Assembly: GCA_964444705.1 (NCBI GenBank)
Contig: CAYUHX010000001.1
Location: 17,055 to 81,054 of the forward strand
DNA from: an uncultured Gammaproteobacteria bacterium
GTDB lineage: Bacteria > Patescibacteriota > Patescibacteriia > Magasanikbacterales > GWA2-37-8
Length of the DNA stretch: 64,000 nt
Direction: 5' to 3'
Shown: in pieces, positions 1-64,000 of the stretch
Position numbering within the stretch: position 1 is the first letter of the stretch
How the letters are laid out: each line of letters begins with the position of its first letter
Program-made: the position numbers and the translations under genes
Notes under the pieces: model-generated
Seen by the model: the letters and a program-made list of their open reading frames with translations, nothing else
Databases searched by the model: none
What the model was told of the DNA's origin: nothing

Positions 1-321
1 TCGTCTACTTGCCTCAACGTATTGTTTATACAATTTTAATTGCTCAGCAAGACTAGGGCCTTCGGCGGCTTCATCCGGATAGAGTAATGGCAGAAGTTGC
101 TTTGATTTAAGATAGACCAAACGAGCAGCCACCACTAAAAAATCAGCTAATGCCTCGGGATGTGATTCCTCAAGTGTACTCAAGTGACGCAAATATTGCT
201 CAGTCACCTCCGCCAGCGCAATATCGGTAATGGCTAATTTTTCTTCTTCAATTAATTGCAACAATAGATCCAACGGACCTTCAAAATGGGCGAGTTGTAC
301 GTCCGTGGTCATACGTTGTTA

Positions 322-1728
322 TTATTTTGTTTCAACACGATTCTTAATATGCACTTCAACCAGTGTTTTTTCTGGTAACGGCGTTGGCGCCCCCATCATT
401 AAGTCTCTGGCATCACCCGTTTTTGGAAACGCTATCACCTCACGAATATTGGGCTCGTTGCACATGAGCATGGCAATGCGATCAATGCCTGGAGCAAATC
501 CACCATGTGGTGGCGCACCGAACGTAAAGGCTTCAAGCATGTGCCCAAAACGTTCTTGCTGTTCTTGTTCACTGATTTTTAAAAGATCAAAAATCTTTTT
601 CTGCAATTCGCGCTCGTGAATACGAATGCTGCCGGAAGATAATTCATATCCGTTCAAAACTAAATCATACGCATTAGCGCGGATACTCATTAAATCTTCA
701 CCCTTCATAAATTTCTCGCGATCCTCATCTTTAATTGAACAAAATGGGTGATGCTTGGCCGCGATATTTCCCTCATCATCTTTTTCAAACATCGGAAAAT
801 CCAAAATCCAAGCAAAAGCAAATTCATCCGGATCATTTTTATTCACGCGCAGATCTGGTTTATCCGTACCGTATTTATCCACGCATTCTTGATAGGTCAA
901 ACGCGGGAAAGGTAAGTTGGTAAACTTTTTTTCCGGCGCAACCTGTTTTACAAGTTCAATAAACATCGCTTCGGTATAGGTCAAAATATCTTCTTGGGTC
1001 ACAAACGACATTTCGAAATCGAGCTGCGTGAATTCTGGCTGACGATCACCTCGCTGATCTTCATCACGAAAACAACGAGCGATTTGAAAATAGCGCTCAA
1101 ACCCCGCCACCATCGAAAGCTGTTTAAACTGTTGGGGAGATTGTGGCAACACGTAAAATTTTCCCGCGTGCAAGCGAGAGGGCACAATATATTCACGCGA
1201 TCCTTCGGGAGTACCTTTCATGAGAATCGGCGTTTCAATTTCCACAAAATCATTCCGGTGCATGTACTCACGAAAAAAACCGATGATTTTATCGCGGGTA
1301 CGAATATTTTTTTGCATACGCACACTGCGCAGATCAAGATAACGATACTTCAAGCGCAACTCTTCACTAATTGGTGTCGTATCTTTATCAATTTCAAACG
1401 GCGGCGTTTCAGCGGTGTTTAAGACTTTCAATTCTTTAATCAAAACTTCAATGGTGCCAGTTGGCATGTCGGGATTCTTCTGTTTCTCGCCACGCTCTTT
1501 CACGAGGCCACGAATTTCAATCACCCATTCCGGACGCACGGAAGTTAACTTTTCAAGCGAAGCGGCGTCCAATTCTTGCGGCACGCCCACAAGTTGCACA
1601 ATGCCCGAACGATCACGCAAATCTAAAAACACAATTTTGCCCATATTACGGCGGGCGTTGATCCAACCTTTGAGGACAATTTCTTGGCCAATTTTGGCTG
1701 TCGTTTCTACCGATAAAATGCGTTCCAT
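322..1728 (-). CDS. aspS: aspartyl-tRNA synthetase, short archaeal/eukaryal-type form (468 aa)
   Basis: Class II aaRS motif 2 FRDEDQRGDRQPEFTQLDFEMSF (Asp-specific FRDED) and motif 3 GAPPHGGFAPGIDRIAMLM. N-terminal OB anticodon-binding region. No bacterial-type GAD insertion, so it is about 120 aa shorter than typical bacterial AspRS. Confidence 0.85.
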   Translation of the reverse strand: MERILSVETTAKIGQEIVLKGWINARRNMGKIVFLDLRDRSGIVQLVGVPQELDAASLEKLTSVRPEWVIEIRGLVKERGEKQKNPDMPTGTIEVLIKELKVLNTAETPPFEIDKDTTPISEELRLKYRYLDLRSVRMQKNIRTRDKIIGFFREYMHRNDFVEIETPILMKGTPEGSREYIVPSRLHAGKFYVLPQSPQQFKQLSMVAGFERYFQIARCFRDEDQRGDRQPEFTQLDFEMSFVTQEDILTYTEAMFIELVKQVAPEKKFTNLPFPRLTYQECVDKYGTDKPDLRVNKNDPDEFAFAWILDFPMFEKDDEGNIAAKHHPFCSIKDEDREKFMKGEDLMSIRANAYDLVLNGYELSSGSIRIHERELQKKIFDLLKISEQEQQERFGHMLEAFTFGAPPHGGFAPGIDRIAMLMCNEPNIREVIAFPKTGDARDLMMGAPTPLPEKTLVEVHIKNRVETK

Positions 1729-1805
1729 ATAGCAAATATACCTTGAAAAAATGAATAAAAGGAGGTATTATATTTAGTCTTTCTCTTCAAAAAAAGGAGG
1801 TCGTC

Positions 1806-1949
1806 ATGTGCAGTTACATAGAGGAGCTACCCCCTGGCCACCCAAATGTGATCGGAGAAAAAAATTTTTTGAAGATTATGGGCGGAATAATTTGCGTGCT
1901 GATTATCGCAGTAATTATCTGCGCGGCAATCAGACGTATTTTCCGCTAG
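1806..1949 (+). CDS. small hydrophobic peptide (47 aa) with one predicted TM helix, unannotated
   Basis: Perfect SD AAAGGAGG ends 5 nt before the ATG at 1806. ORF MCSYIEELPPGHPNVIGEKNFLKIMGGIICVLIIAVIICAAIRRIFR. It is followed by a GC hairpin (GCCCCCAcctcgcTGGGGGC, about 1953-1974) and a U-rich tract. Confidence 0.35.
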   Translation: MCSYIEELPPGHPNVIGEKNFLKIMGGIICVLIIAVIICAAIRRIFR

Positions 1950-1982
1950 TTCGCCCCCACCTCGCTGGGGGCTTCTGATTCA

Positions 1983-2978
1983 TTAACCCCCAAATTTTTC
2001 TGCTAGTTCCACCAAGCGATGCGCATACCCATATTCATTATCATACCACGCAACCACTTTCACTAAATTTCCACCAACCACATTTGTCAGCTGCAAATCA
2101 ACAATGGCCGAATAACTATTCCCTCGAAAATCTGAAGACACCAACTCTTCATTCGTTACGGCTAAAATATTTTTTAACGTTTCGCCGCTCGCGGCCGTTG
2201 TGAACGCTTGATTTACCTCTTCAATCGTAACTGGCACTTTAAGCACCGCAGTAATATCTGATAATGACACGCTCGGCACCGGCACCCGAATCGCCAATCC
2301 GTCAAATTTATTTTTAAGACTCGGCACAGCTTCGGTGGTGGCGATCGCCGCCCCCGTTGTCGTGGGCACAATATTTTCCGCTGCCGCACGCGCTCGGCGC
2401 AGGTCTTTGTGTGGACCATCTTGCAAATTTTGATCAGCAGTATACCCATGCACTGTTGTCATCATTGCTTTTTCAATGCCAAAATTCTTCTCGAGCACCA
2501 ACATGACGGGGGAAATACAATTGGTGGTACAAGAGGCATTATTAATCACAAGACAACTCTCGGTCGTGACACCCTCAGAATTAACTCCCATTACATAGGT
2601 GGGTACACCACCTTTTGCCGGCGCGCTGACAATGACTTTTTTAGCACCCGCTTTCAAATGCAATTCAGCTCCAGCCTTATCAGTAAACCGACCAGTACAT
2701 TCAAGCACCACATCAACACTCAATGCTTTCCATGGTAAGAGACTCGGATCTTTTTCAGCCGACACTGGAATCGCCTGACCATCAACAATAATATTTTTAG
2801 CATCAAAAGTTACGTTACGATCATATTTTCCATAGGCGGTATCATGCACCAATAAATGGGCGAGTGTTTTGGTATCAGTTAAATCATTAATACCCACAAT
2901 TGAAATATTTTGACGACCAAAAGCAGCCCTAAATGCTTGGCGGCCAATGCGACCGAAACCATTGATAGCAATATGCAT
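1983..2978 (-). CDS. gap: glyceraldehyde-3-phosphate dehydrogenase
   Basis: N-terminal NAD-binding INGFGRIGR and active-site SCTTNC motif. Typical length of 331 aa. Confidence 0.9.
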   Translation of the reverse strand: MHIAINGFGRIGRQAFRAAFGRQNISIVGINDLTDTKTLAHLLVHDTAYGKYDRNVTFDAKNIIVDGQAIPVSAEKDPSLLPWKALSVDVVLECTGRFTDKAGAELHLKAGAKKVIVSAPAKGGVPTYVMGVNSEGVTTESCLVINNASCTTNCISPVMLVLEKNFGIEKAMMTTVHGYTADQNLQDGPHKDLRRARAAAENIVPTTTGAAIATTEAVPSLKNKFDGLAIRVPVPSVSLSDITAVLKVPVTIEEVNQAFTTAASGETLKNILAVTNEELVSSDFRGNSYSAIVDLQLTNVVGGNLVKVVAWYDNEYGYAHRLVELAEKFGG

Positions 2979-2984
2979 ATAAAA

Positions 2985-3482
2985 TTATAAAAATAAATCT
3001 CGTTCCTTAATTTCATCTATCAGTGCGACATAGAATCCTGGGTTTTTTTGCCACGCTTCATAATCAGAATTCGTCACCAAGAATTTTAAATCAGTAGGAC
3101 TATACTCTTTCGTATTTCGAAACAACTCCCTCTGCACCTTATAGGTTTCACCTTTCCGTGCCCCGGACCCGTAATAGCGTGCAAAATCTTCTAACTCTTG
3201 TACCTGCGACAAAATCTCTATTGAACGGTCGACTGAATCTAACTCAGCCAAGAAAGCTTGATTCGACCCACTTTCCTCTCGAGAACTACTCGCATTATCT
3301 TTTCTTCTTGATCTAGAACTAATCGGAATAATATCAGCCAATGGCGCTGATGATTCATTGCCCGCAACCTCCGCTACGTTCTGACTTGTAAGCATTTGTT
3401 CTCTTTCACCCTGAGGATTTTTAGGAAAAAGATGGATTACTTCACCCATAGCATTATTTAATACACTCTCAAAAATAGACAC
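2985..3482 (-). CDS. hypothetical protein (165 aa); start may be the internal Met at 3449
   Basis: Open frame only. It overlaps the downstream gene by 25 nt if the first ATG is used. No recognizable motif. Confidence 0.4.
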   Translation of the reverse strand: MSIFESVLNNAMGEVIHLFPKNPQGEREQMLTSQNVAEVAGNESSAPLADIIPISSRSRRKDNASSSREESGSNQAFLAELDSVDRSIEILSQVQELEDFARYYGSGARKGETYKVQRELFRNTKEYSPTDLKFLVTNSDYEAWQKNPGFYVALIDEIKERDLFL

Positions 3483-4642
3483 TTTAAATATTCCCCTTCC
3501 GTAAAAGCGACCATCTCCGGATGATCAATGCCGTGTGTATACGTTTCCAAAATTTGCACACTCCGACCCGCTCGCGCCGCTGCTTCACTCAGCATAAATC
3601 GAAAATCAGTCAGACTCACATGCGCCGAACATGATGCACTTACCAAAATACCCCCCGGCGGCAAAAGGTGGAGCGCACGTTCATTAATTTTTCGATAGCC
3701 CTGCAACCCTTCTTTCACTTTATGCCGATCTTTCACAAAGGCTGGCGGATCAAGAATAATCACATCAAATTCACCCACCGCTCGGTCAGCTAAATACTCT
3801 TTCACATCTGCAGCAACACACTCAGATTTTTTTTCCGGAAGCTTATTAAGCGCGATATTCTTTTCCGCAATTTCAAGCGCCGGCACTGACGCATCAACAC
3901 TCGTCACCTGACTCGCACCGGCAGCCAGGGCATAGACGCTAAATCCACCCGTGTATGAAAAACAATTTAATACTTTTTTATCTTTAACATATTTTGTGAG
4001 CGCGTGTCGTTTATCACGCTGATCAAGAAAAAATCCTGTCTTCTGACCACTTTTTATCTGCACAATAAAATGATGTCCATTTTCTAAAATACTAATTTCG
4101 TCTGGTACTTCACCATACAGGACACCTATCGTAGTCTCGCCTTCAGACGTGTTGTTTTTACGCTCACGCACATCGGAGCGTTCAAAAATGCCTTTTGGCT
4201 TCACCTCAGCCGTGAGCGCGGCCACAATTTCTTCTTTCCAGCGGGCAATGCCCGCAGTATGACACTGTACTACTAAATAGTCTGCATAACGATCAACGAT
4301 TAAACCAGGTAATAAATCATTCTCCGCATTAATAAGACGATAGGCATTGGTTGTAACATTCGCGACAAAAAGCTCACGAGTCTGAAGTGCTGCACGAACG
4401 CGCACACGAAAAAACATCGCATCAATCGGTTCTTCTTTCACAAAACCCCACAACCGCACCGCAATTTGAGAATAGGAATTAAAATATCCTTGCGCCAAAA
4501 AATTACCAGCTGGGTCGATCAGACTCACAGGATCGCCACTTTTTAATCCTTCGGGGATATGAGTCAACGCCCCGGAAAAAACCCAGGGATGACGACCCCG
4601 CAACGGACCAACGCGCTCTTTTCTAACACTCAAAATGACCAT
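3458..4642 (-). CDS. class I SAM-dependent rRNA (cytosine-C5) methyltransferase, RlmI/RlmK-like with N-terminal PUA-like region
   Basis: C-terminal Rossmann MTase segment VIILDPPAFVKDRHKVKEGLQGYRKINERALHLLPPGGILVSASCS. About 390 aa, typical of RlmI. Confidence 0.75.
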   Translation of the reverse strand: MVILSVRKERVGPLRGRHPWVFSGALTHIPEGLKSGDPVSLIDPAGNFLAQGYFNSYSQIAVRLWGFVKEEPIDAMFFRVRVRAALQTRELFVANVTTNAYRLINAENDLLPGLIVDRYADYLVVQCHTAGIARWKEEIVAALTAEVKPKGIFERSDVRERKNNTSEGETTIGVLYGEVPDEISILENGHHFIVQIKSGQKTGFFLDQRDKRHALTKYVKDKKVLNCFSYTGGFSVYALAAGASQVTSVDASVPALEIAEKNIALNKLPEKKSECVAADVKEYLADRAVGEFDVIILDPPAFVKDRHKVKEGLQGYRKINERALHLLPPGGILVSASCSAHVSLTDFRFMLSEAAARAGRSVQILETYTHGIDHPEMVAFTEGEYLKCLFLRVY

Positions 4643-4728
4643 ACACCAAAGTTACGAATATTTACTGCATTCTAGCAAACAAAAACCCGCCTTTCAATAG
4701 CGAAAGGCGGGTTGTGTTATTTTGGCTT

Positions 4729-7700
4729 CTACATGCCCAAGGCAGCCCTGGTCACCGAACCAACCTGGCCATTGACGGGTGTAATTTTATTTTTCTTTTG
4801 AAAGGCTTGGACAGCTTTTGTAGTAGCCGGACCAAAAATTCCGTTAATAGTGGTTGTTTTTGGGAAAAACCCAAGCTCTTGCAATTTCTTTTGCAGAATC
4901 ATTATTTCTTCTCCTTTCATCCCTGATTTAAGAATGCTTGGAGTCTTTTTTGGTGTCGGCGCAACCTCAACCACGAAATCAAATGAATTCTCATCGAGCA
5001 TCTCGCCAGTCGCTTTATCAGATATCTCTACGCGCATAGAGTACACTCCGTTTGGGATATTTTTCTTAAGCGCCTGTTGAATTGAGAAGTCAGCTCGCTT
5101 GCCTTTTTTAAGCTCTTTTTGAAGAGAACTATCGACAATAACGACACCATTCTGATCAATAAGCTGGCGATGAATTACTAACTTTTGAGTTTTAGCGGTT
5201 GAATTTTTATAATTGTATTTAAACGAAAGCGTCGTCCCTGGTCGTACCAATTTACCTGTTTTTGGTAATCCAGAAAAAATAATTGCCGAAGTTTCGTTGG
5301 TTGGCCTGAAAGATCGCAGAACCAAAGATTCATCTACAGATGGAACCACGGCCGTTTGGACAGTCTTAATTGGAACCATCGGCACAGTAGTCACAGTACT
5401 TGTCATTAAACTTGTACTGGTAGAAATTGCCACTGCAGTAGACGAACTGGCAATGGTGGTAGTCACAGTGGTCACAACATTAACCATAGATCCACCACCT
5501 CCGCTTCCACCACTTGATCCACCACTACCACCCGATCCTCCAGAACCACCATCACCACTACCCGATGAAGGGGTGTAGGCAATCACGAAGTCGGTAAAGT
5601 GATTGACCAAACCGGTAATGGTGTTATTCGTCGCATCGATAGTAAACCCGCCTTCAACCGGCACATACGCACCCGTTTCTGGAGATAAATACATCAGTTT
5701 TAAATCACTTTCAGCTACTCCCGAAGGAACTTGCGCCACCAAGTCACTATAACTAAGCTGCACTTCCGCATTACCATTCAAACTTTTGATCGTCGAATCC
5801 CCCGTAGCAGAAATTTTAAATGAAGCATTTCCGAGCGGAGTGAATCCTTCGGTTTTAGGAGCAGTATAATTTTTCTCGAGAGAAATGGTGACGTTACCAG
5901 AACCTGTCTCTAATACTCCCGAACCAGCTGTAAGCTTAATACCACTCGCCCCACTATCATTGACCGAACCACCAGAACTTGCGTCTACCACCCCACTCGT
6001 TGAGGTTGGTATTTTGGAGCTGTCACTGGTTAAATTAAAGTTATTGCCTGTGGAATTAGCACTCGTGATCACCACGGTGCCTGATTTTGCAGTTTGAGCA
6101 TGCTTAGGGCCAACGCCAGTGAGCGTCCAGGTGCCTGTCGTTACCGGAATTGAATAACTACCATCCGCAGGATTGATCGCTCCCGTGACAATTAAGCCGG
6201 CCGTATTTTCAGCCCACACATACCCGCTCGATAACGCCACTCCGTTTGAATCTCTAAGTACACCTTCAATCGTTTTGCCGGCTGTCTGTAAGGCCGCCTG
6301 ATCAGGGTCAGAGCCACCAAAATCGTACGCGTTAGTATTAGTACTAAATGAAACCAATTTTACCGTTTCACCAGGCACATACCCAGCCAAACTAGCACCA
6401 ACCTGATAGGTGCCTGCTTTCATATTCACGCTATAGGTACCGCTCGCATTAGTAACACCAGTTTCTATCACTCCCGTTGAAGTATTGGTAAAAGTAACCA
6501 CCGTTCCTGATAAAACAGCACCAGTATCATCTTTAATGGTTCCTGTAACGGTGATAAACCCGTTAGCTTGGAGCCCCAGGTTAATTGTCGCTGTTGCGCC
6601 CGATGCTACAGCGCCATTGAATCTACCCACACCAAATACGTCGACGAAATAATTATACGTCGCACCATTTTCAGTAGTAATTACCAAACTAGAATTAAGG
6701 CCATCTTTTTGGGTACGAATCACTTTGGTAGCGTCGGTCGCATTGCGGAGTTCCACCATGGTTTGCATGGCAGCGGTACCTCCGGTAAACACAAAGGTAA
6801 CGGTGCTAGTGGCAGTAACCGACACATTTTGTGTGGTATCTGCGCTTGATACTACTTTAGTAGCACTAAGTTCACCATATGTTGGACTCCATGTTCCCAC
6901 ACGGTACGTTTTACTTCCCTCCACTTTCATGGAATAAGCTCCGCTACTATCGGTTGAACCACCTTTGCGGATACCACCTGGAACCGGCGCATTACTACCA
7001 CTATTCCATTCCTCAAGGAAAATTGGTACATTTGCGAGCCCGGAACCACCAACACTCACCGTGCCACTTAAAGTATAACAAGTGCTTACGGAAGGACTAA
7101 TATTTTGGCTCGATTTACTTTCCGTACTCACCGTAACGGTAAGTGAGAAAGAACCACACGCATCACTTTTATCTGGTGGTAGCTGACTTTGCACATTCCA
7201 AGTGCCAGCATCCACAAACACACTATAACTACCATCTGAACCGCTCTTACCCGGAATCGATTCACCAGTAGACGCATTTACCGCAAACACCGGTGCATAC
7301 GCAATACCATTACCACTCGCATCAAGCACTTTACCAGAAATAGTATACGAAGATTTTTTAATACTGATCAGCAAAGGATTGGCATTGGTAATTTGTTTGC
7401 CCAGATAATAAATATCTGGATCGCTGCCCGCATCAGCACCGTCTGGTTTAATCTCTAGCTGTTTAAATGTCGGTGGTAAACCATCTTTCATTACACCAAT
7501 TTCATAGGACCCATAATCGCCAACCGCTAAACTAAATGTTCCTGATGCATTAGTTGAACCAAATGCGGGAGCGCCAAAACCCTGTCGATGCATGAATACT
7601 TCCATGTTACTAAGACCATTTTGAGAACCATCGACCACCTTACCGGTCACCGTCTTGTCCGCAGTCACAAAGGTGAAGGTTACAGTGTCAGTGCCATCAT

Positions 7701-10700
7701 TAAAAGCAACTCCCGGTGGCATTACGCCTCCAGCAGCAGTTACCGCCGGCGTATCGCCACCAATACCACTTACCACTAACTGAACTTGCGCAGGTGGCAT
7801 GCCTGGCAACGAAGTTGGTTTTGCACCAGTGCCATTTGATCCCTTTGGCATAGAAGGACCAACACCAAGTGACCACTGCCCATTGGCCGGTAATTTTACC
7901 GTATAACCATTCGCATCAGGAGTCGTAACCCCAGTTAATGTTTTAACCACAAACCGTCCAGGGCCACTGGCAAAAATATCTATATCACTACCACCAAAAT
8001 TTGAAATTCCGGCAAATTTAACAGTGGTGGTCACGGAAGCACCATTGGCACTCGCCGAGGTAAGTACGATATTTTTTGTTGAGGTGGTATTGCCGTTGAC
8101 ACAAATCGGCTCCGGACTCATCTGGCCAAAATAATCAGTACTACCCAAGGTAACAAACGGATCAGTATTCACAAAGTAACACCCGCTCGCAAGACCCGAA
8201 AGGCGTACCGTTGTTGCCGCACTCCCATCAACTTGCGAAATAATACCCGAAGCTAAAGTCACTCGCTTATTAATAGGGCCTGCGGGGCCGCCACCAAACA
8301 AATTCACCGTTCCGGCTACGTTATCGGGACTCCCCGAGCTGCCAGCATACAAATTAACCACAATCGTGTTTGTGCCTGCTGCCTGAATGAAATAGGGCAT
8401 GCTGGTTTTATTCACAATCGTCGTACTGCTTCGCACAATTTTTATTCCCACGGTATAACCACCGGTAGATGGATCTTTAGGAACAGCTGGGTTGATAATT
8501 TTTTTAAGATCTAAGGTATAGTTATCGCCTGACCCTGGAGTGCCCGATACCCCCAGCGTCACCGTTACTTTTTGCGTGGCACTATCTGCAACAAGCGTTG
8601 TTCCGGTTACGGTTCCGCTACCAAATTGATTTAGGTCTTTAACAAAAGGTGAATTACTATCAAGGGCTGCATTAGTAACGTCAGTGCCGTTCGGGAATGT
8701 GACGACTACCTGATCACCATTTTGAATAGCAATTCCAGGATTAAATCGCACTTGAAACACATTTGAATCTTGGCCAGCCATCTGCGAGAAAGGAAATGCC
8801 GTATCAGCCTGACCAAGCGCAAATTGCTCTGGAGTGAAGGTGCCAAACCCTTGAGGTTTAAACTGTTCACCCACGCCGCCCGCACCGGCTACCGGCGGAC
8901 CAAACATACCCTGGTCGCCAAAACCACCATACGTTTGCGTACTGTCTTCAACCTTACCGCTCGCAGAAACATTACCAAGATTGTTAGCTGACAAATCTTT
9001 AAGTCCACTCAGTGACAAAGAATACGTACCCCCTTTGGTGAGCGCCAGACCTTTAATCACAAGCGCGTTGCGCGGAAAATCATACGAAATAGCTGTAGAA
9101 GTGACCACTAAATCCGGTCCCGAATTTTGGGTAAGGGTAATATTTACATGGTTAAGCACACTGCTTGTCCAATTCGGATCAACCTGTGTGTCGTTATTCA
9201 TTGGCTCATTAAACACTACATTGCAGGTAAAATCATCACAGCGCGACTCTACTAAAGCTGGGGCGGTCGTATCACTAGCACCAGTAGTATAGGTAAGAGT
9301 AGTGGTAGCAAGTGCATTGCCCGGCAAATCGGTCACGGCAGGAGCAAACGTGATGGTGTACACCGTGCTCGGGGTGAGCACACGTGACGGCGCAAGAAGC
9401 ACACTGTTTTTGCCCGCATCATACTTCACCTGAATACCAACCGCCGTACTTCCCCGACTCATGGTGATATTCGTGGTGTTAATGGTATTAAAATTTAATG
9501 GTTCACTAAAACCAAACTCAAACACTTTACTTACCGATACACCCGTGGCATTGCTCGCCAAAAGTGGGTAAAGCACCGGTGGTGTTACATCGTTTGATCC
9601 CGAGACTTTGAAAAAAGAAGTAAACGACACCTGAGCCAATTCAGCGCTAGGGCGCATAGTGATACCACTCGTGGTACCCACCGCGCCTTTTACTCTTACT
9701 TCATACTCATGCCCAGCGGTGAGGGCGCTGCTTGGCGCGAGCGACACAAACCGTTTTTCAGTAGAGTCAAGACTGACCGTGCTTAACGAAACTTGACCAT
9801 TCGTAGTTTTGTCAAAAAGAACAATGTTTGTAGAATTAACCGTGGTTGAATCAAGCGCTTGGTTAAACTCCAAGGTTATTTTCGCGTTTGGCGCTACGCT
9901 TACTCCTGGACCAGGATTCATTGATTTGACAAACGGCGGCATGAATTGCCCGCTTGATCCCAACGTAAATGAACCAGAATCAAACGTGCCTCGATTGGTG
10001 GTAAACGAAATTTTGTGCCCGCCACCAGACCGATTTCCTTGAATTGACTGGCCGCCTTGACTAGTAACTCCTTCGGTAATTACCAAAGTATAAAAAGTAT
10101 TGGTGGCTAAATTACTGGTTGGGTTAAACAAAATTACATTAGAATCACCGGCAAAAAGTGCTGAACAACCAGGGGAACTACTGTTTTCACAATAAGTAAC
10201 CGAACCCGCTACTTTTGTTGTTCCTCCATCGGGGGTCAAATACACGCTCGTACTCGCGTCTGTCGGGTCAGTATCGTTGATTGAGCTTGCGGCCATTGTT
10301 TGCGATAAGCCGACTCTAATTTTTTCACCCACCGCCACATCGGTTGCTGCATCTGGTGGGCCAGAAAAAACCACCATGGGCGCACCGCCCCCTGCCGCAC
10401 CACCACCGACGACAAAACTACAATTGCCTGGGTTTAAAGAAAAATTAATACCACTAAGGTTGACACTTCCAAGCACTTCTCCAAATCGAGTATTTTCACA
10501 AAAATTATTTTTAAAAGCCGTGACATCTAGTGTCAAATTAGCAGGATAGGAGGTTAAAGAATAATTACCACTACCATCGGTGGTTACTGAAGGCTTGGCA
10601 ATACCTCCCGCAAATACCCGCGCACCAGACAAAGCGGCCCCGCCCGAAATAACCGTACCAGAAATAGATCTACCAAACGCCGTACGTACCGTTACTACAA

Positions 10701-11565
10701 ACGGAGCTGCTTGGCAGGCCGCATGACTATTGGCATTCGGCGCAGAACAAAAGAAACGCAGATTTCCAGCCCGATCTTTCGCCGCCAAATAATATTGAAA
10801 AGTACCTCCCGAACTTGGCACATCTCCTGAGGGAATAGTCAGCGTAAATAATTTTCCTTCAACCTGTACCGCATCAACCGTCGTTGAGGCTACCGTTAAA
10901 TCTGAACCATAATACACTCTTACAAATTCTCCACCACCATCAGTAGTACTTGCAAACTGCATATCCAACGTCTGATCATCAGTCACAAAAGTATTTAATA
11001 CTGCATTCTGCCCCGAGAGCGCCACATAGGCAGGAAAATGACTTATAAATGGTGCATTGGTATCTGCCACATTGTCGTAAGCACCGGCATACGACACCGC
11101 ACTTGAAGACACGATTGTTGGCTCGGTTGAGGATACATAAATCCAGGCAACATATGAAGTATTGGTAGTCCAAGATTGACCATTGCTATCTTTGGTCATA
11201 AACTGCGGCACGACAAATTCATTCATGCTGTGTTGATTAAAAAAACCCATTGGCACACACTGATTGCCCGGCGAACCCGTACATGCACTATTAAGGGTGC
11301 TTGTGGTAAGAGTGAGTGTGCTTGAAACAATAAAAATTTTGGTATTCTCATACCCCGCAGGCTGAGACCCAGGAGTCCAGGTTACCCTAAAATCGCGCCC
11401 ATCTAAACCAAACCCAGTGGTATCCGGGTCATTCAGCACTACCCCCGAAACCGCTTGAGCCACAAAAGGATAAATGAGTAGACCTGCCAAAAGAGCTCCC
11501 GCAAACAACATAATCCCTAAATTTTTTTTCTGCCTACCCCACCATGAAAGCCAAATATGTTTCAT
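4729..11565 (-). CDS. giant secreted/cell-surface protein (2278 aa) with multiple Ig-like/carboxypeptidase-regulatory-like beta-sandwich repeats and a C-terminal peptidoglycan-binding domain
   Basis: N-terminal signal/TM (LGIMLFAGALLAGLLIYPFVAQA). Many repeats of the GxVxDxxGxxxxxAxVxxxxxxxxTDxxGxY type. Gly/Ser linker SGSGDGGSGGSGGSGGSSGGSGGGGS followed by a Thr-rich stalk. C-terminal PG_binding_1-like module LQKKLQELGFFPKTTTINGIFGPATTKAVQAFQKKNKIT. One uninterrupted 6.8-kb frame. Confidence 0.8.
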   Translation of the reverse strand: MKHIWLSWWGRQKKNLGIMLFAGALLAGLLIYPFVAQAVSGVVLNDPDTTGFGLDGRDFRVTWTPGSQPAGYENTKIFIVSSTLTLTTSTLNSACTGSPGNQCVPMGFFNQHSMNEFVVPQFMTKDSNGQSWTTNTSYVAWIYVSSTEPTIVSSSAVSYAGAYDNVADTNAPFISHFPAYVALSGQNAVLNTFVTDDQTLDMQFASTTDGGGEFVRVYYGSDLTVASTTVDAVQVEGKLFTLTIPSGDVPSSGGTFQYYLAAKDRAGNLRFFCSAPNANSHAACQAAPFVVTVRTAFGRSISGTVISGGAALSGARVFAGGIAKPSVTTDGSGNYSLTSYPANLTLDVTAFKNNFCENTRFGEVLGSVNLSGINFSLNPGNCSFVVGGGAAGGGAPMVVFSGPPDAATDVAVGEKIRVGLSQTMAASSINDTDPTDASTSVYLTPDGGTTKVAGSVTYCENSSSPGCSALFAGDSNVILFNPTSNLATNTFYTLVITEGVTSQGGQSIQGNRSGGGHKISFTTNRGTFDSGSFTLGSSGQFMPPFVKSMNPGPGVSVAPNAKITLEFNQALDSTTVNSTNIVLFDKTTNGQVSLSTVSLDSTEKRFVSLAPSSALTAGHEYEVRVKGAVGTTSGITMRPSAELAQVSFTSFFKVSGSNDVTPPVLYPLLASNATGVSVSKVFEFGFSEPLNFNTINTTNITMSRGSTAVGIQVKYDAGKNSVLLAPSRVLTPSTVYTITFAPAVTDLPGNALATTTLTYTTGASDTTAPALVESRCDDFTCNVVFNEPMNNDTQVDPNWTSSVLNHVNITLTQNSGPDLVVTSTAISYDFPRNALVIKGLALTKGGTYSLSLSGLKDLSANNLGNVSASGKVEDSTQTYGGFGDQGMFGPPVAGAGGVGEQFKPQGFGTFTPEQFALGQADTAFPFSQMAGQDSNVFQVRFNPGIAIQNGDQVVVTFPNGTDVTNAALDSNSPFVKDLNQFGSGTVTGTTLVADSATQKVTVTLGVSGTPGSGDNYTLDLKKIINPAVPKDPSTGGYTVGIKIVRSSTTIVNKTSMPYFIQAAGTNTIVVNLYAGSSGSPDNVAGTVNLFGGGPAGPINKRVTLASGIISQVDGSAATTVRLSGLASGCYFVNTDPFVTLGSTDYFGQMSPEPICVNGNTTSTKNIVLTSASANGASVTTTVKFAGISNFGGSDIDIFASGPGRFVVKTLTGVTTPDANGYTVKLPANGQWSLGVGPSMPKGSNGTGAKPTSLPGMPPAQVQLVVSGIGGDTPAVTAAGGVMPPGVAFNDGTDTVTFTFVTADKTVTGKVVDGSQNGLSNMEVFMHRQGFGAPAFGSTNASGTFSLAVGDYGSYEIGVMKDGLPPTFKQLEIKPDGADAGSDPDIYYLGKQITNANPLLISIKKSSYTISGKVLDASGNGIAYAPVFAVNASTGESIPGKSGSDGSYSVFVDAGTWNVQSQLPPDKSDACGSFSLTVTVSTESKSSQNISPSVSTCYTLSGTVSVGGSGLANVPIFLEEWNSGSNAPVPGGIRKGGSTDSSGAYSMKVEGSKTYRVGTWSPTYGELSATKVVSSADTTQNVSVTATSTVTFVFTGGTAAMQTMVELRNATDATKVIRTQKDGLNSSLVITTENGATYNYFVDVFGVGRFNGAVASGATATINLGLQANGFITVTGTIKDDTGAVLSGTVVTFTNTSTGVIETGVTNASGTYSVNMKAGTYQVGASLAGYVPGETVKLVSFSTNTNAYDFGGSDPDQAALQTAGKTIEGVLRDSNGVALSSGYVWAENTAGLIVTGAINPADGSYSIPVTTGTWTLTGVGPKHAQTAKSGTVVITSANSTGNNFNLTSDSSKIPTSTSGVVDASSGGSVNDSGASGIKLTAGSGVLETGSGNVTISLEKNYTAPKTEGFTPLGNASFKISATGDSTIKSLNGNAEVQLSYSDLVAQVPSGVAESDLKLMYLSPETGAYVPVEGGFTIDATNNTITGLVNHFTDFVIAYTPSSGSGDGGSGGSGGSGGSSGGSGGGGSMVNVVTTVTTTIASSSTAVAISTSTSLMTSTVTTVPMVPIKTVQTAVVPSVDESLVLRSFRPTNETSAIIFSGLPKTGKLVRPGTTLSFKYNYKNSTAKTQKLVIHRQLIDQNGVVIVDSSLQKELKKGKRADFSIQQALKKNIPNGVYSMRVEISDKATGEMLDENSFDFVVEVAPTPKKTPSILKSGMKGEEIMILQKKLQELGFFPKTTTINGIFGPATTKAVQAFQKKNKITPVNGQVGSVTRAALGM
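5489..5570. repeat. low-complexity GGT/GGA-type simple repeat encoding the Gly/Ser linker of the giant protein
   Basis: Runs of tccacc/accacc triplets on the + strand (= GGx codons on the - strand). Confidence 0.5.
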
Positions 11566-12168
11566 ACTACTGTGTTAATAAAAAATAAATTTAAAAATAA
11601 AAATATAACCGTGATGGTTATATCGGCCCTCCCTTTTTTAAATTAGTAAAAAAATGTGTTCCCCTCCCTTGATTCATCTGATTTTGAAATTAAAACCGTA
11701 TGAACATACTTAGTATACACCAAAAAAAGCAAACAAAAAATCTCTGTGGATAAATATTTTTTCTTTAAAGAAAAAATTCCTGTCACACAACTGCAATATA
11801 TAGTGTACACATTTATTTTTAAAAAGAATTATATATCTCGTCGTATCATAAAAAATTAAGCGTTGGAACGCTTGGTTTGCTGTTGATCGCACTCCTGAAA
11901 TGAGTTAACCTGAAAGCAAAAAGTCGCCCGCCTATCGACATTTCAACTGAATCAAAACTTCAAACAATTTAAAAACACAATGCGAAGCGGTGAAAAAAAA
12001 CGCATGTCGATTTCTCCTGATACCAAACAATGCTTCAAACTCATTCGAGGCACAATCAACATTATAAATCACACAACGAATCATTCAAACCAGCGATGAC
12101 ATTGACATACTCAACCAAAACCTGCGCAGTACCTTGGATGTACTTCAAATGGGATTCTAAAAAAGTCC

Positions 12169-12200
12169 AAAAAACCACCTGAAATACAGGTGGTTTTTTT
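12169..12200 (-). terminator. rho-independent terminator downstream of tsf (palindromic, A/T-flanked, bidirectional)
   Basis: AAAAAACCACCTGaaatacAGGTGGTTTTTTT: 9-bp GC-containing stem flanked by A-run and T-run. Confidence 0.6.
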
Positions 12201-12221
12201 AAATTTTTTCTTCAGTAAATA

Positions 12222-12866
12222 CTAACCTACTTGTTCAGCCACTTCGTCAGCAAAATTCTTCACGATCTTTTCAATACCTTCACCAAGTTCATAGCGCACA
12301 AAACGACGCACTGAAATCTTTTCACCAATTTCCGCCGTAGCTTCAGTTAAAAGCTGCTGAATTTTTTTGCTGTCATCTTTAATATAAAGCTGTTCAAGCA
12401 AACAAATGTCTTCGTAAAATTTATCAAGCTTGCCTTTGAGAATGTTTTCAATAATATTTTCTGGTTTTCCCTGGGCTTTAAGCTGTGCACGATAGACATC
12501 CATCTCTTTGGCAACAAGTTCTTCTGGCACAACCGCACGTTCCAAATATTTTGGATTTGCGGCCGCAATGTGTAGTGCGATATCTTTGGCCAAATTTTGA
12601 AAACGCTCAGTACGCGCCACAAAATCAGTTTCAGAATTCATTTCGAGGAGCACGCCAATTTTTCCACCCGCGTGAATATAACTAATCACCGCACCTTCGG
12701 TCGCGATTTTGTCCGCTCGTTTGGCGGCTTTAACAATTCCTTTTTTACGCAAAAGATCAGCGGCTTTTTCCATATCACCACCCGCTTCTTCGAGTGCGCC
12801 TTTGCAATCCATCATGCCAGCGCCAGTTTGAGCGCGAAGCTTGGCAATGTCAGCAGCAGTTACCAT
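12222..12866 (-). CDS. tsf: elongation factor Ts
   Basis: N-terminal UBA-like ITAADIAKLRAQTGAGMMDCKGAL plus the EF-Ts dimerization core. Directly downstream of rpsB (conserved rpsB-tsf operon). Confidence 0.9.
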   Translation of the reverse strand: MVTAADIAKLRAQTGAGMMDCKGALEEAGGDMEKAADLLRKKGIVKAAKRADKIATEGAVISYIHAGGKIGVLLEMNSETDFVARTERFQNLAKDIALHIAAANPKYLERAVVPEELVAKEMDVYRAQLKAQGKPENIIENILKGKLDKFYEDICLLEQLYIKDDSKKIQQLLTEATAEIGEKISVRRFVRYELGEGIEKIVKNFADEVAEQVG

Positions 12867-12899
12867 ATGAAATACGCTAAAAGTAATTTAATCTACAAT

Positions 12900-13721
12900 T
12901 TATACGCTTTCCGCAATTTGCAAAGCGCGTTTTTCTTTCTTGGGAGCAAGATCTTTAGATGTTTTGTCAGCACTTGGTGCTTTGGCTTTCTCAACTACCG
13001 GCATTTCTTCTTTCATCATAGCTTTTTTCTTTTCTGCTTCAAGCTTACCTTCGTTCACCGCTTCAGCCATAAGATCGGCAATCATTTTGATGGCATTAAC
13101 CGCGTCATCATTGGCAGGAATAGGAAACGCCACCTTGGTTGGGTCAACATTGGAATCACTCACCGCAATTACTGGCACCTCAGTCTTTCTTGATTCAGTG
13201 ATCGCTGTTTTTTCAACGCGCATGTCGGCAATGTAGAGCGCATCAGGAATTTTTTCGAGACTGGTTAAACCAACCAAATATTTATCCATCTTCTCAATCA
13301 TTTTCTTCAAAACAGCTTGTTCTTTTTTGGTATATTTTTCAATCTCACCGGTGGCAACCTGCTCTTTGAGACCACGATATTTAACGAGTCGTCGTTTGCA
13401 TTCAGGAAAGTTGGTTAAAAGTCCACCAATCCAGCGTTCAACCACATATGGCATACCACAACGTTCGGCGGCATCTTTCACAAATGTGCGAGCCTGACGC
13501 TTAGTACCCACAAACAAAATAACTTTACCTTTGCTGGCCAAATCTTTCACATGGGCCAACACTTTTACCAATTCATCGGTGGTTTTTTCAAGATCAATAA
13601 CATGAATACCATTACGGACACCGAAAAGATACGGCTCCATTTTAGGGTGCCAACGTGAACTTTGGTGACCAAAGTGCACTCCGGCCTTAAGCATCTCAAC
13701 GAGAGATGGAATTTGTGGCAT
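12900..13721 (-). CDS. rpsB: 30S ribosomal protein S2
   Basis: MLKAGVHFGHQSSRWHPKMEPYLFGVRNGIHVIDLEKT is a canonical S2 N-terminus. Acidic and Lys-rich C-terminal tail. Confidence 0.92.
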   Translation of the reverse strand: MPQIPSLVEMLKAGVHFGHQSSRWHPKMEPYLFGVRNGIHVIDLEKTTDELVKVLAHVKDLASKGKVILFVGTKRQARTFVKDAAERCGMPYVVERWIGGLLTNFPECKRRLVKYRGLKEQVATGEIEKYTKKEQAVLKKMIEKMDKYLVGLTSLEKIPDALYIADMRVEKTAITESRKTEVPVIAVSDSNVDPTKVAFPIPANDDAVNAIKMIADLMAEAVNEGKLEAEKKKAMMKEEMPVVEKAKAPSADKTSKDLAPKKEKRALQIAESV

Positions 13722-13975
13722 AGATTTTCCTTATTAGTTCCTCTCAGCCATGCCCCGAGGGTGGCCCCAGGGAGGAAAAAATCAAGAACGAGTGCTCTTG
13801 AGACTGATGCGGAGATAAATAAAAGTGCGTAAACTATAGCTAAATTAAGGATTAAAGTCAAGAGTCATGTTCAAACACAAGACTCTATTTACATTTTTTA
13901 ATTTTGGAGTATACCTATATTCATTCCCGCCAGCCAAATCGGCTGGTAATCAGGAAGGGAAGGAGGTGAAGAAAA

Positions 13976-14131
13976 ATGTTGACGAAGGCGCTCGCATGCC
14001 TCACTCTTCTAGCCCTGTTAGCGCAAAGCGCAGTGGCAGTGGCATGCAACTGTAACAAAAAAAGTCGCGATTATTGCGGCGACAACCAGTGCATGAAGAC
14101 GGAGTCAGACAAGCCAAGAAAGAAGAAATAG
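13976..14131 (+). CDS. small secreted Cys-rich peptide (51 aa), unannotated
   Basis: Strong SD GGAAGGAGGTG 6 nt upstream of the ATG. Signal peptide MLTKALACLTLLALLAQSAVAVA followed by CNCNKKSRDYCGDNQCMKTESDKPRKKK (4 Cys, basic tail). Followed by two hairpins (14196-14235 and 14262-14290). Confidence 0.4.
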   Translation: MLTKALACLTLLALLAQSAVAVACNCNKKSRDYCGDNQCMKTESDKPRKKK

Positions 14132-14261
14132 GCTTGTCTGATTCTGCTTCAAACCTCCACACAAACATCTTAAGCCCCACGCACCCTTCCTGTCTACTAT
14201 GAACGCGCCTGAAATCAAGCGCCTTCATAGTAGAACCCAACTTCAATCGTAAATAAAAGAG

Positions 14262-14290
14262 TTTTACAAAAAACTCTTTTATTATTTTAA
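14262..14290. terminator. bidirectional hairpin terminator between the small peptide ORF (+) and acylphosphatase (-)
   Basis: AAAAGAGTTTTacaaaAAACTCTTTT flanked by A/T runs on both sides. Confidence 0.5.
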
Positions 14291-14595
14291 TGGCTCACAA
14301 ATTCTAAAAAACGCTCTTGCATAGATTGCCATTCAATCGTGACGCTGTGCACCCGAGCAGTCGGCGGCCCTATTTTGAGTAGCTTTATATAGTTTTCTAC
14401 CACCACCTTTTGCCCTTGCACCACCACGTTTACCCCACCTTCTTTCGTATTTTCAACCATACCCACCAATCCCATTTTCTTTCCTTCGGTGCGAGCAAAT
14501 TGACGAAAAAATACTCCCTGTACTCTCCCCGCAATGTGTATCTGTGCTTGCGCCATCTCGCCTGCAGCAACGTTTTTTATTTTTTGTTCCTTCAT
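14287..14595 (-). CDS. acyP: acylphosphatase (start uncertain: Met at 14595 or 14556; the 14679 ATG of the ORF track is probably too long)
   Basis: Acylphosphatase signatures IAGRVQGVFFRQF and GLVGMVENTKEGGVNVVVQG, then GPPTARV. Domain is about 90 aa. Confidence 0.7.
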   Translation of the reverse strand: MKEQKIKNVAAGEMAQAQIHIAGRVQGVFFRQFARTEGKKMGLVGMVENTKEGGVNVVVQGQKVVVENYIKLLKIGPPTARVHSVTIEWQSMQERFLEFVSH

Positions 14596-14679
14596 AATCA
14601 GTATTAAAAAATTGATTTTAAACCACCCCATATTATGTGTTATACTTACAGTATACAAAAAATAAATTACTGAGATCAA

Positions 14680-15495
14680 TTGCGTATGCTTAGAGAAGGG
14701 GGGCCAGCATTAACTGATTTTTTTGTCACCACACAACCCACAACTATTAAAAGAAGAAGAAACCCATCTACAACACAAAAAGAGACAGCTTTTTTTTCAA
14801 GTTCTTCTACACGGCGAACCAAATCTTCTTCATTGCACAAAAGAAGAACACCCAACAACTTTCCTGAGCGGCGAAGAAGAAAAATCATACCAGCTGAACC
14901 AAGCGAAATTCCTCCTGCCCTTCTGCCAAACACTCTTCGCAGAACAACGGAACAACGTTATTTTCACGTTAAAAATGGCGGTTATCTCCCTATTCAAAAT
15001 GGTTGCGTCGTTGTTGGTGACCACATCATTGATATTCAAACATTAAAAACCAAAGAGACCCATTTACTGAGCACGCTTAACTCAAAAATTGCGAAACTTG
15101 CCACAAGCGACCTCGGGCATGAGTTGCTTGCTCGAGCGGGAATACAAAATCAAACCGACTGTACTCTTAACCAAATTTTTATCATTGCCGGCATCAGTGA
15201 CCTCGTACCACTTCAAACTGAAGGAATTATTTTTGACCCTCTCGATCTCGACCGACTACACAACATACTTCTTCGTGAAAAAAATGCCACCCAACAAAAA
15301 TTAGCTGATTTTAAAAAAGAAACACTTCGCACTAATCGACGATCCTTTTCTCTATTAAACCGAATTACCCACCGCTTCTTTTCCGGCCGTTCCAAAATAC
15401 CAAAAGAGAAAGCAGTGCTTGATGCACGGCATACCAAAGAATTAGAACAAAAATTAGCAGCTCTTCAACTCATTGAGATTGTCTTGACGGTGTGA
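14680..15495 (+). CDS. hypothetical protein with Arg/Ser/Thr-rich basic N-terminal region (271 aa)
   Basis: Long open frame divergent from acyP. No internal Met. No recognizable motif. Confidence 0.45.
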   Translation: MRMLREGGPALTDFFVTTQPTTIKRRRNPSTTQKETAFFSSSSTRRTKSSSLHKRRTPNNFPERRRRKIIPAEPSEIPPALLPNTLRRTTEQRYFHVKNGGYLPIQNGCVVVGDHIIDIQTLKTKETHLLSTLNSKIAKLATSDLGHELLARAGIQNQTDCTLNQIFIIAGISDLVPLQTEGIIFDPLDLDRLHNILLREKNATQQKLADFKKETLRTNRRSFSLLNRITHRFFSGRSKIPKEKAVLDARHTKELEQKLAALQLIEIVLTV

Positions 15496-15621
15496 CTTAA
15501 AAAACCAAAAACTCCACCCACTCCCGCTTTAAAAAAGCTCTTCACACAGCTTGCCCCTCGCCTTTTTTTGTGATAGCATACGCCTTGTTAATCATGTTTG
15601 AGATTTGTTTTCATAATTTGT

Positions 15622-17679
15622 ATGGCTCAAAAAAATCCTGCTGACACATCTTCCTATAGCGCTAAAAACATCACGGTTCTTGAAGGTCTCGAGGCGGTGC
15701 GCCGTCGCCCCGGCATGTACATTGGTTCCACTGGCCCCACCGGTTTACACCATCTCATTTGGGAGGTTGTCGATAACTCCATCGACGAAGCAATGGCCGG
15801 CTACTGCACCCAAATCACCATCACTCTCCTCCCCGATCACCACGTTGAAGTGCGCGACAATGGTCGTGGTATTCCAGTTGATATTCATCCTCAGCAAGGC
15901 ATTAGCGCGCTTGAAGTTGTAATGACTAAACTCCACGCTGGTGGTAAATTTGGTGGCGAAGGCTACAAAATTTCTGGTGGTTTGCACGGTGTTGGTGTGT
16001 CTGTCGTCAACGCGCTGTCTGTCTACACCAAAGCCGAAGTTCACCGCGATGGCGAAGTGTGGGTGCAAGAGTATAAAGAAGGCAACCCACAAAAAAAGGC
16101 GCGCTCCGTAGGCACCTGTAAAGACACTGGCACCATCATCACCTTCCGTCCAGACGATACTATTTTTGAAACCATCGACTTTGAATGGAAAACTATTATT
16201 GATCATCTACGCCAACACAGCTACCTCACCAAAGGTATTCATCTTATCATCAAAGACGCTCGATCAACCGAAGAGAAAGCCAAAGACGCGACTGCGCTTA
16301 CCTTCCCCAACCCCACCTATCAATTTTATTTTGAAGGCGGCGTGGCCTCATACGTTCATTATCTCGACCACAACAAAGAGGTCAAACACGACACTATTTT
16401 CTATCTTGAAAAAGAAGTTGAAGGAGTTAATGTTGAGCTCGCTCTCCAATATACCAACGAATATAACGAATCATTATTTGCCTTTACCAACAATATCTAC
16501 AACCCAGAAGGTGGCACACACGTGGCTGGGTTTCGCACAGCGCTTACCCGCTGTCTTAATACCTACGCACGCAACAAAGGTTTTTTAAAAGAAAAAGATG
16601 GTAATCTCACTGGTGAAGATGTACGTGAAGGCCTCACCGTTGTCATCTCTGTTAAAATTCGCGAACCGCAGTTTGAAGGTCAGACTAAAGCAAAACTTGG
16701 AAACACCGAAGCCAAAACTGCCGTTGAAGCGGTGATGAATGAAGGCTTCTTAATTTTCCTTGAAGAACACCCTAAAGACGCCGAAGGTATTATTAGCAAA
16801 TGTTTACTCGCCGCCCGAGCACGTGCTGCTGCCCGCATTGCGCGTGATACCATTTTAAGAAAAGGTGCTCTCGAAGGTTTCACTCTTCCTGGCAAACTCG
16901 CTGATTGCTCTAGTAAAAACGCAGAAGATTCTGAACTCTTTATTGTTGAGGGAGACTCGGCCGGCGGCTCAGCCAAACAAGGCCGAGATCGTCACTCACA
17001 AGCCATCCTTCCTTTACGTGGAAAGGTACTCAATGTCGAACGCGCTCGTCTCGACAAAATTTTAGGTAACAATGAACTAAAATCACTCATCATTGCCCTT
17101 GGCACCAACATCGGCGAACAATTTGATATCAGCAAATTACGCTACCATCGCATTGTCATCATGACTGATGCTGACGTCGATGGTGCACACATTCGAACTC
17201 TTCTTCTCACTTTTTTTTATCGCCACTTCCCCAGCCTTATTACCGAAGGACATGTATTCATCGCTCAACCACCTCTTTACAGCCTTAAATACGGCAAAGA
17301 AATGCGTTACGCCTATAACGATGAAGAAAAAGAAATTGCTTTGCAAGAAATTACTGCGGCCAAGGGTATAAAATTATCAACCAAAGAAAAAGACGCAGCT
17401 CCAATTGTCAAAGAAGAAGGCGCGGAAGAAGGAGAGTCAATGTTGGTGATAGGAGGCATTAAAATCAATATTCAACGTTATAAAGGTTTGGGAGAAATGA
17501 ACCCCGAGCAACTGTGGGAAACAACCATGGATCCCGCAAGACGCCTTATGAAACTTGTCACCGCCGAAGACGCAGTGCTCGCCAACGAAACCTTTGAAAC
17601 ACTCATGGGTGAAGATGTAGAACAACGCAAAAAATTCATTCAAACTCAGGCAAAAAACGTTCGTAATCTTGATATTTAA
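15622..17679 (+). CDS. gyrB: DNA gyrase subunit B
   Basis: GHKL ATPase N-terminus VLEGLEAVRRRPGMYIGSTGPTGLHHLIWEVVDNSIDEAMAGY. Toprim region EGDSAGGSAKQGRDR. C-terminal QRYKGLGEMNPEQLWETTMDP. Confidence 0.92.
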   Translation: MAQKNPADTSSYSAKNITVLEGLEAVRRRPGMYIGSTGPTGLHHLIWEVVDNSIDEAMAGYCTQITITLLPDHHVEVRDNGRGIPVDIHPQQGISALEVVMTKLHAGGKFGGEGYKISGGLHGVGVSVVNALSVYTKAEVHRDGEVWVQEYKEGNPQKKARSVGTCKDTGTIITFRPDDTIFETIDFEWKTIIDHLRQHSYLTKGIHLIIKDARSTEEKAKDATALTFPNPTYQFYFEGGVASYVHYLDHNKEVKHDTIFYLEKEVEGVNVELALQYTNEYNESLFAFTNNIYNPEGGTHVAGFRTALTRCLNTYARNKGFLKEKDGNLTGEDVREGLTVVISVKIREPQFEGQTKAKLGNTEAKTAVEAVMNEGFLIFLEEHPKDAEGIISKCLLAARARAAARIARDTILRKGALEGFTLPGKLADCSSKNAEDSELFIVEGDSAGGSAKQGRDRHSQAILPLRGKVLNVERARLDKILGNNELKSLIIALGTNIGEQFDISKLRYHRIVIMTDADVDGAHIRTLLLTFFYRHFPSLITEGHVFIAQPPLYSLKYGKEMRYAYNDEEKEIALQEITAAKGIKLSTKEKDAAPIVKEEGAEEGESMLVIGGIKINIQRYKGLGEMNPEQLWETTMDPARRLMKLVTAEDAVLANETFETLMGEDVEQRKKFIQTQAKNVRNLDI

Positions 17680-17691
17680 TTTTAATAAAAC

Positions 17692-17720
17692 TTGACAGCC
17701 TACCCCCCCTAGGGTAGGAT
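17692..17720 (+). promoter_or_regulatory. candidate sigma70-type promoter for secE-nusG (TTGACA, 17-nt spacer, TAGGAT) with a palindromic spacer
   Basis: TTGACAgcctaccccccctagggTAGGAT. The spacer contains CCTACCC/GGGTAGG. The -10 is weak (TAnnnT). Confidence 0.35.
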
Positions 17721-17768
17721 TGGGGCATTAACAGCCCAAAGGCTGTTTTAAAAAACTAGTTTTTCCTT

Positions 17769-17957
17769 ATGGTTGAGGCAATAAAAAACTATCTAGTCGG
17801 TTCGTACGCTGAAATGAAAAAAGTCACTTGGCCCTCCAAAGAGCAGACCATGAACTACAGCTTGCTCGTCATTGGTTTAAGCCTTGGATTGGCATTTTTC
17901 TTTTCCTTGCTCGATTATACTTTTAGCCACGTCATAACGACGATCATTTCACGCTAA
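17769..17957 (+). CDS. secE: preprotein translocase subunit SecE
   Basis: 62-aa single-TM protein VTWPSKEQTMNYSLLVIGLSLGLAFFFSLLDYTF immediately upstream of nusG (conserved secE-nusG-rplK order). Confidence 0.8.
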   Translation: MVEAIKNYLVGSYAEMKKVTWPSKEQTMNYSLLVIGLSLGLAFFFSLLDYTFSHVITTIISR

Positions 17958-17961
17958 CTCT

Positions 17962-18504
17962 ATGGCCAAACAAGTCTCCCAGGGGCGCCGTTGGTACGTG
18001 CTCCACACCTACAGTGGTTACGAAGAAAACGTGAAACGCAATCTCGAGCAACGTATCGAATCATTCGATATGCAAGAAAAAATCTTTGGTGTATTAGTAC
18101 CAAAAGAGAAAAAAATTAAAATCAAAAACGGTAAACGCGTGTCAGTAGAAGAAAAAATCTTCCCTGGCTATGTGCTTGTTGATATGGTGGTTACCGATGA
18201 CTCATGGTATGTGGTGCGCAACACTCCGAATGTCACCGGTTTCATTGGGTCTGGTACTACTCCCACCCCAATTGATCAAAAAGAAATTGATACTCTCCTC
18301 AAACGAGTTTCTGCCGGAGAACCGCAACAAAAAATCGATGTTGATGTGGGTGATGTAGTCAAAATCATTGATGGACCATTCAAAAATTTCGAAGGTAAAG
18401 TATCGAGTGTTGATCATGAACGTGGGCGTATTAAAGTCATGGTAAGTATGTTTGGTCGCGAAACGCCAGTTGAACTCGACGCCTTGCAAGTCAAAAAAAT
18501 TTAG
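17962..18504 (+). CDS. nusG: transcription termination/antitermination factor NusG
   Basis: NGN domain WYVLHTYSGYEENVKRNLEQRI and FPGYVLVDM. C-terminal KOW VGDVVKIIDGPFKNFEGKV. Confidence 0.9.
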   Translation: MAKQVSQGRRWYVLHTYSGYEENVKRNLEQRIESFDMQEKIFGVLVPKEKKIKIKNGKRVSVEEKIFPGYVLVDMVVTDDSWYVVRNTPNVTGFIGSGTTPTPIDQKEIDTLLKRVSAGEPQQKIDVDVGDVVKIIDGPFKNFEGKVSSVDHERGRIKVMVSMFGRETPVELDALQVKKI

Positions 18505-18531
18505 CCCATTCTTTTGTCGTTCTGACCACAG

Positions 18532-18564
18532 CGAAGGATCACCTCATGAGACCCAGATCCTTCG
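18532..18564 (+). promoter_or_regulatory. stem-loop in the rplK 5' leader (possible r-protein autoregulatory leader)
   Basis: CGAAGGATC-13nt-GATCCTTCG, a 9-bp perfect stem about 100 nt upstream of the rplK ATG. Confidence 0.3.
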
Positions 18565-18660
18565 TTCCACTCAGGCTGACAGGTGAATTGGTTCTTTGTC
18601 TCAAAGAACGCTTCTCAATATCACCCTAAAACCTACTACCTAAAATAATACCTACGTTAT

Positions 18661-19086
18661 ATGGCCAAAAAACTAGTCACTCAAATCAAGCTCCAAATCG
18701 TTGGTGGAGCTGCAAATCCAGCGCCTCCAGTTGGTCCAGCGCTCGGTCAACACGGCTTAAATATCCAAGGTTTTTGTAAAGAATTCAACGACAAAACCCA
18801 AGATAAAAAAGGTGAAGTTGTTCCAGTTGTCATTAATGTGTATGCCGACCGCACGTTCGACTTTATCATGAAAATTGCCCCCATGGCCGAACTTATTAAA
18901 AAAGCTGCGAACATCAAAAAAGGTTCTGGCAAACCACTTCAAGAAAAAGTGGGTAAAATCACCAGAGCACAAATCAAAGAAATTGCTGAAAAGAAAATGC
19001 CAGATCTTAACTGCCACACCGTTGCCGCCGCAATGAAAATGGTAGAAGGAACTGCCCGCCAAATGGGCGTTACCATTGAAGGCTAA
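18661..19086 (+). CDS. rplK: 50S ribosomal protein L11
   Basis: [35 protein letters not shown] is a canonical L11 N-terminal domain. Confidence 0.92.
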
Positions 19087-19096
19087 AAATATTACC

Positions 19097-19129
19097 AAAA
19101 AAAATCCGAGCAATCAGCTCGGTTTTTTT
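19097..19129. terminator. bidirectional rho-independent terminator between rplK (+) and the convergent hypothetical gene (-)
   Basis: AAAAAAAATCCGAGCaatcaGCTCGGTTTTTTT. Confidence 0.6.
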
Positions 19130-20115
19130 GTATTTTTTCGATCAGCTTTTCGTTTTAAAATAGCCCTTCGTGCCTCAACAAGATAATCGGGCAAATCCCC
19201 TTCATGTTCATTAATCTCACTAAGAAAAGCATGATCTTGTTCGGCTGTAGGCAAAGGCTCTTCTTTAAAGGCAATTACTTTTATACCTCCCTGATATTCT
19301 TTAATTTTTAAACCACTTTCAAGACTAACAGTTTCAATGGCTAACTCTGGTTTTATTTTTTTAAGCAGACGAAGTAAGCGACTTTGATCTCTCGCATCTA
19401 AACCAGTTTGTAATACATCGCTTTTAAGCTCCTCATACTCAGATCTTTCTTGAGTGGTTAATATTCCGAGTTGTTCATCAGTAACCACATCAAAATTAAA
19501 AGCATCTATTTGCTTCGCTAATGAAATGCTGGAAGCCATGGTAGCATCAGCATTAATTCCAAAAAAATCTTCAAAAGAAGGGATTTTTTCTGCAATTTTT
19601 AAACGTAAAAAACGATCTAAAGCTTCGGTCCGCGACAGAGGAAACGGTAAATAATAGCGCCTCTTTCCTTCAACCCCTCTACTTTCTACCACCACTTTAA
19701 GCCGCACATACTCACCTGCTGTTACTTCATAAAATTTCAAAAATTCTCTTGCCAAAACTTGGTAAGAAAGATCGTGAGGATTTTTCGCTATTATTTTTTC
19801 TGCTTTTAAACTTAAATCTTGAAGTATTGTTGCACTATGTTCGGTACGAAGATAATCAACGGCCGCATCCATCTCATTGGATAAAAATAATCTTTTTTCA
19901 TCTAGCTGTTTTCGCTCTCCGTTGTGTTTAAATAACTTACTTTTTAAGGAAGGAGTTAACATGGCAGCCGCTTTGCGCCGCACTTTCGCCTCATGCGTTC
20001 CATCAAGCAAAGAAGCGATGAGCTGACAATTTTCAGCCTCAACACGAGGTTCAATCTCAATGGATCGTTCGATTAAAGGGGTTCTGTTAAAAGAACCTCT
20101 AAGTTCAGCACTCAT
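19114..20115 (-). CDS. hypothetical protein (333 aa)
   Basis: Long open frame with coding-like composition and no recognizable motif. It replaces the rplA-rplJ-rplL genes that usually follow rplK. Confidence 0.5.
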   Translation of the reverse strand: MSAELRGSFNRTPLIERSIEIEPRVEAENCQLIASLLDGTHEAKVRRKAAAMLTPSLKSKLFKHNGERKQLDEKRLFLSNEMDAAVDYLRTEHSATILQDLSLKAEKIIAKNPHDLSYQVLAREFLKFYEVTAGEYVRLKVVVESRGVEGKRRYYLPFPLSRTEALDRFLRLKIAEKIPSFEDFFGINADATMASSISLAKQIDAFNFDVVTDEQLGILTTQERSEYEELKSDVLQTGLDARDQSRLLRLLKKIKPELAIETVSLESGLKIKEYQGGIKVIAFKEEPLPTAEQDHAFLSEINEHEGDLPDYLVEARRAILKRKADRKNTKKPS

Positions 20116-20135
20116 ATATTTTTAAATATTCCCAC

Positions 20136-21290
20136 TTAACAAATAAACATGGCGTCTCCAAAACTATAAAACCGGTATTTTTCTTCAACTGCCTGTCGGT
20201 AACAGCTTAAAATAAAATCCTGATCTTGAGCAAAAGCTGACACCAACATAAGGAGCGTTGATTTAGGCAAATGAAAATTGGTGATGAGCGCATCAACGAC
20301 TCTAAACTTAAAACCTGGGGTGATAAAAATATTTATATCTCCTGAATAAGGCAGTACCACTTCTGACCTCGAACGAGTTTCTCCCAATCGAAGCGCAATA
20401 CCCTCTAGCGTGCGCACGGTGGTGGTGCCCACAGATACGATTCGCCTGCCTTCCGCCTTAGCCCGATTAATCAAATCGGCATTTTTGGCAGTAAGTTCAA
20501 CCTCTTCAGCATGCATGGTGTGATTCTCAACCTCTTCAGATTTCACCGGTAAAAAAGTACCCAAACCCACATGCAAAGTTATTTCAGCAAACTCAACTCC
20601 TTTATTTTTTAATTTCTCAATTAACTCGGGAGTGAAATGAAAACCCGCTGTCGGTGCTGCTACCGATCCTTCTTGTTTTGCATACACCGTCTGATATCGA
20701 TCAGCATTGCGTTCTGCAATTACATTTTTTTCATTTTTCACTTCTCCTTTTTCCTTAGAAATATAAGGCGGCAACGGCACTTCGCCATACAAATTTGCTT
20801 TTGCTCGCACCGCCAAATCGTCTTCAGCAAACTGTAACAACACCGTTCCATCATTTTCCTTAAAAAGTACCTCTGCCTCAAAATCCGGTGCAAACCTAAG
20901 CTTCATACCCAAACGCAACTTACGCCCCGGTTTTGCAAGCACCTTCCACACATATTTATTTTCCATCGGACGCACTAAAAAAATTTCTAAAACAGGTGCA
21001 TTTAAAATAGTACCTGTTACATGAAGCCTTTCTTCTTGCCGATCATCTACACCATCACTTGCAACATCGAGCACAACTTCAGCCCTGAGCCGCGCCCTAA
21101 ATACTTTTGAGGTGTTCCATACCAACAAATCACCGGAGGTAAGATGGTCAACAATATCATAGAAATGCTGATGGTATATTTTTTTATTCATCGCATCAAC
21201 TACCATCAAACGAGAGTGGTCACGCAATTCAAGCGGGGCTTGTGCAATCAATTCAGGTGGCAACAAAAAATCAAAATCAGATGTACGCAT
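20136..21290 (-). CDS. queA: S-adenosylmethionine:tRNA ribosyltransferase-isomerase
   Basis: N-terminal FDFLLPPELIAQAPLELRDHSRLMVVD. Core TVYAKQEGSVAAPTAGFHFTPELI and C-terminal SFGDAMFI. Typical QueA length. Confidence 0.88.
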   Translation of the reverse strand: MRTSDFDFLLPPELIAQAPLELRDHSRLMVVDAMNKKIYHQHFYDIVDHLTSGDLLVWNTSKVFRARLRAEVVLDVASDGVDDRQEERLHVTGTILNAPVLEIFLVRPMENKYVWKVLAKPGRKLRLGMKLRFAPDFEAEVLFKENDGTVLLQFAEDDLAVRAKANLYGEVPLPPYISKEKGEVKNEKNVIAERNADRYQTVYAKQEGSVAAPTAGFHFTPELIEKLKNKGVEFAEITLHVGLGTFLPVKSEEVENHTMHAEEVELTAKNADLINRAKAEGRRIVSVGTTTVRTLEGIALRLGETRSRSEVVLPYSGDINIFITPGFKFRVVDALITNFHLPKSTLLMLVSAFAQDQDFILSCYRQAVEEKYRFYSFGDAMFIC

Positions 21291-21328
21291 AATTTTTCTT
21301 CACACATGATCGAATCCAGACCACACAT

Positions 21329-22204
21329 TTATCGTAAATATTTCATACGGTTCGCTGTGTGTCCTTCCAATGTTTTTGCATAATACATTTTTCCATCAGA
21401 TCCGGTTAAAAAATACCAATCTGAATTTTTTTCAGGAAAAAGTGCCGCCTGCAGTGCGCCAAGGCCTGGATTACAAATTGGACCTGGTGGCAATCCTTTA
21501 TATTTGTAAGTATTCCACGGCGAATTAATCTCCCGATCAGCGGCAGAAGTAAACACCGTACCCGTTTTATCAACTGCATAATGCACACTTGAATCAACTT
21601 GAAGCGGCATGCCACGGGCAATGCGACGCCACAAAATATCGGCAACAAGCGCTTGGTCGTGAGCTGTATTCGCCTCACGCTCAACAATGCTTGCCAAGGT
21701 AAGCACACTATTTAAATCAACGGAATCAGCGCTACCGACACGACTGGTAATTGAAGCAATGTCCCCCACTCTCTGCCTTAATTCTTTATCTCTTTCCGTT
21801 ATCAATTTTTGTACCACTTCAAAAAGTGAGGAATTTTTAAAAACTCGATATGTTTGTGGAGCAAGATACCCTTCAAATGAAATTGTCGATGGTTTTTTAA
21901 TTACCTCGGAAAGATCTTCGAGCAAATCAGTCCCCACTGGACCAGCCCGAAGACTGCGCACAACACCAGGTTTTCCAAGCAAAGAAAAGACCTGCTCGGT
22001 CGAGCTTGCAAACCCCTTTAACACCAAATAGTCCGCCACTTGTCGCAAATTCCAACCTGGAATAATTGTGATGTTAACTTCTTCACGCGGCGCAGGTGGC
22101 ACATACGCCGGATGTATTTGACGATATAAAAAATATGCCGCGTACAAAACAGCTCCCACCACGCACACACCCAACACTATTTTTTTAAAAAATGATGAAT
22201 ACAT
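21329..22204 (-). CDS. mltG: endolytic murein transglycosylase MltG (YceG-like)
   Basis: N-terminal TM. YceG signature LASIVEREANTAHDQALVADILWRRIARGMPLQVDSSVHYA and YNTYKYKGLPPGPICNPG. Confidence 0.8.
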   Translation of the reverse strand: MYSSFFKKIVLGVCVVGAVLYAAYFLYRQIHPAYVPPAPREEVNITIIPGWNLRQVADYLVLKGFASSTEQVFSLLGKPGVVRSLRAGPVGTDLLEDLSEVIKKPSTISFEGYLAPQTYRVFKNSSLFEVVQKLITERDKELRQRVGDIASITSRVGSADSVDLNSVLTLASIVEREANTAHDQALVADILWRRIARGMPLQVDSSVHYAVDKTGTVFTSAADREINSPWNTYKYKGLPPGPICNPGLGALQAALFPEKNSDWYFLTGSDGKMYYAKTLEGHTANRMKYLR

Positions 22205-22229
22205 ACTAACTCACTCAATAGTGAATAAT

Positions 22230-22748
22230 TTAGTGTTGTGGTGGAATGAAAGACGCTTCTTTCTTTCCCAAAACAAACTCTCCCCACTCTTTCAAAAAAT
22301 CAGAACTCGACCAGCGTTTATCAAGTCCCACTCCCGTTTCAATCTGAATTCCAAGCTCTTTACACACACTCCACTCAGGAATAGTTGCAACGTCAATTCG
22401 ATCCCCTCCTTTTGTGAACACATGCGGACGCAAGGCACGCAAAGCCTGACACACCGTTGTGTCATTCAAAATTTCAAAAGGGAAAACATAATCCACACCA
22501 CGCACATATGACACAATCGCACAGCGTGTTTCAAGATCCTGAAATGGCCTACCTTTTTTTGTTCGCAAAAAATTATCACCATTCACAATAACAACTAACG
22601 TATCACCAAATTTTTTTGACTCAAGCATACAAGAAAGATGCCCCGGGTGAATGGGATCAAAACCACCACTTGTGCACACAATCTTTCCCAAACGTGGTCT
22701 AATTTTTTCAAACTCATCTAATGAAATGATCGACGCTGGTTTTTCCAT
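22230..22748 (-). CDS. cytidylyltransferase-fold nucleotidyltransferase (RfaE domain II / TagD-like)
   Basis: (H/T)xGH motif GGFDPIHPGHL. VVIVNGDNFLRTKKGRPFQDLETR and FTKGGD resemble the heptose-1-P adenylyltransferase / glycerol-3-P cytidylyltransferase family. Start taken at MEKPAS to avoid overlap with the upstream Nudix gene. Confidence 0.7.
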   Translation of the reverse strand: MEKPASIISLDEFEKIRPRLGKIVCTSGGFDPIHPGHLSCMLESKKFGDTLVVIVNGDNFLRTKKGRPFQDLETRCAIVSYVRGVDYVFPFEILNDTTVCQALRALRPHVFTKGGDRIDVATIPEWSVCKELGIQIETGVGLDKRWSSSDFLKEWGEFVLGKKEASFIPPQH

Positions 22749-22752
22749 AAAA

Positions 22753-23289
22753 TTAAGAATTACATGCGATATAATCCAACGCCCGACGCACGGCAAGCTC
22801 GGCGTAGCCTTCTTCAAATTTTCCTTGGTCAACTAATAATTTCACCTCATCACGAGTCGCCAGCATGACTTCAATCTCTTCAGCATCTTCTAATTCTTGA
22901 CCACCATTTTCTTCTAAACCGCGAGCTAAATAAAAATGAAACAAGCCAGTTGCATATTTGCCTTTAGCCGTAGTGCCAAGCGGAATAATGTGTGCTGTTC
23001 GGTAACCCGCTTCTTCCTGCAACTCTTTTTCTGCTGTCTCAAGGGGCGTAAAGCCAGGTTCCACAAAACCCGCCACAACTGACGTAACAACACGCTGAAG
23101 TGCAATATAAAACTGTTTAACTAAAAGGATTTTCCCAGCACTAGTTTCACCCACCACCATCACCACATCCATAGCTTCTTGCAGAAAAAAAGATTTCTCT
23201 TTTCCTTGATGCGTGAGCATGTGCCACTCAACAATACTAATCCATTTACTCGAAAAAGCCGGTTTGGTTGAAAGTAATTTCCAAGTCAT
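22753..23289 (-). CDS. NUDIX hydrolase (ADP-sugar pyrophosphatase-like)
   Basis: Nudix box GFVEPGFTPLETAEKELQEEAGY (Gx5Ex7REUxEExGU). Confidence 0.8.
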   Translation of the reverse strand: MTWKLLSTKPAFSSKWISIVEWHMLTHQGKEKSFFLQEAMDVVMVVGETSAGKILLVKQFYIALQRVVTSVVAGFVEPGFTPLETAEKELQEEAGYRTAHIIPLGTTAKGKYATGLFHFYLARGLEENGGQELEDAEEIEVMLATRDEVKLLVDQGKFEEGYAELAVRRALDYIACNS

Positions 23290-23296
23290 ACAAATT

Positions 23297-23839
23297 TTAT
23301 AATCCCCACATCACCCCAAGCGGAGACACATATATCACACTTGCCGCTCCTGCAGCAACAAGTAAACCACCTAAAATATCAACTGGATAATGAACCCCTG
23401 CGTACACTCGCCCCCACCCCACCCATACTGCCAACGGAATAAAAAGATATGCACCAGGCAACGCCACCATTCCCGCAACAAATACCATAAGCCACGCACA
23501 CATTGCATGGTCAGAAGGAAATGATTTCCAGTTCATCCACGGCTTGAGCAAACGTCGACTGGTGGGATGTGTGGTGTGAGGTCGCGGCTCACGCACAAAA
23601 ATAGCAAGCAACAAACTCGTTGACTCTCCGAGAACCCAGGCTACAAAAAGTATACCAAATGGTTGTAGAGCAGAAGTTTCTCGACCATAAAAACGCACGC
23701 TCAAAAAGGATAAAAAAATAAACCCGGCCAGCATCATAAAAATGACGACCTCTGCCCCCAGCCAACCAAACCAATCAGCAAAACGATTCTTACCCACTAA
23801 CCGGTTAATGGCTAAAAAAACACGAGTATTTAAACGCAT
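23297..23839 (-). CDS. PAP2-family membrane phosphatase (undecaprenyl-diphosphatase / phosphatidate phosphatase-like)
   Basis: PAP2 motifs REPRP, FPSDHAM (PSGH-like) and YAGVHYPVDILGG (SRx5Hx3D-like). Multiple TM helices. Confidence 0.75.
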   Translation of the reverse strand: MRLNTRVFLAINRLVGKNRFADWFGWLGAEVVIFMMLAGFIFLSFLSVRFYGRETSALQPFGILFVAWVLGESTSLLLAIFVREPRPHTTHPTSRRLLKPWMNWKSFPSDHAMCAWLMVFVAGMVALPGAYLFIPLAVWVGWGRVYAGVHYPVDILGGLLVAAGAASVIYVSPLGVMWGL

Positions 23840-23984
23840 ACACTATCCGTTAATAGTAACAGGTCTAATCCCGGCTGGCAAATTCGTATTCTTGAATAAA
23901 AATGGTGTTTTTGCTAGACTAGACACACTTTTATGTGCCTTTATTTTTCGCCAATTTAAAGGCTTCCGCACCCAATACATTAAT

Positions 23985-24057
23985 GCGCCTGTAGCTCAGG
24001 GGTTAGAGCGCCACCCTTATAAGGTGGATGTCGATGGTTCAATTCCATCCAGGCGCA
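23985..24057 (+). tRNA. tRNA-Ile with anticodon UAU (TAT)
   Basis: Manual cloverleaf fold: 7-bp acceptor GCGCCTG/CAGGCGC, D-stem GCTC/GAGC, anticodon stem CCACC/GGTGG with loop CTTATAA (U33, anticodon TAT, A37), T-stem GATGG/CCATC with loop TTCAATT, discriminator A73. No CCA encoded. Candidate promoter TTGAAT-17-TAGACT about 60 nt upstream. Confidence 0.85.
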
Positions 24058-24083
24058 CATTTATTTTCTAATCACAGATTAAT

Positions 24084-24437
24084 ATGCCTCTCACCTCTCT
24101 TCCTCTGGCCGGCGGAATGAAATTTGGTTCAGGCGCAAATTTGGGTCGAACCGGAATGCCTCCTTCACGCGTCGGCGGCATCGGTAGTATCAACCAAGCA
24201 AAAGGAGGTGCTCTCACCAGTGCCAGTAACCTAGGCAAAAAAATGAACAGCATTAGTCAAAATCAGGGCATAGCTCATGTGTACCAAGTCGGCGATCGCA
24301 CCGGTGTGCAGGGCGCTGGCGGATATGCGGGGCAAGGTAGCAATGTGAGTATTGCTCAAGCCATTAAAAATAAATCTCTCACTCCTCCCGGAACAACCAC
24401 CACCGGCGGAGTAAAACCGATTCTTCCACTTAAATAA
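24084..24437 (+). CDS. hypothetical Gly-rich small protein (117 aa)
   Basis: Open frame only. Composition slightly GC-richer than its surroundings. No SD. Confidence 0.3.
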   Translation: MPLTSLPLAGGMKFGSGANLGRTGMPPSRVGGIGSINQAKGGALTSASNLGKKMNSISQNQGIAHVYQVGDRTGVQGAGGYAGQGSNVSIAQAIKNKSLTPPGTTTTGGVKPILPLK

Positions 24438-24482
24438 ATTTAAATTTCTTTACTCGTTCAATCAGGCCATAATCCTCTCGTT

Positions 24483-25493
24483 ATGAATCCTATCGATTCC
24501 ATCATCGTCCCCACCGACACCAAACCTCAACGACTGGATATTTTTTTGGCCGAATACCTTAAAATAACCCGCTCACAAGTTCAAAAAAAAATCGAGGCTA
24601 ATGAAATTTTTGTGAATGGCACCCTGCCTAAAAAAGCTGGTGACACAATTCATGCTGGAGATAAAATTAGCCCTGTATCATCTACAAAAAAATCACCTAC
24701 AGTGGCCAGACCAACGAAAACTACCACCACGGTGACTCCAAAAGATCTCAAGCCAACTTTCGTCGCCACCACAACTGAATACGTGGTGATAGACAAACCT
24801 TCGGGTCTACTCACCCACCCTACCATGGCACATGAAAAAACTACGCTGGTTTCTTTTCTTGTCAAAAAATACCCATCCATAAAATTGGTCGGAGAAAACG
24901 ATCTCAGACCTGGCATTGTGCACCGTCTCGACAAAGAAGCTTCTGGCCTACTCGTAGCAGCGCGAACAGAAAAAATGTTCAAACATCTCAAAGAACAATT
25001 CAAAAATCGTACCGTAAGCAAAGAGTACCTCGTCCTTGTTCATGGTCGCACTTCTAAAGAAGAAGATACCATCAACTTTCCCCTCGCCCGTTCAGAAAAT
25101 GAAGATCGCATGGCCGCCCGCCCCCGAACTAAAATCAACGCCGATGGGAATGCGGCAGCTCTCCTCCCAGGAGAAAAAGAAGCCCTGACCGAATTTGTGG
25201 TAGAAAAATATTTTGTCAATTTCACCCTATTGCGTGTACGACTACATACTGGCCGCATGCACCAAATTCGTGCGCATCTTTTCGCCTACAACCACCCTGT
25301 GGTTGGCGACCCGCTGTATATTCAAAAAAAACGCAAACGAACCTGGGACGAACGACTGGGCCGCTTATTTCTTCACTGTACCAATTTGGGATTTAATGAT
25401 TTAAAAGGAGAAAAACAAACTTTTAATTCTCCTCTACCAAAAGAATTAGCCGAATTTTTAAACACCCTCGCCCCACAACCAACTAATTCCTAA
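24483..25493 (+). CDS. rluD: RluA-family 23S rRNA pseudouridine synthase (RluD-like) with N-terminal S4 domain
   Basis: S4 domain LDIFLAEYLKITRSQVQKKIEANEIFVNG. Catalytic HRLDKEASGLLVAART. C-terminal HTGRMHQIRAHL. Confidence 0.88.
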   Translation: MNPIDSIIVPTDTKPQRLDIFLAEYLKITRSQVQKKIEANEIFVNGTLPKKAGDTIHAGDKISPVSSTKKSPTVARPTKTTTTVTPKDLKPTFVATTTEYVVIDKPSGLLTHPTMAHEKTTLVSFLVKKYPSIKLVGENDLRPGIVHRLDKEASGLLVAARTEKMFKHLKEQFKNRTVSKEYLVLVHGRTSKEEDTINFPLARSENEDRMAARPRTKINADGNAAALLPGEKEALTEFVVEKYFVNFTLLRVRLHTGRMHQIRAHLFAYNHPVVGDPLYIQKKRKRTWDERLGRLFLHCTNLGFNDLKGEKQTFNSPLPKELAEFLNTLAPQPTNS

Positions 25494-25517
25494 CACATAA
25501 CACTTAACCCCTCACGT

Positions 25518-26078
25518 ATGCCCGGTCTTCTTGTGATCATTTCCTCCACCGTTGGTGGTGGAAAAGATTCTGTCATTCGCGGACTTCTTAATATCTTTCC
25601 TGAAGCTGCTCGCCTGGTTACCACCACCACTCGCGCCCCCCGCCCCGGAGAAATAGATGGCATCGACTATCATTTCATTTCAGTGACAGATTTTCTTTCT
25701 CTCGTAGAAAAAAATCAATTTGTAGAGCATAATTTTCTTGCGAACAACTACTACGGCATCCAAAAAATCCACCTGGAAGAAATGCTCGAAAGACACCCTA
25801 TCGTGCTCGTGCAAGCAGATGTTAACGGCAAACACAACCTAGACCGATTACATATTCCTCATCTTTCAGTTTTTCTTCTACCAGAAAATATCGATATACT
25901 TCGTTCTCGAGCAGCTGCCCGCGGGGGTATGACGCCAGAAATGATTGAAGAACGAGTACAAATCGGCCTCAAAGAAATTGAAGCCGCCAAAGACTACACC
26001 TACAGCCTCGTCAATTATCAAGGCAAACTTGCCGAAACTATTGAAAATATAGCAAAAAACATCCAAAATCGCCTTTAA
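25518..26078 (+). CDS. gmk: guanylate kinase
   Basis: P-loop SSTVGGGKDS. TTTRAPRPGEIDGIDYHFIS and NYYG motifs. Confidence 0.88.
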   Translation: MPGLLVIISSTVGGGKDSVIRGLLNIFPEAARLVTTTTRAPRPGEIDGIDYHFISVTDFLSLVEKNQFVEHNFLANNYYGIQKIHLEEMLERHPIVLVQADVNGKHNLDRLHIPHLSVFLLPENIDILRSRAAARGGMTPEMIEERVQIGLKEIEAAKDYTYSLVNYQGKLAETIENIAKNIQNRL

Positions 26079-26154
26079 ACAACCCATCTATTGACAAAAA
26101 TGAGGTTACCCGCTAAAATAGCACCACTTTTAACAAGTCTCTTATTTCAATGGT

Positions 26155-26493
26155 ATGACTGAAGAAGCAAAAAATCTTACTTTTAAACCCGGAATGGTGG
26201 TAAAAGTGCACCAAAAAATCAAAGAATTTAACACCAAAGGTGAAGAAAAAGAGCGTATTCAAATCTATGAAGGTTTAATCATTGCCGCAAGCCATGGCAC
26301 AGAGGCTGGCGCAACCATTACCGTTCGCAAGGTATCTGAAGGAATTGGTGTTGAAAAAATATTTCCCATTCATTCTCCTGTCATTGCTAAAATAGAACCA
26401 GTACGTCAATTCAAAGTCCGTCGTGCGAAACTCAATTTCGTCCGCGATCCAAAATTCAAACGTAAAATGGACGAAGAAAAAATTGCCGCCTAG
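26155..26493 (+). CDS. rplS: 50S ribosomal protein L19
   Basis: FKPGMVVKVHQKIKEFNTKGEEKERIQIYEGLIIA and VRKVSEGIGVEKIFPIHSP are a canonical L19 pattern. Confidence 0.9.
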   Translation: MTEEAKNLTFKPGMVVKVHQKIKEFNTKGEEKERIQIYEGLIIAASHGTEAGATITVRKVSEGIGVEKIFPIHSPVIAKIEPVRQFKVRRAKLNFVRDPKFKRKMDEEKIAA

Positions 26494-26509
26494 CAAAGCA
26501 CACCAAATC

Positions 26510-26540
26510 AAAAAAACAGGGTTTAAACCCTGTTTTTTTG
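26510..26540 (+). terminator. rho-independent terminator after rplS
   Basis: AAAAAAACAGGGTTTAAACCCTGTTTTTTT, a perfect palindromic hairpin plus T-run. Confidence 0.65.
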
Positions 26541-26579
26541 ATAAGAAGAAGTTCACAAATAGGCATTGCCGTGATTATC

Positions 26580-26608
26580 TTGACATAAGTACAAAAATAT
26601 GGTTAAAT
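26580..26608 (+). promoter_or_regulatory. candidate sigma70-type promoter (TTGACA-17-TTAAAT) for the 910-aa secreted protein gene
   Basis: Consensus -35 hexamer, 17-nt spacer, A/T-rich -10, about 20 nt upstream of the ATG at 26628. Confidence 0.45.
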
Positions 26609-26627
26609 CATAAATTAAAAAAAAATT

Positions 26628-29360
26628 ATGAAAAAATCAATTTTAGTAATCCTTACTTTCTCTTTATTTTGCCAATTAGCACCCGTCGAAGCCTTTTCAT
26701 TAAGCAGTGCCGAATCCTTCGCAAATATTCGTTTGTCAAAACCACTCAACTCTCCCGACCTGCGCACTCCGCTCAAAACACCATTATTTTCTCCACAGTC
26801 AAACAGCACAAACCCCGCCGAACAAGAAAATGTTCCAAAAGATTCTTGGTATTACAGCAAGGAATACACGGCTCCCGATGAAAATTTTTTATTTGAAACT
26901 AATTTACGTATTGATGAACAAGCTACCCAACGCTTGCCCATTGAACAAGATTTAAAAGGAATGGATTATAATAATCAAGAAAATATCGGTGGATACGAAG
27001 CTGCTTTAGTGATGCGCCAGTCCGGCACCAACGATCGCTATCGGGCCATGTTTTCTTCCACTTGGAAAGAAATATTAATATGGTCGAGTCGCGGCGGTAT
27101 TTTGGCGGTGAAACCTTTTGCATTTGATCCGGGCGTGACGTATAAAGTTTCGTTTGCCAAACACGGCAACCGTTTGTTAGTAGCTGTCAATGACAAAACT
27201 ATTGTTTCGTTGATTGATCGTACCACTCCCATCAAAGTTGACCGTTACGGCTTGGCCACCAAAGAAGGCATCGTGTGGTTTTCTAGAATAAAATCCAAAA
27301 CGCTTACCGGCTCCATTTCTCGTTTGGATACTTCGGTGCATGTGGCTAATTTTTCTTTACGCACTTGGAAAGGTGTTACATGGGGATTTGATGGCGACGA
27401 ACCTATTTTTGCCTTACCGAATCGTACCGCTTTTGCTTCGGAAGTAAAATTGGTGCCAGGGTACGCGGCGCAAATGGCCCTGCAATGGTACATCCAAAAT
27501 TGGGTAGACGAAGCATTTCGTACGGATATTGTAACTAACATTGAAGAACATGAAAAAGGTACTAAATTAAGCTTTACTATTACGAGTAAAGATGAAACCA
27601 ATCGAACAGATTTAATCAACAAAACCAAAGTAACCGTGAGTTATGACGAAGCCAAAAATGTGTATGTGTATGATCATGTCAGTGAGCTCATTGTTCCTGC
27701 TGGATCAAATTTACGGATGAGCTATCCACTTGATATTGCGGATCCGGTATTTTTACAATCAGTTCCCTCCGGAAGTACTTACGGCCGACAATGGCCGGTA
27801 ACGCACCAATGGGGAGCATACCAACACCCTGATGGTAATTATTATAAACAGCCTTTTAATCACGCCGATTGGTATCCAGGCTACGGTACTCAGGAATTTT
27901 GGAATAAAGGCATGCACAAAATGAAAGCCGATGGCGGTTCGTGGGCTTTGGTGGGCGACAGGATCGCTAATCCAGTATTACAATGGAACGAATCACCGAC
28001 GCGCAATGAATTTAGCGCGCTTGTCTGCTGGTTCGCTTACGACCTGCATTTTAATTGGATGCCAGGAGATGGTAGCCCCGTTACCTTGCCAAGTGGTACA
28101 TATACCTTTAAATGGAGCGTATCTTCGCTTCCTGGAGATGAAGCCGATGCTCGCTTAAGCTCGGCGAAATATGCGGTGGAAGGCGACATGAGCTTAAAAT
28201 GGTTGCTTTATACTGGTGGCGTGGGTCATGTCGAAAAATTTGATAAAACCGCTTTACGAGCTTCACCGTTTGGAGAGTATATCTGGGGAGATAGCGCCTA
28301 TCAAGACACTGCTGTTGGCTATGATGATACTACCTCACTACGCCTGGAAGGTCCGGATTTTGTAAAAACCTCAGCGGGCGATAGCATGTTTACCGAGTCA
28401 TTTTTGCCGGACACTGACTATGAAATTTCTGCGTGGATAAAAACTGAAAATGTGCAGGGCAAGGGCCCCGGCATCATCTTTAGCGGGCAGCCCTATTATC
28501 CCGGTATCACCGGCACTACCGACTGGCAACAAATTGGCTTCGTGGCTCGCCCGCAAGAGCCGCTTTATTCGGTGCCGTTCTTTTTACACAATGCCGGTTC
28601 GGGCAAGGTATGGTTCGACAACTTCCAGATTCGCCCTATTACTGCCGTGAATCCAGTCGCGCTAAACTTAAACAATCGTCCTCGCCCTATTGCCAAAGGA
28701 ATTGCCATAGATCCAAACGCCTATTTGATTCTTGATCCAAAAAATGCGCTGACAGATGCGGCGCGCACCGTTCTGGATGGTTCAAATCGCCAAAATAACG
28801 GCGTGTTACAAAATGCGACAGTCGAAACAGTAGCAGAAAACAAGATATTCCGTTTCCGCGGCAACGACGCGCAAGTTTTGATGCGCGGGCATGAAAGCAC
28901 GGATTTTTCGGCTCCTGCCACCTTGGTCACCTGGATCAAACCGGGAACCGGTGTAAATGGCTGGAACGTGGTGGCGAGCGGTGGCATTGATCGGGCCGAT
29001 TATTGGCGTATTATTCTCAGCAAAGTAGATGATTATCGATTAGCCGTACACACGCCAGGAGGCACAATTGATGGTAGCGGTACGATTGTGCCAGAAGGCG
29101 TCTGGTCGCAATTGGCCTTGGTTGACGATGGCACTACCGCATCATTCTATTTCAATGATACGCTGGTTGGTACCACGCCTTCCAATGGGAATATTTTTGG
29201 CAAAGGCCCAACCGGGTATGTGCGATTAGGGGCCATGTCCTATGAAGGGCGGCCGACTTCAGGAGTTGAAGGTGATGTGAGCGCGCTCACTATTTTCACC
29301 AAAGCTTGGAGTGCGGAGGAAATAAAAGCGAGCTATCTAAAAGGACCGTTTGGATTATAG
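26628..29360 (+). CDS. large secreted protein (910 aa) with concanavalin-A-like/LamG-type and CBM-like beta-sandwich domains
   Basis: Signal peptide MKKSILVILTFSLFCQLAPVEAFS. C-terminal LamG-like pattern (TLVTWIKPG...WSQLALVDDGTTASFYFNDTLVG...GDVSALTIFTKAWSAEEI). Central CBM_4_9-like segment (DYEISAWIKTENVQGKG...VWFDNFQIRPI). Confidence 0.7.
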   Translation: MKKSILVILTFSLFCQLAPVEAFSLSSAESFANIRLSKPLNSPDLRTPLKTPLFSPQSNSTNPAEQENVPKDSWYYSKEYTAPDENFLFETNLRIDEQATQRLPIEQDLKGMDYNNQENIGGYEAALVMRQSGTNDRYRAMFSSTWKEILIWSSRGGILAVKPFAFDPGVTYKVSFAKHGNRLLVAVNDKTIVSLIDRTTPIKVDRYGLATKEGIVWFSRIKSKTLTGSISRLDTSVHVANFSLRTWKGVTWGFDGDEPIFALPNRTAFASEVKLVPGYAAQMALQWYIQNWVDEAFRTDIVTNIEEHEKGTKLSFTITSKDETNRTDLINKTKVTVSYDEAKNVYVYDHVSELIVPAGSNLRMSYPLDIADPVFLQSVPSGSTYGRQWPVTHQWGAYQHPDGNYYKQPFNHADWYPGYGTQEFWNKGMHKMKADGGSWALVGDRIANPVLQWNESPTRNEFSALVCWFAYDLHFNWMPGDGSPVTLPSGTYTFKWSVSSLPGDEADARLSSAKYAVEGDMSLKWLLYTGGVGHVEKFDKTALRASPFGEYIWGDSAYQDTAVGYDDTTSLRLEGPDFVKTSAGDSMFTESFLPDTDYEISAWIKTENVQGKGPGIIFSGQPYYPGITGTTDWQQIGFVARPQEPLYSVPFFLHNAGSGKVWFDNFQIRPITAVNPVALNLNNRPRPIAKGIAIDPNAYLILDPKNALTDAARTVLDGSNRQNNGVLQNATVETVAENKIFRFRGNDAQVLMRGHESTDFSAPATLVTWIKPGTGVNGWNVVASGGIDRADYWRIILSKVDDYRLAVHTPGGTIDGSGTIVPEGVWSQLALVDDGTTASFYFNDTLVGTTPSNGNIFGKGPTGYVRLGAMSYEGRPTSGVEGDVSALTIFTKAWSAEEIKASYLKGPFGL

Positions 29361-29435
29361 ATGCAACAATTTTTTAACGAATTAAAAACAGCGATAATTT
29401 TTCTATCGCTGTTTTTTAATTAATATTACTTTTTA

Positions 29436-29942
29436 TTATCCTTTGTTTAAACGCCTAGGAATCATAAAATTCTTTACATACTCATAACTTCGAGGATCAT
29501 TTTTTATTCTATTCATTTCCGCATAAATTTCTTGAGCCACTTGACGAGGACTCACTTTGCAATCATCACTACGATATAATTCCCAAGCTGACAAATCACC
29601 TTCAGAATGTTGGTTAAACCCCCAAAGTTTTTCTTTAGGTTCCTCAAGTCTGTTTCTTTCACGGAGGACTCTTTGAGCTGCTAAATCAAAAATGCAACGA
29701 GTTTCAGCGTCTTTGGTTTGAAGAGCTATCATATGAGATTTGTCAACTCTGGGATGCATTATTGTAAGATATCCTTTTTCAAGAGCTTGATACCAATTTT
29801 CATAACCTGTATCATCTTTAGCTCTCTCGACAATTTCTTCTGCCAAATCATAGTCTTTTTTTGTATCGCCGGGACGCAGTAAGTCTTGCATTTTCTTAGC
29901 TTCTGCTTCAGCGTCTTCTAAAGAATAACGTAATTCTCTCAT
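29436..29942 (-). CDS. hypothetical protein (168 aa)
   Basis: Open frame only. Confidence 0.45.
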   Translation of the reverse strand: MRELRYSLEDAEAEAKKMQDLLRPGDTKKDYDLAEEIVERAKDDTGYENWYQALEKGYLTIMHPRVDKSHMIALQTKDAETRCIFDLAAQRVLRERNRLEEPKEKLWGFNQHSEGDLSAWELYRSDDCKVSPRQVAQEIYAEMNRIKNDPRSYEYVKNFMIPRRLNKG

Positions 29943-29961
29943 ATTATTTAATAATAAGTAT

Positions 29962-31539
29962 TTACGGCGCCCCCTCGCTCCTTTTTACCGTCCCGCCCGC
30001 GACGAACGTCCCTTTTTCCAGGTCGCTAAATACCCGATTCATCGGGCCAAAATAAATGCCGTGCGGATAGGCAAGACCACTCGAGGCCTGACAGTAACGA
30101 ACTTTTTTTAGCGTCGCTTTATCAGCTGGCATTTTATTGGTCAGTGCACATTTTTGGGCTGCGGCTTTATCACGATAACCGCTTTGCACAATTTCGTATT
30201 TTACTTGCGCGCCGATTTTTTTAGCAACCTTAACATCCTCTTCGCCCACTTTTTGAATCTCTTTCCATTTTTCTTGGTAGGGCAAATAATCATCCTCAAT
30301 TACATTCAAAAAAATCTTTTTACCTTTGTTCATAGCAATACGCACCAAGCCAGGCGAATCAAGTGGAATGCTGGCAGTATCTTTAAATTGACACACGCGT
30401 GGCAAATACCCCCAACCGCACCAGCGACCAATAAAACCGGTTACGCCATTATTGCCGCTGGCTTCCTCAATCGCTAAATCATCAGCGCGCCACGGGTAGC
30501 TAAGCGGGCCGGCATTAGAAACAATGATGGAAACATCAGGATCAAGTACACCGTACATGAGCGAGCTATACGCGCCTTTGGAATGACCAGAGACAATCAA
30601 TTTTTTTTGATTAGAAATAGTAAAATTTCCTTCTTTTTGTAAGGCCAGAACCGCGTTGATGCCACGACGCGTACGGATTTGTTCCGCCAGCAATACCGAC
30701 ATATCAGGAAAATACTGGCGAATTTTATGCATGGCCACGGTATCGTATTCCAGTGACGTATCTTGTCCGCCCGGATATTCCCGCATCGTGCCATACCCCG
30801 GCATATCTGGCCCGGCCAGTACAATGTACCCGCGACGAGCGAATTCTACGCCCAGTGCATACGCCGGCGCAATCCCTTCGCCTTCGGTACAGGCGCCGAT
30901 TTGTTCGCGTGAAGCACACGCTGCCAGTGTCTGATGGCGGGCAATTACTAATTCGCGCGGCCCAGTATAATCACTGCGCGGCACCATTAAATAGCCATAA
31001 GATTTTTCACCAAGTAATCCATCAAATTCAAAACCATATACTTGAATATTTTCCTCAGCTGGTTTGGTTGGTTTCACAAAACCCAGGTCTTCCCACACTG
31101 GCTTGGCAAAAAACCCCCGATCAGTTTTAGTGATATGTGCTACCTTCATTTGATCCTCTGTTAATCCAGGATCCAATTTTAATTTCGGATTCAACGGCAC
31201 GCATGTATCCTGAAATTTCCCGCCCAGCATCCATTCTAAAGCTTTTCGCAATTTTTCCGGATTTTTTATTTCTTCTTCGGTAAGCGGTACCAACTCCTTT
31301 TTCCCTTCTTGGCTGGTTTTAAATTGCGGTGGCAGGCCTTTTTTCTTTTGTTCTTGTATTAATTCTTTGCCCCAAAACCGCACCTCTTCTTTAAGAGGTG
31401 TTTGAGGAACCTCCAAACAATTTTTTTTCTTCTCACTTTCTGCTTGAGCTGGTGATGAAATTGCCAAAATCCCCACCGCAGAAAAAATTAAAAAAATTGC
31501 ACTATTCACCAAAATAAGAGTATGTGTTTTTTTGTACAT
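29962..31539 (-). CDS. secreted alpha/beta-hydrolase-fold esterase/lipase-like protein
   Basis: N-terminal TM/signal LILVNSAIFLIFSAVGILAISSPAQA. Nucleophile elbow GHSKG (GxSxG) in VSGHSKGAYSSLMYGVLDP. Start chosen at MYKKTH so it does not overlap the uvrA stop. Confidence 0.65.
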   Translation of the reverse strand: MYKKTHTLILVNSAIFLIFSAVGILAISSPAQAESEKKKNCLEVPQTPLKEEVRFWGKELIQEQKKKGLPPQFKTSQEGKKELVPLTEEEIKNPEKLRKALEWMLGGKFQDTCVPLNPKLKLDPGLTEDQMKVAHITKTDRGFFAKPVWEDLGFVKPTKPAEENIQVYGFEFDGLLGEKSYGYLMVPRSDYTGPRELVIARHQTLAACASREQIGACTEGEGIAPAYALGVEFARRGYIVLAGPDMPGYGTMREYPGGQDTSLEYDTVAMHKIRQYFPDMSVLLAEQIRTRRGINAVLALQKEGNFTISNQKKLIVSGHSKGAYSSLMYGVLDPDVSIIVSNAGPLSYPWRADDLAIEEASGNNGVTGFIGRWCGWGYLPRVCQFKDTASIPLDSPGLVRIAMNKGKKIFLNVIEDDYLPYQEKWKEIQKVGEEDVKVAKKIGAQVKYEIVQSGYRDKAAAQKCALTNKMPADKATLKKVRYCQASSGLAYPHGIYFGPMNRVFSDLEKGTFVAGGTVKRSEGAP

Positions 31540-31552
31540 GTACCTATTTTTA

Positions 31553-34330
31553 CTATAAATACTTTGCGGTCCAACCTTTTTTGCGAGAGATAAGATCAGC
31601 CGGCGTACCAAAATCAACAATTTCACCACCACTCTCGCCTCCTTCAGGGCCAAGATCAATTACCCAATCACTGGAACGAATCATCTCCACATTATGCTCA
31701 ATCACAAGAACGCTATTACCTTTGTTCACCAAAGCATTAAGCACCTGGAGTAAGCGTTTAATATCTTCAAAGTGCAAACCTGTAGTAGGCTCATCCAGAA
31801 TATAAAGCGTTTTACCAGTAGAATGGCGCGCTAATTCTTGAGCAAGCTTGATACGCTGTGCCTCACCGCCTGAAAGGGTTGTAGCAGGTTGGCCAAGCTC
31901 AATATACCCCAAACCTACTTCACGGAGCACATTAAGCTTATCTGCAATCGCCGGAATATCACAAAAAAATTTAAACGCTTCTTCGACAGTCATCTTGAGC
32001 ACGTCGGCAATATGTTTGTTGTGATAATGCACTTCCAGAGCTTCTCGATTATACCGCCACCCACCACACTCATTACACTCCACATATACATCCGCCAAAA
32101 ATTGCATGGGAATACGAATATATCCATCACCACTACACGCTTCACATCGCCCACCACCCTTTACATTAAAACTAAATTTACCTGCATCATACGCACGCAT
32201 TCGTGCTTCTGGCAAAGACGCAAACAGATCTCGAATCAAATTAAAGATACCCGTATAAGTAGCCGGATTCGAACGTGGTGTGCGGCCAATCGGTGATTGA
32301 TCGATGGTAATCACCTTATCAATATGCGACAACCCCTGAATACTTTTGTGCGCCCCTGGCTCTTCTTTGGCGCGATAAAAATACTTAGCTAAGGCTTTAC
32401 TTAAAATATCGATAATTAATGTCGATTTACCCGATCCCGACACACCCGTAACACACACTAATCGACCAAGCGGAATATCGACATCAATATTTTTAAGGTT
32501 ATGAGCCGAAGCACCAGTAATCACAATTGACTTCCCCGTTCCTTTACGCACGACACGTTTTATAACCCCAATATTAGCTCGTCCAAAAAGATAGTCTGCC
32601 GTTAAAGAATCAGTTGATTTTTTAAACTCTTTAAGAGTGCCCTGTGCAATCACTTGTCCGCCATATACCCCGGCCCCTGGCCCCACATCAACCAAATAAT
32701 CGGCGGCGAGCATCATGGTGGCATCGTGCTCAACCACGATAACGGTATTACCCAAATCACGAAGATATTTAAGCGTTTCAATTAATTTTTGATTATCACG
32801 TGGGTGTAAACCAACCGATGGTTCGTCGAGCACATACACAATACCACTCAATCCCGAAGAGAGTTGCGTTGCCAAACGCACGCGAGTCACCTCACCGCCC
32901 GACAATGTATTCATGGCGCGATCAAGATTTAAATACCCTAAGCCTACACGCTCTAAATTTTCTAACCGCGGCACGATTTCACGAATAATCAAATCTGCCA
33001 CTTTTGAACTTTTTATTTCGCCTGTCAACACTCGTTTGACATCTTCCACATTCATCGCAGAAAAAGCCGAGATAGTATAATCTCCTAAACGTACGGCCAA
33101 CGACTCAGCCTTAAGACGTTTTCCTTGGCACACAGAACAAATTTTTTCTCGCATGTACTGCTCAATTTCTTTGCGCACATACTCAGAATTGGTTTCAAGG
33201 TGTTTGCTCATGAGATCGGGGATGACACCTACAAAACCAGTTTTCTTACCTTCAACGTCATACCATTCTTCGCCACTGCCATACAAAATGACATTCAAAA
33301 TTTTTGGTGATAAATCAACCACTGGAGTGTTGAGCGAAAAATTAAATCGATCGGCCACCGCTGCAAGAAGTTTGGTGTAAAAACTATGATTGCCGGTAAT
33401 ACGAGTCCAAGGCTGGATCGCACCTTCGGCTAAAGTAAGCCGTGCGTTTGGAATAACCAAACTCGCGTCAACCTCCATCGTCACCCCAAGACCAGTGCAA
33501 CGTGTGCACGCGCCATAGGGACTATTAAAACTAAAACTGCGCATATCAACCGGCGCCATGGTGCGACCACATTTTAAACAAATTCCCATGGTTGAACACA
33601 ATTTGTTTTTTTCTTCAGCCGAGAGCATCACCACCCCATTCGCAAGGTCAAGCGCACTTTCAATAAGCTTAGTAGGGTCTTGTTTTTTAATATCAGTAAT
33701 AGTGCCAATGAGTATCTCTACCGTGTAGAGGACATCTTTCTCAAACTGAAAATCAAGCAAATCGTTAATTTTAAAACGATTACCATTGAGACGCAACCAT
33801 TCAAACCCCGATTTTTCAATTCGCTCAAGTAATGATTTTTTTTCTATTTTTCCCTCGCGAATAAGAGGTGCATACACAGAAACTTCACCACTTTTACGGG
33901 CAAAACGACGTAATTCTTCCACAATTTCTCCACTCGTTTTCACCTCAACCGCCAAATGACATTCGGGGCAATACTGCTCACCCACGCGGGCAAAAAGCAA
34001 ACGCAAAAGATCATAAATCTCGGTTACGGTGCCCACGGTTGAACGTGGATTTTGCGTTGACATCTTTTGATCAATGGCGATAGTTGGCGATAAACCTTCA
34101 ATCGAATCGGCATCTGGTTTGTCTTGGGTTTCCATGAATTGTCGCGCATACGACGACATTGACTCCGCATAACGCCGCTGCCCTTCGGCATAAATAGTAT
34201 CAAACGCAAGACTCGATTTTCCTGATCCAGATAAACCAGTGATCACCACCAATTTATGCTTAGGAATTTCAATATCTACATTCTTTAAATTATGAACCCT
34301 GGCGCCACGAATTTTAATAGTGTCTGACAT
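31553..34330 (-). CDS. uvrA: excinuclease ABC subunit A (paralog 1, 925 aa)
   Basis: N-terminus [50 protein letters not shown]. Two ABC modules (second Walker [11 protein letters not shown]). Zn-finger cysteines. Confidence 0.92.
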   Translation of the reverse strand: MSDTIKIRGARVHNLKNVDIEIPKHKLVVITGLSGSGKSSLAFDTIYAEGQRRYAESMSSYARQFMETQDKPDADSIEGLSPTIAIDQKMSTQNPRSTVGTVTEIYDLLRLLFARVGEQYCPECHLAVEVKTSGEIVEELRRFARKSGEVSVYAPLIREGKIEKKSLLERIEKSGFEWLRLNGNRFKINDLLDFQFEKDVLYTVEILIGTITDIKKQDPTKLIESALDLANGVVMLSAEEKNKLCSTMGICLKCGRTMAPVDMRSFSFNSPYGACTRCTGLGVTMEVDASLVIPNARLTLAEGAIQPWTRITGNHSFYTKLLAAVADRFNFSLNTPVVDLSPKILNVILYGSGEEWYDVEGKKTGFVGVIPDLMSKHLETNSEYVRKEIEQYMREKICSVCQGKRLKAESLAVRLGDYTISAFSAMNVEDVKRVLTGEIKSSKVADLIIREIVPRLENLERVGLGYLNLDRAMNTLSGGEVTRVRLATQLSSGLSGIVYVLDEPSVGLHPRDNQKLIETLKYLRDLGNTVIVVEHDATMMLAADYLVDVGPGAGVYGGQVIAQGTLKEFKKSTDSLTADYLFGRANIGVIKRVVRKGTGKSIVITGASAHNLKNIDVDIPLGRLVCVTGVSGSGKSTLIIDILSKALAKYFYRAKEEPGAHKSIQGLSHIDKVITIDQSPIGRTPRSNPATYTGIFNLIRDLFASLPEARMRAYDAGKFSFNVKGGGRCEACSGDGYIRIPMQFLADVYVECNECGGWRYNREALEVHYHNKHIADVLKMTVEEAFKFFCDIPAIADKLNVLREVGLGYIELGQPATTLSGGEAQRIKLAQELARHSTGKTLYILDEPTTGLHFEDIKRLLQVLNALVNKGNSVLVIEHNVEMIRSSDWVIDLGPEGGESGGEIVDFGTPADLISRKKGWTAKYL

Positions 34331-34352
34331 AGTTCTCCTTCCTTAAATAAAA

Positions 34353-35798
34353 CTATTTGGAAATATTAAAACGTTTAAAATAAACTTGACGATGCTCTTC
34401 TCCACCAACAGTGGGAATATCTTTTATAGACGCAGCCTCGATATTGAGCGGAATTCCTTTTTTTAACTCTTCGACACTAAAAAAATAAGATTGATTAATA
34501 TCATATTTGTGCGTATCAAAAAATCCCCGATTTAAAGCCGTTCCATCACCCAAATCAACTCCATCTTTGCCAATATAATGAACTTGCACCGCACCCGCAT
34601 AAGTCTCATTCATTCCAAGTTTGAGCACAAAACCTCTAAATTTTTCTTTTCCACCGATACAATGTATGGTTGGTAGATTTAAATCTGCATCTGAGGCTTG
34701 CACCGTAAAAACCTGTGTTTTACCATCTGCAAGTGTCTGTAATTTTGCACTGGAATTTTCAACCATTGATACACCACTTTCACCTTCAACACACACCGCA
34801 TACAACCCCTCCACCGAACTTACTGACGGATTATTCCACTCTCGAGTTAAAAAATCAGGAAAAAAATCCTTAACAAAAGAATTGTGTGTAATAGTTCCAA
34901 TAATATTACCTTTCTTGCACAAATACTTCTTTTCATTAGGATCGGAAACGCAGATTGGTTTCTTGCCCCCTTCATCATCACACCAATTTCCCCAACAGGT
35001 GGCACCACCGCCCTGTTTCACAAAAAAACGCTTACCGCAATAAAAATTACGAGCATTGCTTTTTTCTGGAGGAACTTTGGTTTCATCTTTGAAGGTAATG
35101 TCGAACTTTGTATCTTTACCTGCCGGTTTGACCGGATTCTGTTGGTCGTCAACTCCCGAAGCAAGAGCAAAGCTTTTATCATTTTTTATTTCATCCCCCG
35201 CATCAGCACAAAATTTTGGCAACATTTTTATAGACCTCACCACATACACCGACGGCAAACGCAACTGCACGAGCGCAGGGTTGAGGGTGTTCAAAATAAA
35301 ATATGACAAAAAAACAATAAAAAGTCCTGTCACTGCACCAACAATTTTCTTTTTAGCCCCAGAAATAACCTCAGTATTACCACCCGAAGTTGTCCATTGA
35401 ATTCCCGCTAGCATGATAATGATGGTGGCCAAAATTGGCGCCACACCAATTGCATATTTATATCCAAGCTGAATGAATTCACCAATATTTTGAAATTTAT
35501 TTTTTCCAAAAAAAGTTATCGCCGTTTTACTTTGCCCGGCCGGCAAACATTTACCCCATTCTTTACCCACGCACGGCTCTTCGCCCTGAATCCAGCCATC
35601 TTTTGACTCTGCCTCATTAACAAGAGGATCTTGTGCTCGACGATATTCAGCACAATCCTTTTGTTTCCAACAAAGCGGATTAAATTCAGGAATAACTGTT
35701 TCGTTTGCTGCAACACAGACCGACCACGACCCAACCAAAGCCACCATCACACACACGCCGAATAAAAATTGTTTCCAAAAATTAAATGTTGACTTCAT
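34353..35798 (-). CDS. Cys-rich polytopic envelope protein with a TrbC/VirB2-pilin-like two-helix hairpin (hypothetical)
   Basis: N-terminal TM. Two Cys-containing extracytoplasmic domains (about 13 Cys). Internal hairpin GVAPILATIIIMLAGIQWTTSGGNTEVISGAKKKIVGAVTGLFIVFLSYFIL resembles the conjugative-pilin hydrophobic hairpin. Start at the second Met to avoid overlap with dsbA. Confidence 0.6.
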   Translation of the reverse strand: MKSTFNFWKQFLFGVCVMVALVGSWSVCVAANETVIPEFNPLCWKQKDCAEYRRAQDPLVNEAESKDGWIQGEEPCVGKEWGKCLPAGQSKTAITFFGKNKFQNIGEFIQLGYKYAIGVAPILATIIIMLAGIQWTTSGGNTEVISGAKKKIVGAVTGLFIVFLSYFILNTLNPALVQLRLPSVYVVRSIKMLPKFCADAGDEIKNDKSFALASGVDDQQNPVKPAGKDTKFDITFKDETKVPPEKSNARNFYCGKRFFVKQGGGATCWGNWCDDEGGKKPICVSDPNEKKYLCKKGNIIGTITHNSFVKDFFPDFLTREWNNPSVSSVEGLYAVCVEGESGVSMVENSSAKLQTLADGKTQVFTVQASDADLNLPTIHCIGGKEKFRGFVLKLGMNETYAGAVQVHYIGKDGVDLGDGTALNRGFFDTHKYDINQSYFFSVEELKKGIPLNIEAASIKDIPTVGGEEHRQVYFKRFNISK

Positions 35799-35799
35799 A

Positions 35800-36567
35800 T
35801 TATTTTGAAGAAAGAAATCGATCCCATAATTCAAACGGAATCACACCTTCAACCCTCTCGCCATTAATAAAAAAAGTAGGCGTCCCCCGAACACCAAAAC
35901 GCAAGCCATCGGCATAATCACGATTAATTGCCACCGCTGTAGCTGGCGTAGAAAGACACGCGTTCAATTTGTTTTTATCGAGGCGTGTATTTTTTACTAA
36001 TTCATTAATTTCTGCCTCACCCCAACTACTAGTAAAAAAAGTATCTTGAGAGGCGAAGAAAAAATCATACACGGGCCAAAAAAGATTTTGAGCTTTAGCA
36101 CATTGCCCAACTTCGGCCAACTGCGTTGCTCCTGGGTGCAATGATTCAACCGGAAAATTTCTGAACACAAAACGTACTTTCCCGGGGTATTTTTGCAACA
36201 CCTGGGCCACAATTGGGACTGCTAATTTACAATTGGGACATTTAAAATCTATAAACTCCACCACCGTAATCGGTGCGTCAGCCTGGCCAAAAACTAAAAA
36301 ATCCCCTTGTTCCAAATCTTTCCTTTCAGCTGCCGAAAGTACTCCATTTTGTGATACCGGTCCAGCGGCGGCACTAAACCGACCGCCCGATCCTTCCAAA
36401 GTGATTAAGTCACCCTGTTTTATCTGCCGCAGATACGACAAAGTAATATAACCAAACACAGTCAGCATGAAAATGATAGCTCCGCCTACCACAAGAGAGG
36501 TAATACCCCACCATTTTTTATACCATGGCTTTAAAATCACGGCGACATCCATACCAATTACCCTCAC
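35800..36567 (-). CDS. membrane-anchored DsbA-like thiol:disulfide oxidoreductase
   Basis: Thioredoxin fold with CPNC active site (FIDFKCPNCKLAVP) and cis-Pro region GTPTFFING. N-terminal TM anchor. Confidence 0.8.
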   Translation of the reverse strand: MRVIGMDVAVILKPWYKKWWGITSLVVGGAIIFMLTVFGYITLSYLRQIKQGDLITLEGSGGRFSAAAGPVSQNGVLSAAERKDLEQGDFLVFGQADAPITVVEFIDFKCPNCKLAVPIVAQVLQKYPGKVRFVFRNFPVESLHPGATQLAEVGQCAKAQNLFWPVYDFFFASQDTFFTSSWGEAEINELVKNTRLDKNKLNACLSTPATAVAINRDYADGLRFGVRGTPTFFINGERVEGVIPFELWDRFLSSK

Positions 36568-36673
36568 CTGGCTAATTTAAGAATTAAATAGTACCATCAA
36601 TTTCAAATTTTGACAAATCTAAATAGGGCTAAATCTGCGCTTGAGAAGCCTACAAATCTTCTGTCAAAGCCAT

Positions 36674-36702
36674 TGACAGAACCGCCGCGCTCATGCTACA
36701 AT
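36674..36702 (+). promoter_or_regulatory. sigma70-type promoter for rpmE (TTGACA-17-TACAAT)
   Basis: cATTGACAgaaccgccgcgctcatgcTACAATg, about 20 nt upstream of the rpmE ATG at 36725. Confidence 0.6.
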
Positions 36703-36724
36703 GAACGCACTTAAATTTTTCTTT

Positions 36725-37036
36725 ATGAAAAAAGACCTTCATCCTGAATACTTTGCTGCCGCCATGGTAACCTGCGCCTGTGGGAATTCTTTTGCGACCG
36801 GAAGTACTTTAAAAGAGATTCGTATTGAGCTTTGCAGCCAATGCCACCCTTTTTATACTGGTAAACAAAAATTTGTCGATACAGCTCGTCGTGTCGAAAA
36901 ATTCCAAGAACGAACGGTACGCCAAGATGCTGCGGCCGCCACTCGTAAAGGTAAAAAAGTGAAAAAGATTGCCGTTGCTAAGAAAAAATCCGACAAAAAA
37001 GCTGCTGAAGCCACCAAACAAGGGACTGAAAAATAG
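36725..37036 (+). CDS. rpmE: 50S ribosomal protein L31 with Lys/Ala-rich C-terminal extension
   Basis: [29 protein letters not shown]...[10 protein letters not shown] (CxxC...CxxC zinc ribbon). The product is about 104 aa against the usual about 70, because of a [22 protein letters not shown] tail. Confidence 0.88.
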
Positions 37037-37051
37037 CTTTTCCATTTTAAA

Positions 37052-37080
37052 AACAGGCCATTCATAGGTCTGTTTTTATT
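37052..37080 (+). terminator. putative terminator after rpmE
   Basis: AAACAGGCCattcatAGGTCTGTTTTTATTTTT (stem with one G-U pair, then T-run). Confidence 0.45.
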
Positions 37081-37118
37081 TTTAGACGCATCTTCAATAC
37101 CCTGTTTTTTCTTCTTAT

Positions 37119-38177
37119 ATGCAACAAAAATACCTTACGATTTTAGAACACTACACCTCTCTTGAAGAAAATCTACAAGATCAGGCGGTGCTGAATGATG
37201 CCAAAAAACTGAAAGATATTTCTCAGGAATACAATGAGCTCAAAGAGGTAGCGAACAAAATAAAAGAATTAGACGCACTCGAAAAAAAATACCATGAAAC
37301 AGAACAACTACTTGCGGGTAGTGATGAAGAAATGCGCGCCTTGGCAAGCGCCGAACTCAACGAACTTACCAACGCCAAAGAAACATTAGAAAAAGAGCTC
37401 CTTGAGGCAACCAGACCCAAAGACCCACTCGATAAAAATGACGTCATTGTCGAAATTAGAGCTGGCGTAGGCGGCGATGAAGCAGCCCTTTTTGCGGCTG
37501 AACTCTATCGCATGTATCAGCGTTATGCCGAAAACCACGGCTGGAAAACGGCCCTCATTGATGCTAATCGTATTGGCATCGGCGGTTTTAAAGAAGTTAT
37601 TTTCTCCATCAAGGGTCATGGCGTCTATGGCCAACTGAAATATGAAATGGGCGTGCATCGTGTGCAACGTGTGCCTGAAACCGAAAAAGCCGGACGCGTG
37701 CACACCAGCACCATCACCGTGGCAGTTCTCCCTGAAATTGAAGAAACTGAAATGAAAATTGAAGCCAAAGACTTGCGTATCGACACCTTCTGCTCAGGCG
37801 GCGCAGGCGGGCAAAGCGTGAACACGACATACTCAGCCGTACGCATTGTCCATATTCCCACTGGTGTTATGGTGCAATGCCAAGACGAACGCTCACAAAC
37901 GGCTAACAAAGAAAAAGCTATGGCCGTACTTCGTGCCCGCTTGTTTGAAGTAGAACGTGAAAAACGTGCTCAAGAACTCACTGAAAAACGCCGTAGTCAA
38001 ATCGGTAGCGGTGATCGCAGTGAAAAAATACGCACCTACAACATTCCACAAGATCGCATCACCGATCATCGTATTCACCAAAATTGGAACAATATCCATG
38101 TCATACTCGACGGTGCCCTTGACCCTCTTATTGCTGCCCTCAAAGAAGCAGAGTTTAAAGACGAAGCACCTCAATAA
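37119..38177 (+). CDS. prfA: peptide chain release factor 1
   Basis: GGQ motif ([12 protein letters not shown]). RF1-type tripeptide PET in [16 protein letters not shown]. Followed by prmC. Confidence 0.9.
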
Positions 38178-38188
38178 TCAACCCTCTT

Positions 38189-39058
38189 ATGACTATCGAA
38201 CGGTTGCAACGCCGTTTTGCCCACCTACCCACGCGAGATATTGATCTGCTGCTGAGCTTCGCCCTACGCCAACCAAAAGAATTTATTTTTGCCCATCCGA
38301 GTCATCACCTTACGACCGGTGATTTTTTTCGTTTTTATTGCGCGCTCTGGCGCTATCAGCATGGCTGGCCACTTGCCTATATACATGGCCACAAAGAATT
38401 CTACGGCCTCGATTTTTATGTGAATAAAAATGTATTAATTCCCCGCCCTGAAACCGAACTCATGATCGACGAAGTGCGTAAGTGCCTTGAAACTCTTACA
38501 CACAAACACCCCATTCTCATTGATGTCGGCACCGGCAGCGGGTGTATTCCCATCGTACTGAGTCAAAAAACCACACCTGGATCTGTCGCCATCTACGCCA
38601 GCGATCTTTCCAAAAAAGCACTTCGAGTAGCAAAAAAAAATGCGCTCTACCACAATGCATTAATCACATTTTTAGAAGGCAATCTACTTGAGCCATTTGT
38701 TGCGTGCATGCGCACAAAACCACTTGAGGAACACACACAACCACTCATTATAACCGCCAACTTACCTTACCTTACTCAAGCTGAATTTACACACGAACCT
38801 TCAATACAAAAAGAGCCAGTGCGGGCTCTTATTTCTGATAATAAAGACGGGCTTGATCTCTACCGCAATCTTGCTCAACAAATAAAAGCGCTTCTCTCAA
38901 AACACTTCTCTCCACTACATATTTTTCTAGAAATCAACCCACACCAAACTAACGCTCTCACTGATTTTTTGAGAAAAGAATTTTCGACCGCACACGTGCG
39001 CTGTCTAAAAGACCTTGCACAAAAAGAACGACTGATTGTGCTAGATATTATTTCGTAA
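38189..39058 (+). CDS. prmC: release-factor glutamine N5-methyltransferase PrmC/HemK
   Basis: SAM motif IDVGTGSGCIPIVL. NPPY-type motif ANLPYL. Conserved prfA-prmC linkage. Confidence 0.85.
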   Translation: MTIERLQRRFAHLPTRDIDLLLSFALRQPKEFIFAHPSHHLTTGDFFRFYCALWRYQHGWPLAYIHGHKEFYGLDFYVNKNVLIPRPETELMIDEVRKCLETLTHKHPILIDVGTGSGCIPIVLSQKTTPGSVAIYASDLSKKALRVAKKNALYHNALITFLEGNLLEPFVACMRTKPLEEHTQPLIITANLPYLTQAEFTHEPSIQKEPVRALISDNKDGLDLYRNLAQQIKALLSKHFSPLHIFLEINPHQTNALTDFLRKEFSTAHVRCLKDLAQKERLIVLDIIS

Positions 39059-40094
39059 GCACCACATCGGTGCCGAGCGGCACCACTTCCACCCACGTCA
39101 CGCCTGGAGTTAAGACAATTTCTTCACCAGTTGATCGATAAAATCGCGTACGGCTACGCTGATTAGTTTTCTTCCATTTTCCTCGCTCTAAAACACCCCG
39201 ATGAAAAACGAGTACTTCACCCTCACCCACCGTATCTATTTCACGCCTTCCTTCATCATCAATAATGTCAACTGACGTGAACTGCACAACCACATTATGC
39301 GCTTGAAGCAGATGAGCAGTGTCACGCGCAATGACACCATTTAAAAATCGTTGATATTTTTTTTGATCAGCGTCATATTTCCAGCCTATACGATAATTTG
39401 AGCTAAATGGCACTAAAAATTCCAACACCTCTTCAGACGAAGTAGGTAGAGTCGAAGACGCAAACAACCAGCCTTTCCACGGAGGTTGCACCGGACGCTC
39501 CCCTGCAGACTCCGCTACGATTTTTTGCCAACGATCACTTGAGGTATACAAATTATGCGGTGCACCTCTTTCGTCACTTCGCCAAAAATAACGACCCCAA
39601 TAAAATTCATTAATATCAAATACTGATGAATTTTTAAGAAAAGCCAGGGCTGCCGGCGAACCGCCTGAATGGAGATACAAGGCGTCACCATATTCTTGAT
39701 CCCAATCAATAAAATAGGGACGAGCACTTCTAACTGGCCCCACTTCAGCTACAGTGCTTGTTACTTTAAAAAGAGCTAAATAACGAGTGATTCCGCCCTC
39801 AACTGGCGCTTCATACACTACCCCTGCGGCCGATAAACCACTTTGCGGTCTGGCATCAGCGTGATTATCGATCATCACCCCCACTATTCGAGATGCAGCA
39901 TCTTCGCTTGCCGCCAACGGTAACCCGTCGAATTCACTGACCGGAACTGCTGCAACCGGAGTAGTCAATGGCGTTGTTAAGTCGAGCTGAGAAACAACTT
40001 TTGGTTTTTGAACCAAAAAAGCAATCGCAACAAAAAACAAAACAAACAACACGATGCTTAATAAAATGATGCCTGTTAATTTTTTTCTTGTCAT
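39048..40094 (-). CDS. DUF3048 (YerB-like) secreted/membrane-anchored protein
   Basis: N-terminal TM. Segment RIVGVMIDNHADARPQSGLSAAGVVYEAPVEGGITRYLALF matches the DUF3048 N-terminal pattern. Confidence 0.65.
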   Translation of the reverse strand: MTRKKLTGIILLSIVLFVLFFVAIAFLVQKPKVVSQLDLTTPLTTPVAAVPVSEFDGLPLAASEDAASRIVGVMIDNHADARPQSGLSAAGVVYEAPVEGGITRYLALFKVTSTVAEVGPVRSARPYFIDWDQEYGDALYLHSGGSPAALAFLKNSSVFDINEFYWGRYFWRSDERGAPHNLYTSSDRWQKIVAESAGERPVQPPWKGWLFASSTLPTSSEEVLEFLVPFSSNYRIGWKYDADQKKYQRFLNGVIARDTAHLLQAHNVVVQFTSVDIIDDEGRREIDTVGEGEVLVFHRGVLERGKWKKTNQRSRTRFYRSTGEEIVLTPGVTWVEVVPLGTDVVLTK

Positions 40095-40198
40095 ACGCAG
40101 ATCTAACTTCGAATGTAGTATAACACAAACCAATCTTCTTCAAACTCTATACAAAAACCCCGCCGAGCAGGCGGAGATTTTGTAATACTACTGATAGA

Positions 40199-40879
40199 TT
40201 ATTTTTTCTCTTCTGTTTTAACTGCTTCTTCCTTGGCTTTCACTGCATCTTTTTCTTCTTTCACCGTCTTAATTTGGGTCAAATCAGCGGCTGGAGCAGT
40301 AGTGTCTTCAAGAGCTTTCAATTGAGCTTCGGTGAGAGGGGCTGCTACCTTAGCCACCAAGGCTTCGCTTTGTGGAGAAATAACGGTAACGCCAGCTGGC
40401 ACAACCACATTTTTAATTTTAATAACCTCTTCAAAAGAGGTAAGAGCAGAAAGATCAATATCAATATGCGCGACCAAGTCTTTTGGCAAACATTCAACCT
40501 CTACTTCTGTCACATTGGTGATAAGCGTGCCGCCAGAAGCCTTAACCACCGGCGCTTCTCCCACAAATCGCAATTCCACTTTCGCACGAAGAGTTTTTTT
40601 CATATCAATACGACGTAAATCAACATGGATGATATGATCACTCACTGGATCGCGTTGAATATCTTGAAAAAGAACCTTGCCCATATCTTCTCCCCCGACC
40701 TTCAAATCAATCAAACTTGATTCTCCAGCTTCTTTGTAGAGCTTGGTCAATAATGGGTAGTCAAAAGTCAAATTTTCACTCGCTCCGCCTGCACCATACA
40801 CCACACCAGGAATTTTTCCACTGGTACGAGCATGAGAGCCGGTCGCCGTTCGTTTCGTCGCCACCAACGTATACGCCAT
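40199..40879 (-). CDS. rplY: 50S ribosomal protein L25/general stress protein Ctc
   Basis: TKRTATGSHARTSGKIPGVVYGAGGASENLTFDY and IHVDLRRI. Acidic/Lys-rich C-terminal extension. Confidence 0.88.
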   Translation of the reverse strand: MAYTLVATKRTATGSHARTSGKIPGVVYGAGGASENLTFDYPLLTKLYKEAGESSLIDLKVGGEDMGKVLFQDIQRDPVSDHIIHVDLRRIDMKKTLRAKVELRFVGEAPVVKASGGTLITNVTEVEVECLPKDLVAHIDIDLSALTSFEEVIKIKNVVVPAGVTVISPQSEALVAKVAAPLTEAQLKALEDTTAPAADLTQIKTVKEEKDAVKAKEEAVKTEEKK

Positions 40880-40880
40880 A

Positions 40881-41270
40881 TTAAATCCGATTTAAAAATA
40901 GTGAATTAAACTTCTCTTTAGAGAATAAAGTATAGCCGTCCAAAGCTTCGTCTAGTGTAATCGGCACGCTTTTGTACAATCGTTTCGCATCTGCCAGGCT
41001 CAGATCGGTAATCATTCCCACCGAACTCAAACCCTGGCCCAGCACCACGACCATCGCCATAAAATAACTCTGGCATTTAGGACAGGTGAAATGCACCAAA
41101 CGGGCGCTTTCATTTTTAATAAACACCTCAGCCCGATTCACATCATACCCTTCTGAACAAATAGGGCATTTATTGATGAATTTTAAAACTTCCTGCCAGG
41201 AATCTGACTGTAATTTCGGCTTTTGCATAGAATGCTCGAATACCTTACCTAAAAAAGACCTAACTGTCAA
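40881..41270 (-). CDS. hypothetical zinc-ribbon protein (CxxC...CxxC)
   Basis: CPICSEGYDVNRAEVFIKNESARLVHFTCPKCQ. Ends 1 nt before the rplY start, so it is probably co-transcribed. Start may be the Met at 41228. Confidence 0.45.
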   Translation of the reverse strand: MTVRSFLGKVFEHSMQKPKLQSDSWQEVLKFINKCPICSEGYDVNRAEVFIKNESARLVHFTCPKCQSYFMAMVVVLGQGLSSVGMITDLSLADAKRLYKSVPITLDEALDGYTLFSKEKFNSLFLNRI

Positions 41271-41295
41271 GATTAGCCATAGTGTACACGATTCT

Positions 41296-41766
41296 TTAGC
41301 TCTTAAGCAAGGTAAGGTCAGACGTCACCTCAGCTACATGGTTTTCTGGCTTCACTTTATCGTAAATTTTGACAATTTTTCCCTGGGCATTGATCAAAAA
41401 AGACATTCGAAAAATTCCTTCGTATTCTCGACCCATAAACCGCTTTTTACCCCAGACACCATAGGCCTTGACGACATCATGATGAGAATCCGACAAAAGC
41501 AAAAACGGCAAATCGTATTTTTTAGCAAACTTATCATGGCTTTTTACACTGTCAGCACTCACACCAAGCACAACCACTCCCTTTTTCGTGAGTGAAGAAA
41601 AATTATCTCTAAAACTACACGCCTCTTTGGTACAACCAGGAGTATCATCTTTCGGATAAAAATACAAAAGCACTGCCTGACCTTTAAATTCAGCCATTGA
41701 ATGTTCTTTGCCGGTTTGGTCGGCTAAGGTAAAATCAGGAGCTGCTTCCCCAACCTGAAGAGCCAT
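41296..41766 (-). CDS. bcp: thioredoxin-dependent thiol peroxidase (Bcp-type peroxiredoxin)
   Basis: Peroxidatic Cys motif YFYPKDDTPGCTKEACSFRD. Confidence 0.85.
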   Translation of the reverse strand: MALQVGEAAPDFTLADQTGKEHSMAEFKGQAVLLYFYPKDDTPGCTKEACSFRDNFSSLTKKGVVVLGVSADSVKSHDKFAKKYDLPFLLLSDSHHDVVKAYGVWGKKRFMGREYEGIFRMSFLINAQGKIVKIYDKVKPENHVAEVTSDLTLLKS

Positions 41767-41784
41767 ACGATAAAATTCAATAAA

Positions 41785-42531
41785 TTAAAGGTTGTTATAA
41801 AAAACACTGCACGTCGTCGCCCAAAAAACTGCTACCAAAGCTGCGGTTTCGCCGCGCAGGGTATGATCACCCAAACGCAACAACGGAATTTGGCACTCTT
41901 TAATTTCTCTGAGCTCTCGCTCACTCCAGCCACCTTCTGGCCCCACAAAGAGTGATAAGCACTCTCGACCTAAATTTTTAATATGCCCCTCAATCACATC
42001 ATCATTGCACAGAAATCCACTTCGATCACACACCACCGTGCAACCCACTTTTTTTGCCTCCATTAACGCTTCTTTAAACCCAATCACTGTGCCAAGGCTG
42101 GGCATAAAAGCGCGCTCTGAAACCTCAGCGGCTTCACGCATAATTTTTTCTAAGCGAGGCCTATTAACCGCCGTTTTAATGGTCCTGTCTGAACACACCG
42201 GCACAAGGTGGCTAACCCCAAGCTCTGCAGCTTTTTCGGCCACGAGTTCGAAATGCTCACGCTTCAGCACTGCACAATACAACGCCACTTTTTTTCCTTG
42301 CGCCTGCGTAGTGATTGTTTCTATTTTTAAATGAACATTTTTATTATTCACTTGTTGAATAATGGCGAGAGCCATCTGTCCTGCACCATCAGACACCACC
42401 ACCTTTTCACCTGGCTCCAAACGAAGCACATCTTTGATATGATGCACCACCGAAAAATCGCTGATGACAAAATCTCCTTCTTTAAGTGCGGTGGTAAGAA
42501 TAAAATAGTGCTGTTTCATACGACGCATCAC
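41785..42531 (-). CDS. rsmE: 16S rRNA (uracil1498-N3)-methyltransferase RsmE
   Basis: RsmE C-terminal SPOUT pattern LFVGPEGGWSERELREIKECQIPLLRLGDHTLRGETAALVAV. Confidence 0.8.
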   Translation of the reverse strand: MMRRMKQHYFILTTALKEGDFVISDFSVVHHIKDVLRLEPGEKVVVSDGAGQMALAIIQQVNNKNVHLKIETITTQAQGKKVALYCAVLKREHFELVAEKAAELGVSHLVPVCSDRTIKTAVNRPRLEKIMREAAEVSERAFMPSLGTVIGFKEALMEAKKVGCTVVCDRSGFLCNDDVIEGHIKNLGRECLSLFVGPEGGWSERELREIKECQIPLLRLGDHTLRGETAALVAVFWATTCSVFYNNL

Positions 42532-42591
42532 CTTATTCTACCACTTTTCTCTTCATAAAACAATCTATCTAAAACCACACTAGAGTGACTA

Positions 42592-43845
42592 CTAACGCTT
42601 TATTTTTCTCTTTGAACGATTAAAGGTAATTGCAAAACGATGTGCTTCATCACGCACACGAATGAGCGCCTCGCGATGGTGCGACACCCACGCCACGAGC
42701 GCCGGCTCCACACTCCCCAAAATAATATCGTTACGCTTTCGCTCTTTACCTTTAGCCAAACCTACTATGGGAATATCGACGTTTTTTGAACTAAGCACTT
42801 CTTTGGCACGATTCACCTGCGGTCGACCACCATCAATTAAAAAAAGAGTTGGCAACGGCCAATCAGCGTGTGCTAAACGACGATTCAACACCTCAGCTAA
42901 ACAATCTACATCACTCTGCCCCACTACTGTTTTAATGGTAAATTTTCGATAGGCTGCTTTAATTGGGCCATGCTCATCAGCAACCACCAAACTACCTACC
43001 TTGTCAGTGTCGCCCAAATTGGAAATATCATATCCTTCAATGCGATAATGATCTGCTTCATCGTTTGTCCCCGCGTGCTCTCTAAAAAATTCTTGATTTA
43101 AGAGAGCGACATCTTGAATACGATACAATGATTTTGATTGATCGCGCAGGCGCGCTGCTTCTTCAAAACGAAATTCTTTGGCTGCCAGCTTCATTTTATT
43201 TTCCCACTCTCGCACCAACTTCTTTTTTTCACCCTGTAAAAACAGCACCAGCGGCCGAATTACTTTTAACGCATAGTCGCGAGGACTAATTTCACCCGTA
43301 CAGACGCCCAGACACTCTTCCATCTGTCGATAGAGACAGGGCTTTAACGAAAGAGGTCGGCAACTCGAAAAACGAAATAATCGGCGAAGTAACTTCATGG
43401 TGGCCTTGGTATTGAGGCCAGGATACGGCCCGAACACATACTTGAAACCAGGCGGCACCTTTCCTTCTTCATGTGAAAGAAGACGCAGCTCGCGCTCACG
43501 AATAGTTTTCACCTGCGGATACAGCTCTTTCGTAATAATAATATAATTCCAACTTTTATCATCTTTACCAAGTACGTTGTATTTGGGTTGATTTTTTTTG
43601 ATGTACAACGCCTCTAAAATAATCGCCTCAAGCACTGATTCGGTTTCTTTCCACTCAATACGTGCCACCTCATGAATCATTTCTTCAATCGGCCGCGGCG
43701 TGCGTAGCCCACGAAAATAGCTTTGCACCCGGCTTTTAAGCGACGTTGCTTTACCCACATACACCAGCTCACCATCTTCAGAATAATACAAATAAATACC
43801 TGGGGCATCGGGTAATTTTTTAAAAACAGAATCAAATTTGTGCAT
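42592..43845 (-). CDS. uvrC: excinuclease ABC subunit C, compact form lacking the C-terminal (HhH)2 domain (417 aa)
   Basis: GIY-YIG N-terminus LPDAPGIYLYYSEDGELVYVGKATSLKSRVQSYF. UVR domain FRFEEAARLRDQ. RNase-H-like endonuclease domain RIEGYDISNLGDTDKVGSLVV...LIDGGRPQ. The frame ends before any helix-hairpin-helix pair. Confidence 0.85.
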   Translation of the reverse strand: MHKFDSVFKKLPDAPGIYLYYSEDGELVYVGKATSLKSRVQSYFRGLRTPRPIEEMIHEVARIEWKETESVLEAIILEALYIKKNQPKYNVLGKDDKSWNYIIITKELYPQVKTIRERELRLLSHEEGKVPPGFKYVFGPYPGLNTKATMKLLRRLFRFSSCRPLSLKPCLYRQMEECLGVCTGEISPRDYALKVIRPLVLFLQGEKKKLVREWENKMKLAAKEFRFEEAARLRDQSKSLYRIQDVALLNQEFFREHAGTNDEADHYRIEGYDISNLGDTDKVGSLVVADEHGPIKAAYRKFTIKTVVGQSDVDCLAEVLNRRLAHADWPLPTLFLIDGGRPQVNRAKEVLSSKNVDIPIVGLAKGKERKRNDIILGSVEPALVAWVSHHREALIRVRDEAHRFAITFNRSKRKIKR

Positions 43846-44082
43846 ACAATTTATGAGGTGACGGCGTCTTATTTATTTAATATTACGCCAAAAAAAAGCC
43901 CTTCGCAACCACTCCACGCATTTTTTCACTTTTAAAATTATCATAACTTCTATTTTTATATACAGATATCACCATGCTATCCTTGACAAGATTGAAAATA
44001 CATAGTATACTCACCCGTCAAGCGTAATTGCTTGATTGACTATTTTAAAGCTCGTTTACAACGGCCATTTAGATTACTACTC

Positions 44083-44211
44083 CTGATATCACCGTCGATA
44101 ATCAGAAATCAAAGAGACAAGAAACCGACATCCTGCTAGAATTTTCTACCTACTTACCTGTTTCGGATCTCTCCACACATGTTCATCGGGTTATCGACCG
44201 TGATATCAGAG
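44083..44211. repeat. 19-nt inverted repeat pair (CTGATATCACCGTCGATAA / TTATCGACCGTGATATCAG, 1 mismatch) bracketing about 90 nt of noncoding DNA
   Basis: Seen directly. A third half-site copy GATATCACC lies at about 43965. No ORF in the region. Confidence 0.4.
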
Positions 44212-44270
44212 TGTTTCTAAAAAAGCCTCTACGGAGTTTGGATTAAACAAATACTAAACCACTGGCTAAT

Positions 44271-44375
44271 CCCGACGATGGTAATCTGCGCTTGAATTTG
44301 AAAGGAACAAGGATCAAGGAACAAAGAGCAATTTGTCCTTTTTCCTTCACTCGAACTCACATTACCATCGTCGGG
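44271..44375 (+). promoter_or_regulatory. 15-bp perfect inverted repeat (CCCGACGATGGTAAT ... ATTACCATCGTCGGG) enclosing a 75-nt purine-rich spacer, at the low-GC/high-GC junction just upstream of the high-GC lipoprotein gene
   Basis: Seen directly. The right arm ends 40 nt before the ATG, and a strong SD GAGGAGG follows. Confidence 0.4.
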
Positions 44376-44415
44376 CACTTGCGCCCGTCGATCCCTACGT
44401 CCTGAGGAGGACCGC

Positions 44416-45105
44416 ATGAACCGCATCCGTCGCAACTCGTTCCTGTCCCGCTACCTGCTGGCCGCCAGCCTGGCCGCCAGCCCGCTGACCACCGGCTGCG
44501 GCACGCCCGAGCCCACCACCCCGGTGGCACCGCAGCCCAGCACCCTGGCCAAGGTGAGCCGGAAGATCCCCGCCGACGGGGAGACCACGGGCCGGAGCCC
44601 GCTGGTGGGGGCGCTGCTCGACCGGCAGGTCACCGTCGGCGTCGCCAGCTTCACCATCACCCCCCACGCCGACGGCACGGCCAACGCCGAGGCCGGCGCC
44701 GTCTTCTGGAAGCCCAATGCGGAGCTGAAGGCCGGCCAGCGGTACGAGTGGACCATGGTCTTCAACGACCGCGGCTACGAGACGACCCTGAAGGGCAACT
44801 TCACCGTGGCCAAGGACCCCCCGCCCGCGCCGATGGGCCCCCTGTGGGGGCTCTCTGAGGGCACCCTGGGTGGGGCCACCAAGCAGTTCACCTGCAGCGG
44901 TACCCACGCCGGCCAGTACTACCTGACGGTCACCAAGGCCGGTGACGGCGCGCTGATCTGGGGCCAGAAGGTGGGCGGCTTCGGGCAGGAGTTCTACTAC
45001 ATCAACTCCCAGGACCTGGCGGCCACGTACCTCCAGACGGGCATCGTCTCGGGGATCACCTTCAGCGCCGAGGGCCTGCAGGAGGGTACCACCACCTGCA
45101 AGTAG
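44416..45105 (+). CDS. lipoprotein of unknown function encoded in a high-GC (about 70%) island
   Basis: SD GAGGAGG 6 nt upstream of the ATG. Signal peptide plus lipobox LAASLAASPLTTGC. GC3-rich codon usage unlike neighbouring genes. Downstream hairpin terminator at 45276-45312. Confidence 0.7.
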   Translation: MNRIRRNSFLSRYLLAASLAASPLTTGCGTPEPTTPVAPQPSTLAKVSRKIPADGETTGRSPLVGALLDRQVTVGVASFTITPHADGTANAEAGAVFWKPNAELKAGQRYEWTMVFNDRGYETTLKGNFTVAKDPPPAPMGPLWGLSEGTLGGATKQFTCSGTHAGQYYLTVTKAGDGALIWGQKVGGFGQEFYYINSQDLAATYLQTGIVSGITFSAEGLQEGTTTCK

Positions 45106-45275
45106 CGGCGCTGCCGCCCGACCCGCGGCGGCGCACACCGGCCATCAAATCGCTTGATCCACCGCTCCGTTCCGCAGCCCCCGCTCGCCTAAACCTGCTC
45201 GCCCACTTCGGTGCGAACAGCGGTGCGAGGGGGGCCTGCATCTGTTGAATAAAAGAACTGTCTTTTGTTCATAGA

Positions 45276-45312
45276 ACACACAATCCCGATACCCCTCGGG
45301 ATTTTGTGTTTT
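45276..45312 (+). terminator. rho-independent terminator closing the high-GC island
   Basis: ACACACAATCCCGAtaccccTCGGGATTTTGTGTTTT. Confidence 0.6.
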
Positions 45313-45498
45313 AAATAATTTTTTAACTAAATTTTTTTCTTTACACCCACATGGCGGAATTTGGGCTTGGGCTCAAATTTTTTCCTTTATCCTTTTTCTT
45401 TTTTCCTTCACCCACCTAATAGCCAAACCCCTTCAATTACGCTATACTATTTCTATTCCCGCACTGATTTTACCTCACTCACCTACTCTCCATTTCAT

Positions 45499-46455
45499 AT
45501 GCCTACTTTTCTCGAAGATGTAAAAGTGCCTGCCTCGCAACAATCATCTCAAAAAAAAGGGCCAGAAAAATTTGAACATTACATCAATGCCGGTGGTGGC
45601 CTCAGCAATAAAAATCTTAAATACGCACTGTGGTTTACTGAGAACAAATTGCTACTCTATCGTCTCTTGCTCGGCTTCATTGGTTTTTGGTGTGTATTAT
45701 TTTGGGGCTACACTCTTTTTAATGTAGGTGATTATCTCATTTTTGGATTACGTGCCGATCAAAATCTGGCTCGTGAAATGTCGTACTTTCCTAACTACAC
45801 CCTCATCAACACTCGCCTCTCACCTGAACTACCAAAAATAATAAGCACTCAAGCATTGCCAAGCGGCACTGATAAATACGACCTCGTTGCGGAAGTGGCC
45901 AACACCAACGAGCGTTTCCTTGTTACTTTTGATTATTATTTCAATTTGAACAATGGCAAAAGTGAAAAACAGCATGGTTTTCTTCTCCCAGGTGAAAACA
46001 AATTTCTCACCCTGCTTGGAGTGAAAAACGCTGATTTTTCTGGCGGCGACGTGCAAATTAGTTTTGATAATTTTGTCTGGAAACGCGTGAATGCGCATGA
46101 AATAAAAAACACCACACAGTGGCAAAGCGAACGCTTAAACTTTACCACCGATAATTTTGCACTCATCCGCACCACTAACCCCGACTCTGGCGCACACGCT
46201 GATCGCGTTACATTCAAACTCACGAACAACAGCCCCTATTCATTCAAGGCGCCTTTTTTTTACATCGCCCTCTATTTTCAACAAAGTTTGGTGGGCATTT
46301 TGCCGCTCGAGCTCACCAGCTTTGGCTCGCTCGAAACCAAAGCAATTGATGTACGGGTCTTTACTCCCAACATTAATGTGAGTGATGTGGTGGTTTATCC
46401 ACTCATCAATGTGTATGATTCCGAAGAATACGTAAAAGCCACGGCTAGCTCTTAA
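45499..46455 (+). CDS. hypothetical single-pass membrane protein with extracytoplasmic domain (start at MPTFLEDV)
   Basis: TM LLLYRLLLGFIGFWCVLFWGYTLF, then about 230 aa of beta-rich sequence. Immediately upstream of the SEDS gene, with the same orientation. Confidence 0.5.
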   Translation: MPTFLEDVKVPASQQSSQKKGPEKFEHYINAGGGLSNKNLKYALWFTENKLLLYRLLLGFIGFWCVLFWGYTLFNVGDYLIFGLRADQNLAREMSYFPNYTLINTRLSPELPKIISTQALPSGTDKYDLVAEVANTNERFLVTFDYYFNLNNGKSEKQHGFLLPGENKFLTLLGVKNADFSGGDVQISFDNFVWKRVNAHEIKNTTQWQSERLNFTTDNFALIRTTNPDSGAHADRVTFKLTNNSPYSFKAPFFYIALYFQQSLVGILPLELTSFGSLETKAIDVRVFTPNINVSDVVVYPLINVYDSEEYVKATASS

Positions 46456-46473
46456 GGCACCGTATATTGTTTT

Positions 46474-47577
46474 ATGGACTTACGGAAACTTTCTCCGCGC
46501 AGTTTTGATTGGACACTTCTTCTCGCTGTACTTCTTCTTTTCTCTATCGGCCTCGAAGCCATCTACAGCGTTGATCTTTCACGCGGTGGCGAACTTATAC
46601 TCTTCAAAAAACAACTCTTGGCAGCCGGCATTGGCCTTATTTTGTTTTTTTTAACGAGTCTCACCAACTATTCTTTTTTTCGATCGATTAGTAAAGGCGT
46701 CTATTTACTCTCTGGCAGTTTATTATTTTTGGTTTTGTTTTTAGGTAAAACTATTCGCGGCACGAAGGGCTGGTTTGTGTTTGGTGGGTTTTCTTTTCAA
46801 CCCGTTGAACTCGCCAAACTCGGCCTTATTCTCATGCTCGCCTATATCATTGCCAATTTTGGTCGCCGCTTTGAGCGGCCGCTGTTCTTTTTTGGCACGG
46901 GTATTTTGACCGCTCTTTACATGGTGCTCGTCATGGGCCAACCCGATCTTGGTTCCGCAATTTTACTCGGCCTCATTTGGTTTGGGCTCATGAATCTAGT
47001 CGGCGCAAGAAAATTATTTATCATTGGTCTTGTGGGCGTGGGCGTGCTTGGCGCCACTCTGGCATGGTTTACGGTGCTCAGTCAGCCAAGTCATGAATAC
47101 CAAAAAAAGCGCATTCTTACTTTTTTAAACCCCGAACTCGACACACTTGGTGCGGGTTACAACGTAGCTCAATCCACCATCGCGGTGGGTGCCGGCCAAC
47201 TGTTTGGGCGCGGCCTGGGGCGCGGCTCGCAAAGTCAACTCCGTTTTCTCCCTGAGGCACAGACCGATTTTGTTTTCTCAGTCATTGGTGAAGAACTCGG
47301 CTTTGTGGGCGCCTGTTTAGTACTCTTTCTCTATGGCCTCATTTTTTGGCGTCTCATTATTATTATGAAAAAAACCCAAGACGATTTTGTCTTGGGTGTG
47401 GTGGGTGGAGTGGTGATTATTTTTTTCAGCCAAATGATGTTTAATATTGGCGCAGAAATTGGCGTGCTGCCTCTTACCGGTGTCACCGTGCCGTTTGTCA
47501 GCTACGGAGGATCATCACTCATTGTTGATTTTATTATGATTGGCCTCGCGGAGAGTATGGTGGAGAAGAGATATTAA
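46474..47577 (+). CDS. ftsW: SEDS-family peptidoglycan glycosyltransferase (FtsW/RodA)
   Basis: Ten-TM profile. Conserved FVSYGGSSLIVDFIMIGLA C-terminus and the PEAQTDFVFSVIGEELGFVGA segment. Confidence 0.85.
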   Translation: MDLRKLSPRSFDWTLLLAVLLLFSIGLEAIYSVDLSRGGELILFKKQLLAAGIGLILFFLTSLTNYSFFRSISKGVYLLSGSLLFLVLFLGKTIRGTKGWFVFGGFSFQPVELAKLGLILMLAYIIANFGRRFERPLFFFGTGILTALYMVLVMGQPDLGSAILLGLIWFGLMNLVGARKLFIIGLVGVGVLGATLAWFTVLSQPSHEYQKKRILTFLNPELDTLGAGYNVAQSTIAVGAGQLFGRGLGRGSQSQLRFLPEAQTDFVFSVIGEELGFVGACLVLFLYGLIFWRLIIIMKKTQDDFVLGVVGGVVIIFFSQMMFNIGAEIGVLPLTGVTVPFVSYGGSSLIVDFIMIGLAESMVEKRY

Positions 47578-48038
47578 GAATTTTGAATCGCATATAACGT
47601 GCGAAGAGCATCTATCTGCTTATCTAAAAGAAGTTTCTGTACTTTACTATTAAGATCATTTTTTGAATCGATCAGATGCTCAAGCTCTACACTTTGTTTC
47701 AGTAAAGGACGAAGTATTTCTGCAAAATCAATTGTGGCCAACGCAGCCGCATTTTCAAAATGCGCTGTTTCAAGGGCTTTTTTTAAGGCTTCTCTTAACT
47801 TAGGTTTTGAAGTACCTTTATATTCTGGCATGCGCTCCATTAATCTTACCCATCCCTCAAAAGTTTCTTGCACCTCTTCTACAAAATCAGGATTACCCGA
47901 TACATCAATCATATTTAACAACTGAGTTTTTCCTTCTTTGCCATCTTTTGACCCATTATCACCACGACCCTTTACATCAATAATGGGAAAACCACCCATA
48001 CGAGTTTCTTTAGATGAAGGTTGATGTTGAGAAAGCAT
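47574..48038 (-). CDS. hypothetical protein (154 aa)
   Basis: Open frame convergent with ftsW. Confidence 0.45.
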   Translation of the reverse strand: MLSQHQPSSKETRMGGFPIIDVKGRGDNGSKDGKEGKTQLLNMIDVSGNPDFVEEVQETFEGWVRLMERMPEYKGTSKPKLREALKKALETAHFENAAALATIDFAEILRPLLKQSVELEHLIDSKNDLNSKVQKLLLDKQIDALRTLYAIQNS

Positions 48039-48202
48039 ACTATTTTAGTAATTAATGATTAAATTTATAGTACTATAATACCACAAAAACTGCATTTTGT
48101 CAAGCTAAAATTTAGCTAAATTTAGATAAAAATAGCGTACTGTTCGCAAATAAACACCCAAACCAGTGGACACTCCGCCCCAAAATGATAGACTACTTTT
48201 CT

Positions 48203-50281
48203 ATGCCTTTTAAACTTGTTTCTTCCTACCAACCATCGGGTGACCAACCAAAAGCCATTGATCAGCTTGTCTCTGGCTTAAAACAAGGGTTTAAAAAACA
48301 AACCCTGCTTGGTGTTACTGGCTCTGGCAAAACGTTTACCATGGCAAACGTGATTACCAAGCTGCAACGACCAACTTTAGTGATCGCTCACAATAAAACC
48401 TTGGCTGCCCAACTGTGCAACGAATTTCGTGAATTTTTTCCCGAAAATGCAGTGGAATATTTTGTCAGTTACTACGATTATTATCAGCCTGAGGCCTACA
48501 TGCCGCACAGCGATACCTATATTGAAAAAGAGGCGCAAATCAACCAAGAAATTGATCGCTTGCGCCACGCCTGCACCCAAGCCCTACTCACCCGTGAAGA
48601 TGTGATTATTGTGGCGTCGGTATCAGCCATTTACGGTTTGGGTTCACCAAAAGAATACGAACAAATCGTCCTCCACGTGCGCGTGGGAGAGCTCCTTAAT
48701 CGGCGCGACATGCTCGAACACCTCATCAGCATGCAATTTGAACGCACCAATCTTGAGTTAACCCGCGGCTCATTTCGCCTCACCGGCCAAGTGATTGAGG
48801 TAATGCCAGTCAACGAAGAAATGATTTATCGCCTCGAAATAGGCAATACTATTAATAACATTGAAATCATTGACCCAGTGACTCGTAAATTACGCCACAC
48901 CGTCAACGACGCCTGGTTCTTTCCTGCGAAACATTACGTCGTGGGCGAACAAGCAAAAGCGCACGCCATTGAAACAATTCAAACTGAATTGACGGAACAG
49001 CTGGCTGCCTTTGAACGACAGGGAAAAGTACTTGAGCATGAACGGTTAAAACGCCGAGTGAGTTATGATCTTGAACTTATTCGCAATCTTGGTTATTGCA
49101 ATGGCATTGAAAATTATTCCCGCCATTTTGATGGCCGCGCCGAGGGCGAGCCGCCGTTTAGTCTGCTTGACTATTTTACCCACGGTGCACGTACATTTCT
49201 CACCATTATCGATGAATCACACGTCACGTTACCCCAGCTTCGTGCGATGTATGCCGGCGACAGAGCCCGCAAAGAAACATTGGTTGAACACGGGTTTCGT
49301 TTACCAAGCGCCAAAGACAATCGTCCGCTCACCTACCCTGAGTTTGAAGCACGCACCGAAGGAGTGATATATGTTTCCGCCACACCAACTGAATATGAAA
49401 TAGCAGAAAGTGCCCAGGTGGTAGAACAGGTGGTGCGCCCCACTGGTCTTATTGACCCGGAAGTGCTCATCTGCCCCATCACTGGCCTCGGCAATCTTTC
49501 ACAAATTGAAGATCTTTTGGTGCGCATTGAGGCACGGATCAAAAAAAATGAACGTGTGCTCGTAACCACACTCACCAAACGTATGGCCGAAGACCTCACC
49601 GATTATTTACATGAGAAAAAAATTAAAGTGAGCTACCTTCACAGCGATATCAAAACTCTTGAGCGGGTGGAAACAATTATGAATTTACGCTTGGGAAAAA
49701 TTGATGTGCTGGTAGGTGTCAACCTGCTCCGCGAAGGCCTTGATATGCCTGAGGTGTCCCTCGTTGCCATTCTTGATGCGGATAAAGAAGGTTTTCTGCG
49801 CAGTGAAACCAGCTTAATTCAAACCATAGGCCGCGCGGCCCGCAATGTAAATGGGCAGGTTGTGTTGTATGCAGATCACTCCACTGGCTCGATTGAGCGA
49901 GCAGTGGCTGAAACGAATCGTCGCCGTGCCATTCAACTCGCCTACAATACGGAACATGGCATCACTCCGAAAACAATTGAAAAAACAATTCGAAATATTT
50001 TGGAAGAGTTTGGTATTTCTGAAAAGAATAAGGAGCATGGAACAAGGAACAAAAAAAACCACACACTCAGCACTACCGATCTCGATTTACTCGGCGATGC
50101 CAGACCACTTAAAGACATTATCAAAGACAAAGAGGCGCAGATGAAAGAAGCGGCGCGCACATTAGAATTTGAGCTGGCTGCAATTTTGCGTGATGAGGTG
50201 CGTGAACTCACTGCTCGACTTAAAACTGGCGAGAAAACGACTCATCAAAAAAAATCTACTCCCCGACGAAAAAAAATATGA
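48203..50281 (+). CDS. uvrB: excinuclease ABC subunit B
   Basis: N-terminus MPFKLVSSYQPSGDQPKAIDQLVSGL. Walker A TLLGVTGSGKTFT. Helicase motifs. C-terminal UVR domain LEFELAAILRDEVRELTARL. Confidence 0.92.
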   Translation: MPFKLVSSYQPSGDQPKAIDQLVSGLKQGFKKQTLLGVTGSGKTFTMANVITKLQRPTLVIAHNKTLAAQLCNEFREFFPENAVEYFVSYYDYYQPEAYMPHSDTYIEKEAQINQEIDRLRHACTQALLTREDVIIVASVSAIYGLGSPKEYEQIVLHVRVGELLNRRDMLEHLISMQFERTNLELTRGSFRLTGQVIEVMPVNEEMIYRLEIGNTINNIEIIDPVTRKLRHTVNDAWFFPAKHYVVGEQAKAHAIETIQTELTEQLAAFERQGKVLEHERLKRRVSYDLELIRNLGYCNGIENYSRHFDGRAEGEPPFSLLDYFTHGARTFLTIIDESHVTLPQLRAMYAGDRARKETLVEHGFRLPSAKDNRPLTYPEFEARTEGVIYVSATPTEYEIAESAQVVEQVVRPTGLIDPEVLICPITGLGNLSQIEDLLVRIEARIKKNERVLVTTLTKRMAEDLTDYLHEKKIKVSYLHSDIKTLERVETIMNLRLGKIDVLVGVNLLREGLDMPEVSLVAILDADKEGFLRSETSLIQTIGRAARNVNGQVVLYADHSTGSIERAVAETNRRRAIQLAYNTEHGITPKTIEKTIRNILEEFGISEKNKEHGTRNKKNHTLSTTDLDLLGDARPLKDIIKDKEAQMKEAARTLEFELAAILRDEVRELTARLKTGEKTTHQKKSTPRRKKI

Positions 50282-50910
50282 ACCGTTTAATTGGATTCAA
50301 TACAAAAATTTTTCTTTTTTTAATTTGTTCTTTTACGTCACTTTTTCTACTCATTGTTGTTGCAAATGGCACCATTCTTCGCTATCAAAAAAACATTATC
50401 CATGAGACAGATTCGGTTCCAACCACGTCTATTGCGCTCATTTTTGGTGGGGGCATGAAAAATGCCACCGAAATGGGAGAGACTCAAACCGACCGTGTGC
50501 TCCAAGGAATTGAGTTGTACAAAAAACACAAAGTGACTACTTTGGTGATGACAGGTGATGACGGCGCATGGCACGGAAACGAAGTCGATGCGATGAAAAA
50601 TTTTGCTCTTGAGCACGGCGTTACCTCAAGTGCTATTCTCATTGACCCCCACGGCTACACCACCTACCGCAGCTGTGCCCGTGCCAGCACTACTTTTCAT
50701 TTTTCACACGTCATAGCGATTTCACAAAATTTTCATTTACCACGCATTTTATTTCTTTGTCGCTCGTTCGGCATTGAAACAGACGGCCTCAGTGCCGACC
50801 TACGCCCGTACGACCGAATGCTCTACAACGAAACGAGAGAAATTGGCGCACGCGTCAAAGCCTGGCTGATGGTAACCCGCGATCGCTTAGAACGACTATT
50901 CTCAGAGTAA
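50278..50910 (+). CDS. DUF218 (YdcF/SanA/ElyC-like) membrane-associated protein
   Basis: N-terminal TM. DUF218 core ALIFGGGMKNATEMGETQTDRVLQGIELYKKHKVTTLVMTGDDG. Confidence 0.7.
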   Translation: MNRLIGFNTKIFLFLICSFTSLFLLIVVANGTILRYQKNIIHETDSVPTTSIALIFGGGMKNATEMGETQTDRVLQGIELYKKHKVTTLVMTGDDGAWHGNEVDAMKNFALEHGVTSSAILIDPHGYTTYRSCARASTTFHFSHVIAISQNFHLPRILFLCRSFGIETDGLSADLRPYDRMLYNETREIGARVKAWLMVTRDRLERLFSE

Positions 50911-51022
50911 ATAGGCACCTTGCAATGGAAGATATGTATTTTTCTGAGGGCGGTTGGAGTTTTGAATAAACCCCAACCGCCACGATGAATGGCATGCCGA
51001 CCCTCCGAAGAGAAGCCGGCGC

Positions 51023-51406
51023 TCACGAGGCGGCCTCCATGCTGCTGGTGGTAACGACCGGCGGCGCGGCCTCGTGGCGAACAGGCAGATGAGCGATGGC
51101 CGGCGGCGCGGCGGCGCGCCGCTTAGCCTCGTCGCGAAGGAAGTTGTCGGCCTGCACCCAGAGCGGTACGCCGATCATAAGGCCAACCCAGAGGCCGAGA
51201 CCACACCAGAACGCCCCAGTCATGGTGGCGTCGATGCCTAGCCCCAACTCGGGAACAATTTCGTTGTCGAGCTGGGTAGCTCGAATGAGATAGGCAAGCG
51301 CCCAGAGGACAAGTACCCACCCGATGACGGTAATGAACTGACCGATCGTCCTTTGGATCTTGGCCCGCGAACCGTTCTCGATCCGGATCATGTCTTTGAT
51401 CTTCAT
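51023..51406 (-). CDS. small two-TM membrane protein encoded in a high-GC (about 60%) island
   Basis: Hydrophobic helices VIGWVLVLWALAYLI and GAFWCGLGLWVGLMIGVPLW. Ala/Pro-rich tail. Composition differs sharply from its flanks. Confidence 0.5.
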   Translation of the reverse strand: MKIKDMIRIENGSRAKIQRTIGQFITVIGWVLVLWALAYLIRATQLDNEIVPELGLGIDATMTGAFWCGLGLWVGLMIGVPLWVQADNFLRDEAKRRAAAPPAIAHLPVRHEAAPPVVTTSSMEAAS

Positions 51407-51536
51407 CTCAAACTCCTTTCTAAGTTCTGCGAAGAGCGTCTCCTCGCCACCACGCTGGTGACGAACGCTCTACTCTTCACGAACTATTGTCAAAGAACAA
51501 AAAAGGATACTACAAAATTGAGTGACATTATACTTT

Positions 51537-53303
51537 TTATGCGCCAAAGAAATTACTCAATCGTTTCAATATTGTAGGCTTAGTTCGATTAAGATATTCT
51601 TGATCCTTGGCATGCTGATATAACTTAGCCGTTAAAAGAGAAAAAAATTGCGGCACATCCACTGTTTTATCTTTTTTATTGATAATTGGAAGATTACTCC
51701 AGTCGGCATCATATAACCCTAATTTCTTTCCAAGTTTCTCGGCTTTCACACCACCCGCTGCCAACACCTTAAGATTTTCCACAATGTTGTGTGAATAAAT
51801 GCTCGCTTCTGGCACCACCTTAACTACCGCGTCGGTAAGGACATGTTCGAGGTGACGACCGTTTCCCCAACGATATATCACCGAAGTATTTTTCTCTGTT
51901 GGTGCGACCGCCGTCTTTTTTGTCATCTCAGATGTTGAAGGTTGTGAATCGACTTGATCTCTGTTGCTTTGTAGCAACTCTTTTGCTCTCTTAACCTCTT
52001 GCGCAATATCGTTATCGCCTTTAAAAAGACCAGAATTTTTAAGAATGGCTTTAAACGAATCTGGGGCGTCTTCCTGTGGTGCCAAGGCTTTTTTTATTCC
52101 TTTCACAGCGTGTACCACGGCTGGATTTTCGGTTACTTGGCCTCGATGCTCATACGCAAATACGCCCGCAAATAAACCGGCAACCAGGCCAGCAGTTTGT
52201 TGCAGTCGTTTAAACACACCCTGCTTCTTTCGTGCGCGTTCTCGTTGTTGATAAACCGAAATGGCCGCTCGCTGAATCTGCGCAATATTTTCTTCATTAT
52301 CAAGCAATATCGCGTCTGGAACAGGCGCAGTAACATTCTCTTCTTTGACAACACTTACTTCTTGTTCTTTAGTCGGTTCTTCGAAAGGAGCCTCAATAAC
52401 AATATTTTCTACCTCAAGCGCAGCGAGCTCTTTAACGTCTTGGTTCGCAATTTCTGTCGCTGCCGGTGGCAACTGATCATTATCTACCAACCCAACCGAA
52501 GCGTGCTGTTCGTCTAAGAAAGACACTGCTGGCTCCCTTGCCAAAATGTTGGCTTCTTTTTCGGCAAAATTCTTAAGAGTTCCCTCAGCCTGGCTCATTT
52601 CTTCTTCAGCGGCAACCTGTTGAATTGTTTCATAGGCAATGTGTACTAGCCGACGCTGAACAGCCTGCACCAGCTCAGCAAATTTAGTTGGGTGCATAGT
52701 TCTTGCCAAGGCTCGCTGAACACCATCGGCTTCAGTATAAAGTCGACTAACAACTGCCGAAGCTGAACCGGTCTTTACCGACACTTGTTGAAAAAGATCA
52801 ATGAATTGGCGCACGATATCAAGGTGATGGCCAAGCTCAGTAGTGATATCAGTTCGCAATCGTGCATCAACTGCACTCAAGGCTTTAGAAAGTTTCATTT
52901 TGTCTGTGCCGCTTTGGTTATGTTTCTTTTTAAGAAGTGTTATTTCTGCTGCATAGGCACTCACCAATTCACTCACACCCTGCACTAGTTCCGCTGCATA
53001 ACGCAATTGAGTGGCATCAACAACTTTGTCTTGTTGCAATGCTTTTATCAATCGTTCTGGGCCTGAGAACAGTGCCGCAAAATATTCTTGATGTGCTCGT
53101 GGCGCATCAAGATATTCTTCTTGCAACTGCGGACCCTTAATCGGACGGGCAATTAAAACAATTTCTTTACGCACCTGGGCCAAGCTTTCTGCAATGGCTT
53201 TTAATGTATAGTTTTTTTCTTCTCTTTTTAAATCAACTACCTCACCAAGAAACCTGTTACGGGATTCAGAAATAGGCATATACATTGAATATGTTTTACA
53301 CAA
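51537..53303 (-). CDS. hypothetical alpha-helical protein (588 aa; alternative start at 53279)
   Basis: Long open frame with one hydrophobic segment (TAGLVAGLFAGVFAY). No recognizable domain. Confidence 0.5.
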   Translation of the reverse strand: MCKTYSMYMPISESRNRFLGEVVDLKREEKNYTLKAIAESLAQVRKEIVLIARPIKGPQLQEEYLDAPRAHQEYFAALFSGPERLIKALQQDKVVDATQLRYAAELVQGVSELVSAYAAEITLLKKKHNQSGTDKMKLSKALSAVDARLRTDITTELGHHLDIVRQFIDLFQQVSVKTGSASAVVSRLYTEADGVQRALARTMHPTKFAELVQAVQRRLVHIAYETIQQVAAEEEMSQAEGTLKNFAEKEANILAREPAVSFLDEQHASVGLVDNDQLPPAATEIANQDVKELAALEVENIVIEAPFEEPTKEQEVSVVKEENVTAPVPDAILLDNEENIAQIQRAAISVYQQRERARKKQGVFKRLQQTAGLVAGLFAGVFAYEHRGQVTENPAVVHAVKGIKKALAPQEDAPDSFKAILKNSGLFKGDNDIAQEVKRAKELLQSNRDQVDSQPSTSEMTKKTAVAPTEKNTSVIYRWGNGRHLEHVLTDAVVKVVPEASIYSHNIVENLKVLAAGGVKAEKLGKKLGLYDADWSNLPIINKKDKTVDVPQFFSLLTAKLYQHAKDQEYLNRTKPTILKRLSNFFGA

Positions 53304-53308
53304 ATTTT

Positions 53309-54073
53309 TTAACTACGCGCAATCGTCTGATCTTCATAAGCTCCAAGATCATCGGATGCATACATATCACGCAGCATAGTATACGGCGCTGCAACAAGCT
53401 CGTCGATCGACATCGCATCAATCTGACGTTTTATTTTTTCTTTTTGCAAAGCTTCAATCAATGTTATGTAGTGCAATCGCCACTCACGAATCACATCAGG
53501 AAACGAAAATAAATCATTTTTTTTACCAAAATCTTCAGGCGAATAACTACTAATATCCTTTTGGAGCGCATTCGCATGACGCATCATTTTTTGCCACGCC
53601 CCGTGAGATAAAGATTTCAGACTGCTCTCTGAAACAGTTTGAAGTAACGCTTTGGTATAACGAACGGCGTTATCAAGCACGTGTTTTCGAAACAACAATC
53701 GCCGCGTATGGATCTCATGCTCTTTTTGAGTAACCACTTTTTCATTTTCCGTTTTGAGAGCAGATTGTCTTGCTGCAAAAAGCGTTTCAAGCTCGCGTAA
53801 CTGGTTGGCAACTACGCGGTGGGTGCCTTTGATATGCTGCAGAAGTTCTCTTGTTTGGTGAGGGGTAATTCCTTCTTTAGCGAACACATGCCTGCTCACC
53901 ATGTCTTCAAGCGGCCAAATAACGACGATACAGTCATCTTTATCTTCTTGTGACACTCTGGCAGTTTGAATTATTCTTTTTAAATCGCCTAATTTTTCTG
54001 CTAACGAAACATTTTTTTCAGCTGCGGCAATTGGTTCTGAATGTTCTCTTGTTTGAGCGTGAACATTGCGCAT
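53309..54073 (-). CDS. hypothetical alpha-helical protein (254 aa)
   Basis: Open frame tightly spaced with the upstream gene on the same strand. Confidence 0.5.
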   Translation of the reverse strand: MRNVHAQTREHSEPIAAAEKNVSLAEKLGDLKRIIQTARVSQEDKDDCIVVIWPLEDMVSRHVFAKEGITPHQTRELLQHIKGTHRVVANQLRELETLFAARQSALKTENEKVVTQKEHEIHTRRLLFRKHVLDNAVRYTKALLQTVSESSLKSLSHGAWQKMMRHANALQKDISSYSPEDFGKKNDLFSFPDVIREWRLHYITLIEALQKEKIKRQIDAMSIDELVAAPYTMLRDMYASDDLGAYEDQTIARS

Positions 54074-54491
54074 GTCACACTGATTATTATTCTATGTACA
54101 AAAAGTATAGCACAAAAAACCCAATCAAACACGGCCCGAGCGATATCCCAACTTCTCCATCTCTCTTTTTAAAAAGAGAGGTAGAAAAGCTGACCGACGG
54201 CACCCGAAACCAACTGCTGTTGGTGGGTGCCGTCGCTGTGTGTACTCCTAACAAACAAAAACGAAATGGATCAGACCACTGTAGCCTGCTCCGCGATCAG
54301 GGCGCGGAGTTCTGCGGCGTCTTTGGCCGCGGCGCGGATCTGGAGCTCCTCGAGCCGCTGGTGCCGCCGCCGCGTCGACCGTCGCACGAAGTTCTCCCAA
54401 TATCGCGGAAGCCGCTCGGGCGGCTTGGGCGCCGCTGGCGCCGCCGCTTTCGGCAACACCCGGTTGAGCCAACGGAGGTTGACCCAAAGGA

Positions 54492-56240
54492 TCACTGCCG
54501 ACACCAGGCACAACCCCACCAGGAGGAGGAAGAACCAGTGGTGGGGCCAGGGCTTCCAGAACCTCCCGAGCGCGGCGCGAGCTTGCTGACCAGCGCCAGC
54601 CCCATGGGGGACAGGCACAGCTCAGCCAGGGTGACGACGAAGTAGCTGCTGATGAGCCAGAGCGGGCTCACTCGGCCAGAGTTGCCACCGGCGAGCGAAC
54701 CCACCACCATGATCAGGTACGAGATGGCCGTAAGCACCATCCCAATGCCGATCTTGGCTGCGGTGGACGGCTGACGGCCGCGCTTCTCGAGGAAGACTCC
54801 GAAGAACCAGTTGAGAACTGGCGTCAGAGTCACGACGAAAAACGGGTTGACGCTATTGTAAACAATAGCGCCGGGCTTCCAGCCGAGGATGCTCTCGCGG
54901 GTGTGGTCGTCGGCCCAGAAGACCAAAACGCTGCCGTTCTGGTGAAACGCCGCCCAGAAAAAAATGACAATCACACAAATAACACTGATCGCGAGGATCC
55001 GTAGACCCTCGACGAGCGGCGGCTCGCGCGCGTCTTCGTATTCCTTGGGCAAGGGGACCCCAAGGACGGCCGCGACACTCGATCTCTGATCCGCCAGCTT
55101 GAACCAGCGGTAGCACGCGGCGGCGATGACGAAGCCGACCATCATGCCGACACCGGCCGCCGAGAATGCCGCCGCCCACCCGTAGTGCGCCACCATGTAG
55201 TCGGCAACAAAGGGGCTAAAAAATGCCCCAATGTTGACGCCCATGTAGAAGACGCTGAAGGCAGCGTCCCGCCGCGAATCGCCGGCGGGATACATGTTCC
55301 CCAGCATCGTCCCGATGCTGGGCTTGAACATGCCGTTCCCCAAGACGATGAGAATGATCGCCGTCCAGAGAAACTTGGGAGGAGCGCCGAGCGCGAAGTA
55401 GCCCACGGCCATGAGGGCCGCGCCGAAGAGCACCGCCTTCCGATAGCCCAGCCACCGGTCGGCGATGATGCCCCCGAAGAACGGGGCGAAATAGGTCAAC
55501 GCGATGAAGCTCCCATACGTACTCGAGGCTTCGGCCGCCGAGTACCCCAAGTGCTTCTTGAGGTACAAGGTGAAAATGGCCAGCATCAGGTAGTAGCCGA
55601 AGCGCTCCCACATCTCGACCATAAAAAACGCGTAGAGCTGACGCGGGTGCCGGGGACCAGAGGAGCGGCGGGTCGCGAGCTTGCTGAGGAGGCGAGCGAT
55701 CGGACGGAATGGCCAGTTCCGCCTGGTCACGGCCCAGTCATCGGCTAAGAGCCAACTCCAATACCGGAGCTCCGCCATGAGCTCGCCGATCCAGGGGTGC
55801 GCCTTGAGGAAGCGCGCCCGGCGGTAAGCCGCGATGCGAGCCTGCTGCGCCCTCCTCTCGGCGCGCTCCGCCTGCCGAATGGCGTTGATGCGGGCCGCGC
55901 CATCACGGCGGATCTGCTGGGCACGCTCGAACGCAGCGAAACGCGCGAGAAGCCGCTGCCACGGGGGCGACACGCCCGAGTGGACCAGCGCGTACGCCGC
56001 CCGCCCGGCGGTGAAAAACCAGAAGATGGCGGGCGCGACGAAGTTGAAAAACTCACGGGCCGGCGGGGCAAGCCGCTGCCGAACGGCGTCCACGGTCGCG
56101 AGCACGCGCCGTTTGACGCTGGCGAACGTCGCGGCCACCACGGTGAAAAATGCGATGATCTTGAGCACCACCCGCTCCTCGATGAGAAGCTGCGGAGCCG
56201 TCATAGTTGCCTTGGCCTGGATCGGACGCTTTCTCTTCAT
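54492..56240 (-). CDS. POT/PTR2-family proton-dependent oligopeptide transporter in a high-GC (about 65%) island, with an about 190-aa N-terminal extension and a probable 3' frameshift (continuation likely in frame 54271-54618)
   Basis: PTR2 signature FFMVEMWERFGYYLMLAIFTLYL, GGIIADRWLGYRKAVLFGAALMAVGYFALG and LAELCLSPMGLALVSKLAP. After KLAP the frame degenerates (SGGSGSPGPTTGSSSSWW) while the overlapping -frame reads a plausible TM (HHWFFLLLVGLCLVSAVILW). Confidence 0.7.
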   Translation of the reverse strand: MKRKRPIQAKATMTAPQLLIEERVVLKIIAFFTVVAATFASVKRRVLATVDAVRQRLAPPAREFFNFVAPAIFWFFTAGRAAYALVHSGVSPPWQRLLARFAAFERAQQIRRDGAARINAIRQAERAERRAQQARIAAYRRARFLKAHPWIGELMAELRYWSWLLADDWAVTRRNWPFRPIARLLSKLATRRSSGPRHPRQLYAFFMVEMWERFGYYLMLAIFTLYLKKHLGYSAAEASSTYGSFIALTYFAPFFGGIIADRWLGYRKAVLFGAALMAVGYFALGAPPKFLWTAIILIVLGNGMFKPSIGTMLGNMYPAGDSRRDAAFSVFYMGVNIGAFFSPFVADYMVAHYGWAAAFSAAGVGMMVGFVIAAACYRWFKLADQRSSVAAVLGVPLPKEYEDAREPPLVEGLRILAISVICVIVIFFWAAFHQNGSVLVFWADDHTRESILGWKPGAIVYNSVNPFFVVTLTPVLNWFFGVFLEKRGRQPSTAAKIGIGMVLTAISYLIMVVGSLAGGNSGRVSPLWLISSYFVVTLAELCLSPMGLALVSKLAPRSGGSGSPGPTTGSSSSWWGCAWCRQ

Positions 56241-56540
56241 GAGCGACCTCGCATGATTATTTATTTCCGTTGTTCAAAGAGGGTTAACTCATCTGCCACA
56301 CCGGCAGCTGAGCCCTCTCCTCTTTGCCAACACTTTTTGACCCACCCAAGGCGGACGAGAGTTAATTCTCCGTAGCTTTTTGTTACGAGACTTCCAATCA
56401 ACACCTCGTCAGTTCTACTGCGAGGTACTTCATTTGTAAAGAACAGATACAAAATAAGCGCACCGATGTTTTCCGTACGCCTTATCTATACTGAACGTAG
56501 CACAAAAACGACCAAAAGTCAATGGTCTTAAGGTACAAAA

Positions 56541-56575
56541 AAAGCCCACTTTTTAAGCAAAAAATGGGCCCAGAC
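56541..56575 (-). terminator. rho-independent terminator downstream of the 324-aa hypothetical gene
   Basis: Minus-strand reading GGGCCCATTTTTTGCTTAAAAAGTGGGCTTTTTTTG. Confidence 0.5.
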
Positions 56576-56587
56576 GTTTATGTTGCC

Positions 56588-57562
56588 CTACTCATCACGC
56601 AGCACTTTCCTCAGTCGATCTGCTTCGTCCTCATTCGCTTGAGTTGTTTCTAAAAGATCGAGATATTCTTTCCACACGGTGGCTCGCTCTTTATTTACCC
56701 TATTGCGTAATCGATTCCCAAAAGAAATAAATGCCGATGGTTCGTTCAACTCTTTTGCAGCAACACCCAAGCGAAGCAGCAACTGGTCTTTTAAAAAACC
56801 TAATTGTGAATTATTTTGTGCAATAACCTCCTCAAGCTGGCTAATTTGTGACTCTACAACATCACGAGGGGTTGACCTGCCCTCAACCTTTAAATCATGA
56901 TTTTTCGAAAGCGGTTCATCCCAGGCTGATCGGGTCGCACTTACGTGCGATGCTTTGACTAACGATTGACGCTCAAGCGCAGCATTTTCTCGCTGCAAAC
57001 GCTGCATATTCGCCTCTTCTTTTTCTGCGTTGCGCTTAATTTCCGCTTCCAATTCTGCGCGCTGCCGTTTTTCAATCACTTCATTTCTTCTTTTTTCCAT
57101 TAACTCATCCATTGCCACCGCATTTTGTTTTCTATACGCCCGCCTCTCTTCTTCTGTTAAATTCGGTGGAAAATCAATGCCATCAACTGGCTCCGTCAGT
57201 TGCGTTGCTTCATTCGTTAAATCTGGCACACCATCACTACTTTCATCAACTGGCGACACCAATTTCGTCTCAGCACCCAAAACAACTTCCGGAGAAAACA
57301 TATCTGTAATCCGAACTGGGGAAACGCCACTTGGAAACGAGGGATCTAATCTAGCGCGACCCTCGACATCACGCGATTTTTGTACCCTCGTCCGCAACTC
57401 TTCTAAACGAATCAGATCTTCTGGCTTCAAATTACTTTGCGCAAATGAAAGTGGTATATCTAGCCACTCTACCAGATTTGCATCTGTTAACCTTCCATTT
57501 TCTTCAAAATGATTAACTAATTTTTCTGGCACATGCCCCCCTGATGAAACATTTTCTCCCAT
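56588..57562 (-). CDS. hypothetical coiled-coil protein (324 aa)
   Basis: Glu/Arg-rich heptad-like stretch (EERRAYRKQNAVAMDELMEKRRNEVIEKRQRAELEAEIKRNAEKEEANMQRLQRENAALERQ). Confidence 0.5.
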   Translation of the reverse strand: MGENVSSGGHVPEKLVNHFEENGRLTDANLVEWLDIPLSFAQSNLKPEDLIRLEELRTRVQKSRDVEGRARLDPSFPSGVSPVRITDMFSPEVVLGAETKLVSPVDESSDGVPDLTNEATQLTEPVDGIDFPPNLTEEERRAYRKQNAVAMDELMEKRRNEVIEKRQRAELEAEIKRNAEKEEANMQRLQRENAALERQSLVKASHVSATRSAWDEPLSKNHDLKVEGRSTPRDVVESQISQLEEVIAQNNSQLGFLKDQLLLRLGVAAKELNEPSAFISFGNRLRNRVNKERATVWKEYLDLLETTQANEDEADRLRKVLRDE

Positions 57563-57731
57563 ATAACTATGTAAGAAATAAAAACATGTTTATGCTAACA
57601 TAAATAAACGCAAAGTCAATTAAGGTTTGACAAAAAAAATACACCGAGTTAAGCTAATTTTACTTCTTCTCTACGAAAGATGAGGCCCCGCCGTGGGCTT
57701 TTTTAGATTCGTACGACCTACTTATATTTTT

Positions 57732-60407
57732 ATGGATAAAATTACCATTAAAGGCGCCCGAGAACATAACCTAAAAAACATTTCTCTTGAGCTGCCACGC
57801 AACAAAATGATTGTGTTTACGGGTTTGTCTGGTTCGGGAAAATCAAGCCTCGCGTTTGATACTATCTTTGCCGAAGGTCAGCGTCGCTATATTGAAAGTT
57901 TGTCCGCCTATGCGCGGCAATTTTTGGGTGGTATGCAAAAACCTGATGTGGATGAAATCGAAGGCTTGTCCCCCGCTATTTCTATTGACCAAAAAGCGCA
58001 TAGTGCAAACCCGCGTTCTACGGTGGCCACCATCACCGAAATCTACGATTACCTGCGCGTGTTGTTTGCTCGCGTCGGCGCACCACATTGCCCCATCTGT
58101 GGCACCAAAATAGAAAAAATGACTATCGATCAAATGATTGAACGAATAGTGAAAGGAATAAAAAATAAAGACAAAGAAAAAAATGTATTAACCATTCTTT
58201 CTCCCATAGTCCGCGGACGCAAAGGTGAATATTACCAATTACTCTATGACACCTATAACTCTGGCTACCTTGAGGTGCGCGTTGATGGCAAAATAAAAAG
58301 TCTGCGAGAAAGAATTGTCTTATCAAAAAACAATGCGCACACCATTGAAGTTATTGTCGATAAAATTCCATTAAAATTTGACGAAAAAAATCTAAAATCA
58401 AAAACTACTACACCGCTATCAGAAGATGATTCCCAACGCCTCACCGAAGCAGTACGTTCGGCCACCGATCTTTCAAACGGCCTTTGTACAGTCATTTACC
58501 CCAGCGGTGAGGAGCAGGTATACAGCACCGAATATTCCTGCCCCAACGATGGGTTTAGCTTCCCAGAAATTGAGCCGCGCTTGTTTAGTTTCAACAGCCC
58601 CTATGGCTACTGCGAAGCCTGCACCGGCCTTGGTACCAAAGAACTTTTCAGCACCGAAATATGCACCGTCTGCCAAGGTAAACGTCTCAACAAAAATGCA
58701 CTTAGTGTAAAAGTGGGTACCAAAAACATTTGGGAAATCACCACGCTCACCATTAGTGATGCGCGCGAATTTTTTGCCGCAGTCGACATGGAGCTGAGCG
58801 ACACTGAGCGAGAAATTTCTGGTGCAGTGCTTAAAGAAATCGGCAATCGTTTACAATTCATGTTTAATGTAGGTTTGCATTATTTGAGTCTCAACCGCAA
58901 AGCCGGCACTCTCTCGGGTGGCGAGGCGCAACGCATTCGCCTCGCGTCGCAAGTGGGCACCAAACTCGTCGGTGCGCTTTATGTGCTCGACGAGCCCACC
59001 ATTGGACTCCACCAAAAAGACAATGACCAGTTGGTGAAAACGCTTCGCAATCTCTGCGATGTGGGCAACACCATCATCGTGGTGGAGCACGACGAAGACA
59101 CCATTCTTGCGAGTGATTGGCTCGTTGATTTTGGCCCGGGCGCCGGAAAGCATGGTGGCGAAGTGGTGTATTCTGGTCCACTCACCACACTGCTCGAAAC
59201 ACGCAACGACACGAATGTAAAAAAATCTACTGCCCGCGCGCTTGGTGCGACTGTGGCTATCCCAAAGAAAAAAAATTCTGAAGACCTGGTTGGTCAAACC
59301 GCCTTTCACTGCGCTCTTCAAGGCAGTGCCCTCCAGTCGCTCACTGGGCAGTATTTGCGCGGTGAAAAAACCATCGCTATTCCAGAAACACGGCGCAAAG
59401 TTGATTCCGCGACACCAAAAATAAAAATCAAAGGCGCCAAAGAACACAACCTTAAAAACATCACCGTTGAAATTCCACTCCGACGTTTGGTGTGTCTTAC
59501 CGGCGTCTCGGGATCGGGCAAGTCAACCCTCATGCATGATATTTTGCATGAAGCGGTAACGAATAAATTTTTCCGCACGAGCCGAGTCGTCGGCGCGCAC
59601 CAAGAAATTACCGGCCTTGAATATATTGATCGCATGATTACCATTGATCAATCGCCGATCGGCCGTACCCCCCGCTCTAACCCCGCAACATATACCAAAG
59701 CTTTTGATATCATTCGCGACTTATTTTCTTCCACCGCCGAAGCCAAAATCCGCGGCTTTAAAAACGGAATGTTTAGCTTCAATGTCCCCGGTGGACGCTG
59801 CGAGCACTGCGAAGGACGTGGCACACTCGAAATTGAAATGCACTTCTTGCCAAGTGTAGAAATTGTCTGTGATGTGTGCCGAGGAAAACGTTTTACTCAA
59901 GATGTGCTTCAAATTCATTACAAAGAAAAAAATATTTCTGAAGTTTTGAGCATGACCGTCGAAGAAGCGGAAGAATTTTTTCGCGACGTTCCTCTCATTC
60001 ATGATAAATTAAAAATGCTGAAAGAAGTGGGTCTTGATTATCTCACGCTTGGGCAATCAGCCACGACGCTTTCAGGCGGTGAAGCACAACGCATCAAGCT
60101 CTCGAAAGAACTTTCTAAATACGGCACGAGCAAAACACTCTACCTCTTGGACGAACCCACCACCGGTCTCCACTACGAAGATGTACGCAAATTAGTGGAT
60201 GTACTCCAACGCCTGGTTTCGCAAGGCAACACGGTGATGGTGATTGAACACAATCTTGATGTGATCAAATCTGCCGACTGGATTATTGATCTTGGCCCAG
60301 AAGGTGGTGACAAAGGGGGTCAATTAGTTGCCACTGGCACGCCCGAAGAAGTAGCTAAAAAAAGTGGCAGCGCCACTGGGCATTATTTAAAAAGACTTCT
60401 GAAATAA
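57732..60407 (+). CDS. uvrA: excinuclease ABC subunit A paralog 2 (UvrA-like, about 892 aa)
   Basis: N-terminus [65 protein letters not shown]. Second ABC module [18 protein letters not shown] signature LSGGEAQRI twice. Cys clusters. Confidence 0.88.
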
Positions 60408-60494
60408 CGCTATCGTGCCCTCTGGTTTTTTACTCACACCAAAGCAAAAACAACTCCCCATATTGCCTTTTACCATAAAAAATGGCATACTGAG

Positions 60495-60915
60495 CGCTCA
60501 TAACAGGTAATCGCCCCGACGTAAAGTCGGGGAGGAAAGTCCGAACACCCTACCCTCCGCCTCGTGCGGAGATTGAAAAAGGTAGTGGGTAACACCCACC
60601 CTTTGTTTCGTGAGGAGCAAGGCGGGACAGTGGCACAGAGACAATACTAACCAGTGCTTGGCACTGGCGAAAGGTGAAAAGTGTGAGGAGGTAAAAAATC
60701 TTCGGATTTCTTGCCACCCCACTCCTCGGCTGGCAACAGCCGAGTGTGCTAAACCCTACCTGGTGCAAGAGCAGCCCCAAATTCCCTTTATGGAATTTGT
60801 CGGAAAAGTTCGCTCGCACAGATTCCGTCAGCAATGCCGGAGCCAGAGAAATGATTACCACTCCCCCATCTAAAAAATGGTGGAGCACAAAATTCGGCTT
60901 ATCGTTATGAGCATC
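60495..60915 (+). ncRNA. rnpB: RNase P RNA (bacterial type A-like)
   Basis: Conserved P4 5' strand GGAGGAAAGTCCGAACAC and 3' strand ACAAAATTCGGCTTATCG, with compensatory CCGAA/TTCGG changes relative to the common CCGGG/CCCGG. P1 closing helix GCTCATAAC...GTTATGAGC. GGTAACACCC (P10-P12 region) present. Only short spurious ORFs overlap. Confidence 0.85.
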
Positions 60916-60986
60916 CTAAAACCTCTCTTCCTCAGAGAGGTTTTAGTTTGACGATGAACCGCTTTAGGCATAAAATAGCTCGTACT

Positions 60987-62405
60987 ATGAAACGCTTTGA
61001 ACTTATTTTTACCTTTCTCAAACTTCCACTTGATTTTATTCTTCTGGTTTGTGCTGGACTCACCGCCTACAGCATACGCTACACCCCTCTCGTTGTCTCA
61101 ATTCGCCCAATTCTCTTCAATCTTAAGTGGCCGCATTTTTTTCAAAGCCTCCTTCTTGTTGCAGCTGGTTGGATCGGCATCTTCATCGTCTCCGGACTCT
61201 ACGATGCCAACCCCAACCGAAAATTTTCAAATGAAATTACTAAAATAGTGATGGCCTGCTCAACCGGTTTTGCCGCTATCACTATCTATGTTTTTTTTAC
61301 ATTGCAAAAATTTGATTCCCGTTTTTTGGTGCTGGCTGGCTGGCTCATTGCCACGGTATACCTCATCGCCATGCGCTTGATACTTCACGGTATTAAAACT
61401 TTGTGTTATCGCTATGGTTTTGGTCGCCGCCGCGCAGTGATCATTGGATCCGAAACCATTGCGGAAACTATTACGACAACTCTTCAAAATAACCCTCGCT
61501 TTGGATATCTCATAGTCGGCACCTTTTCTGCCTTCACAAAAAACAATAGTTCACACATTCTCACTCTTCAGCCAGACGAAATTATTTTTACCAACCCGCG
61601 AGGCAATGAAGACGAGACCTTGGCTGCCATCGACTTTGCCAACGAACATCACCTCACCTTTAAATATTCAGCTGACCTATTTGCCACCATCTCCACCAAC
61701 CTGTCTGTTTCCACCATTGCCGGCATTCCCATCATCGAACTCCAACGCACTCGCCTCAATGGGTGGGGCAGAATTATTAAACGCTTGATTGATATTGTAG
61801 GTAGTATTTTTTTTCTCCTCCTCTTTTCGCCACTATTCGGATTTGTTGCCCTGTACATTCTTATTGAAAGCGGTCGACCAATTATCTATAAAAATAAACG
61901 TGTCGGGCAAAATGGAAAGCTTTTTTTTACTCTCAAATTCCGCTCCATGTACCAACGCTTTTGCACCGGCGAACAATTTAGCAGCAACGACAAAAAAGCA
62001 CTGGCCCTAGAAAAAGAACTGATCACAAAACAAAGTATCAAAACTGGTCCCGTGTATAAAATTAAAGATGACCCCCGTGTCACGCCTTTTGGTCGTTTTA
62101 TTCGGCTCTGGAGCCTTGATGAATTACCCCAATTTATCAATGTCTTAAAAGGTGAAATGAGCCTCGTTGGACCGCGACCACACCAACCTCGAGAGGTGGA
62201 CAATTATGACACCCATCACAAAATTGTACTCACCCTCAAGCCTGGTATCACCGGCCTTACTCAAATCTCTGGTCGTAGTAATTTGCCATTTGAAGAAGAA
62301 GTTAAACTCGATACTTTTTACATTGAACACTGGAGTTTGTTTCTTGATGCAATTATTCTACTCAAAACTCCGTTTGTGGTACTCAAAAGAGATGGTGTGT
62401 TATGA
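60987..62405 (+). CDS. polyprenyl-phosphate sugar phosphotransferase (WbaP/exopolysaccharide-priming bacterial sugar transferase family); start could be 60948
   Basis: N-terminal TM block. C-terminal bacterial sugar transferase domain RLIDIVGSIFFLLLFSPLFGFVALYILIESGRPIIYKNKRVGQNGKLFFTLKFRSM...LVGPRPH...LKPGITGLTQISGR. Confidence 0.8.
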   Translation: MKRFELIFTFLKLPLDFILLVCAGLTAYSIRYTPLVVSIRPILFNLKWPHFFQSLLLVAAGWIGIFIVSGLYDANPNRKFSNEITKIVMACSTGFAAITIYVFFTLQKFDSRFLVLAGWLIATVYLIAMRLILHGIKTLCYRYGFGRRRAVIIGSETIAETITTTLQNNPRFGYLIVGTFSAFTKNNSSHILTLQPDEIIFTNPRGNEDETLAAIDFANEHHLTFKYSADLFATISTNLSVSTIAGIPIIELQRTRLNGWGRIIKRLIDIVGSIFFLLLFSPLFGFVALYILIESGRPIIYKNKRVGQNGKLFFTLKFRSMYQRFCTGEQFSSNDKKALALEKELITKQSIKTGPVYKIKDDPRVTPFGRFIRLWSLDELPQFINVLKGEMSLVGPRPHQPREVDNYDTHHKIVLTLKPGITGLTQISGRSNLPFEEEVKLDTFYIEHWSLFLDAIILLKTPFVVLKRDGVL

Positions 62406-63520
62406 AAATTGCTCTAGTCCATGATTACCTTGCTCAAGATGGAGGGGCTGAGCGTGTCCTTAAAGCTATGCACGAGCTGTGGCCCGATGCTCCTATTTTT
62501 GTATTGTTTCATGATCGTGAGAAAATTCCTTACTTCACCAATACAACCATTCACGAGTCGTGGCTAGCCAAAATGCCCGGCATTAACACCCATTATCAAT
62601 GGTACCTCCCCTTTATGCCCGGCGCCACCGAACAATATGATCTACGGGCATTTGATGTGGTGATCTCGTCCACCAGTGCTTTTGCCAAAGGAGTCATTAT
62701 TTCCCCTCATACACTCCACCTTTCATATTGCCACACGCCCACGCGTTTTCTCTGGGCCGACAGTCATGAATACTTGGCCGACCTCAACTACAGCTGGGCG
62801 GTTAAAGCGTTTGTACCCCGGCTACTTTATCGCTTACGGCTCTGGGACAAACTCAGTGTTGATCGAGTTGACCACTTCATCGCAAATTCTCACACCGTTC
62901 AACAGCGCATCAACAAATATTACCGCCGCCAGAGCGATGTCATCTACCCACCAGTTGACACCCACCTCTTTTCAATCGCACCACAGATAAAAAACTACTT
63001 TATTGCTGGTGGCCGCCTGGTGCCCTACAAACGATTTGATTTAATTGTTCGGGTATTTAATCGCTTAGGTTATCCGCTCAAAATTTTTGGCACCGGACCA
63101 GAGCTTGATCGTCTCCAACGCTACGCTAAAGCCAACATTGAATTTCTTGGCCGGGTGAACGACGAAGAAAAACGCCAACTCCTCAGCGAAGCACAAGCTT
63201 TTATCCACCCTCAACTCGAAGACTTTGGCATCACCACCGTTGAATCGCTCGCCAGCGGGCGACCGGTCATCGCTTTTGCAGCTGGCGGCGCCGCCGAAAC
63301 CATTCTTCCTGGGGAAACAGGCGTTTTATTTCCCGAACAAAGCTGGGAATCACTCCTCAATGCAGTACTTCACTTTAACGCTTCTCATTGGGATAGTCTT
63401 GCTATCCGTGAGCACGCGCTTAAATTTAGCGCTGATACTTTCAAGCTCACCTTACAAAAATATGTTAATGATCGTTATGAAGAATTTCTCAAAAGCCTCG
63501 ACCAAAGCACATTGATTTGA
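62402..63520 (+). CDS. GT4-family glycosyltransferase (glycosyl transferase group 1)
   Basis: MKIALVHDYLAQDGGAERV N-terminus. C-terminal GT4 fold with EDFGITTVESLASGRPVIA (EX7E-like). Start overlaps the upstream stop by 4 nt, suggesting an operon. Confidence 0.8.
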   Translation: MKIALVHDYLAQDGGAERVLKAMHELWPDAPIFVLFHDREKIPYFTNTTIHESWLAKMPGINTHYQWYLPFMPGATEQYDLRAFDVVISSTSAFAKGVIISPHTLHLSYCHTPTRFLWADSHEYLADLNYSWAVKAFVPRLLYRLRLWDKLSVDRVDHFIANSHTVQQRINKYYRRQSDVIYPPVDTHLFSIAPQIKNYFIAGGRLVPYKRFDLIVRVFNRLGYPLKIFGTGPELDRLQRYAKANIEFLGRVNDEEKRQLLSEAQAFIHPQLEDFGITTVESLASGRPVIAFAAGGAAETILPGETGVLFPEQSWESLLNAVLHFNASHWDSLAIREHALKFSADTFKLTLQKYVNDRYEEFLKSLDQSTLI

Positions 63521-63667
63521 CGTTGTTCAGATTTTAGCTTGTAGGCGGTAGTTTCTAAGTTGAAAAATGTTTATTTTTTAGGTTAGAAATCTTAATGCAA
63601 GCTACAAGTTAACGCCTAAATCCTGCAATCTAAAAACTAACACCTAAAACCTCTAACCTAAAACTTT

Positions 63668-63976
63668 GTGACTTGGAAAACTCCCTCACTCAAACATCTC
63701 GCACATACCATTCATACCATAAAAACCGAGTCTGACCTGCTTAATTTTTTGCGTGATCTCTGTACGCACGAAGAGTTAGCCGACTTATCTATTCGTTGGC
63801 AGATCGTACGTTTACTTCACCAGGGCATGCCCTACCGAAAAGTGGCCGAAAAAACCGGCGTCAGCACCACCACGGTCACCCGTATTGCCCACTGGCTCCA
63901 TCATGGCACCGGCGGCTACCAAGCAGTGTTGGCAACCTCTCCCACCCATCCACGCCGCCGACGCCAGAAACAATAA
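63668..63976 (+). CDS. TrpR-like YerC/YecD-family DNA-binding protein
   Basis: LRDLCTHEELADLSIRWQIVRLLHQGMPYRKVAEKTGVSTTTVTRIAHWL matches the TrpR/YerC HTH family. Confidence 0.7.
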   Translation: MTWKTPSLKHLAHTIHTIKTESDLLNFLRDLCTHEELADLSIRWQIVRLLHQGMPYRKVAEKTGVSTTTVTRIAHWLHHGTGGYQAVLATSPTHPRRRRQKQ

Positions 63977-64000
63977 TATTTCTCTACATTACATAAAAAC

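Follow-up and report, generated by a model that had tools for sequence, protein, structure and literature searches.

How did a gene-sized block of very GC-rich DNA come to lie beside uvrC in the 44% GC genome of a member of Candidatus Magasanikbacteria (CPR), and what does it encode? We addressed these questions in a window of 64,000 nt, by which we mean the whole stretch of DNA that was analysed, and in related loci.

A sharply bounded GC-rich islet beside uvrC

An initial annotation had placed a jump in GC content to about 70% at about position 44376, with a drop at about 45245, and had counted the segment as one of three such islands in the window. Both statements were borne out, and the features concerned are as follows.

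44369-45239 (+), high-GC islet of 871 nt, GC 0.71 (window GC, change-point fit and background z)
50971-51253 (-), second high-GC islet, part of a 127-aa membrane-protein ORF at 51023-51406 (change-point fit)
54284-56229 (-), third high-GC islet, a POT/MFS peptide transporter (54492-56240) whose C-terminal piece is frameshifted (54271-54618)
42592-43845 (-), uvrC, short 417-aa form, the core gene bordering the putative hot spot described below
45499-46455 (+), hyp364, a lineage-conserved hypothetical gene (318 aa in the public calls), with ftsW next

A maximum-likelihood two-change-point fit gave the islet a GC content of 0.71, compared with 0.38 in the 400 nt on either side. In 400-nt windows across the islet GC content goes from 0.42 to 0.72 and 0.69 and back to 0.41, and in 40-nt windows it climbs at about 44360-44380 and falls at about 45240. 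Note that the true left edge of the islet is probably 44376, because positions 44369-44375 pair inside the second of two long hairpins that are described below.

The islet is an outlier in both base composition and codon statistics, a point that the initial annotation had left to be checked. When compared to 1148 background windows of 871 nt (mean GC 0.437, sd 0.029, maximum 0.519), its GC content has a z of +9.3, and its gene has a GC3 of 0.965 compared with 0.23-0.54 for host genes in the window. The tetranucleotide profile of the islet correlates with that of the host background at r = -0.19 and with those of contigs of 68-70% GC at r = 0.89-0.90, the latter contigs all being from Myxococcota with no other high-GC phylum as a control. 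The noncoding parts of the islet are GC-rich as well (0.68 on the 5' side and 0.73 on the 3' side), and its T3 of 0.03 is the most extreme of the window's three islands (0.14-0.17 in the other two). The flanking genes uvrC, hyp364, ftsW and uvrB are host-like, as had been proposed. The evidence that the islet is foreign is thus its composition, and composition and GC3 together support the earlier suggestion of essentially unameliorated DNA from a very high-GC source. (Lawrence and Ochman are said to have provided the amelioration framework for compositionally atypical, horizontally acquired genes.)

The islet encodes a probable surface lipoprotein

Two reading frames on opposite strands, together with a ribosome-binding sequence, have to be considered within the islet.

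44416-45105 (+), lipoprotein gene, 229 aa, GC3 0.965 (codon statistics, signal pattern and homology search)
44404-44410 (+), Shine-Dalgarno sequence GAGGAGG, 5 nt before the ATG, within GC-rich DNA
44395-45138 (-), antisense shadow ORF, 247 aa, GC1 0.95, GC3 0.62

The GC3-saturated codon usage and strong Shine-Dalgarno sequence reported previously were both confirmed. GC contents at the three codon positions of the sense ORF are 0.60, 0.55 and 0.965, only 8 of its 229 codons end in A or T, its codon periodicity is correct, and its GC3 exceeds that of every gene on two Myxococcota contigs (maximum 0.94). Public gene calls for the source contig carry the antisense 247-aa ORF and not the sense gene.

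A signal peptide with the lipobox LTTGC, also part of the initial annotation, was recovered by pattern matching. The N-terminus, MNRIRRNSFLSRYLLAASLAASPLTTG followed by C, fits the lipoprotein signal pattern (regular expression); it consists of a positively charged n-region (MNRIRRN), a hydrophobic h-region (YLLAASLAASPL) and LTTG-C28, with the Cys inside the expected range of residues 15-35, and matches the PROSITE-style lipobox pattern, with a signal peptide of residues 1-27 and Cys28 encoded by 44497-44499. Positions -3 and -2 of the lipobox are Thr, unlike the canonical Leu-Ala/Ser. In a search of PDB sequences the N-terminus resembled, non-significantly, that of the lipoprotein MntC. Beyond Cys28 there is a Pro/Thr-rich linker and then two beta-rich modules (residues ~50-132 and ~133-229). 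(Export by the Tat pathway was considered in view of the motif RRNSFL and set aside, there being no match to a TAT-signal family in Pfam or NCBIfam at E <= 0.1 or 1.) The genes lgt and lspA are absent from the 64-kb window. Many native low-GC ORFs of the lineage bear canonical LAGAGC lipoboxes, which suggests indirectly that the host processes lipoproteins. We conclude that the gene product is a probable surface lipoprotein, whose role would most likely be adhesion or ligand binding on the Magasanikbacteria envelope.

Putative expression signals lie in host-type DNA

The islet is bracketed by candidate expression signals, most of them in DNA of host composition.

43983-44011 (+), candidate sigma-70-like promoter TTGACA-17-TATACT (11/12), host composition (motif match; function predicted)
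44083-44209, first long hairpin, within the AT-rich leader, arms of 24 nt around a 79-nt spacer, MFE -41.3 kcal/mol, z = -5.2
44271-44375, second long hairpin, arms of 25 nt that include a perfect core of 15 bp, around a 55-nt spacer, MFE -44.6 kcal/mol, z = -6.4
45106-45239 (+), GC-rich 3'UTR (GC 0.73) with hairpins at ~45105-45134 and ~45174-45239 and no T-tract
45272-45313 (both strands), intrinsic terminator of host composition with a T-run, core stem at 45282-45303, z = -6.9

The candidate promoter could drive the lipoprotein gene by way of a leader of ~400 nt. Long hairpins like the two in this leader are rare within the window, and the right arm of the second adjoins the GC switch. A scan of the locus against Rfam gave no match at E <= 1, which argues that the two hairpins do not belong to a known RNA family; neither the leader nor the right flank is conserved at the DNA level in relatives. 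The initial annotation had credited the gene with a hairpin terminator of its own. This did not hold, as the hairpins of the islet (z = -2.2) have no T-tract and the canonical terminator sits just downstream of the islet in host-composition DNA. Moreover, the GC-rich DNA 5' of the Shine-Dalgarno sequence is, at 29 nt, too short to hold a promoter. With no room for a promoter and with the terminator in host DNA, the islet gene is without a complete transcription unit of its own, and its expression would depend on a host-type promoter, a structured leader and a host-type terminator.

The lipoprotein gene is an orphan

The donor lineage that the initial annotation had hoped to reach by protein searches was not found. 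No family in Pfam, NCBIfam, PHROGs or PADLOC matched the lipoprotein, and a search of PDB sequences gave no significant match. A word-indexed search of 5.8 G clustered proteins returned no relative, nor even the protein itself, since in the public calls the antisense ORF stands in its place. It was likewise absent from JGI metagenome contigs, viral contigs and plasmids when these were scanned in translation, and tblastn found no match in 80 Magasanikbacteria loci, the nearest relative having only 66% UvrC identity. The lipoprotein was found on no other contig, and its gene is an orphan.

An exhaustive phmmer search of 1.84 G representatives yielded a single credited match, which is weak (E = 4e-13), to the FN3-like repeats of P0001, a C1-peptidase from Dehalococcoidia. 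(Two further matches were disregarded as low-complexity or repeat.) Comparison of the lipoprotein with these repeats by hhalign gave a probability of 85%. The repeats themselves match Pfam fn3 weakly (E = 2e-11, below the per-stretch threshold) and FN3 entries in the PDB weakly (E = 0.03-0.5), and the lipoprotein has no direct match to Pfam fn3 and a single-sequence AF2 model with a pLDDT of 37. By way of the P0001 repeats, the two modules thus show a weak similarity to FN3-like beta-sandwiches and may adopt that fold.

High-GC genes recur upstream of uvrC

In relatives, hyp364 and ftsW form a block upstream of uvrB-uvrA-uvrC, with all of these genes on one strand. In the window, the islet falls exactly where the ancestral order hyp364-ftsW-uvrB-p210-uvrA-uvrC is interrupted, and the islet site is a lineage-specific rearrangement breakpoint. 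(A single inversion was considered and rejected; under that model relatives should have RNase P RNA upstream of hyp364, and because gyrB was found there instead the rearrangement must have been more complex.)

Across 80 independently assembled Magasanikbacteria loci there are ~25 similar high-GC3 single-gene islets. High-GC segments number 38 upstream and 8 downstream of uvrC (p = 4e-7), a count in which pieces of one islet are tallied separately and all loci are centred on uvrC. High-GC lipoproteins unrelated to that of the window occupy the uvrA-uvrC gap of L004, L005/L006 and L007; these uvrC-adjacent lipoproteins have no detectable similarity to one another except within the L005/L006 pair, and since the L007 lipoprotein, in an analogous position, is also an orphan, it gives no clue to a donor. 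Orthologous islets do occur in the same slot in MAGs of different studies, with 82% identity for L005/L006 and 88% for L012/L063. The islets shared by L012 and L063 have a GC3 of 0.79-0.91 although identity at host fourfold sites is down to 0.67. That their GC3 is still high argues that amelioration is gradual, so a GC3 of 0.965 would imply little elapsed time. No common motif or hairpin was found upstream of uvrC across 12 islet-bearing loci. These comparisons suggest that the interval 5' of uvrC is an integrase-free hot spot that repeatedly receives unrelated foreign envelope genes. (The hot spot, the breakpoint and the public antisense call had not figured in the initial annotation.)

Origin of the islet

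We favor the explanation, at a probability of roughly 0.62, that the islet is a single-gene horizontal transfer of a surface lipoprotein, integrated illegitimately at the integrase-free hot spot beside uvrC and expressed by host signals. The transfer would be of a type already known. The genome of the donor would be very rich in GC (probably >70%), and the acquisition would be recent, as third codon positions are still without drift toward the AT bias of the host. Environmental or partner DNA may have been taken up by natural competence and then integrated by an illegitimate or break-repair-associated event, without mobile-element machinery. Transcription would begin at the upstream host-type promoter, run through the ~400-nt leader with its two long hairpins and end at the downstream host-type terminator; translation would use the lipoprotein gene's own Shine-Dalgarno sequence; and the product would be secreted and lipid-anchored at the surface, with two beta-sandwich (FN3-like) modules.

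A more specific proposal, whose actinobacterial form the initial annotation had raised as a speculation, is that the DNA came from the physical host of an episymbiont, either an actinobacterium or, alternatively, a Myxococcota partner. A donor genome above 70% GC would be in keeping with the GC3 of 0.965, the islet carries an envelope protein, as do many islets of the lineage, and cultivated Patescibacteria are naturally competent epibionts on Actinobacteria (PMC10633639). Among the window's islands only that carrying the POT gene has homologues: the window POT is closest to Myxococcota/Polyangia proteins (57% identity), among which the gene is native, and the POT islets of both the window and L002 nest among Myxococcota proteins. 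The Actinobacteria that the initial annotation had named as an example of a high-GC donor are therefore unsupported, the lipoprotein being an orphan and the POT island pointing to Myxococcota. Against a specific partner, no homologue of the lipoprotein was found in any actinobacterial or other genome searched; the lipoprotein and POT islets differ in codon preference (CTG vs CTC; C3 0.58 vs 0.45), pointing to more than one donor; the tetranucleotide likeness to Myxococcota contigs is uncontrolled by other high-GC phyla; and most detectable transfers stay within Patescibacteria (PMC12455944). We consider this origin unlikely. (Note that the POT island is frameshifted, so not all islets are functional.)

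Somewhat less probable still is that the gene is an old resident, a fast-evolving lipoprotein of the lineage kept GC-rich by selection, biased repair or repeated replacement. A high-GC lipoprotein does adjoin uvrC in the window, L004, L005/L006 and L007, and POT-like genes in the uvrB-uvrA slot of five genomes have a GC3 of 0.82-0.92 despite saturated host synonymous sites. Nonetheless, the lack of detectable similarity among the slot lipoproteins outside the L005/L006 pair speaks against descent from one resident gene, the finding that the window and L002 POT proteins are each nearer to Myxococcota proteins than to each other favors separate acquisitions, and the GC-rich noncoding parts of the islet are not explicable by codon selection. 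We know of no mechanism that keeps single genes at a GC3 of 0.97 in a 44% GC genome.

The islet might instead be cargo of a mobile element or phage, in the manner of a moron, that inserted and then left or decayed, a possibility we regard as quite improbable. It would account for a single-gene unit with sharp edges, its own Shine-Dalgarno sequence and hairpins, and for the two unusual long hairpins at the left edge; in addition, the islet protein of one relative has a weak PHROG match and that of another an EAD1 domain. However, the marks by which classical genomic islands and integrative elements are recognized (integrase or transposase, tRNA or tmRNA gene, direct repeats) are absent here: no integrase or transposase occurs among the neighboring genes, no tRNA at the islet (the only one in the window is at 24 kb), and no adjacent direct repeats, terminal inverted repeat or att site at the islet. 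The lipoprotein likewise has no PHROG or PADLOC match and no relative in viral contigs or plasmids, and inspection of the boundary motifs revealed no attC-like pairing. (A 19-nt direct repeat at 44332 and 45393 was rejected as a target-site duplication, being T-rich, of low complexity and not at the junctions. An integron cassette was rejected as well, as there is no intI, no R''/R' attC pair and no array, and GTTGAAT occurs at the right edge without a counterpart at the left.)

Very improbable is an assembly chimera or binning contamination, in which the assembler would have joined a high-GC segment of another organism into the contig. Identical uvrC is found on just one independent contig (L001, Logan SRR13287419), which does stop at ~44022, ~350 nt short of the islet, and the lipoprotein was seen on no second contig. 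Nevertheless, for a chimera the assembler would have had to make a pair of exact mis-joins at each of three islets within 12 kb, every pair enclosing one intact gene with a Shine-Dalgarno sequence and 3' hairpins, and host synteny runs on at both sides within the 139-kb contig. Moreover, comparable islets occur in >20 MAGs that, to judge by their contig names (NODE_, k141_, scaffold), came from different assembly pipelines, and two islet pairs were inherited at the same position with diverged sequences.

Finally, it is next to inconceivable that the real gene is the antisense ORF, slightly longer than the sense ORF and the one publicly called, since its GC1 of 0.95 and GC3 of 0.62 mirror a sense frame of GC3 0.965 (such mirrored statistics are typical of shadow ORFs in high-GC DNA) and its product is low-complexity, Arg/Gly/Ala-rich and without start context, whereas the sense ORF has a Shine-Dalgarno sequence, a signal peptide and a significant though weak homology match.

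Implications for the lineage

Single-gene transfer at the hot spot, if correct, may be part of a wider pattern. It is conceivable, although we hold it to be rather unlikely, that Magasanikbacteria continually acquire envelope genes (lipoproteins, transporters and small secreted or membrane proteins) from very high-GC partners at the integrase-free uvrB-uvrA-uvrC hot spot; in a stronger variant, the POT and uvrC-adjacent lipoprotein slots would be refilled repeatedly by xenologous replacement. Were this so, strand-aware detection of GC3 outliers would be a practical tracer of Magasanikbacteria hosts, with Myxococcota the first candidate from the POT islets. To our knowledge, almost all CPR lineages, Magasanikbacteria included, are without an identified host or identified host-interaction proteins. 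A fresh surface lipoprotein and a lineage-wide hot spot for envelope genes could thus offer concrete candidates for interaction proteins and possibly a compositional tracer of partners.

Gene callers trained on an AT-rich host can choose the antisense strand in high-GC islets, as in the public calls for the source contig. Where the antisense strand is called, the sense genes are missing from protein databases and so are overlooked by homology- or donor-based surveys of horizontal transfer.

Comparison with known systems

Like horizontally acquired genomic islets in general, the islet is gene-sized, has a sharp break in GC and codon usage, is absent in relatives and has a GC3 far from host equilibrium. 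Unlike typical ones, it consists of one gene and has no tRNA, integrase or direct repeats. It differs further in that about 15 billion proteins held no donor match, and in the size of the offset (GC3 0.965 in a host of GC3 ~0.4). A donor homologue or phylogenetic incongruence, by which acquired islets are also recognized, was found for the POT island and not for the lipoprotein. Integron cassettes share with it a promoter-less single ORF, a structured 3' region and a composition foreign to the host, but the islets here are isolated rather than arrayed. The product resembles bacterial surface lipoproteins with tandem Ig/FN3-like modules that act in adhesion or binding, in having a signal peptide, a lipobox Cys, a Pro/Thr-rich linker and beta-rich modules; it differs from them in having no direct Pfam or NCBIfam match and no confident structure.

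In Patescibacteria up to 13% of genome length is attributable to horizontal transfer, and a study of groundwater Patescibacteria that used donor-requiring methods detected mostly intra-Patescibacteria transfers (PMC12455944). Singly transferred genes and islands in CPR genomes are common to that study and ours, and its MAG series nzgw recurs in part among our related loci; its main text mentions neither Magasanikbacteria, Myxococcota nor lipoproteins. Orphan islets of the present type would evade donor-requiring methods such as those used there.

The closest parallel is with hot spots that are free of mobile genetic elements and flanked by core genes, which are over-represented among bacteria capable of natural transformation (Oliveira, Touchon, Cury and Rocha 2017, PMC5635113). 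As in those hot spots, varied transferred genes occupy one core interval (uvrA-uvrC, uvrB-uvrA) without mobility genes, and the phylum of the lineage has conserved competence genes; Com genes show conservation throughout CPR, and Saccharibacteria have been shown to be competent (PMC10633639). Unlike those hot spots, which are described within species, the one beside uvrC is seen across species- to family-level divergence, and in the window it doubles as a rearrangement breakpoint.

Composition and coding content of the islet

A maximum-likelihood two-change-point fit placed the high-GC islet beside uvrC at 44369-45239 (871 nt; GC 0.71 inside versus 0.38 in the flanks), close to the jump at about 44376 and the drop at about 45245 described in the initial annotation. 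GC content moves from 0.42 through 0.72/0.69 to 0.41 in 400-nt windows, and 40-nt windows put the switch points at about 44360-44380 and about 45240. Profiling of sliding-window GC, GC3 and tetranucleotides, which that annotation had proposed as a check, identifies the islet as an outlier: its GC lies at z = +9.3 when compared with 1148 background windows of equal length (mean 0.437, sd 0.029, maximum 0.519), its gene has a GC3 of 0.965, and its tetranucleotide profile is uncorrelated with that of the host (r = -0.19). The compositional island is genuine and its edges are sharp. Two further islands, at 50971-51253 and 54284-56229, confirm the count of three in the window.

Two ORFs of the islet overlie one another codon for codon:
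44416-45105, + strand: lipoprotein ORF, 229 aa; GC1/GC2/GC3 0.60/0.55/0.965
44395-45138, - strand: antisense ORF (P0129), 247 aa, longer than the sense ORF; GC1 0.95, GC3 0.62

Only eight codons of the lipoprotein ORF end in A or T, GC3 in all host genes of the window is 0.23-0.54, and a Shine-Dalgarno sequence (GAGGAGG) lies 5 nt 5' of the ATG; the saturated GC3 and dedicated ribosome-binding site first reported for this gene thus hold. The antisense ORF was rejected as a real gene, its GC1 and GC3 being those of a shadow of the sense frame. Note that the public protein collection derived from the 139,214-bp NCBI source contig holds P0129 without the 229-aa lipoprotein, which explains why our first homology search returned no self-match and why an exact look-up found nothing.

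High-GC islets recur near uvrC across the lineage

We retained 80 related loci (1.23 Mb; UvrC identity to the window 48-66%). Most of their genomes bear the title Candidatus Magasanikbacteria or Patescibacteria, and many TPA records have the generic label 'uncultured Gammaproteobacteria'. These loci contain many sharp-edged high-GC segments; about 25 ORFs exceed a GC3 of 0.70 in hosts whose GC is 0.36-0.51. The loci come from many studies and, judging by contig names (NODE_, k141_, scaffold), different assembly pipelines. On the uvrB/uvrA side of uvrC we counted 38 segments versus 8 on the other side (46% expected, p = 4e-7), a count that includes fragments of one islet counted apart, such that the effective n is smaller. 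An islet lies within about 1.3 kb upstream of uvrC in about 12 loci, and in the closest relatives the uvrA-uvrC gap contains genes for high-GC lipoproteins:
L004, 8739-9206
L005 and L006, 9410-9874
L007, 244-921

Except for those of L005 and L006 (82% identical), these lipoproteins are unrelated to each other and to that of the window. Two small islet genes are common to loci L012 and L063 (88% and 64% identity), and such sharing indicates that islets are heritable parts of these genomes. The islet at uvrC is not an isolated oddity and is unlikely to be an assembly chimera; the interval next to uvrC acts like a hot spot in which differing foreign genes gather.

The usual order in the 80 loci is hyp364-ftsW-uvrB-p210-uvrA-uvrC-rsmE-prx-p129-L25-DUF3048 on a single strand, with gyrB upstream of hyp364 (hyp364, p210 and p129 being conserved hypothetical genes). 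In the window, the block from hyp364 to uvrA is inverted with respect to that from uvrC to DUF3048, and gyrB is found elsewhere, at 15.6 kb. The islet thus occupies the exact position of a rearrangement breakpoint specific to this lineage, equivalent to the ancestral uvrA-uvrC gap. A bacterial RNase P class A RNA (60495-60917) lies directly downstream of uvrA, where the rearranged block has its other edge; no such RNA was found close to hyp364 in six relatives. The sole tRNA in the 64-kb window is tRNA-Ile (anticodon TAT, 23985-24058). Besides uvrA (57693-60407), the window encodes a second UvrA-like paralogue (925 aa, 31553-34330, - strand), and several related loci also show paralogous uvrA matches.

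Many islet genes turn high-GC only 5-15 codons past an AT-rich, host-like start codon region and SD (in L007, L011, L018, L040, L070, L072, L002 and the window POT gene). This late switch might result from selection to keep the initiation region unstructured, or from the genes having captured host translation starts; unlike these genes, the window lipoprotein gene has its own GC-rich SD. Not all islet genes of relatives concern the envelope: in the pair L071 3290-4258 and L044 21-479, one carries an EAD1 (effector-associated) domain and the other sigma-70 region 4.

The other two islets

Features of the uvrB-uvrA interval are as follows:
54271-56240, - strand: POT/MFS transporter gene, apparently frameshift-split (main ORF 54492-56240, overlapping ORF 54271-54618)
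50971-51406, - strand: second islet, GC-rich (0.69) over the 3' two-thirds of a 127-aa membrane-protein ORF and its 3' flank
L002 920-2392, L004 2513-4981, L005 2814-5213, L009 1718-3922: POT-like genes of relatives

Five Magasanikbacteria genomes have high-GC POT-like genes in the uvrB-uvrA slot, on the opposite strand, with only 26-51% identity and GC3 of 0.82-0.92. The best matches of the window gene are Myxococcota/Polyangia transporters (57% identity), which show conserved synteny on contigs of uniformly 62-75% GC. The window and L002 proteins are each nearer to those of Myxococcota (57-61%) than to one another (51%), and a neighbour-joining tree does not pair them as sisters. Synonymous sites in all of the comparisons, host ones included, are saturated. 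We favour repeated acquisition or replacement at a hot spot, as these sequence comparisons suggest; an old acquisition kept GC-rich for an unexplained time is possible.

In the main POT ORF, similarity is lost beyond about residue 557, and the overlapping ORF 54271-54618 continues with the C-terminal TM region, so that either the gene is a pseudogene or the GC-rich DNA was misassembled here. It also has a high-GC N-terminal extension of about 197 aa missing in the Myxococcota relatives. In the second islet, the first ~50 codons of the membrane-protein ORF are near host GC, and the gene may be chimeric or partly ameliorated. In many relatives the slot after p210 holds a native low-GC lipoprotein of about 150 aa (MRLRILPVI...LAGAGC). 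Three low-GC ORFs (588, 254 and 324 aa; 51537-54073 and 56588-57562, - strand) lie between islets; they matched nothing in Pfam and lacked a counterpart in all 80 loci, which indicates that this variable interval also gathers novelties of host composition.

Origin and age of the lipoprotein islet

Composition and the lineage-wide pattern support well the claim that the islet is unameliorated foreign DNA with a lipoprotein gene, and we put the probability of a foreign origin at about 0.9. The GC3 of the gene exceeds that of every gene on two Myxococcota contigs of 68-70% GC (maximum 0.94), which implies that the donor was above ~70% GC and that virtually no amelioration has occurred. Moreover, islets of L012 and L063 still have GC3 of 0.79-0.91 at host fourfold-site identity down to 0.67; decay is thus gradual, and a value of 0.965 means little elapsed time. 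The lipoprotein and POT islets differ in codon preference (CTG versus CTC; C3 0.58 versus 0.45; T3 0.03 versus 0.14) and hence probably in donor or age. Our searches yielded nothing identifying the lipoprotein donor: the Actinobacteria proposed initially are neither supported nor excluded, and a host-to-episymbiont transfer is not supported by any direct evidence.

Expression signals

Because only 29 nt of GC-rich DNA precede the lipoprotein SD, the promoter must lie in host DNA. The signals found are:
43983-44011: best promoter candidate, TTGACA-17-TATACT (11/12)
44083-44209: leader hairpin 1, z = -5.2
44271-44375: leader hairpin 2, z = -6.4, abutting the GC switch
45282-45303: canonical terminator (hairpin and T-run), z = -6.9

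Transcription from this promoter would produce a leader of ~400 nt with both unusually long hairpins, and would stop at the host-type terminator. Such hairpins are rare in the window, and these match no Rfam family; their role may be regulatory or insulating, or they may be fold-back scars left by the break repair that produced the rearrangement. A similar long hairpin lies beside the ribosome-binding site of an islet gene in L070. Of the hairpin terminator attributed to the gene, hairpins in the GC-rich 3'UTR (45106-45239) stand, but these lack a T-tract and are only marginally stabler than shuffles (z = -2.2), and the canonical terminator lies in DNA of host composition.

The encoded protein

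The N-terminus, MNRIRRNSFLSRYLLAASLAASPLTTG followed by C, combines a charged n-region with an h-region of Ala/Leu/Ser and an LTTGC compatible with a lipobox (Cys28), and fits a PROSITE-style pattern, in agreement with the signal peptide and lipobox originally described; the product is probably a lipoprotein. Many native low-GC LAGAGC-type lipoproteins of the lineage fit the same pattern, so the host evidently makes lipoproteins, with lgt and lspA absent from the window itself.

No family was found in Pfam, NCBIfam, PHROG or PADLOC, and no relative turned up in JGI metagenome contigs, viral contigs or plasmids scanned in translation. Among 1.84 billion representatives, searched exhaustively with phmmer, the one meaningful match (E = 4e-13) was P0001, a C1-family peptidase with seven repeats of ~97 aa whose cluster members are named Dehalococcoidia. 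The match covers residues ~109-189 and recurs on each repeat; a profile of the repeats aligned to residues 133-188 (85% hhalign probability). Pfam fn3 matches the repeats at a whole-protein E of 2e-11, with no individual stretch passing the threshold alone, and their similarity to FN3 structures is weak; an AlphaFold single-sequence model of the lipoprotein was unusable (pLDDT 37). These similarities lend moderate support to a mature protein comprising a Pro/Thr-rich linker followed by two putative FN3-like beta-sandwich modules, the modules themselves having an even chance of being correct. A role as an adhesin or in host interaction is a tentative suggestion. Three large native surface proteins, of 2278 aa (Big_5, CarboxypepD_reg and PG_binding_1; 4729-11565), 910 aa (Laminin_G_3; 26628-29360) and 493 aa (T4SS-pilin domain; 34353-35834), form a rich envelope repertoire consistent with a surface-interaction lifestyle.

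An integrase-free hot spot

The L007 positional analogue is an orphan too, and most islet proteins of the lineage lack any family; comparable wrong-strand gene calls could keep islet genes out of protein databases. The interest lies in this orphan status, the mis-annotation and the recurrence of extreme-GC envelope genes around Magasanikbacteria uvr genes; the islet is a horizontal-transfer islet of an already known kind, at an integrase-free hot spot. The window islet has no integrase or transposase, no tRNA close by and no direct repeat next to it, and we found no motif, hairpin or att-like sequence shared by the uvrC-proximal sites of the loci. In groundwater Patescibacteria, HGT has been reported to make up as much as 13% of genome length, mostly intra-phylum (PMC12455944, whose main text leaves Magasanikbacteria, Myxococcota and lipoproteins unmentioned). 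CPR bacteria have conserved competence genes, and Saccharibacteria have been shown to be competent (PMC10633639); we give even odds to competence-mediated illegitimate integration at the hot spot. Hot spots between core genes that are free of mobile elements are over-represented in naturally transformable bacteria (PMC5635113), and the uvrC-proximal hot spot matches that pattern.

Follow-up and report, generated by a model that had tools for sequence, protein, structure and literature searches.

The locus described here raises the question of how a GC-rich segment with a single small gene came to lie in a low-GC genome. In the stretch of DNA that we analyzed (64 kb, hereafter the window), three GC-rich islands could be recognized, the second of which (island 2) is our subject. 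Our preferred reading, to which we assign a probability of about two-thirds (0.68), is that island 2 represents a horizontally acquired single-gene unit of ~530 bp within a hypervariable block. This unit comprises a structured 5' element (R1), a Shine-Dalgarno (SD) sequence, an open reading frame (ORF) of 127 aa and a 3' hairpin, and covers about 50949-51480 on the minus strand when R1 and the hairpin are included; it would have come from a Myxococcota-like donor, with R1 acting as a cis-regulatory leader. The features are listed in Table 1.

Table 1. Positions of the features discussed, in window coordinates
Feature	Position	Strand	Basis
Island 1, 70.6% GC; 229-aa predicted lipoprotein (44416-45105, lipobox LTTGC), without R1	44369..45239	+	ORF listing, GC3 0.965
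Variable block, 6.8 kb, between the DUF218 gene and uvrA	50911..57692	-	Comparison with L011
GC-rich 3' hairpin, ~40 nt past the stop codon; 3' edge of island 2	50949..50983	-	Sequence and fold
127-aa ORF, small two-TM membrane protein	51023..51406	-	ORF listing, GC3, homologues, hydropathy, AlphaFold
Shine-Dalgarno AAGGAG, 6 nt 5' of the ATG	51413..51418	-	Read from sequence
R1 copy 1, 54 nt, 5' edge of island 2	51427..51480	-	Conservation with L093 and L097, covariation, cmsearch 70.3 bits
Island 3, POT/PTR2 peptide-transporter gene, Myxococcota type	54271..56240	-	PTR2 match, best matches, GC3
R1 copy 2, at the 5' boundary of island 3; the POT-transporter ATG follows 31 nt later	56272..56327	-	cmsearch

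Composition of island 2 and reality of its gene

The initial annotation had described a GC-rich island at 50930-51420 between a DUF218 gene and a gene for a 588-aa hypothetical protein, both of low GC content. Quantitative profiling of GC and oligonucleotide content confirmed the outlier. The interval had 59.7% GC, compared with 43.7 ± 3.6% (maximum 54.6%) for host windows of 491 bp (z = 4.5) and with 44.7% and 43.4% for the neighboring DUF218 and 588-aa genes, respectively. The maximal GC-rich segment (50971-51386; 416 bp, 64.2% GC) reached a score of 46.5, whereas native host segments scored no more than 17.9 and 100 shuffles no more than 18.0. The trinucleotide KL divergence of island 2 was 0.205 from the host (same-size host chunks, 0.041 ± 0.017, maximum 0.108) and 0.080 from a Myxococcota pool. 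Codon usage gave a similar picture: the donor-versus-host LLR was +0.22 for the 127-aa ORF, -0.75 ± 0.15 (maximum -0.46) for host genes and +0.03 to +0.43 for the Myxococcota genes of the same protein family. Nor is island 2 a one-off, as had also been proposed, since both further islands are real (island 1, Table 1; island 3, with a compositional extent of 54284-56229 and 64.6% GC).

The 127-aa minus-strand ORF is a real gene, because its GC3 is 0.77, it is preceded by an AAGGAG ribosome-binding site and it has about 40 homologues. GC1, GC2 and GC3 in its frame were 0.625, 0.469 and 0.766, and only 5 of 43 host genes have an SD core in the 20 nt before their start. GC-rich DNA yields long ORFs in several frames, as island 1 shows, and a chance ORF or an antisense reading of some plus-strand gene, an artefact that the initial annotation had itself considered, would be the corresponding explanation here. 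However, we regard it as extremely improbable: the pattern of codon-position GC suits the frame, the SD sequence is strong and correctly spaced, no plus-strand ORF over island 2 is longer than 65 aa, and the homologues have conserved motifs of which all invariant residues are kept. No canonical sigma-70 promoter or intrinsic terminator was found at island 2.

A rare family of small two-transmembrane proteins

The two hydrophobic helices (residues ~23-43 and ~64-85) and the Ala/Pro-rich tail ascribed earlier to the 127-aa protein are present. An acidic loop with the motif ELGLGIDAT joins the transmembrane (TM) helices, and the tail is first basic and then Ala/Pro-rich. In the AlphaFold model the protein forms a helical hairpin (H4-50/H57-99; mean pLDDT 75.5). 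A word-index homology search returned the self-match alone, and the 127-aa protein had no record in a contig look-up by exact sequence; exhaustive phmmer gave 15 matches (E 2e-8 to 4e-4), with identities of 35-46% to the nearest homologues, and a profile search gave 39 matches, none with a Pfam domain. The 127-aa protein itself had no match in Pfam, NCBIfam or PHROGs. On sequence grounds, we define these proteins here as an unnamed, predicted two-transmembrane family without a Pfam entry, with some 40 representatives in a set of 5.8 billion clustered proteins.

All eight invariant and nine near-invariant family positions are retained in the 127-aa protein. The loop pattern N-x(4-6)-E-L-G-x-G-x-[DGS]-[AS]-T occurs as N47...E53-L54-G55-L-G57-I-D-A-T61, in which E53, L54 and G55 are invariant across 30 family sequences, and the Cys and G-x-P-x-W residues of TM2 (C68, G79, P81 and W83) are followed by a basic RDEAKRR. 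The majority Myxococcota form has a cytoplasmic N-terminal extension of ~50-120 aa with an FA-x-R-x-x-LRT motif, whereas just 22 residues precede TM1 in the 127-aa protein; no remnant of this domain could be found upstream of its ATG, where an in-frame stop is present. It falls into a short-form subgroup together with P0004, P0010 and P0013.

About 35 of the 39 family members, including the long N-terminal forms, are located in contigs of 59-72% GC, and all four named genomes with a member are Myxococcota, Myxococcales or 'Deltaproteobacteria' MAGs; the Myxococcota label of the family is based on four MAGs and one degenerate search pattern. The genes for the two proteins nearest to the 127-aa protein likewise form GC islands, in other low-GC contigs (L093 and L097) of putative host lineage. 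In a neighbor-joining tree, the 127-aa protein, P0004 and P0010 grouped together on long branches (~42% identity), and GC3 was ~0.74-0.77 in the genes of the 127-aa protein and P0004. It should be noted that three R1-linked two-TM genes on long branches would also fit an old residence in low-GC genomes, the retained high GC3 being then unexplained.

With regard to function, the protein would enter the membrane as a hairpin of two helices, its N- and C-termini lying in the cytoplasm and the acidic ELGLGxDAT loop outside, and it is probably oligomeric when working. Small proteins with a two-TM hairpin, class II holins and MscL among them, resemble it in size, in the two TM helices, in the predicted N-in/C-in topology and in the charged C-terminus. 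A class II holin was rejected as an identification: the 127-aa protein has no PHROG match and at most 1 of 30 family members matches any one PHROG, Phage_holin_3_6 was matched by 3 of 30 members only and below threshold, and the neighbors are chromosomal housekeeping genes, with no phage or lysis genes nearby at any locus. There was no MscL match either. Hits to DUF1218, DUF6458, SepZ and holin-X were dismissed as sub-threshold hydrophobic-helix similarity, and when PDB was searched with a sequence profile and the AlphaFold model was submitted to Foldseek, the matches were generic helical hairpins alone (all E > 1). No operon partner was conserved across the Myxococcota loci, where the neighbors vary from locus to locus; an upstream 207/215-aa gene was shared by just two closely syntenic contigs.

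Insertion site and host

In a related genome (L011), the overlap of uvrB with the DUF218 gene is identical to that seen in the window, and the gap from the DUF218 gene to uvrA is 48 nt without a GC island, although it should be borne in mind that L011 is a distant relative (60% UvrB identity). The variable block found at this position in the window contains five minus-strand genes, namely island 2, two ORFans (588 and 254 aa), island 3 and a third ORFan (324 aa). Codon usage in all three ORFans is of the host type (LLR -0.82 to -0.88), none of them has a match in Pfam, NCBIfam or PHROGs, and a contig search for relatives with the 588-aa ORFan found none. Among the hallmarks of a genomic island, island 2 shows deviant composition and codon usage, relatives in a distant lineage and absence from the syntenic site in L011; mobility signatures are missing. 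Direct repeats, tRNA genes, mobility genes and target-site duplications were not found at the insertion, and no integrase, transposase, reverse transcriptase or other recombinase occurs within the 64 kb.

The host is probably a low-GC, ultra-small CPR/Patescibacteria-like bacterium. Clues to its identity include the housekeeping genes, a weak T4SS_pilin match, DUF3048 and a giant surface protein, and the nearest UvrB relatives include contigs of 0.1-µm groundwater filter fractions.

Island 3 and a probable shared donor

Island 3 matched PF00854 with 163.8 bits (cut-off 27) and TIGR00924 with 241 bits (cut-off 130), and its product carries a 190-aa N-terminal extension. A frameshift near the 3' end interrupts the frame: the main ORF covers 54492-56240, and the last TM helix lies in another frame (54271-54618), whose tail matches the C-terminus of Myxococcota POT proteins (E 6e-8). 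This frameshift is either a pseudogene mutation or an assembly indel. The best named matches were Myxococcales, Myxococcota and Polyangia MAGs (53-57% identity), and the GC and GC3 of the gene equal those of its homologue in L090 (0.619 and 0.814). The suggestion that the islands might share a donor is upheld for islands 2 and 3: the best relatives of each are of Myxococcota type, their trinucleotide profiles are more similar than those of any other pair of islands (r = 0.90), and they carry the same 54-nt 5' element.

A structured element upstream of the foreign genes

This element, R1, has a 9-bp outer stem (AAGAG/CUCUU), an internal loop and a 10-bp inner hairpin. In addition to its two copies in the window, it was found upstream of the genes for the two proteins most similar to the 127-aa protein (L093 and L097), so that four distinct copies are known. 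RNAalifold of copy 1 with the L093 and L097 copies gave 19 pairs, five of them with compensatory changes, and 96.5% of the cells could pair, compared with 39-54% in slid controls. With all four copies, 96% of the cells were paired and compensatory changes were seen in 8 of the 19 pairs (slid controls, 40-47%), a covariation that is unusually clean for so few copies. Copy 1 alone folded with -30.6 kcal/mol (z = -3.7). Copy 2 was recovered by a cmsearch model built without it (28.4 bits, E 7.7e-4 over 1.2 Mb); with the rebuilt model it scored 61.8 bits, and 11.4 bits on the opposite strand (fold z = -3.7). Its many G-U pairs render R1 strand-specific, and it invariably lies 20-31 nt 5' of a start codon, on the sense strand, where GC content rises.

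Rfam 15 had no match overlapping R1 at E ≤ 10 (window copies and L093). None of the Myxococcota homologues examined is preceded by R1, and an origin of the element in that phylum is therefore conjectural; nor does R1 precede island 1, the first GC island in L093 or P0013 (L096), and it was absent from 97 other loci. In loose-pattern viral contigs, the covariance model, run on pre-selected loci, gave nothing above 22 bits. A viral origin was rejected: no family member was present in IMG/VR, and two loose R1 pattern scans yielded chance matches alone.

At the other end of the unit, the 3' hairpin of island 2 is not a canonical terminator, as the T-run is missing. Comparable hairpins are present 3' of the ORFs in island 3, L093 and L097, and in gene sense the hairpin is followed by CTCAG at island 2 and L093 and by TCAG at island 3.

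The position of R1 suggests that it may act within the mRNA as a cis-regulatory leader. SD-sequestering 5' UTR regulators, such as riboswitch expression platforms and RNA thermometers, likewise have a structured leader close to the start codon, with an SD-complementary pyrimidine stretch (CUCUU in R1) and a purine decoy (AAGAG). R1 differs from them in having no Rfam family and no recognizable ligand-binding architecture, and its regulatory role is putative. A purely conjectural mechanism would be SD sequestration, in which the anti-SD-like 3' strand CUCUU is held by the decoy AAGAG; if the outer stem opened, CUCUU could pair with AAGGAG 9 nt downstream of R1, and translation would fall. R1 would be a new leader class if it is a regulator and a new cassette type if it marks the ends of units. 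In either case it connects foreign genes that share a genome but are unrelated to each other, as well as homologous genes of different genomes, and with the rare small-membrane-protein family it makes two objects new to Pfam, NCBIfam, PHROGs and Rfam.

Origin of the island

The foreign origin implied by the initial annotation for island 2 is supported by its composition and codon usage, by the Myxococcota affinities of the protein, with all four named genomes of that type, and by the relative in which uvrB, the DUF218 gene and uvrA are contiguous. With only 35-46% identity to the nearest homologues, no actual donor has been sampled, and the donor would be an unsampled, Myxococcota-like lineage of high GC content. 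Natural transformation is documented in Patescibacteria and is the most plausible route of uptake, which would imply a close physical association with the donor. Natural competence has been demonstrated in Saccharibacteria (PMC10633639). In groundwater Patescibacteria, horizontally transferred islands are common, and single-gene transfers from unrelated phyla into streamlined CPR genomes have been documented (PMC12455944). As in that study, the foreign genes here were detected by composition and phylogenetic affinity. On the other hand, Myxococcota is not among its tabulated donor phyla (the name occurs 0 times in the text), our units are very small, with single genes on 0.5-2 kb, and no counterpart of the conserved structured 5' element common to two units could be found in that paper.

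Since the source is a metagenome-assembled contig (139 kb), high-GC reads might have been stitched into CPR sequence by misassembly or contamination. This is very unlikely, because each of the three separate inserts is a complete gene that fits precisely into an intergenic space, is flanked by host sequence at either end and leaves all host genes unbroken, three independent runs gave identical assemblies of the L093-type island (around P0004), and R1 is common to islands from different assemblies.

Another explanation reverses the direction of transfer: the family would be an old native one of low-GC bacteria, GC-rich for reasons of its own (amino-acid composition, RNA structure or biased repair), and the Myxococcota copies would be the transferred ones. 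The 127-aa protein, P0004 and P0010 do share low-GC contigs, R1 and their place in the tree, and their long divergence would imply that GC3 stayed high in the window and P0004 genes throughout. Nevertheless, we consider this origin distinctly improbable. Protein sequence does not constrain GC3, the POT gene of neighboring island 3 matches its Myxococcota homologue in both GC and GC3, most family members reside in GC-rich contigs and L011 lacks the gene at this site; moreover, the long branches of the clade may reflect long-branch attraction.

It was also considered that R1-headed units are mobile gene cassettes, in which R1, possibly together with the 3' hairpin, serves as the site at which a recombinase or transposase encoded elsewhere recombines or recognizes the unit ends, so that GC-rich genes would be moved one at a time into intergenic positions in CPR genomes. 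In all four cases, GC-rich DNA begins a few nt from the 5' end of R1 and stops at the GC-rich hairpin. Donor-type promoter DNA is missing upstream of the R1 units, the same R1 precedes two different genes (two-TM and POT) of one genome, CTCAG or TCAG recurs after three of the hairpins, and the stem, internal loop and stem of R1 recall folded single-strand recombination sites. Integron cassettes resemble R1 units in being single-gene, apparently promoterless and bounded by a folded imperfect palindrome, with several per region. However, attC is located 3' of the ORF and R1 5' of it, the R1 units have no integrase, array or attI, and host-type genes lie between them; the attC pair R'' RYYYAAC / R' GTTRRRY was not found in or around any island on either strand. 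We regard mobile cassettes as unlikely, given the lack of enzymes, attC cores and target-site duplications, the strand-specific sense placement of R1 shortly before the start codon, which is typical of an mRNA leader, and the restriction of R1 to four distinct copies, with none in the other loci or viral contigs searched. It is similarly doubtful that the hairpin-closed units constitute an unrecognized portable cassette carrying membrane-protein genes from Myxococcota-like hosts into or among ultra-small CPR bacteria, with R1 as the site that marks or identifies their ends or as an expression signal that travels with them; if this were true, the units would reveal the otherwise unknown host of this CPR lineage.

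Horizontal acquisition of island 2 as a leader-bearing single gene, our preferred reading, also bears on the partners of these bacteria. To our knowledge, hosts are unknown for almost all environmental CPR/Patescibacteria, and we know of no reported CPR host from Myxococcota. If genes that still look compositionally fresh were gained repeatedly from a single donor phylum, this would be a testable pointer to the physical partner, here a Myxococcota-like one.

Island 1, compositionally more extreme than island 2 (GC3, Table 1), had no match in Pfam, NCBIfam, PHROG or PDB. It holds two ORFs, of 229 aa and 247 aa, on opposite strands.

Composition and coding content of the GC-rich island

The GC-rich patch at 50930-51420 (island 2) holds one complete gene, is foreign in composition and forms an insert within a variable region. 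We consider it foreign because of its codon and trinucleotide usage, the occurrence of its gene family in Myxococcota, and synteny, the third line being provided by a related contig (L011) that has no island. The GC content of the patch is 59.7%, compared with 44.7% for the DUF218 gene on its left and 43.4% for the 588-aa gene on its right; host windows of equal length average 43.7 ± 3.6% (maximum 54.6%), which gives z = 4.5. By maximal-segment analysis, its GC-rich core (50971-51386; 416 bp, 64.2% GC) scored 46.5, against 17.9 for the top native host segment and 18.0 for the top of 100 shuffles. It was outscored only by 44369-45239 (70.6% GC, island 1) and 54284-56229 (64.6% GC, island 3). 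Thus, the GC-rich island between two low-GC genes described in the initial annotation, and the same discontinuity noted there at ~44.4 and ~54.2 kb, withstood quantitative profiling.

Synonymous codon usage was scored as a likelihood ratio (LLR) between a Myxococcota pool and a host pool. Host genes had values of -0.75 ± 0.15 (maximum -0.46) and Myxococcota genes +0.55 ± 0.19, whereas islands 2, 3 and 1 scored +0.22, +0.38 and +0.84, respectively. Members of the same family inside Myxococcota ranged from +0.03 to +0.43, so no 'amelioration' is needed for island 2 to resemble them. Trinucleotide profiles agreed with these ratios: the Kullback-Leibler (KL) value of island 2 was 0.205 to the host and 0.080 to the Myxococcota pool (host chunks, 0.041 ± 0.017).

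The coordinates of the features are listed in the table below. The proposed 127-aa minus-strand ORF was recovered, and it is no antisense artefact, as competing ORFs do not exceed 65 aa and codon-position GC (0.625/0.469/0.766) matches its frame.

Table. Features located in and around the islands
Feature	Position	Strand	Basis or description
127-aa ORF (island 2)	51023-51406	minus	ORF listing, codon-position GC
Shine-Dalgarno AAGGAG	6 nt before ATG of 127-aa ORF	minus	read from sequence
Predicted lipoprotein, 229 aa (island 1)	44416-45105	+	lipobox LTTGC, GC3 0.965
Two long imperfect inverted repeats	44083-44209, 44271-44375	+	570-bp uvrC-island 1 spacer
ORFans of 588, 254 and 324 aa	51537-53303, 53309-54073, 56588-57562	minus	host-type composition, interleaved with islands 2 and 3

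A two-TM protein family in Myxococcota

Hydropathy placed the two expected hydrophobic helices of the 127-aa protein at residues ~23-43 and ~64-85. Its N-terminus is basic, its loop acidic and the stretch after TM2 basic, a pattern that indicates an N-in/C-in topology. An AlphaFold model (30 homologues; mean pLDDT 75.5) is a helical hairpin (H4-50, H57-99). On these predictions, the protein would be a small hairpin in the inner membrane, probably oligomeric and with its acidic loop outside.

No match was found in Pfam, NCBIfam or PHROG, a word-indexed search of 5.8 billion proteins returned only the protein itself, and PDB sequence and fold searches gave nothing informative. Sub-threshold matches to DUF1218, DUF6458, SepZ and a holin family reflected only hydrophobic-helix similarity. 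The homology search suggested in the initial annotation proved productive with exhaustive phmmer, which detected 15 homologues (E 2e-8 to 4e-4, 36-46% identity across the core), and the resulting profile gathered 39 members, all annotated as 'hypothetical' and lacking Pfam domains. We refer to them as the ELGLG-loop family. Its core runs from TM1 through HN-x-x-G-ELGLG-x-D-[AS]-T to TM2, which has a conserved Cys, and on to G-x-P-x-W and a basic segment; all eight invariant and nine near-invariant positions are retained in the window protein. Most members are of a long form, with an N-terminal extension of 50-120 aa carrying a FAxRxxLRT motif, on contigs of 59-72% GC. The short form, without the extension, comprises the window protein and three homologues (P0004, P0010 and P0013).

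All organism-labelled family members occur in Myxococcota genomes. A family-alignment scan of 185,579 species, each represented by a single genome, confirmed four loci, all in MAGs labelled Myxococcota, Myxococcales or 'Deltaproteobacteria', a lower bound since the scan relied on a single degenerate peptide pattern. No operon partner could be inferred because the adjoining genes vary between loci. No members were found in viral contigs, and the features that define a holin or prophage remnant were looked for in island 2 and did not appear.

The closest homologue, P0004, lies on L093, a 5.7-kb contig (47.7% GC) encoding RNase Y-like, HU, endonuclease III, SecG and SBP_bac_5 proteins. Its gene is itself a GC island (60% GC, GC3 0.74), and the arrangement was identical from three different sequencing runs. 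The P0010 gene follows ftsH on L097 and has a higher GC than its flanks. L093 has a second single-gene GC island (1231-1800; ~59% GC in a ~45% background), which encodes a 189-aa hypothetical protein and has a canonical TTGACA-16-TATGAT promoter, no counterpart of the R1 element described below, and a post-stop GC-rich hairpin followed by CTGAAC. An AT-rich, promoter-like 35-nt block, CCCTTGATTTTTTTA..GTTTT.GTGTATACAAAA, is near-identical upstream of two family genes (L093 2771-2805 and L096 119-153) whose proteins are only ~45% identical, and is absent from the window. Just upstream of it, at L096 1-110, lies a short MITE-like palindrome (inverted ends TTGTCATCCTGA / TCAGAATGACAA).

Host genome and insertion site

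The window is low in GC and rich in housekeeping genes (AsnRS/AspRS, GAPDH, GyrB, QueA, EF-Ts, S2, NusG, RF1, RodA, UvrA, UvrB and UvrC); it also encodes a 2,278-aa surface protein, DUF3048 and a weak T4SS-pilin match. The closest UvrB relatives (≤69% identity) include contigs from groundwater 0.1-µm filter fractions, and we infer a CPR/Patescibacteria-like organism. L011 (60% UvrB identity) shows exactly the same overlap of uvrB with the DUF218 gene as the window, and only 48 nt, with no GC island, separate DUF218 from uvrA; uvrB and uvrA are also adjacent in two further contigs (L013 and L019). In the window, DUF218 and uvrA are 6.8 kb apart. This interval (50911-57692) is a hypervariable gene-gain region holding five minus-strand genes: island 2, two host-composition ORFans, island 3 and a third ORFan. 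The ORFans had no homologues in the libraries or loci examined; by eye they are charged and helical-looking, and the block is absent from relatives.

Possible shared donor of the islands

Island 3 is a POT/PTR2 transporter gene whose best named relatives are Myxococcales/Myxococcota/Polyangia MAGs (53-57% identity), together with a few 'Pseudomonadota' MAG labels. Its GC/GC3 (0.619/0.814) is identical to that of its homologue from a Myxococcales MAG, and by trinucleotide profile islands 2 and 3 form the most similar pair (r 0.90). Therefore, these two plausibly came from the same kind of donor; the shared donor raised as a question for all three islands is thus plausible for this pair. The POT gene (54271-56240, -) is frameshifted near its 3' end: the last TM helix lies in a different frame, and this tail matches the Myxococcota POT C-terminus (E 6e-8). 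The ORF also has a 190-aa N-terminal extension found in no homologue (homologues span just 62% of the query), with two hydrophobic helices by eye.

The GC3 of island 1 is more extreme than that of islands 2 and 3. Searches of Pfam, NCBIfam, PHROGs and PDB returned nothing for its predicted lipoprotein, and the exact sequence was absent from the protein collection. Its ribosome-binding site is strong (GAGGAGG). The second spacer repeat forms a hairpin of 105 nt (-51.7 kcal/mol, z -4.2), the end of which lies 40 nt upstream of the start codon; it has no Rfam match and is unrelated in sequence to R1.

R1, a structured element and probable leader

When the regions upstream of the P0004 and P0010 genes were aligned with the window, a 54-nt block (R1) emerged that is conserved better than the coding sequence. 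RNAalifold predicted an outer stem of 9 bp (core AAGAG/CUCUU) and a hairpin of 10 bp separated by an internal loop, with five compensatory pairs; 96.5% of cells in the three sequences were paired, against 39-54% with slid partners. A covariance model of these sequences detected a fourth, divergent R1 at 56272-56327 (-) (28.4 bits, E 7.7e-4 over 1.2 Mb); the POT start codon of island 3 follows 31 nt downstream. In the four-sequence alignment, whose pairing counts should be read in light of its being fitted to the model, compensatory changes occur at 8 of 19 pairs, and 96% of cells are paired. Against shuffles, the fold gave z values of -3.7, -3.7 and -5.1, and the L093 copy was weaker (-1.1). 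The opposite strand scored only 8-11 bits, indicating a strand-specific, G-U-rich structure. An unfiltered search found exactly two copies in the window (islands 2 and 3), whereas the upstream regions of the Myxococcota homologues and 97 other loci contained none. R1 is thus a common leader element of two unrelated foreign genes in the window and of homologous genes elsewhere. It matched no Rfam family and is new in this respect.

In all four cases R1 lies precisely at the GC rise, 20-31 nt upstream of the start codon, and a GC-rich hairpin follows the ORF (then CTCAG in island 2 and L093, TCAG in island 3). Since its sense orientation and start-codon distance are fixed, R1 is probably a cis-acting leader in mRNA. 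The AAGGAG ribosome-binding site could pair with the complementary CUCUU, for which AAGAG could serve as a decoy; this suggests a specific model, testable but as yet unproven, in which outer-stem pairing alternates with Shine-Dalgarno sequestration. That R1-headed units are a new type of defined-end gene cassette appears improbable: R1 and the 3' hairpin do mark the island edges, and donor promoter DNA is absent, but no recombinase gene occurs in the 64 kb, attC-like cores and duplications are absent as well, and copies are few. The defining features of an integron cassette were also sought in island 2 and did not occur.

Origin of the island

The three R1-linked proteins cluster, a hint that the ELGLG-loop family could be old and native to low-GC genomes; however, this would leave unexplained the retained GC3 and, likewise, the identical case of the POT gene. 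More probably, the DNA of island 2 derives from an unsampled, high-GC Myxococcota-like lineage and was, most simply, taken up through natural transformation. CPR bacteria have a conserved com machinery, Saccharibacteria have been shown to be competent (PMC10633639), and groundwater Patescibacteria often carry HGT islands (PMC12455944). Since HGT into CPR genomes is known, an island of this compositional kind holding one gene is a known type of feature. What is new is the ELGLG-loop family, missing from the curated libraries searched (Pfam, NCBIfam and PHROGs), and the apparent Myxococcota-type source, outside the donor phyla tabulated for groundwater Patescibacteria (PMC12455944).

Several other features of the window were observed. 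Among 43 host genes, a Shine-Dalgarno core was seen within 20 nt of the start codon in only five, whereas the site is strong in islands 1 and 2 and present as GAGG in island 3; thus, the translation-initiation signals of the islands look imported. Two UvrA paralogues occur within 64 kb (31553-34330, - and 57693-60407, +), uvrC (42592-43845) is short (417 aa), and the gene order of L011 differs from that of the window (uvrB-DUF218-uvrA-x-uvrC, all on one strand). Finally, a tRNA-Ile with anticodon TAT, an uncommon means of AUA reading in bacteria, is encoded at 23985-24058 (+).

Follow-up and report, generated by a model that had tools for sequence, protein, structure and literature searches.

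A disrupted high-GC POT/PTR2 transporter gene in a Patescibacteria genome, a probable relic of horizontal transfer

The window analyzed here, a stretch of 64,000 nucleotides from a Patescibacteria (CPR) genome, contains a high-GC islet that probably represents a pseudogene, a foreign gene that was acquired from an unsampled high-GC bacterium and has recently been inactivated. The islet is one foreign gene, in which an N-terminal extension is followed by the first ten transmembrane helices (TM1-TM10) of a POT, a deletion with a frameshift, and an out-of-frame TM12 with its tail (Table 1). The following course of events would account for this arrangement. A gene encoding a POT/PTR2 symporter joined to an orphan 196-aa N-terminal extension would have been acquired horizontally and inserted into a variable region that separates the uvrB-DUF218 genes from uvrA. 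The deletion, occurring after the transfer or shortly before it, would have removed TM11 and shifted the reading frame. The product of the altered gene, ending after TM10, would not transport.

Table 1. Features of the high-GC islet and its surroundings (positions in the window)
Feature	Position	Strand	Evidence
Whole high-GC islet	54271..56240	(-)	GC change points; GC3 0.82-0.85 throughout
Orphan N-terminal extension, aa 1-196	55653..56240	(-)	codon-position GC, hydropathy, AF2
POT/PTR2 core, TM1-TM10 (aa 197-557, RHPRQLY...SKLAPR)	54570..55652	(-)	tblastn, Pfam, TIGRFAM, AF2, Foldseek
Deletion junction	54565..54572	(-)	alignment, two tblastn HSPs, GC3 phase switch
Premature stop of the POT frame (preceded by 25 residues out of frame)	54492..54494	(-)	ORF list
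Remnant 3' end in the shifted frame: GRFWKPWPHHWFF... (TM12), ~60-aa tail, original stop	54271..54567	(-)	identity, GC3, TM
Two strong hairpins just 3' of the original stop	54149..54235	(-)	RNA fold -60.2 kcal/mol, z -8.2
Terminator-like hairpin and T-run, after the upstream low-GC gene	56542..56571	(-)	sequence scan
Lineage-specific insert (6.8 kb) between the DUF218 gene and uvrA	50911..57692	(.)	synteny with relatives
Orphan low-GC ORFs inside the insert	51537-53303, 53309-54073, 56588-57562	(-)	
Second GC islet inside the insert	50971-51482		

Composition and limits of the islet

The GC content of the segment 54230-56260 is 63.8%, compared to 44.1% in the remainder of the window. In 2-kb sliding windows the mean GC is 0.447 with a standard deviation of 0.037, and the highest of the other non-overlapping 2-kb blocks does not exceed 48.8%. 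The islet itself is 64% GC with a GC3 of 0.82, whereas the GC3 of the host genes is 0.35-0.48. The GC change points located by maximum likelihood (54284 and 56230) lie next to the stop codon at 54271-54273 and the ATG at 56240, and thus the edges of the islet match the limits of the ORF. The ORFs on either side have a GC content of 0.42-0.44 and no Pfam, NCBIfam, PHROG or viral match. The region is crowded with overlapping artefact ORFs. By GC3 phase alone, one of the antisense frames is indistinguishable from the sense frame. An earlier, sequence-only reading of this DNA had described a block of ~2 kb and ~65% GC, with sharp boundaries at ~54230 and ~56260, low-GC hypothetical neighbors and many artefact ORFs. 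This description is confirmed.

The POT core

The ORF at 54492-56240(-) matches the Pfam family PTR2 (PF00854) with an E-value of 7.6e-48 and 163.8 bits (cut-off 27), and TIGR00924 with 241.3 bits (cut-off 130.2). The ExxERFxYY motif of TM1 (defined in PMC4331665) is present as EMWERFGYY at 55590-55616(-), as had been read from the sequence earlier. The other motifs of the core are FGGIIADRWLGY, GNGMFKPSIG, FYMGVNIGAF, FWAAFHQNG and AELCLSPMGL. Among these, FGGIIADRWLGY, FYMGVNIGAF, GNGMFKPSIG and AELCLSPMGL fit invariant columns of 48 homologs. The PTR2-1 and PTR2-2 motifs, the Lys of TM4 and the Glu of TM10 are present. Judged by these motifs, the gene belongs to the proton-coupled di/tripeptide symporters of the POT/PTR2 family (TC 2.A.17).

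The AF2 model of the core has pLDDT values of mostly 85-98. The top 50 Foldseek matches of the model in the PDB belong to the POT family or to related peptide transporters, the best being PepTSt, DtpA and GkPOT. The modeled core has the POT/MFS three-dimensional fold, like the characterized transporters PepTSt, GkPOT, DtpA and PepTSo (Foldseek E ~1e-16, 26-32% identity). These transporters have in common with the islet POT the motif ExxERFxYY, a Lys in TM4 (FKP) and a Glu in TM10, and the ancestral mechanism was therefore presumably proton-coupled di/tripeptide symport (PMC4331665). The chains of characterized bacterial POTs are longer (~430-510 residues), and unlike them the islet POT retains just TM1-10 in frame. 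In most characterized bacterial POTs, TM6 and TM7 are separated by two additional helices (HA/HB); the clade of the islet POT, judged by length, probably has the 12-TM form.

Disruption of the gene

Following the residues KLAPR, ~70 nt (23 codons and 1 nt) that are found in all close homologs and encode RMTAMMMGVWFLATAIGNKLSGE, which is TM11, are absent. The homologs read LAPR-RMTAMMMGVWFLATAIGNKLSGE-IGIFWK, whereas in the window LAPR is followed directly by (L)GRFWK and the sequence continues in another frame. Two tblastn HSPs in different frames lie on either side of the junction, and the GC3 phase changes at ~54590, close to it. As a result of the deletion and the frameshift, the longest translatable product, 582 aa in length, ends after TM10, its out-of-frame tail being SGGSGSPGPTTGSSSSWWGCAWCRQ. 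The complete 12-helix MFS core is not present, the codons of TM11 being gone and TM12 being out of frame. The remnant 3' end, read in the shifted frame, has a GC3 of 0.85, one TM segment and 40-52% identity to the C-termini of the homologs.

In POTs, part of the peptide-binding site is provided by TM11, which also acts with TM10 in the intracellular gate (PMC4331665). In intact proteins this helix includes the conserved Trp of MGxWF. Because of this role of TM11, the 582-aa product is predicted to be unable to perform alternating-access transport. As far as can be judged from its sequence, the islet POT is most likely the remnant of a gene in decay that no longer encodes a functional importer. 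The sequence-only reading had taken the locus for a 2-kb transporter gene and an adaptive peptide importer. The gene is indeed a POT, but its in-frame core covers only ~1.1 kb, with ~0.6 kb taken up by the extension and the interruption lying near 54570. The proposed adaptive function is not supported, given the loss of TM11, of the frame and of the canonical start codon. That reading is thus supported in part, namely as to the foreign origin, and it missed the disruption of the gene and the 196-aa extension.

Apart from the lesion at TM11, the 1.97-kb gene contains no further stop or frameshift, and the conserved POT motifs are all kept up to TM10. With a single lesion and intact motifs, the gene may have worked until very recently, or may still work in sister strains. 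The same features would fit a working acquired importer. In that case the organism would carry an intact POT whose N-terminal domain is novel, and the gap of 70 nt would be an artefact of assembly or of the consensus, or else a minority allele. In such a gene one would also understand why TM12 and the tail are still recognizable and have a coding-like GC3, why GAGG is found 6 nt upstream of the ATG, and why a strong hairpin is located 3' of the gene. However, a clean 70-nt deletion in unique sequence is rarely made by short-read or long-read assemblers, and a frame correction of 1 nt would still leave 23 residues, essentially all of TM11, missing. The deletion is thus probably real. Of the two hairpins behind the original stop, one is GC-rich (54195-54235) and the other AT-rich (54149-54192), and by its predicted fold the pair looks like a terminator. 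At the other end, the terminator-like hairpin behind the upstream gene implies that the islet gene would depend on a promoter located within 56241-56541. A scan of this interval for sigma-70-like promoters gave no match, which also speaks against a working importer. An intact gene is for these reasons unlikely, and the islet is better described as a pseudogene.

Origin of the gene

Among 5.8e9 proteins, the best non-self matches of the islet POT are POTs of 433-466 aa, 57% identical to it and labeled Myxococcota, Myxococcales or Polyangia. Their loci have a GC content of 67%, and the GC3 of their POT genes is 0.81-0.93. In 96 of 100 NJ bootstraps, the islet POT joins the set of POTs that includes those of Myxococcota. 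It is positioned at the base of the Myxococcota-type clade, the nearest homolog being just 57% identical, and the 120 best matches include no CPR-labeled sequence. The best explanation is that the donor was an unsampled high-GC bacterium whose nearest sampled POT relatives are of the Myxococcota type.

These Myxococcota-type short POTs (P0002-P0016, e.g. MCS6914432.1, 'peptide MFS transporter') can be compared with the window copy in some detail. Identity amounts to 55-57% over TM1-TM10 (in tblastn, for P0002, P0003, P0008 and P0012) and to 40-52% over TM12. Both have identical motifs as well as a high GC and GC3. The window copy differs in that it has no TM11, is frameshifted and has lost the canonical start codon, and in that it carries the orphan extension and a tail ~60 aa longer. 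Furthermore, it resides in a Patescibacteria genome of 44% GC and lacks the DUF179 and ATP-grasp neighbors of the homolog loci.

The position of the gene is also peculiar to the window. In related genomes, uvrB lies either directly beside uvrA (L085, L086, L088, L089) or in the order uvrB-DUF218-uvrA (L001, L003, L087). In eight related Patescibacteria loci (L001, L003, L085-L089, L095), which are distant relatives with a UvrA identity of 59-74%, uvrB(-DUF218)-uvrA is uninterrupted, and none of these loci was found to contain a POT. A POT (P0017) beside uvrA in another locus, L084, is a coincidence, as that genome is 50% GC, the GC3 of its POT is 0.37 and the gene orientation is different. No integrase, transposase, tRNA target or flanking direct repeats are found near the islet. 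Searches of phage DNA gave no match to the islet and those of plasmid DNA gave short POT-motif matches only. Together with the lack of viral relatives for the orphan genes on either side, these results led to the rejection of a phage or plasmid origin.

Composition, phylogeny and synteny together argue for a foreign origin, and horizontal acquisition of the POT gene, proposed earlier for this reduced-genome host, is well supported. The foreign fragment is essentially unameliorated, and the transfer into the Patescibacteria lineage was therefore probably recent. Horizontally transferred genes and genomic islands have been reported in Patescibacteria (PMC12455944), and 126 HGT genes in Vampirococcus (PMC8080830). 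The islet resembles the reported cases in that a single foreign membrane or transport gene from a non-CPR donor is found in a streamlined CPR genome, and differs from them in its extreme unameliorated GC3, its ORF-tight edges and the inactivation of the gene. The survey itself noted that its method misses transfers that are very recent and come from unsampled donors (PMC12455944). The gene itself carries little weight, since its family is well known and this copy is disrupted, and HGT into CPR has been documented before. The islet may rather serve as a marker of the physical proximity of this Patescibacteria lineage to a high-GC, Myxococcota-like organism. It is also a warning that, before peptide import is inferred from a domain match, the integrity of the gene should be verified.

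Other islets

The POT islet is one of three islets in the window that are single-gene, ORF-tight, GC3-rich (0.77-0.97) and mostly orphan, and four more of the same kind occur in ~190 kb of related MAG loci (L001, L002, L004, L089). The three in the window are located at 44369-45240, 50971-51482 and 54271-56240, and several of them encode lipoprotein or small membrane proteins. The POT islet is the only one with recognizable homologs; for the lipoprotein-like ORF of islet 1, a homolog search found none. The recurrence of the islets argues against misassembly and for repeated uptake of high-GC DNA. It suggests that DNA uptake is frequent and, at the POT locus, was followed by decay.

These findings bear on the possibility of a chimeric assembly or of binning contamination, by which a high-GC segment of another organism would have been threaded into the Patescibacteria contig. 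The contig is of the MAG type, the protein is found on a single 139-kb NCBI contig and the compositional jump is extreme, all of which might point that way. However, the islet is internal, with the Patescibacteria genes uvrB and uvrA on either side, and its edges coincide with one ORF and its hairpins. A chimera would require two precise false joins, three times over in the window, and similar islets are present in the independent MAG assemblies. An artefact of this kind is quite improbable, and horizontal transfer remains the preferred reading.

It is conceivable that the islets record a systematic capture of high-GC DNA from a bacterial host by an episymbiont, the POT pointing to a Myxococcota-like host, a proposal we consider doubtful. 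If it were true, the POT would be a fingerprint of that host and the orphan envelope genes of the islets would be candidate host-interaction factors.

The N-terminal extension

The homologs begin with M-x-x-[RK]-HP. The window reads SSGPRHP at this point with no start codon nearby, and thus, in this sequence, the canonical POT start codon is lost. The extension is in frame with the POT core. Its hydropathy indicates two hydrophobic helices, a strong one and a weaker one, and beyond them lies a helical region rich in Arg and Ala. The frame of the extension has the codon-position pattern GC1 > GC2 << GC3. The extension is called sense on the basis of GC1 > GC2, the hydrophobic helices and the continuity with the POT. 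AF2 predicts helices with pLDDT values of 37-87.

The extension has no match in Pfam, PHROGs or NCBIfam, and an exhaustive HMMER search over 1.84e9 representatives returned only the self match and two low-complexity matches at E ~1e-4. A word-indexed search, a weak negative because it missed the self match too, found no homolog. No counterpart of the extension exists upstream of the closest POT homologs, where the neighboring gene is DUF179. The idea of a circular permutation, in which the N-terminal helices would replace TM11-12, was rejected, as their similarity is no better than that of shuffled sequence.

That the truncated fusion is a neofunctionalized 582-aa membrane protein (a binder, a channel or a host-interaction factor) instead of a pseudogene is very improbable: the two N-terminal helices and TM1-10 would add up to 12 helices with a consistent topology, the codon-position GC of the extension is of the coding type and other islets also encode envelope-type orphan proteins, but the N-terminal helices lack similarity to POT TM11-12, the tail SGGSGSPGPTTGSSSSWWGCAWCRQ looks accidental and this architecture is found in no homolog among the 1.84e9 representatives.

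A minor observation concerns the end of the extension. Its last ~30 aa (~95 nt) weakly resemble the end of TM10, and an 18/20-nt repeat is present at both junctions. This weak similarity of ~30 aa is the sole signal that the extension might be a degraded tandem copy of the POT.

Origin of the POT islet

The GC content of the window is 44.7%, and at 54230-56260 it reaches 63.8% versus 44.1% for the rest; the other non-overlapping 2-kb blocks do not exceed 48.8%. The maximum-likelihood GC change points agree with the ends of one minus-strand gene. The 582-aa ORF at 54492-56240(-) hits PTR2 in Pfam (E 7.6e-48), scores 241 bits for TIGR00924, 'oligopeptide:H+ symporter', where the cut-off is 130 bits, and encodes the EMWERFGYY motif. 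A sharp-edged high-GC island of about 2 kb with a POT/PTR2 transporter, as described in the sequence-only reading, is thus confirmed, as are its numerous overlapping ORFs on both strands, which are expected in high-GC DNA. Sequence, motif and fold place the gene among POT/PTR2 proteins; a complete 12-helix POT core is not found.

The POT gene has a GC3 of 0.82-0.85, whereas nine host genes, the two next to the islet among them, have 0.35-0.48. The best non-self matches among 5.8 billion proteins are labelled Myxococcota, Myxococcales or Polyangia, and none of the best 120 carries a CPR label. The loci of these Myxococcota-type homologs have 67% GC and a POT GC3 of 0.81-0.93. In 96/100 NJ bootstraps the window POT joins a set of 21 sequences containing all Myxococcota-labelled proteins. 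Its best identity of 57% and its branching at or near the base of this set point to an unsampled high-GC lineage as the probable donor.

In related Patescibacteria MAGs, uvrB either directly abuts uvrA (L085, L086, L088, L089) or is followed by DUF218 and then uvrA (L001, L003, L087), and POT is absent from every such locus examined. In the window, DUF218 and uvrA are 6.8 kb apart (50911-57692): a small GC islet comes first, then two orphan ORFs of low GC, the POT islet and a third such ORF. The three low-GC ORFs are rich in charged residues, coiled-coil-like by eye, and without family, viral or close database relatives; two are singleton clusters. No mobility signatures were seen at the islet, and plasmid and phage collections held no close DNA match to it. 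The compositional observation and the horizontal acquisition proposed earlier both stand, upheld by the suggested GC3 and phylogenetic comparisons and by the relatives' loci. The islet is another instance of a known phenomenon, as transfer into Patescibacteria, including that of single transporter genes, is documented (PMC12455944; PMC8080830).

Loss of TM11

Codon-position GC follows one coding phase from 56240 to about 54590 (GC3 0.8-0.9), past which the high-GC position switches phase and remains so to 54271. The closest homologs, Myxococcota-type short POT proteins, give two tblastn HSPs in different frames. They read KLAPR-RMTAMMMGVWFLATAIGNKLSGE-IGIFWK where in the window KLAPR is directly followed by (L)GRFWK, and this gap means that 23 codons and 1 nt (~70 nt) are missing. 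The absent stretch corresponds to nearly the whole of TM11 and takes in the conserved tryptophan of MGxWF. The POT frame then runs through 25 unrelated residues to a stop at 54492-54494, and TM12 with a tail of ~60 aa is kept out of frame only.

In POTs, TM1, 2, 4, 5, 7, 8, 10 and 11 build the peptide-binding site, and TM10 and TM11 pack against TM4-5 in the intracellular gate (Newstead review, PMC4331665). Judging from this established mechanism, a product devoid of TM11-12 could not perform alternating-access transport. With TM11 deleted, the frame shifted and TM12 out of frame, the earlier interpretation of an adaptive peptide importer does not hold; the gene derives from a POT, and its annotation as a functional one should be avoided. 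The islet quite probably represents a foreign POT gene, which would have been acquired recently and inactivated afterwards.

That the gene is intact and the deletion an artefact or a minor allele is unlikely; allowing for a 1-nt error would not restore the 23 residues. A chimeric assembly is improbable: the islet is internal with Patescibacteria genes on either side, its edges are those of one gene and its 3' hairpins, and similar islets occur twice more in the window and in independent assemblies of related MAGs (L001, L002, L004, L089).

An 18/20-nt direct repeat (TCAGCAAGCTCGCG...) falls exactly at both anomalies of the gene, at the deletion edge and just ahead of the POT homology. DNA alignment of ~95 nt around its copies scores 36 versus 19.3 +/- 3.7 for random islet-segment pairs; the similarity is weak at the protein level. 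The repeat may be a trace of rearrangement or due to chance.

Features of the POT islet and of other GC3-rich islets
Feature	Position	Strand	Remarks
POT islet gene	original stop 54271-54273, ATG 56240	-	change points 54284/56230
3' hairpins of islet gene	54149-54235		z -8.2
N-terminal extension, 196 codons	starts ATG 56240	-	GAGG precedes ATG
EMWERFGYY motif	55590-55616	-	in ORF 54492-56240(-)
HSP 1, RHPRQLY...SKLAPR	55652-54570	-	tblastn, 55-57% identity to closest homologs
HSP 2, GRFWKPWPHHWFF...	54567 downward	-	tblastn, 40-52% identity to closest homologs
Repeat copy 1	54570-54589		TM10 end, left deletion edge
Repeat copy 2	55668-55687		8 codons ahead of POT homology start
Low-GC orphan ORFs flanking islet in insert	51537-53303, 53309-54073, 56588-57562	-	
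Islet 1	44369-45240		70% GC; ORF 44416-45105(+), GC3 0.97
Second small islet	50971-51482		62% GC; ORF 51023-51406(-), GC3 0.77
Relatives' islets	L001 21197-21472, L002 15600-15914, L004 1921-2499, L089 6050-6571	-, +, +, -	GC3 0.87-0.94

The N-terminal extension

The closest homologs (433-466 aa) begin with M-x-x-[RK]-HP, and the equivalent in the window is ...SSGPRHP. There is no ATG, GTG or TTG from the extension to the first internal Met of the POT core, which closely precedes VEMWERF. As no start codon is nearby, the core is translatable only when fused to the upstream codons. The extension has 68% GC and a coding-like codon-position GC (GC1 0.67, GC2 0.54, GC3 0.84). Two hydrophobic helices, one strong and the other weaker, lead into a strongly basic region rich in Arg and Ala (39 R+K versus 12 D+E), and AlphaFold models the extension as helices with pLDDT of 37-87. 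No family match was found in Pfam, PHROG or NCBIfam, and exhaustive HMMER against 1.84 billion representatives returned no homologs besides itself and two weak matches (E ~1e-4). In the closest homolog loci the gene upstream of POT is DUF179, unrelated to the extension. A truncated fusion protein with a new function would be the least probable reading of this product.

Other GC3-rich islets

The islet-1 ORF codes for an orphan of 229 aa whose signal peptide is lipoprotein-like and which carries an LTTGC resembling a lipobox. Pfam, NCBIfam and PHROG gave no match for it, and the databases no homolog. An inverted repeat of 25 nt (44271-44295 / 44351-44375) closely precedes the ORF. The second small islet, at the left edge of the insert, codes for an orphan membrane protein of 127 aa that has two hydrophobic segments; this islet is convergent with the DUF218 gene, and a hairpin is common to both. 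The relatives' islets are single-gene orphans in genomes of 39-48% GC, and none has a significant Pfam match; comparison of those of L001, L004 and L089 showed no relationship among them or with the window islets. Each of the relatives' islets has short GC-rich UTR-like flanks within AT-rich host DNA. The recurrence of such orphans in the clade is a more intriguing lead than the POT gene.

Next to the L004 islet, a bAvd-like protein (PF22296, E 4.9e-10; 2999-3424(-)) adjoins an ORF of reverse-transcriptase-like sequence without Pfam match (3299-3694(+)), and this neighbourhood may represent a diversity-generating retroelement.

Host genome

The window is bacterial DNA; an RNase P RNA of class A lies at 60495-60917, and a single tRNA is present. 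MAGs labelled Magasanikiibacteriota or Parcubacteria have UvrA proteins that share 71-74% identity with the window UvrA (57693-60407), which matches a few otherwise-labelled MAGs equally well. The host is a Patescibacteria/CPR bacterium, in agreement with the reduced-genome organism supposed earlier.

The uvr genes (42592-43845(-), 48185-50281(+), 57693-60407(+)) are rearranged compared with the relatives. There, uvrC directly follows uvrA; in the window it is encoded on the strand opposite to uvrA, ~14 kb upstream of that gene, and is separated from uvrB by islet 1 and ftsW. Two UvrA-like paralogs are present, at 31553-34330(-) and 57693-60407(+): the 925-aa copy matches the UvrA DNA-binding domain, and the 904-aa copy beside the islet does not. 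Across the 64 kb a single tRNA occurs, a tRNA-Ile whose anticodon is UAU (23985-24058(+)), an uncommon route for AUA decoding in bacteria. A surface-type protein of 2278 aa (4729-11565(-)) combines CarboxypepD_reg and Big_5 repeats with a C-terminal peptidoglycan-binding domain.
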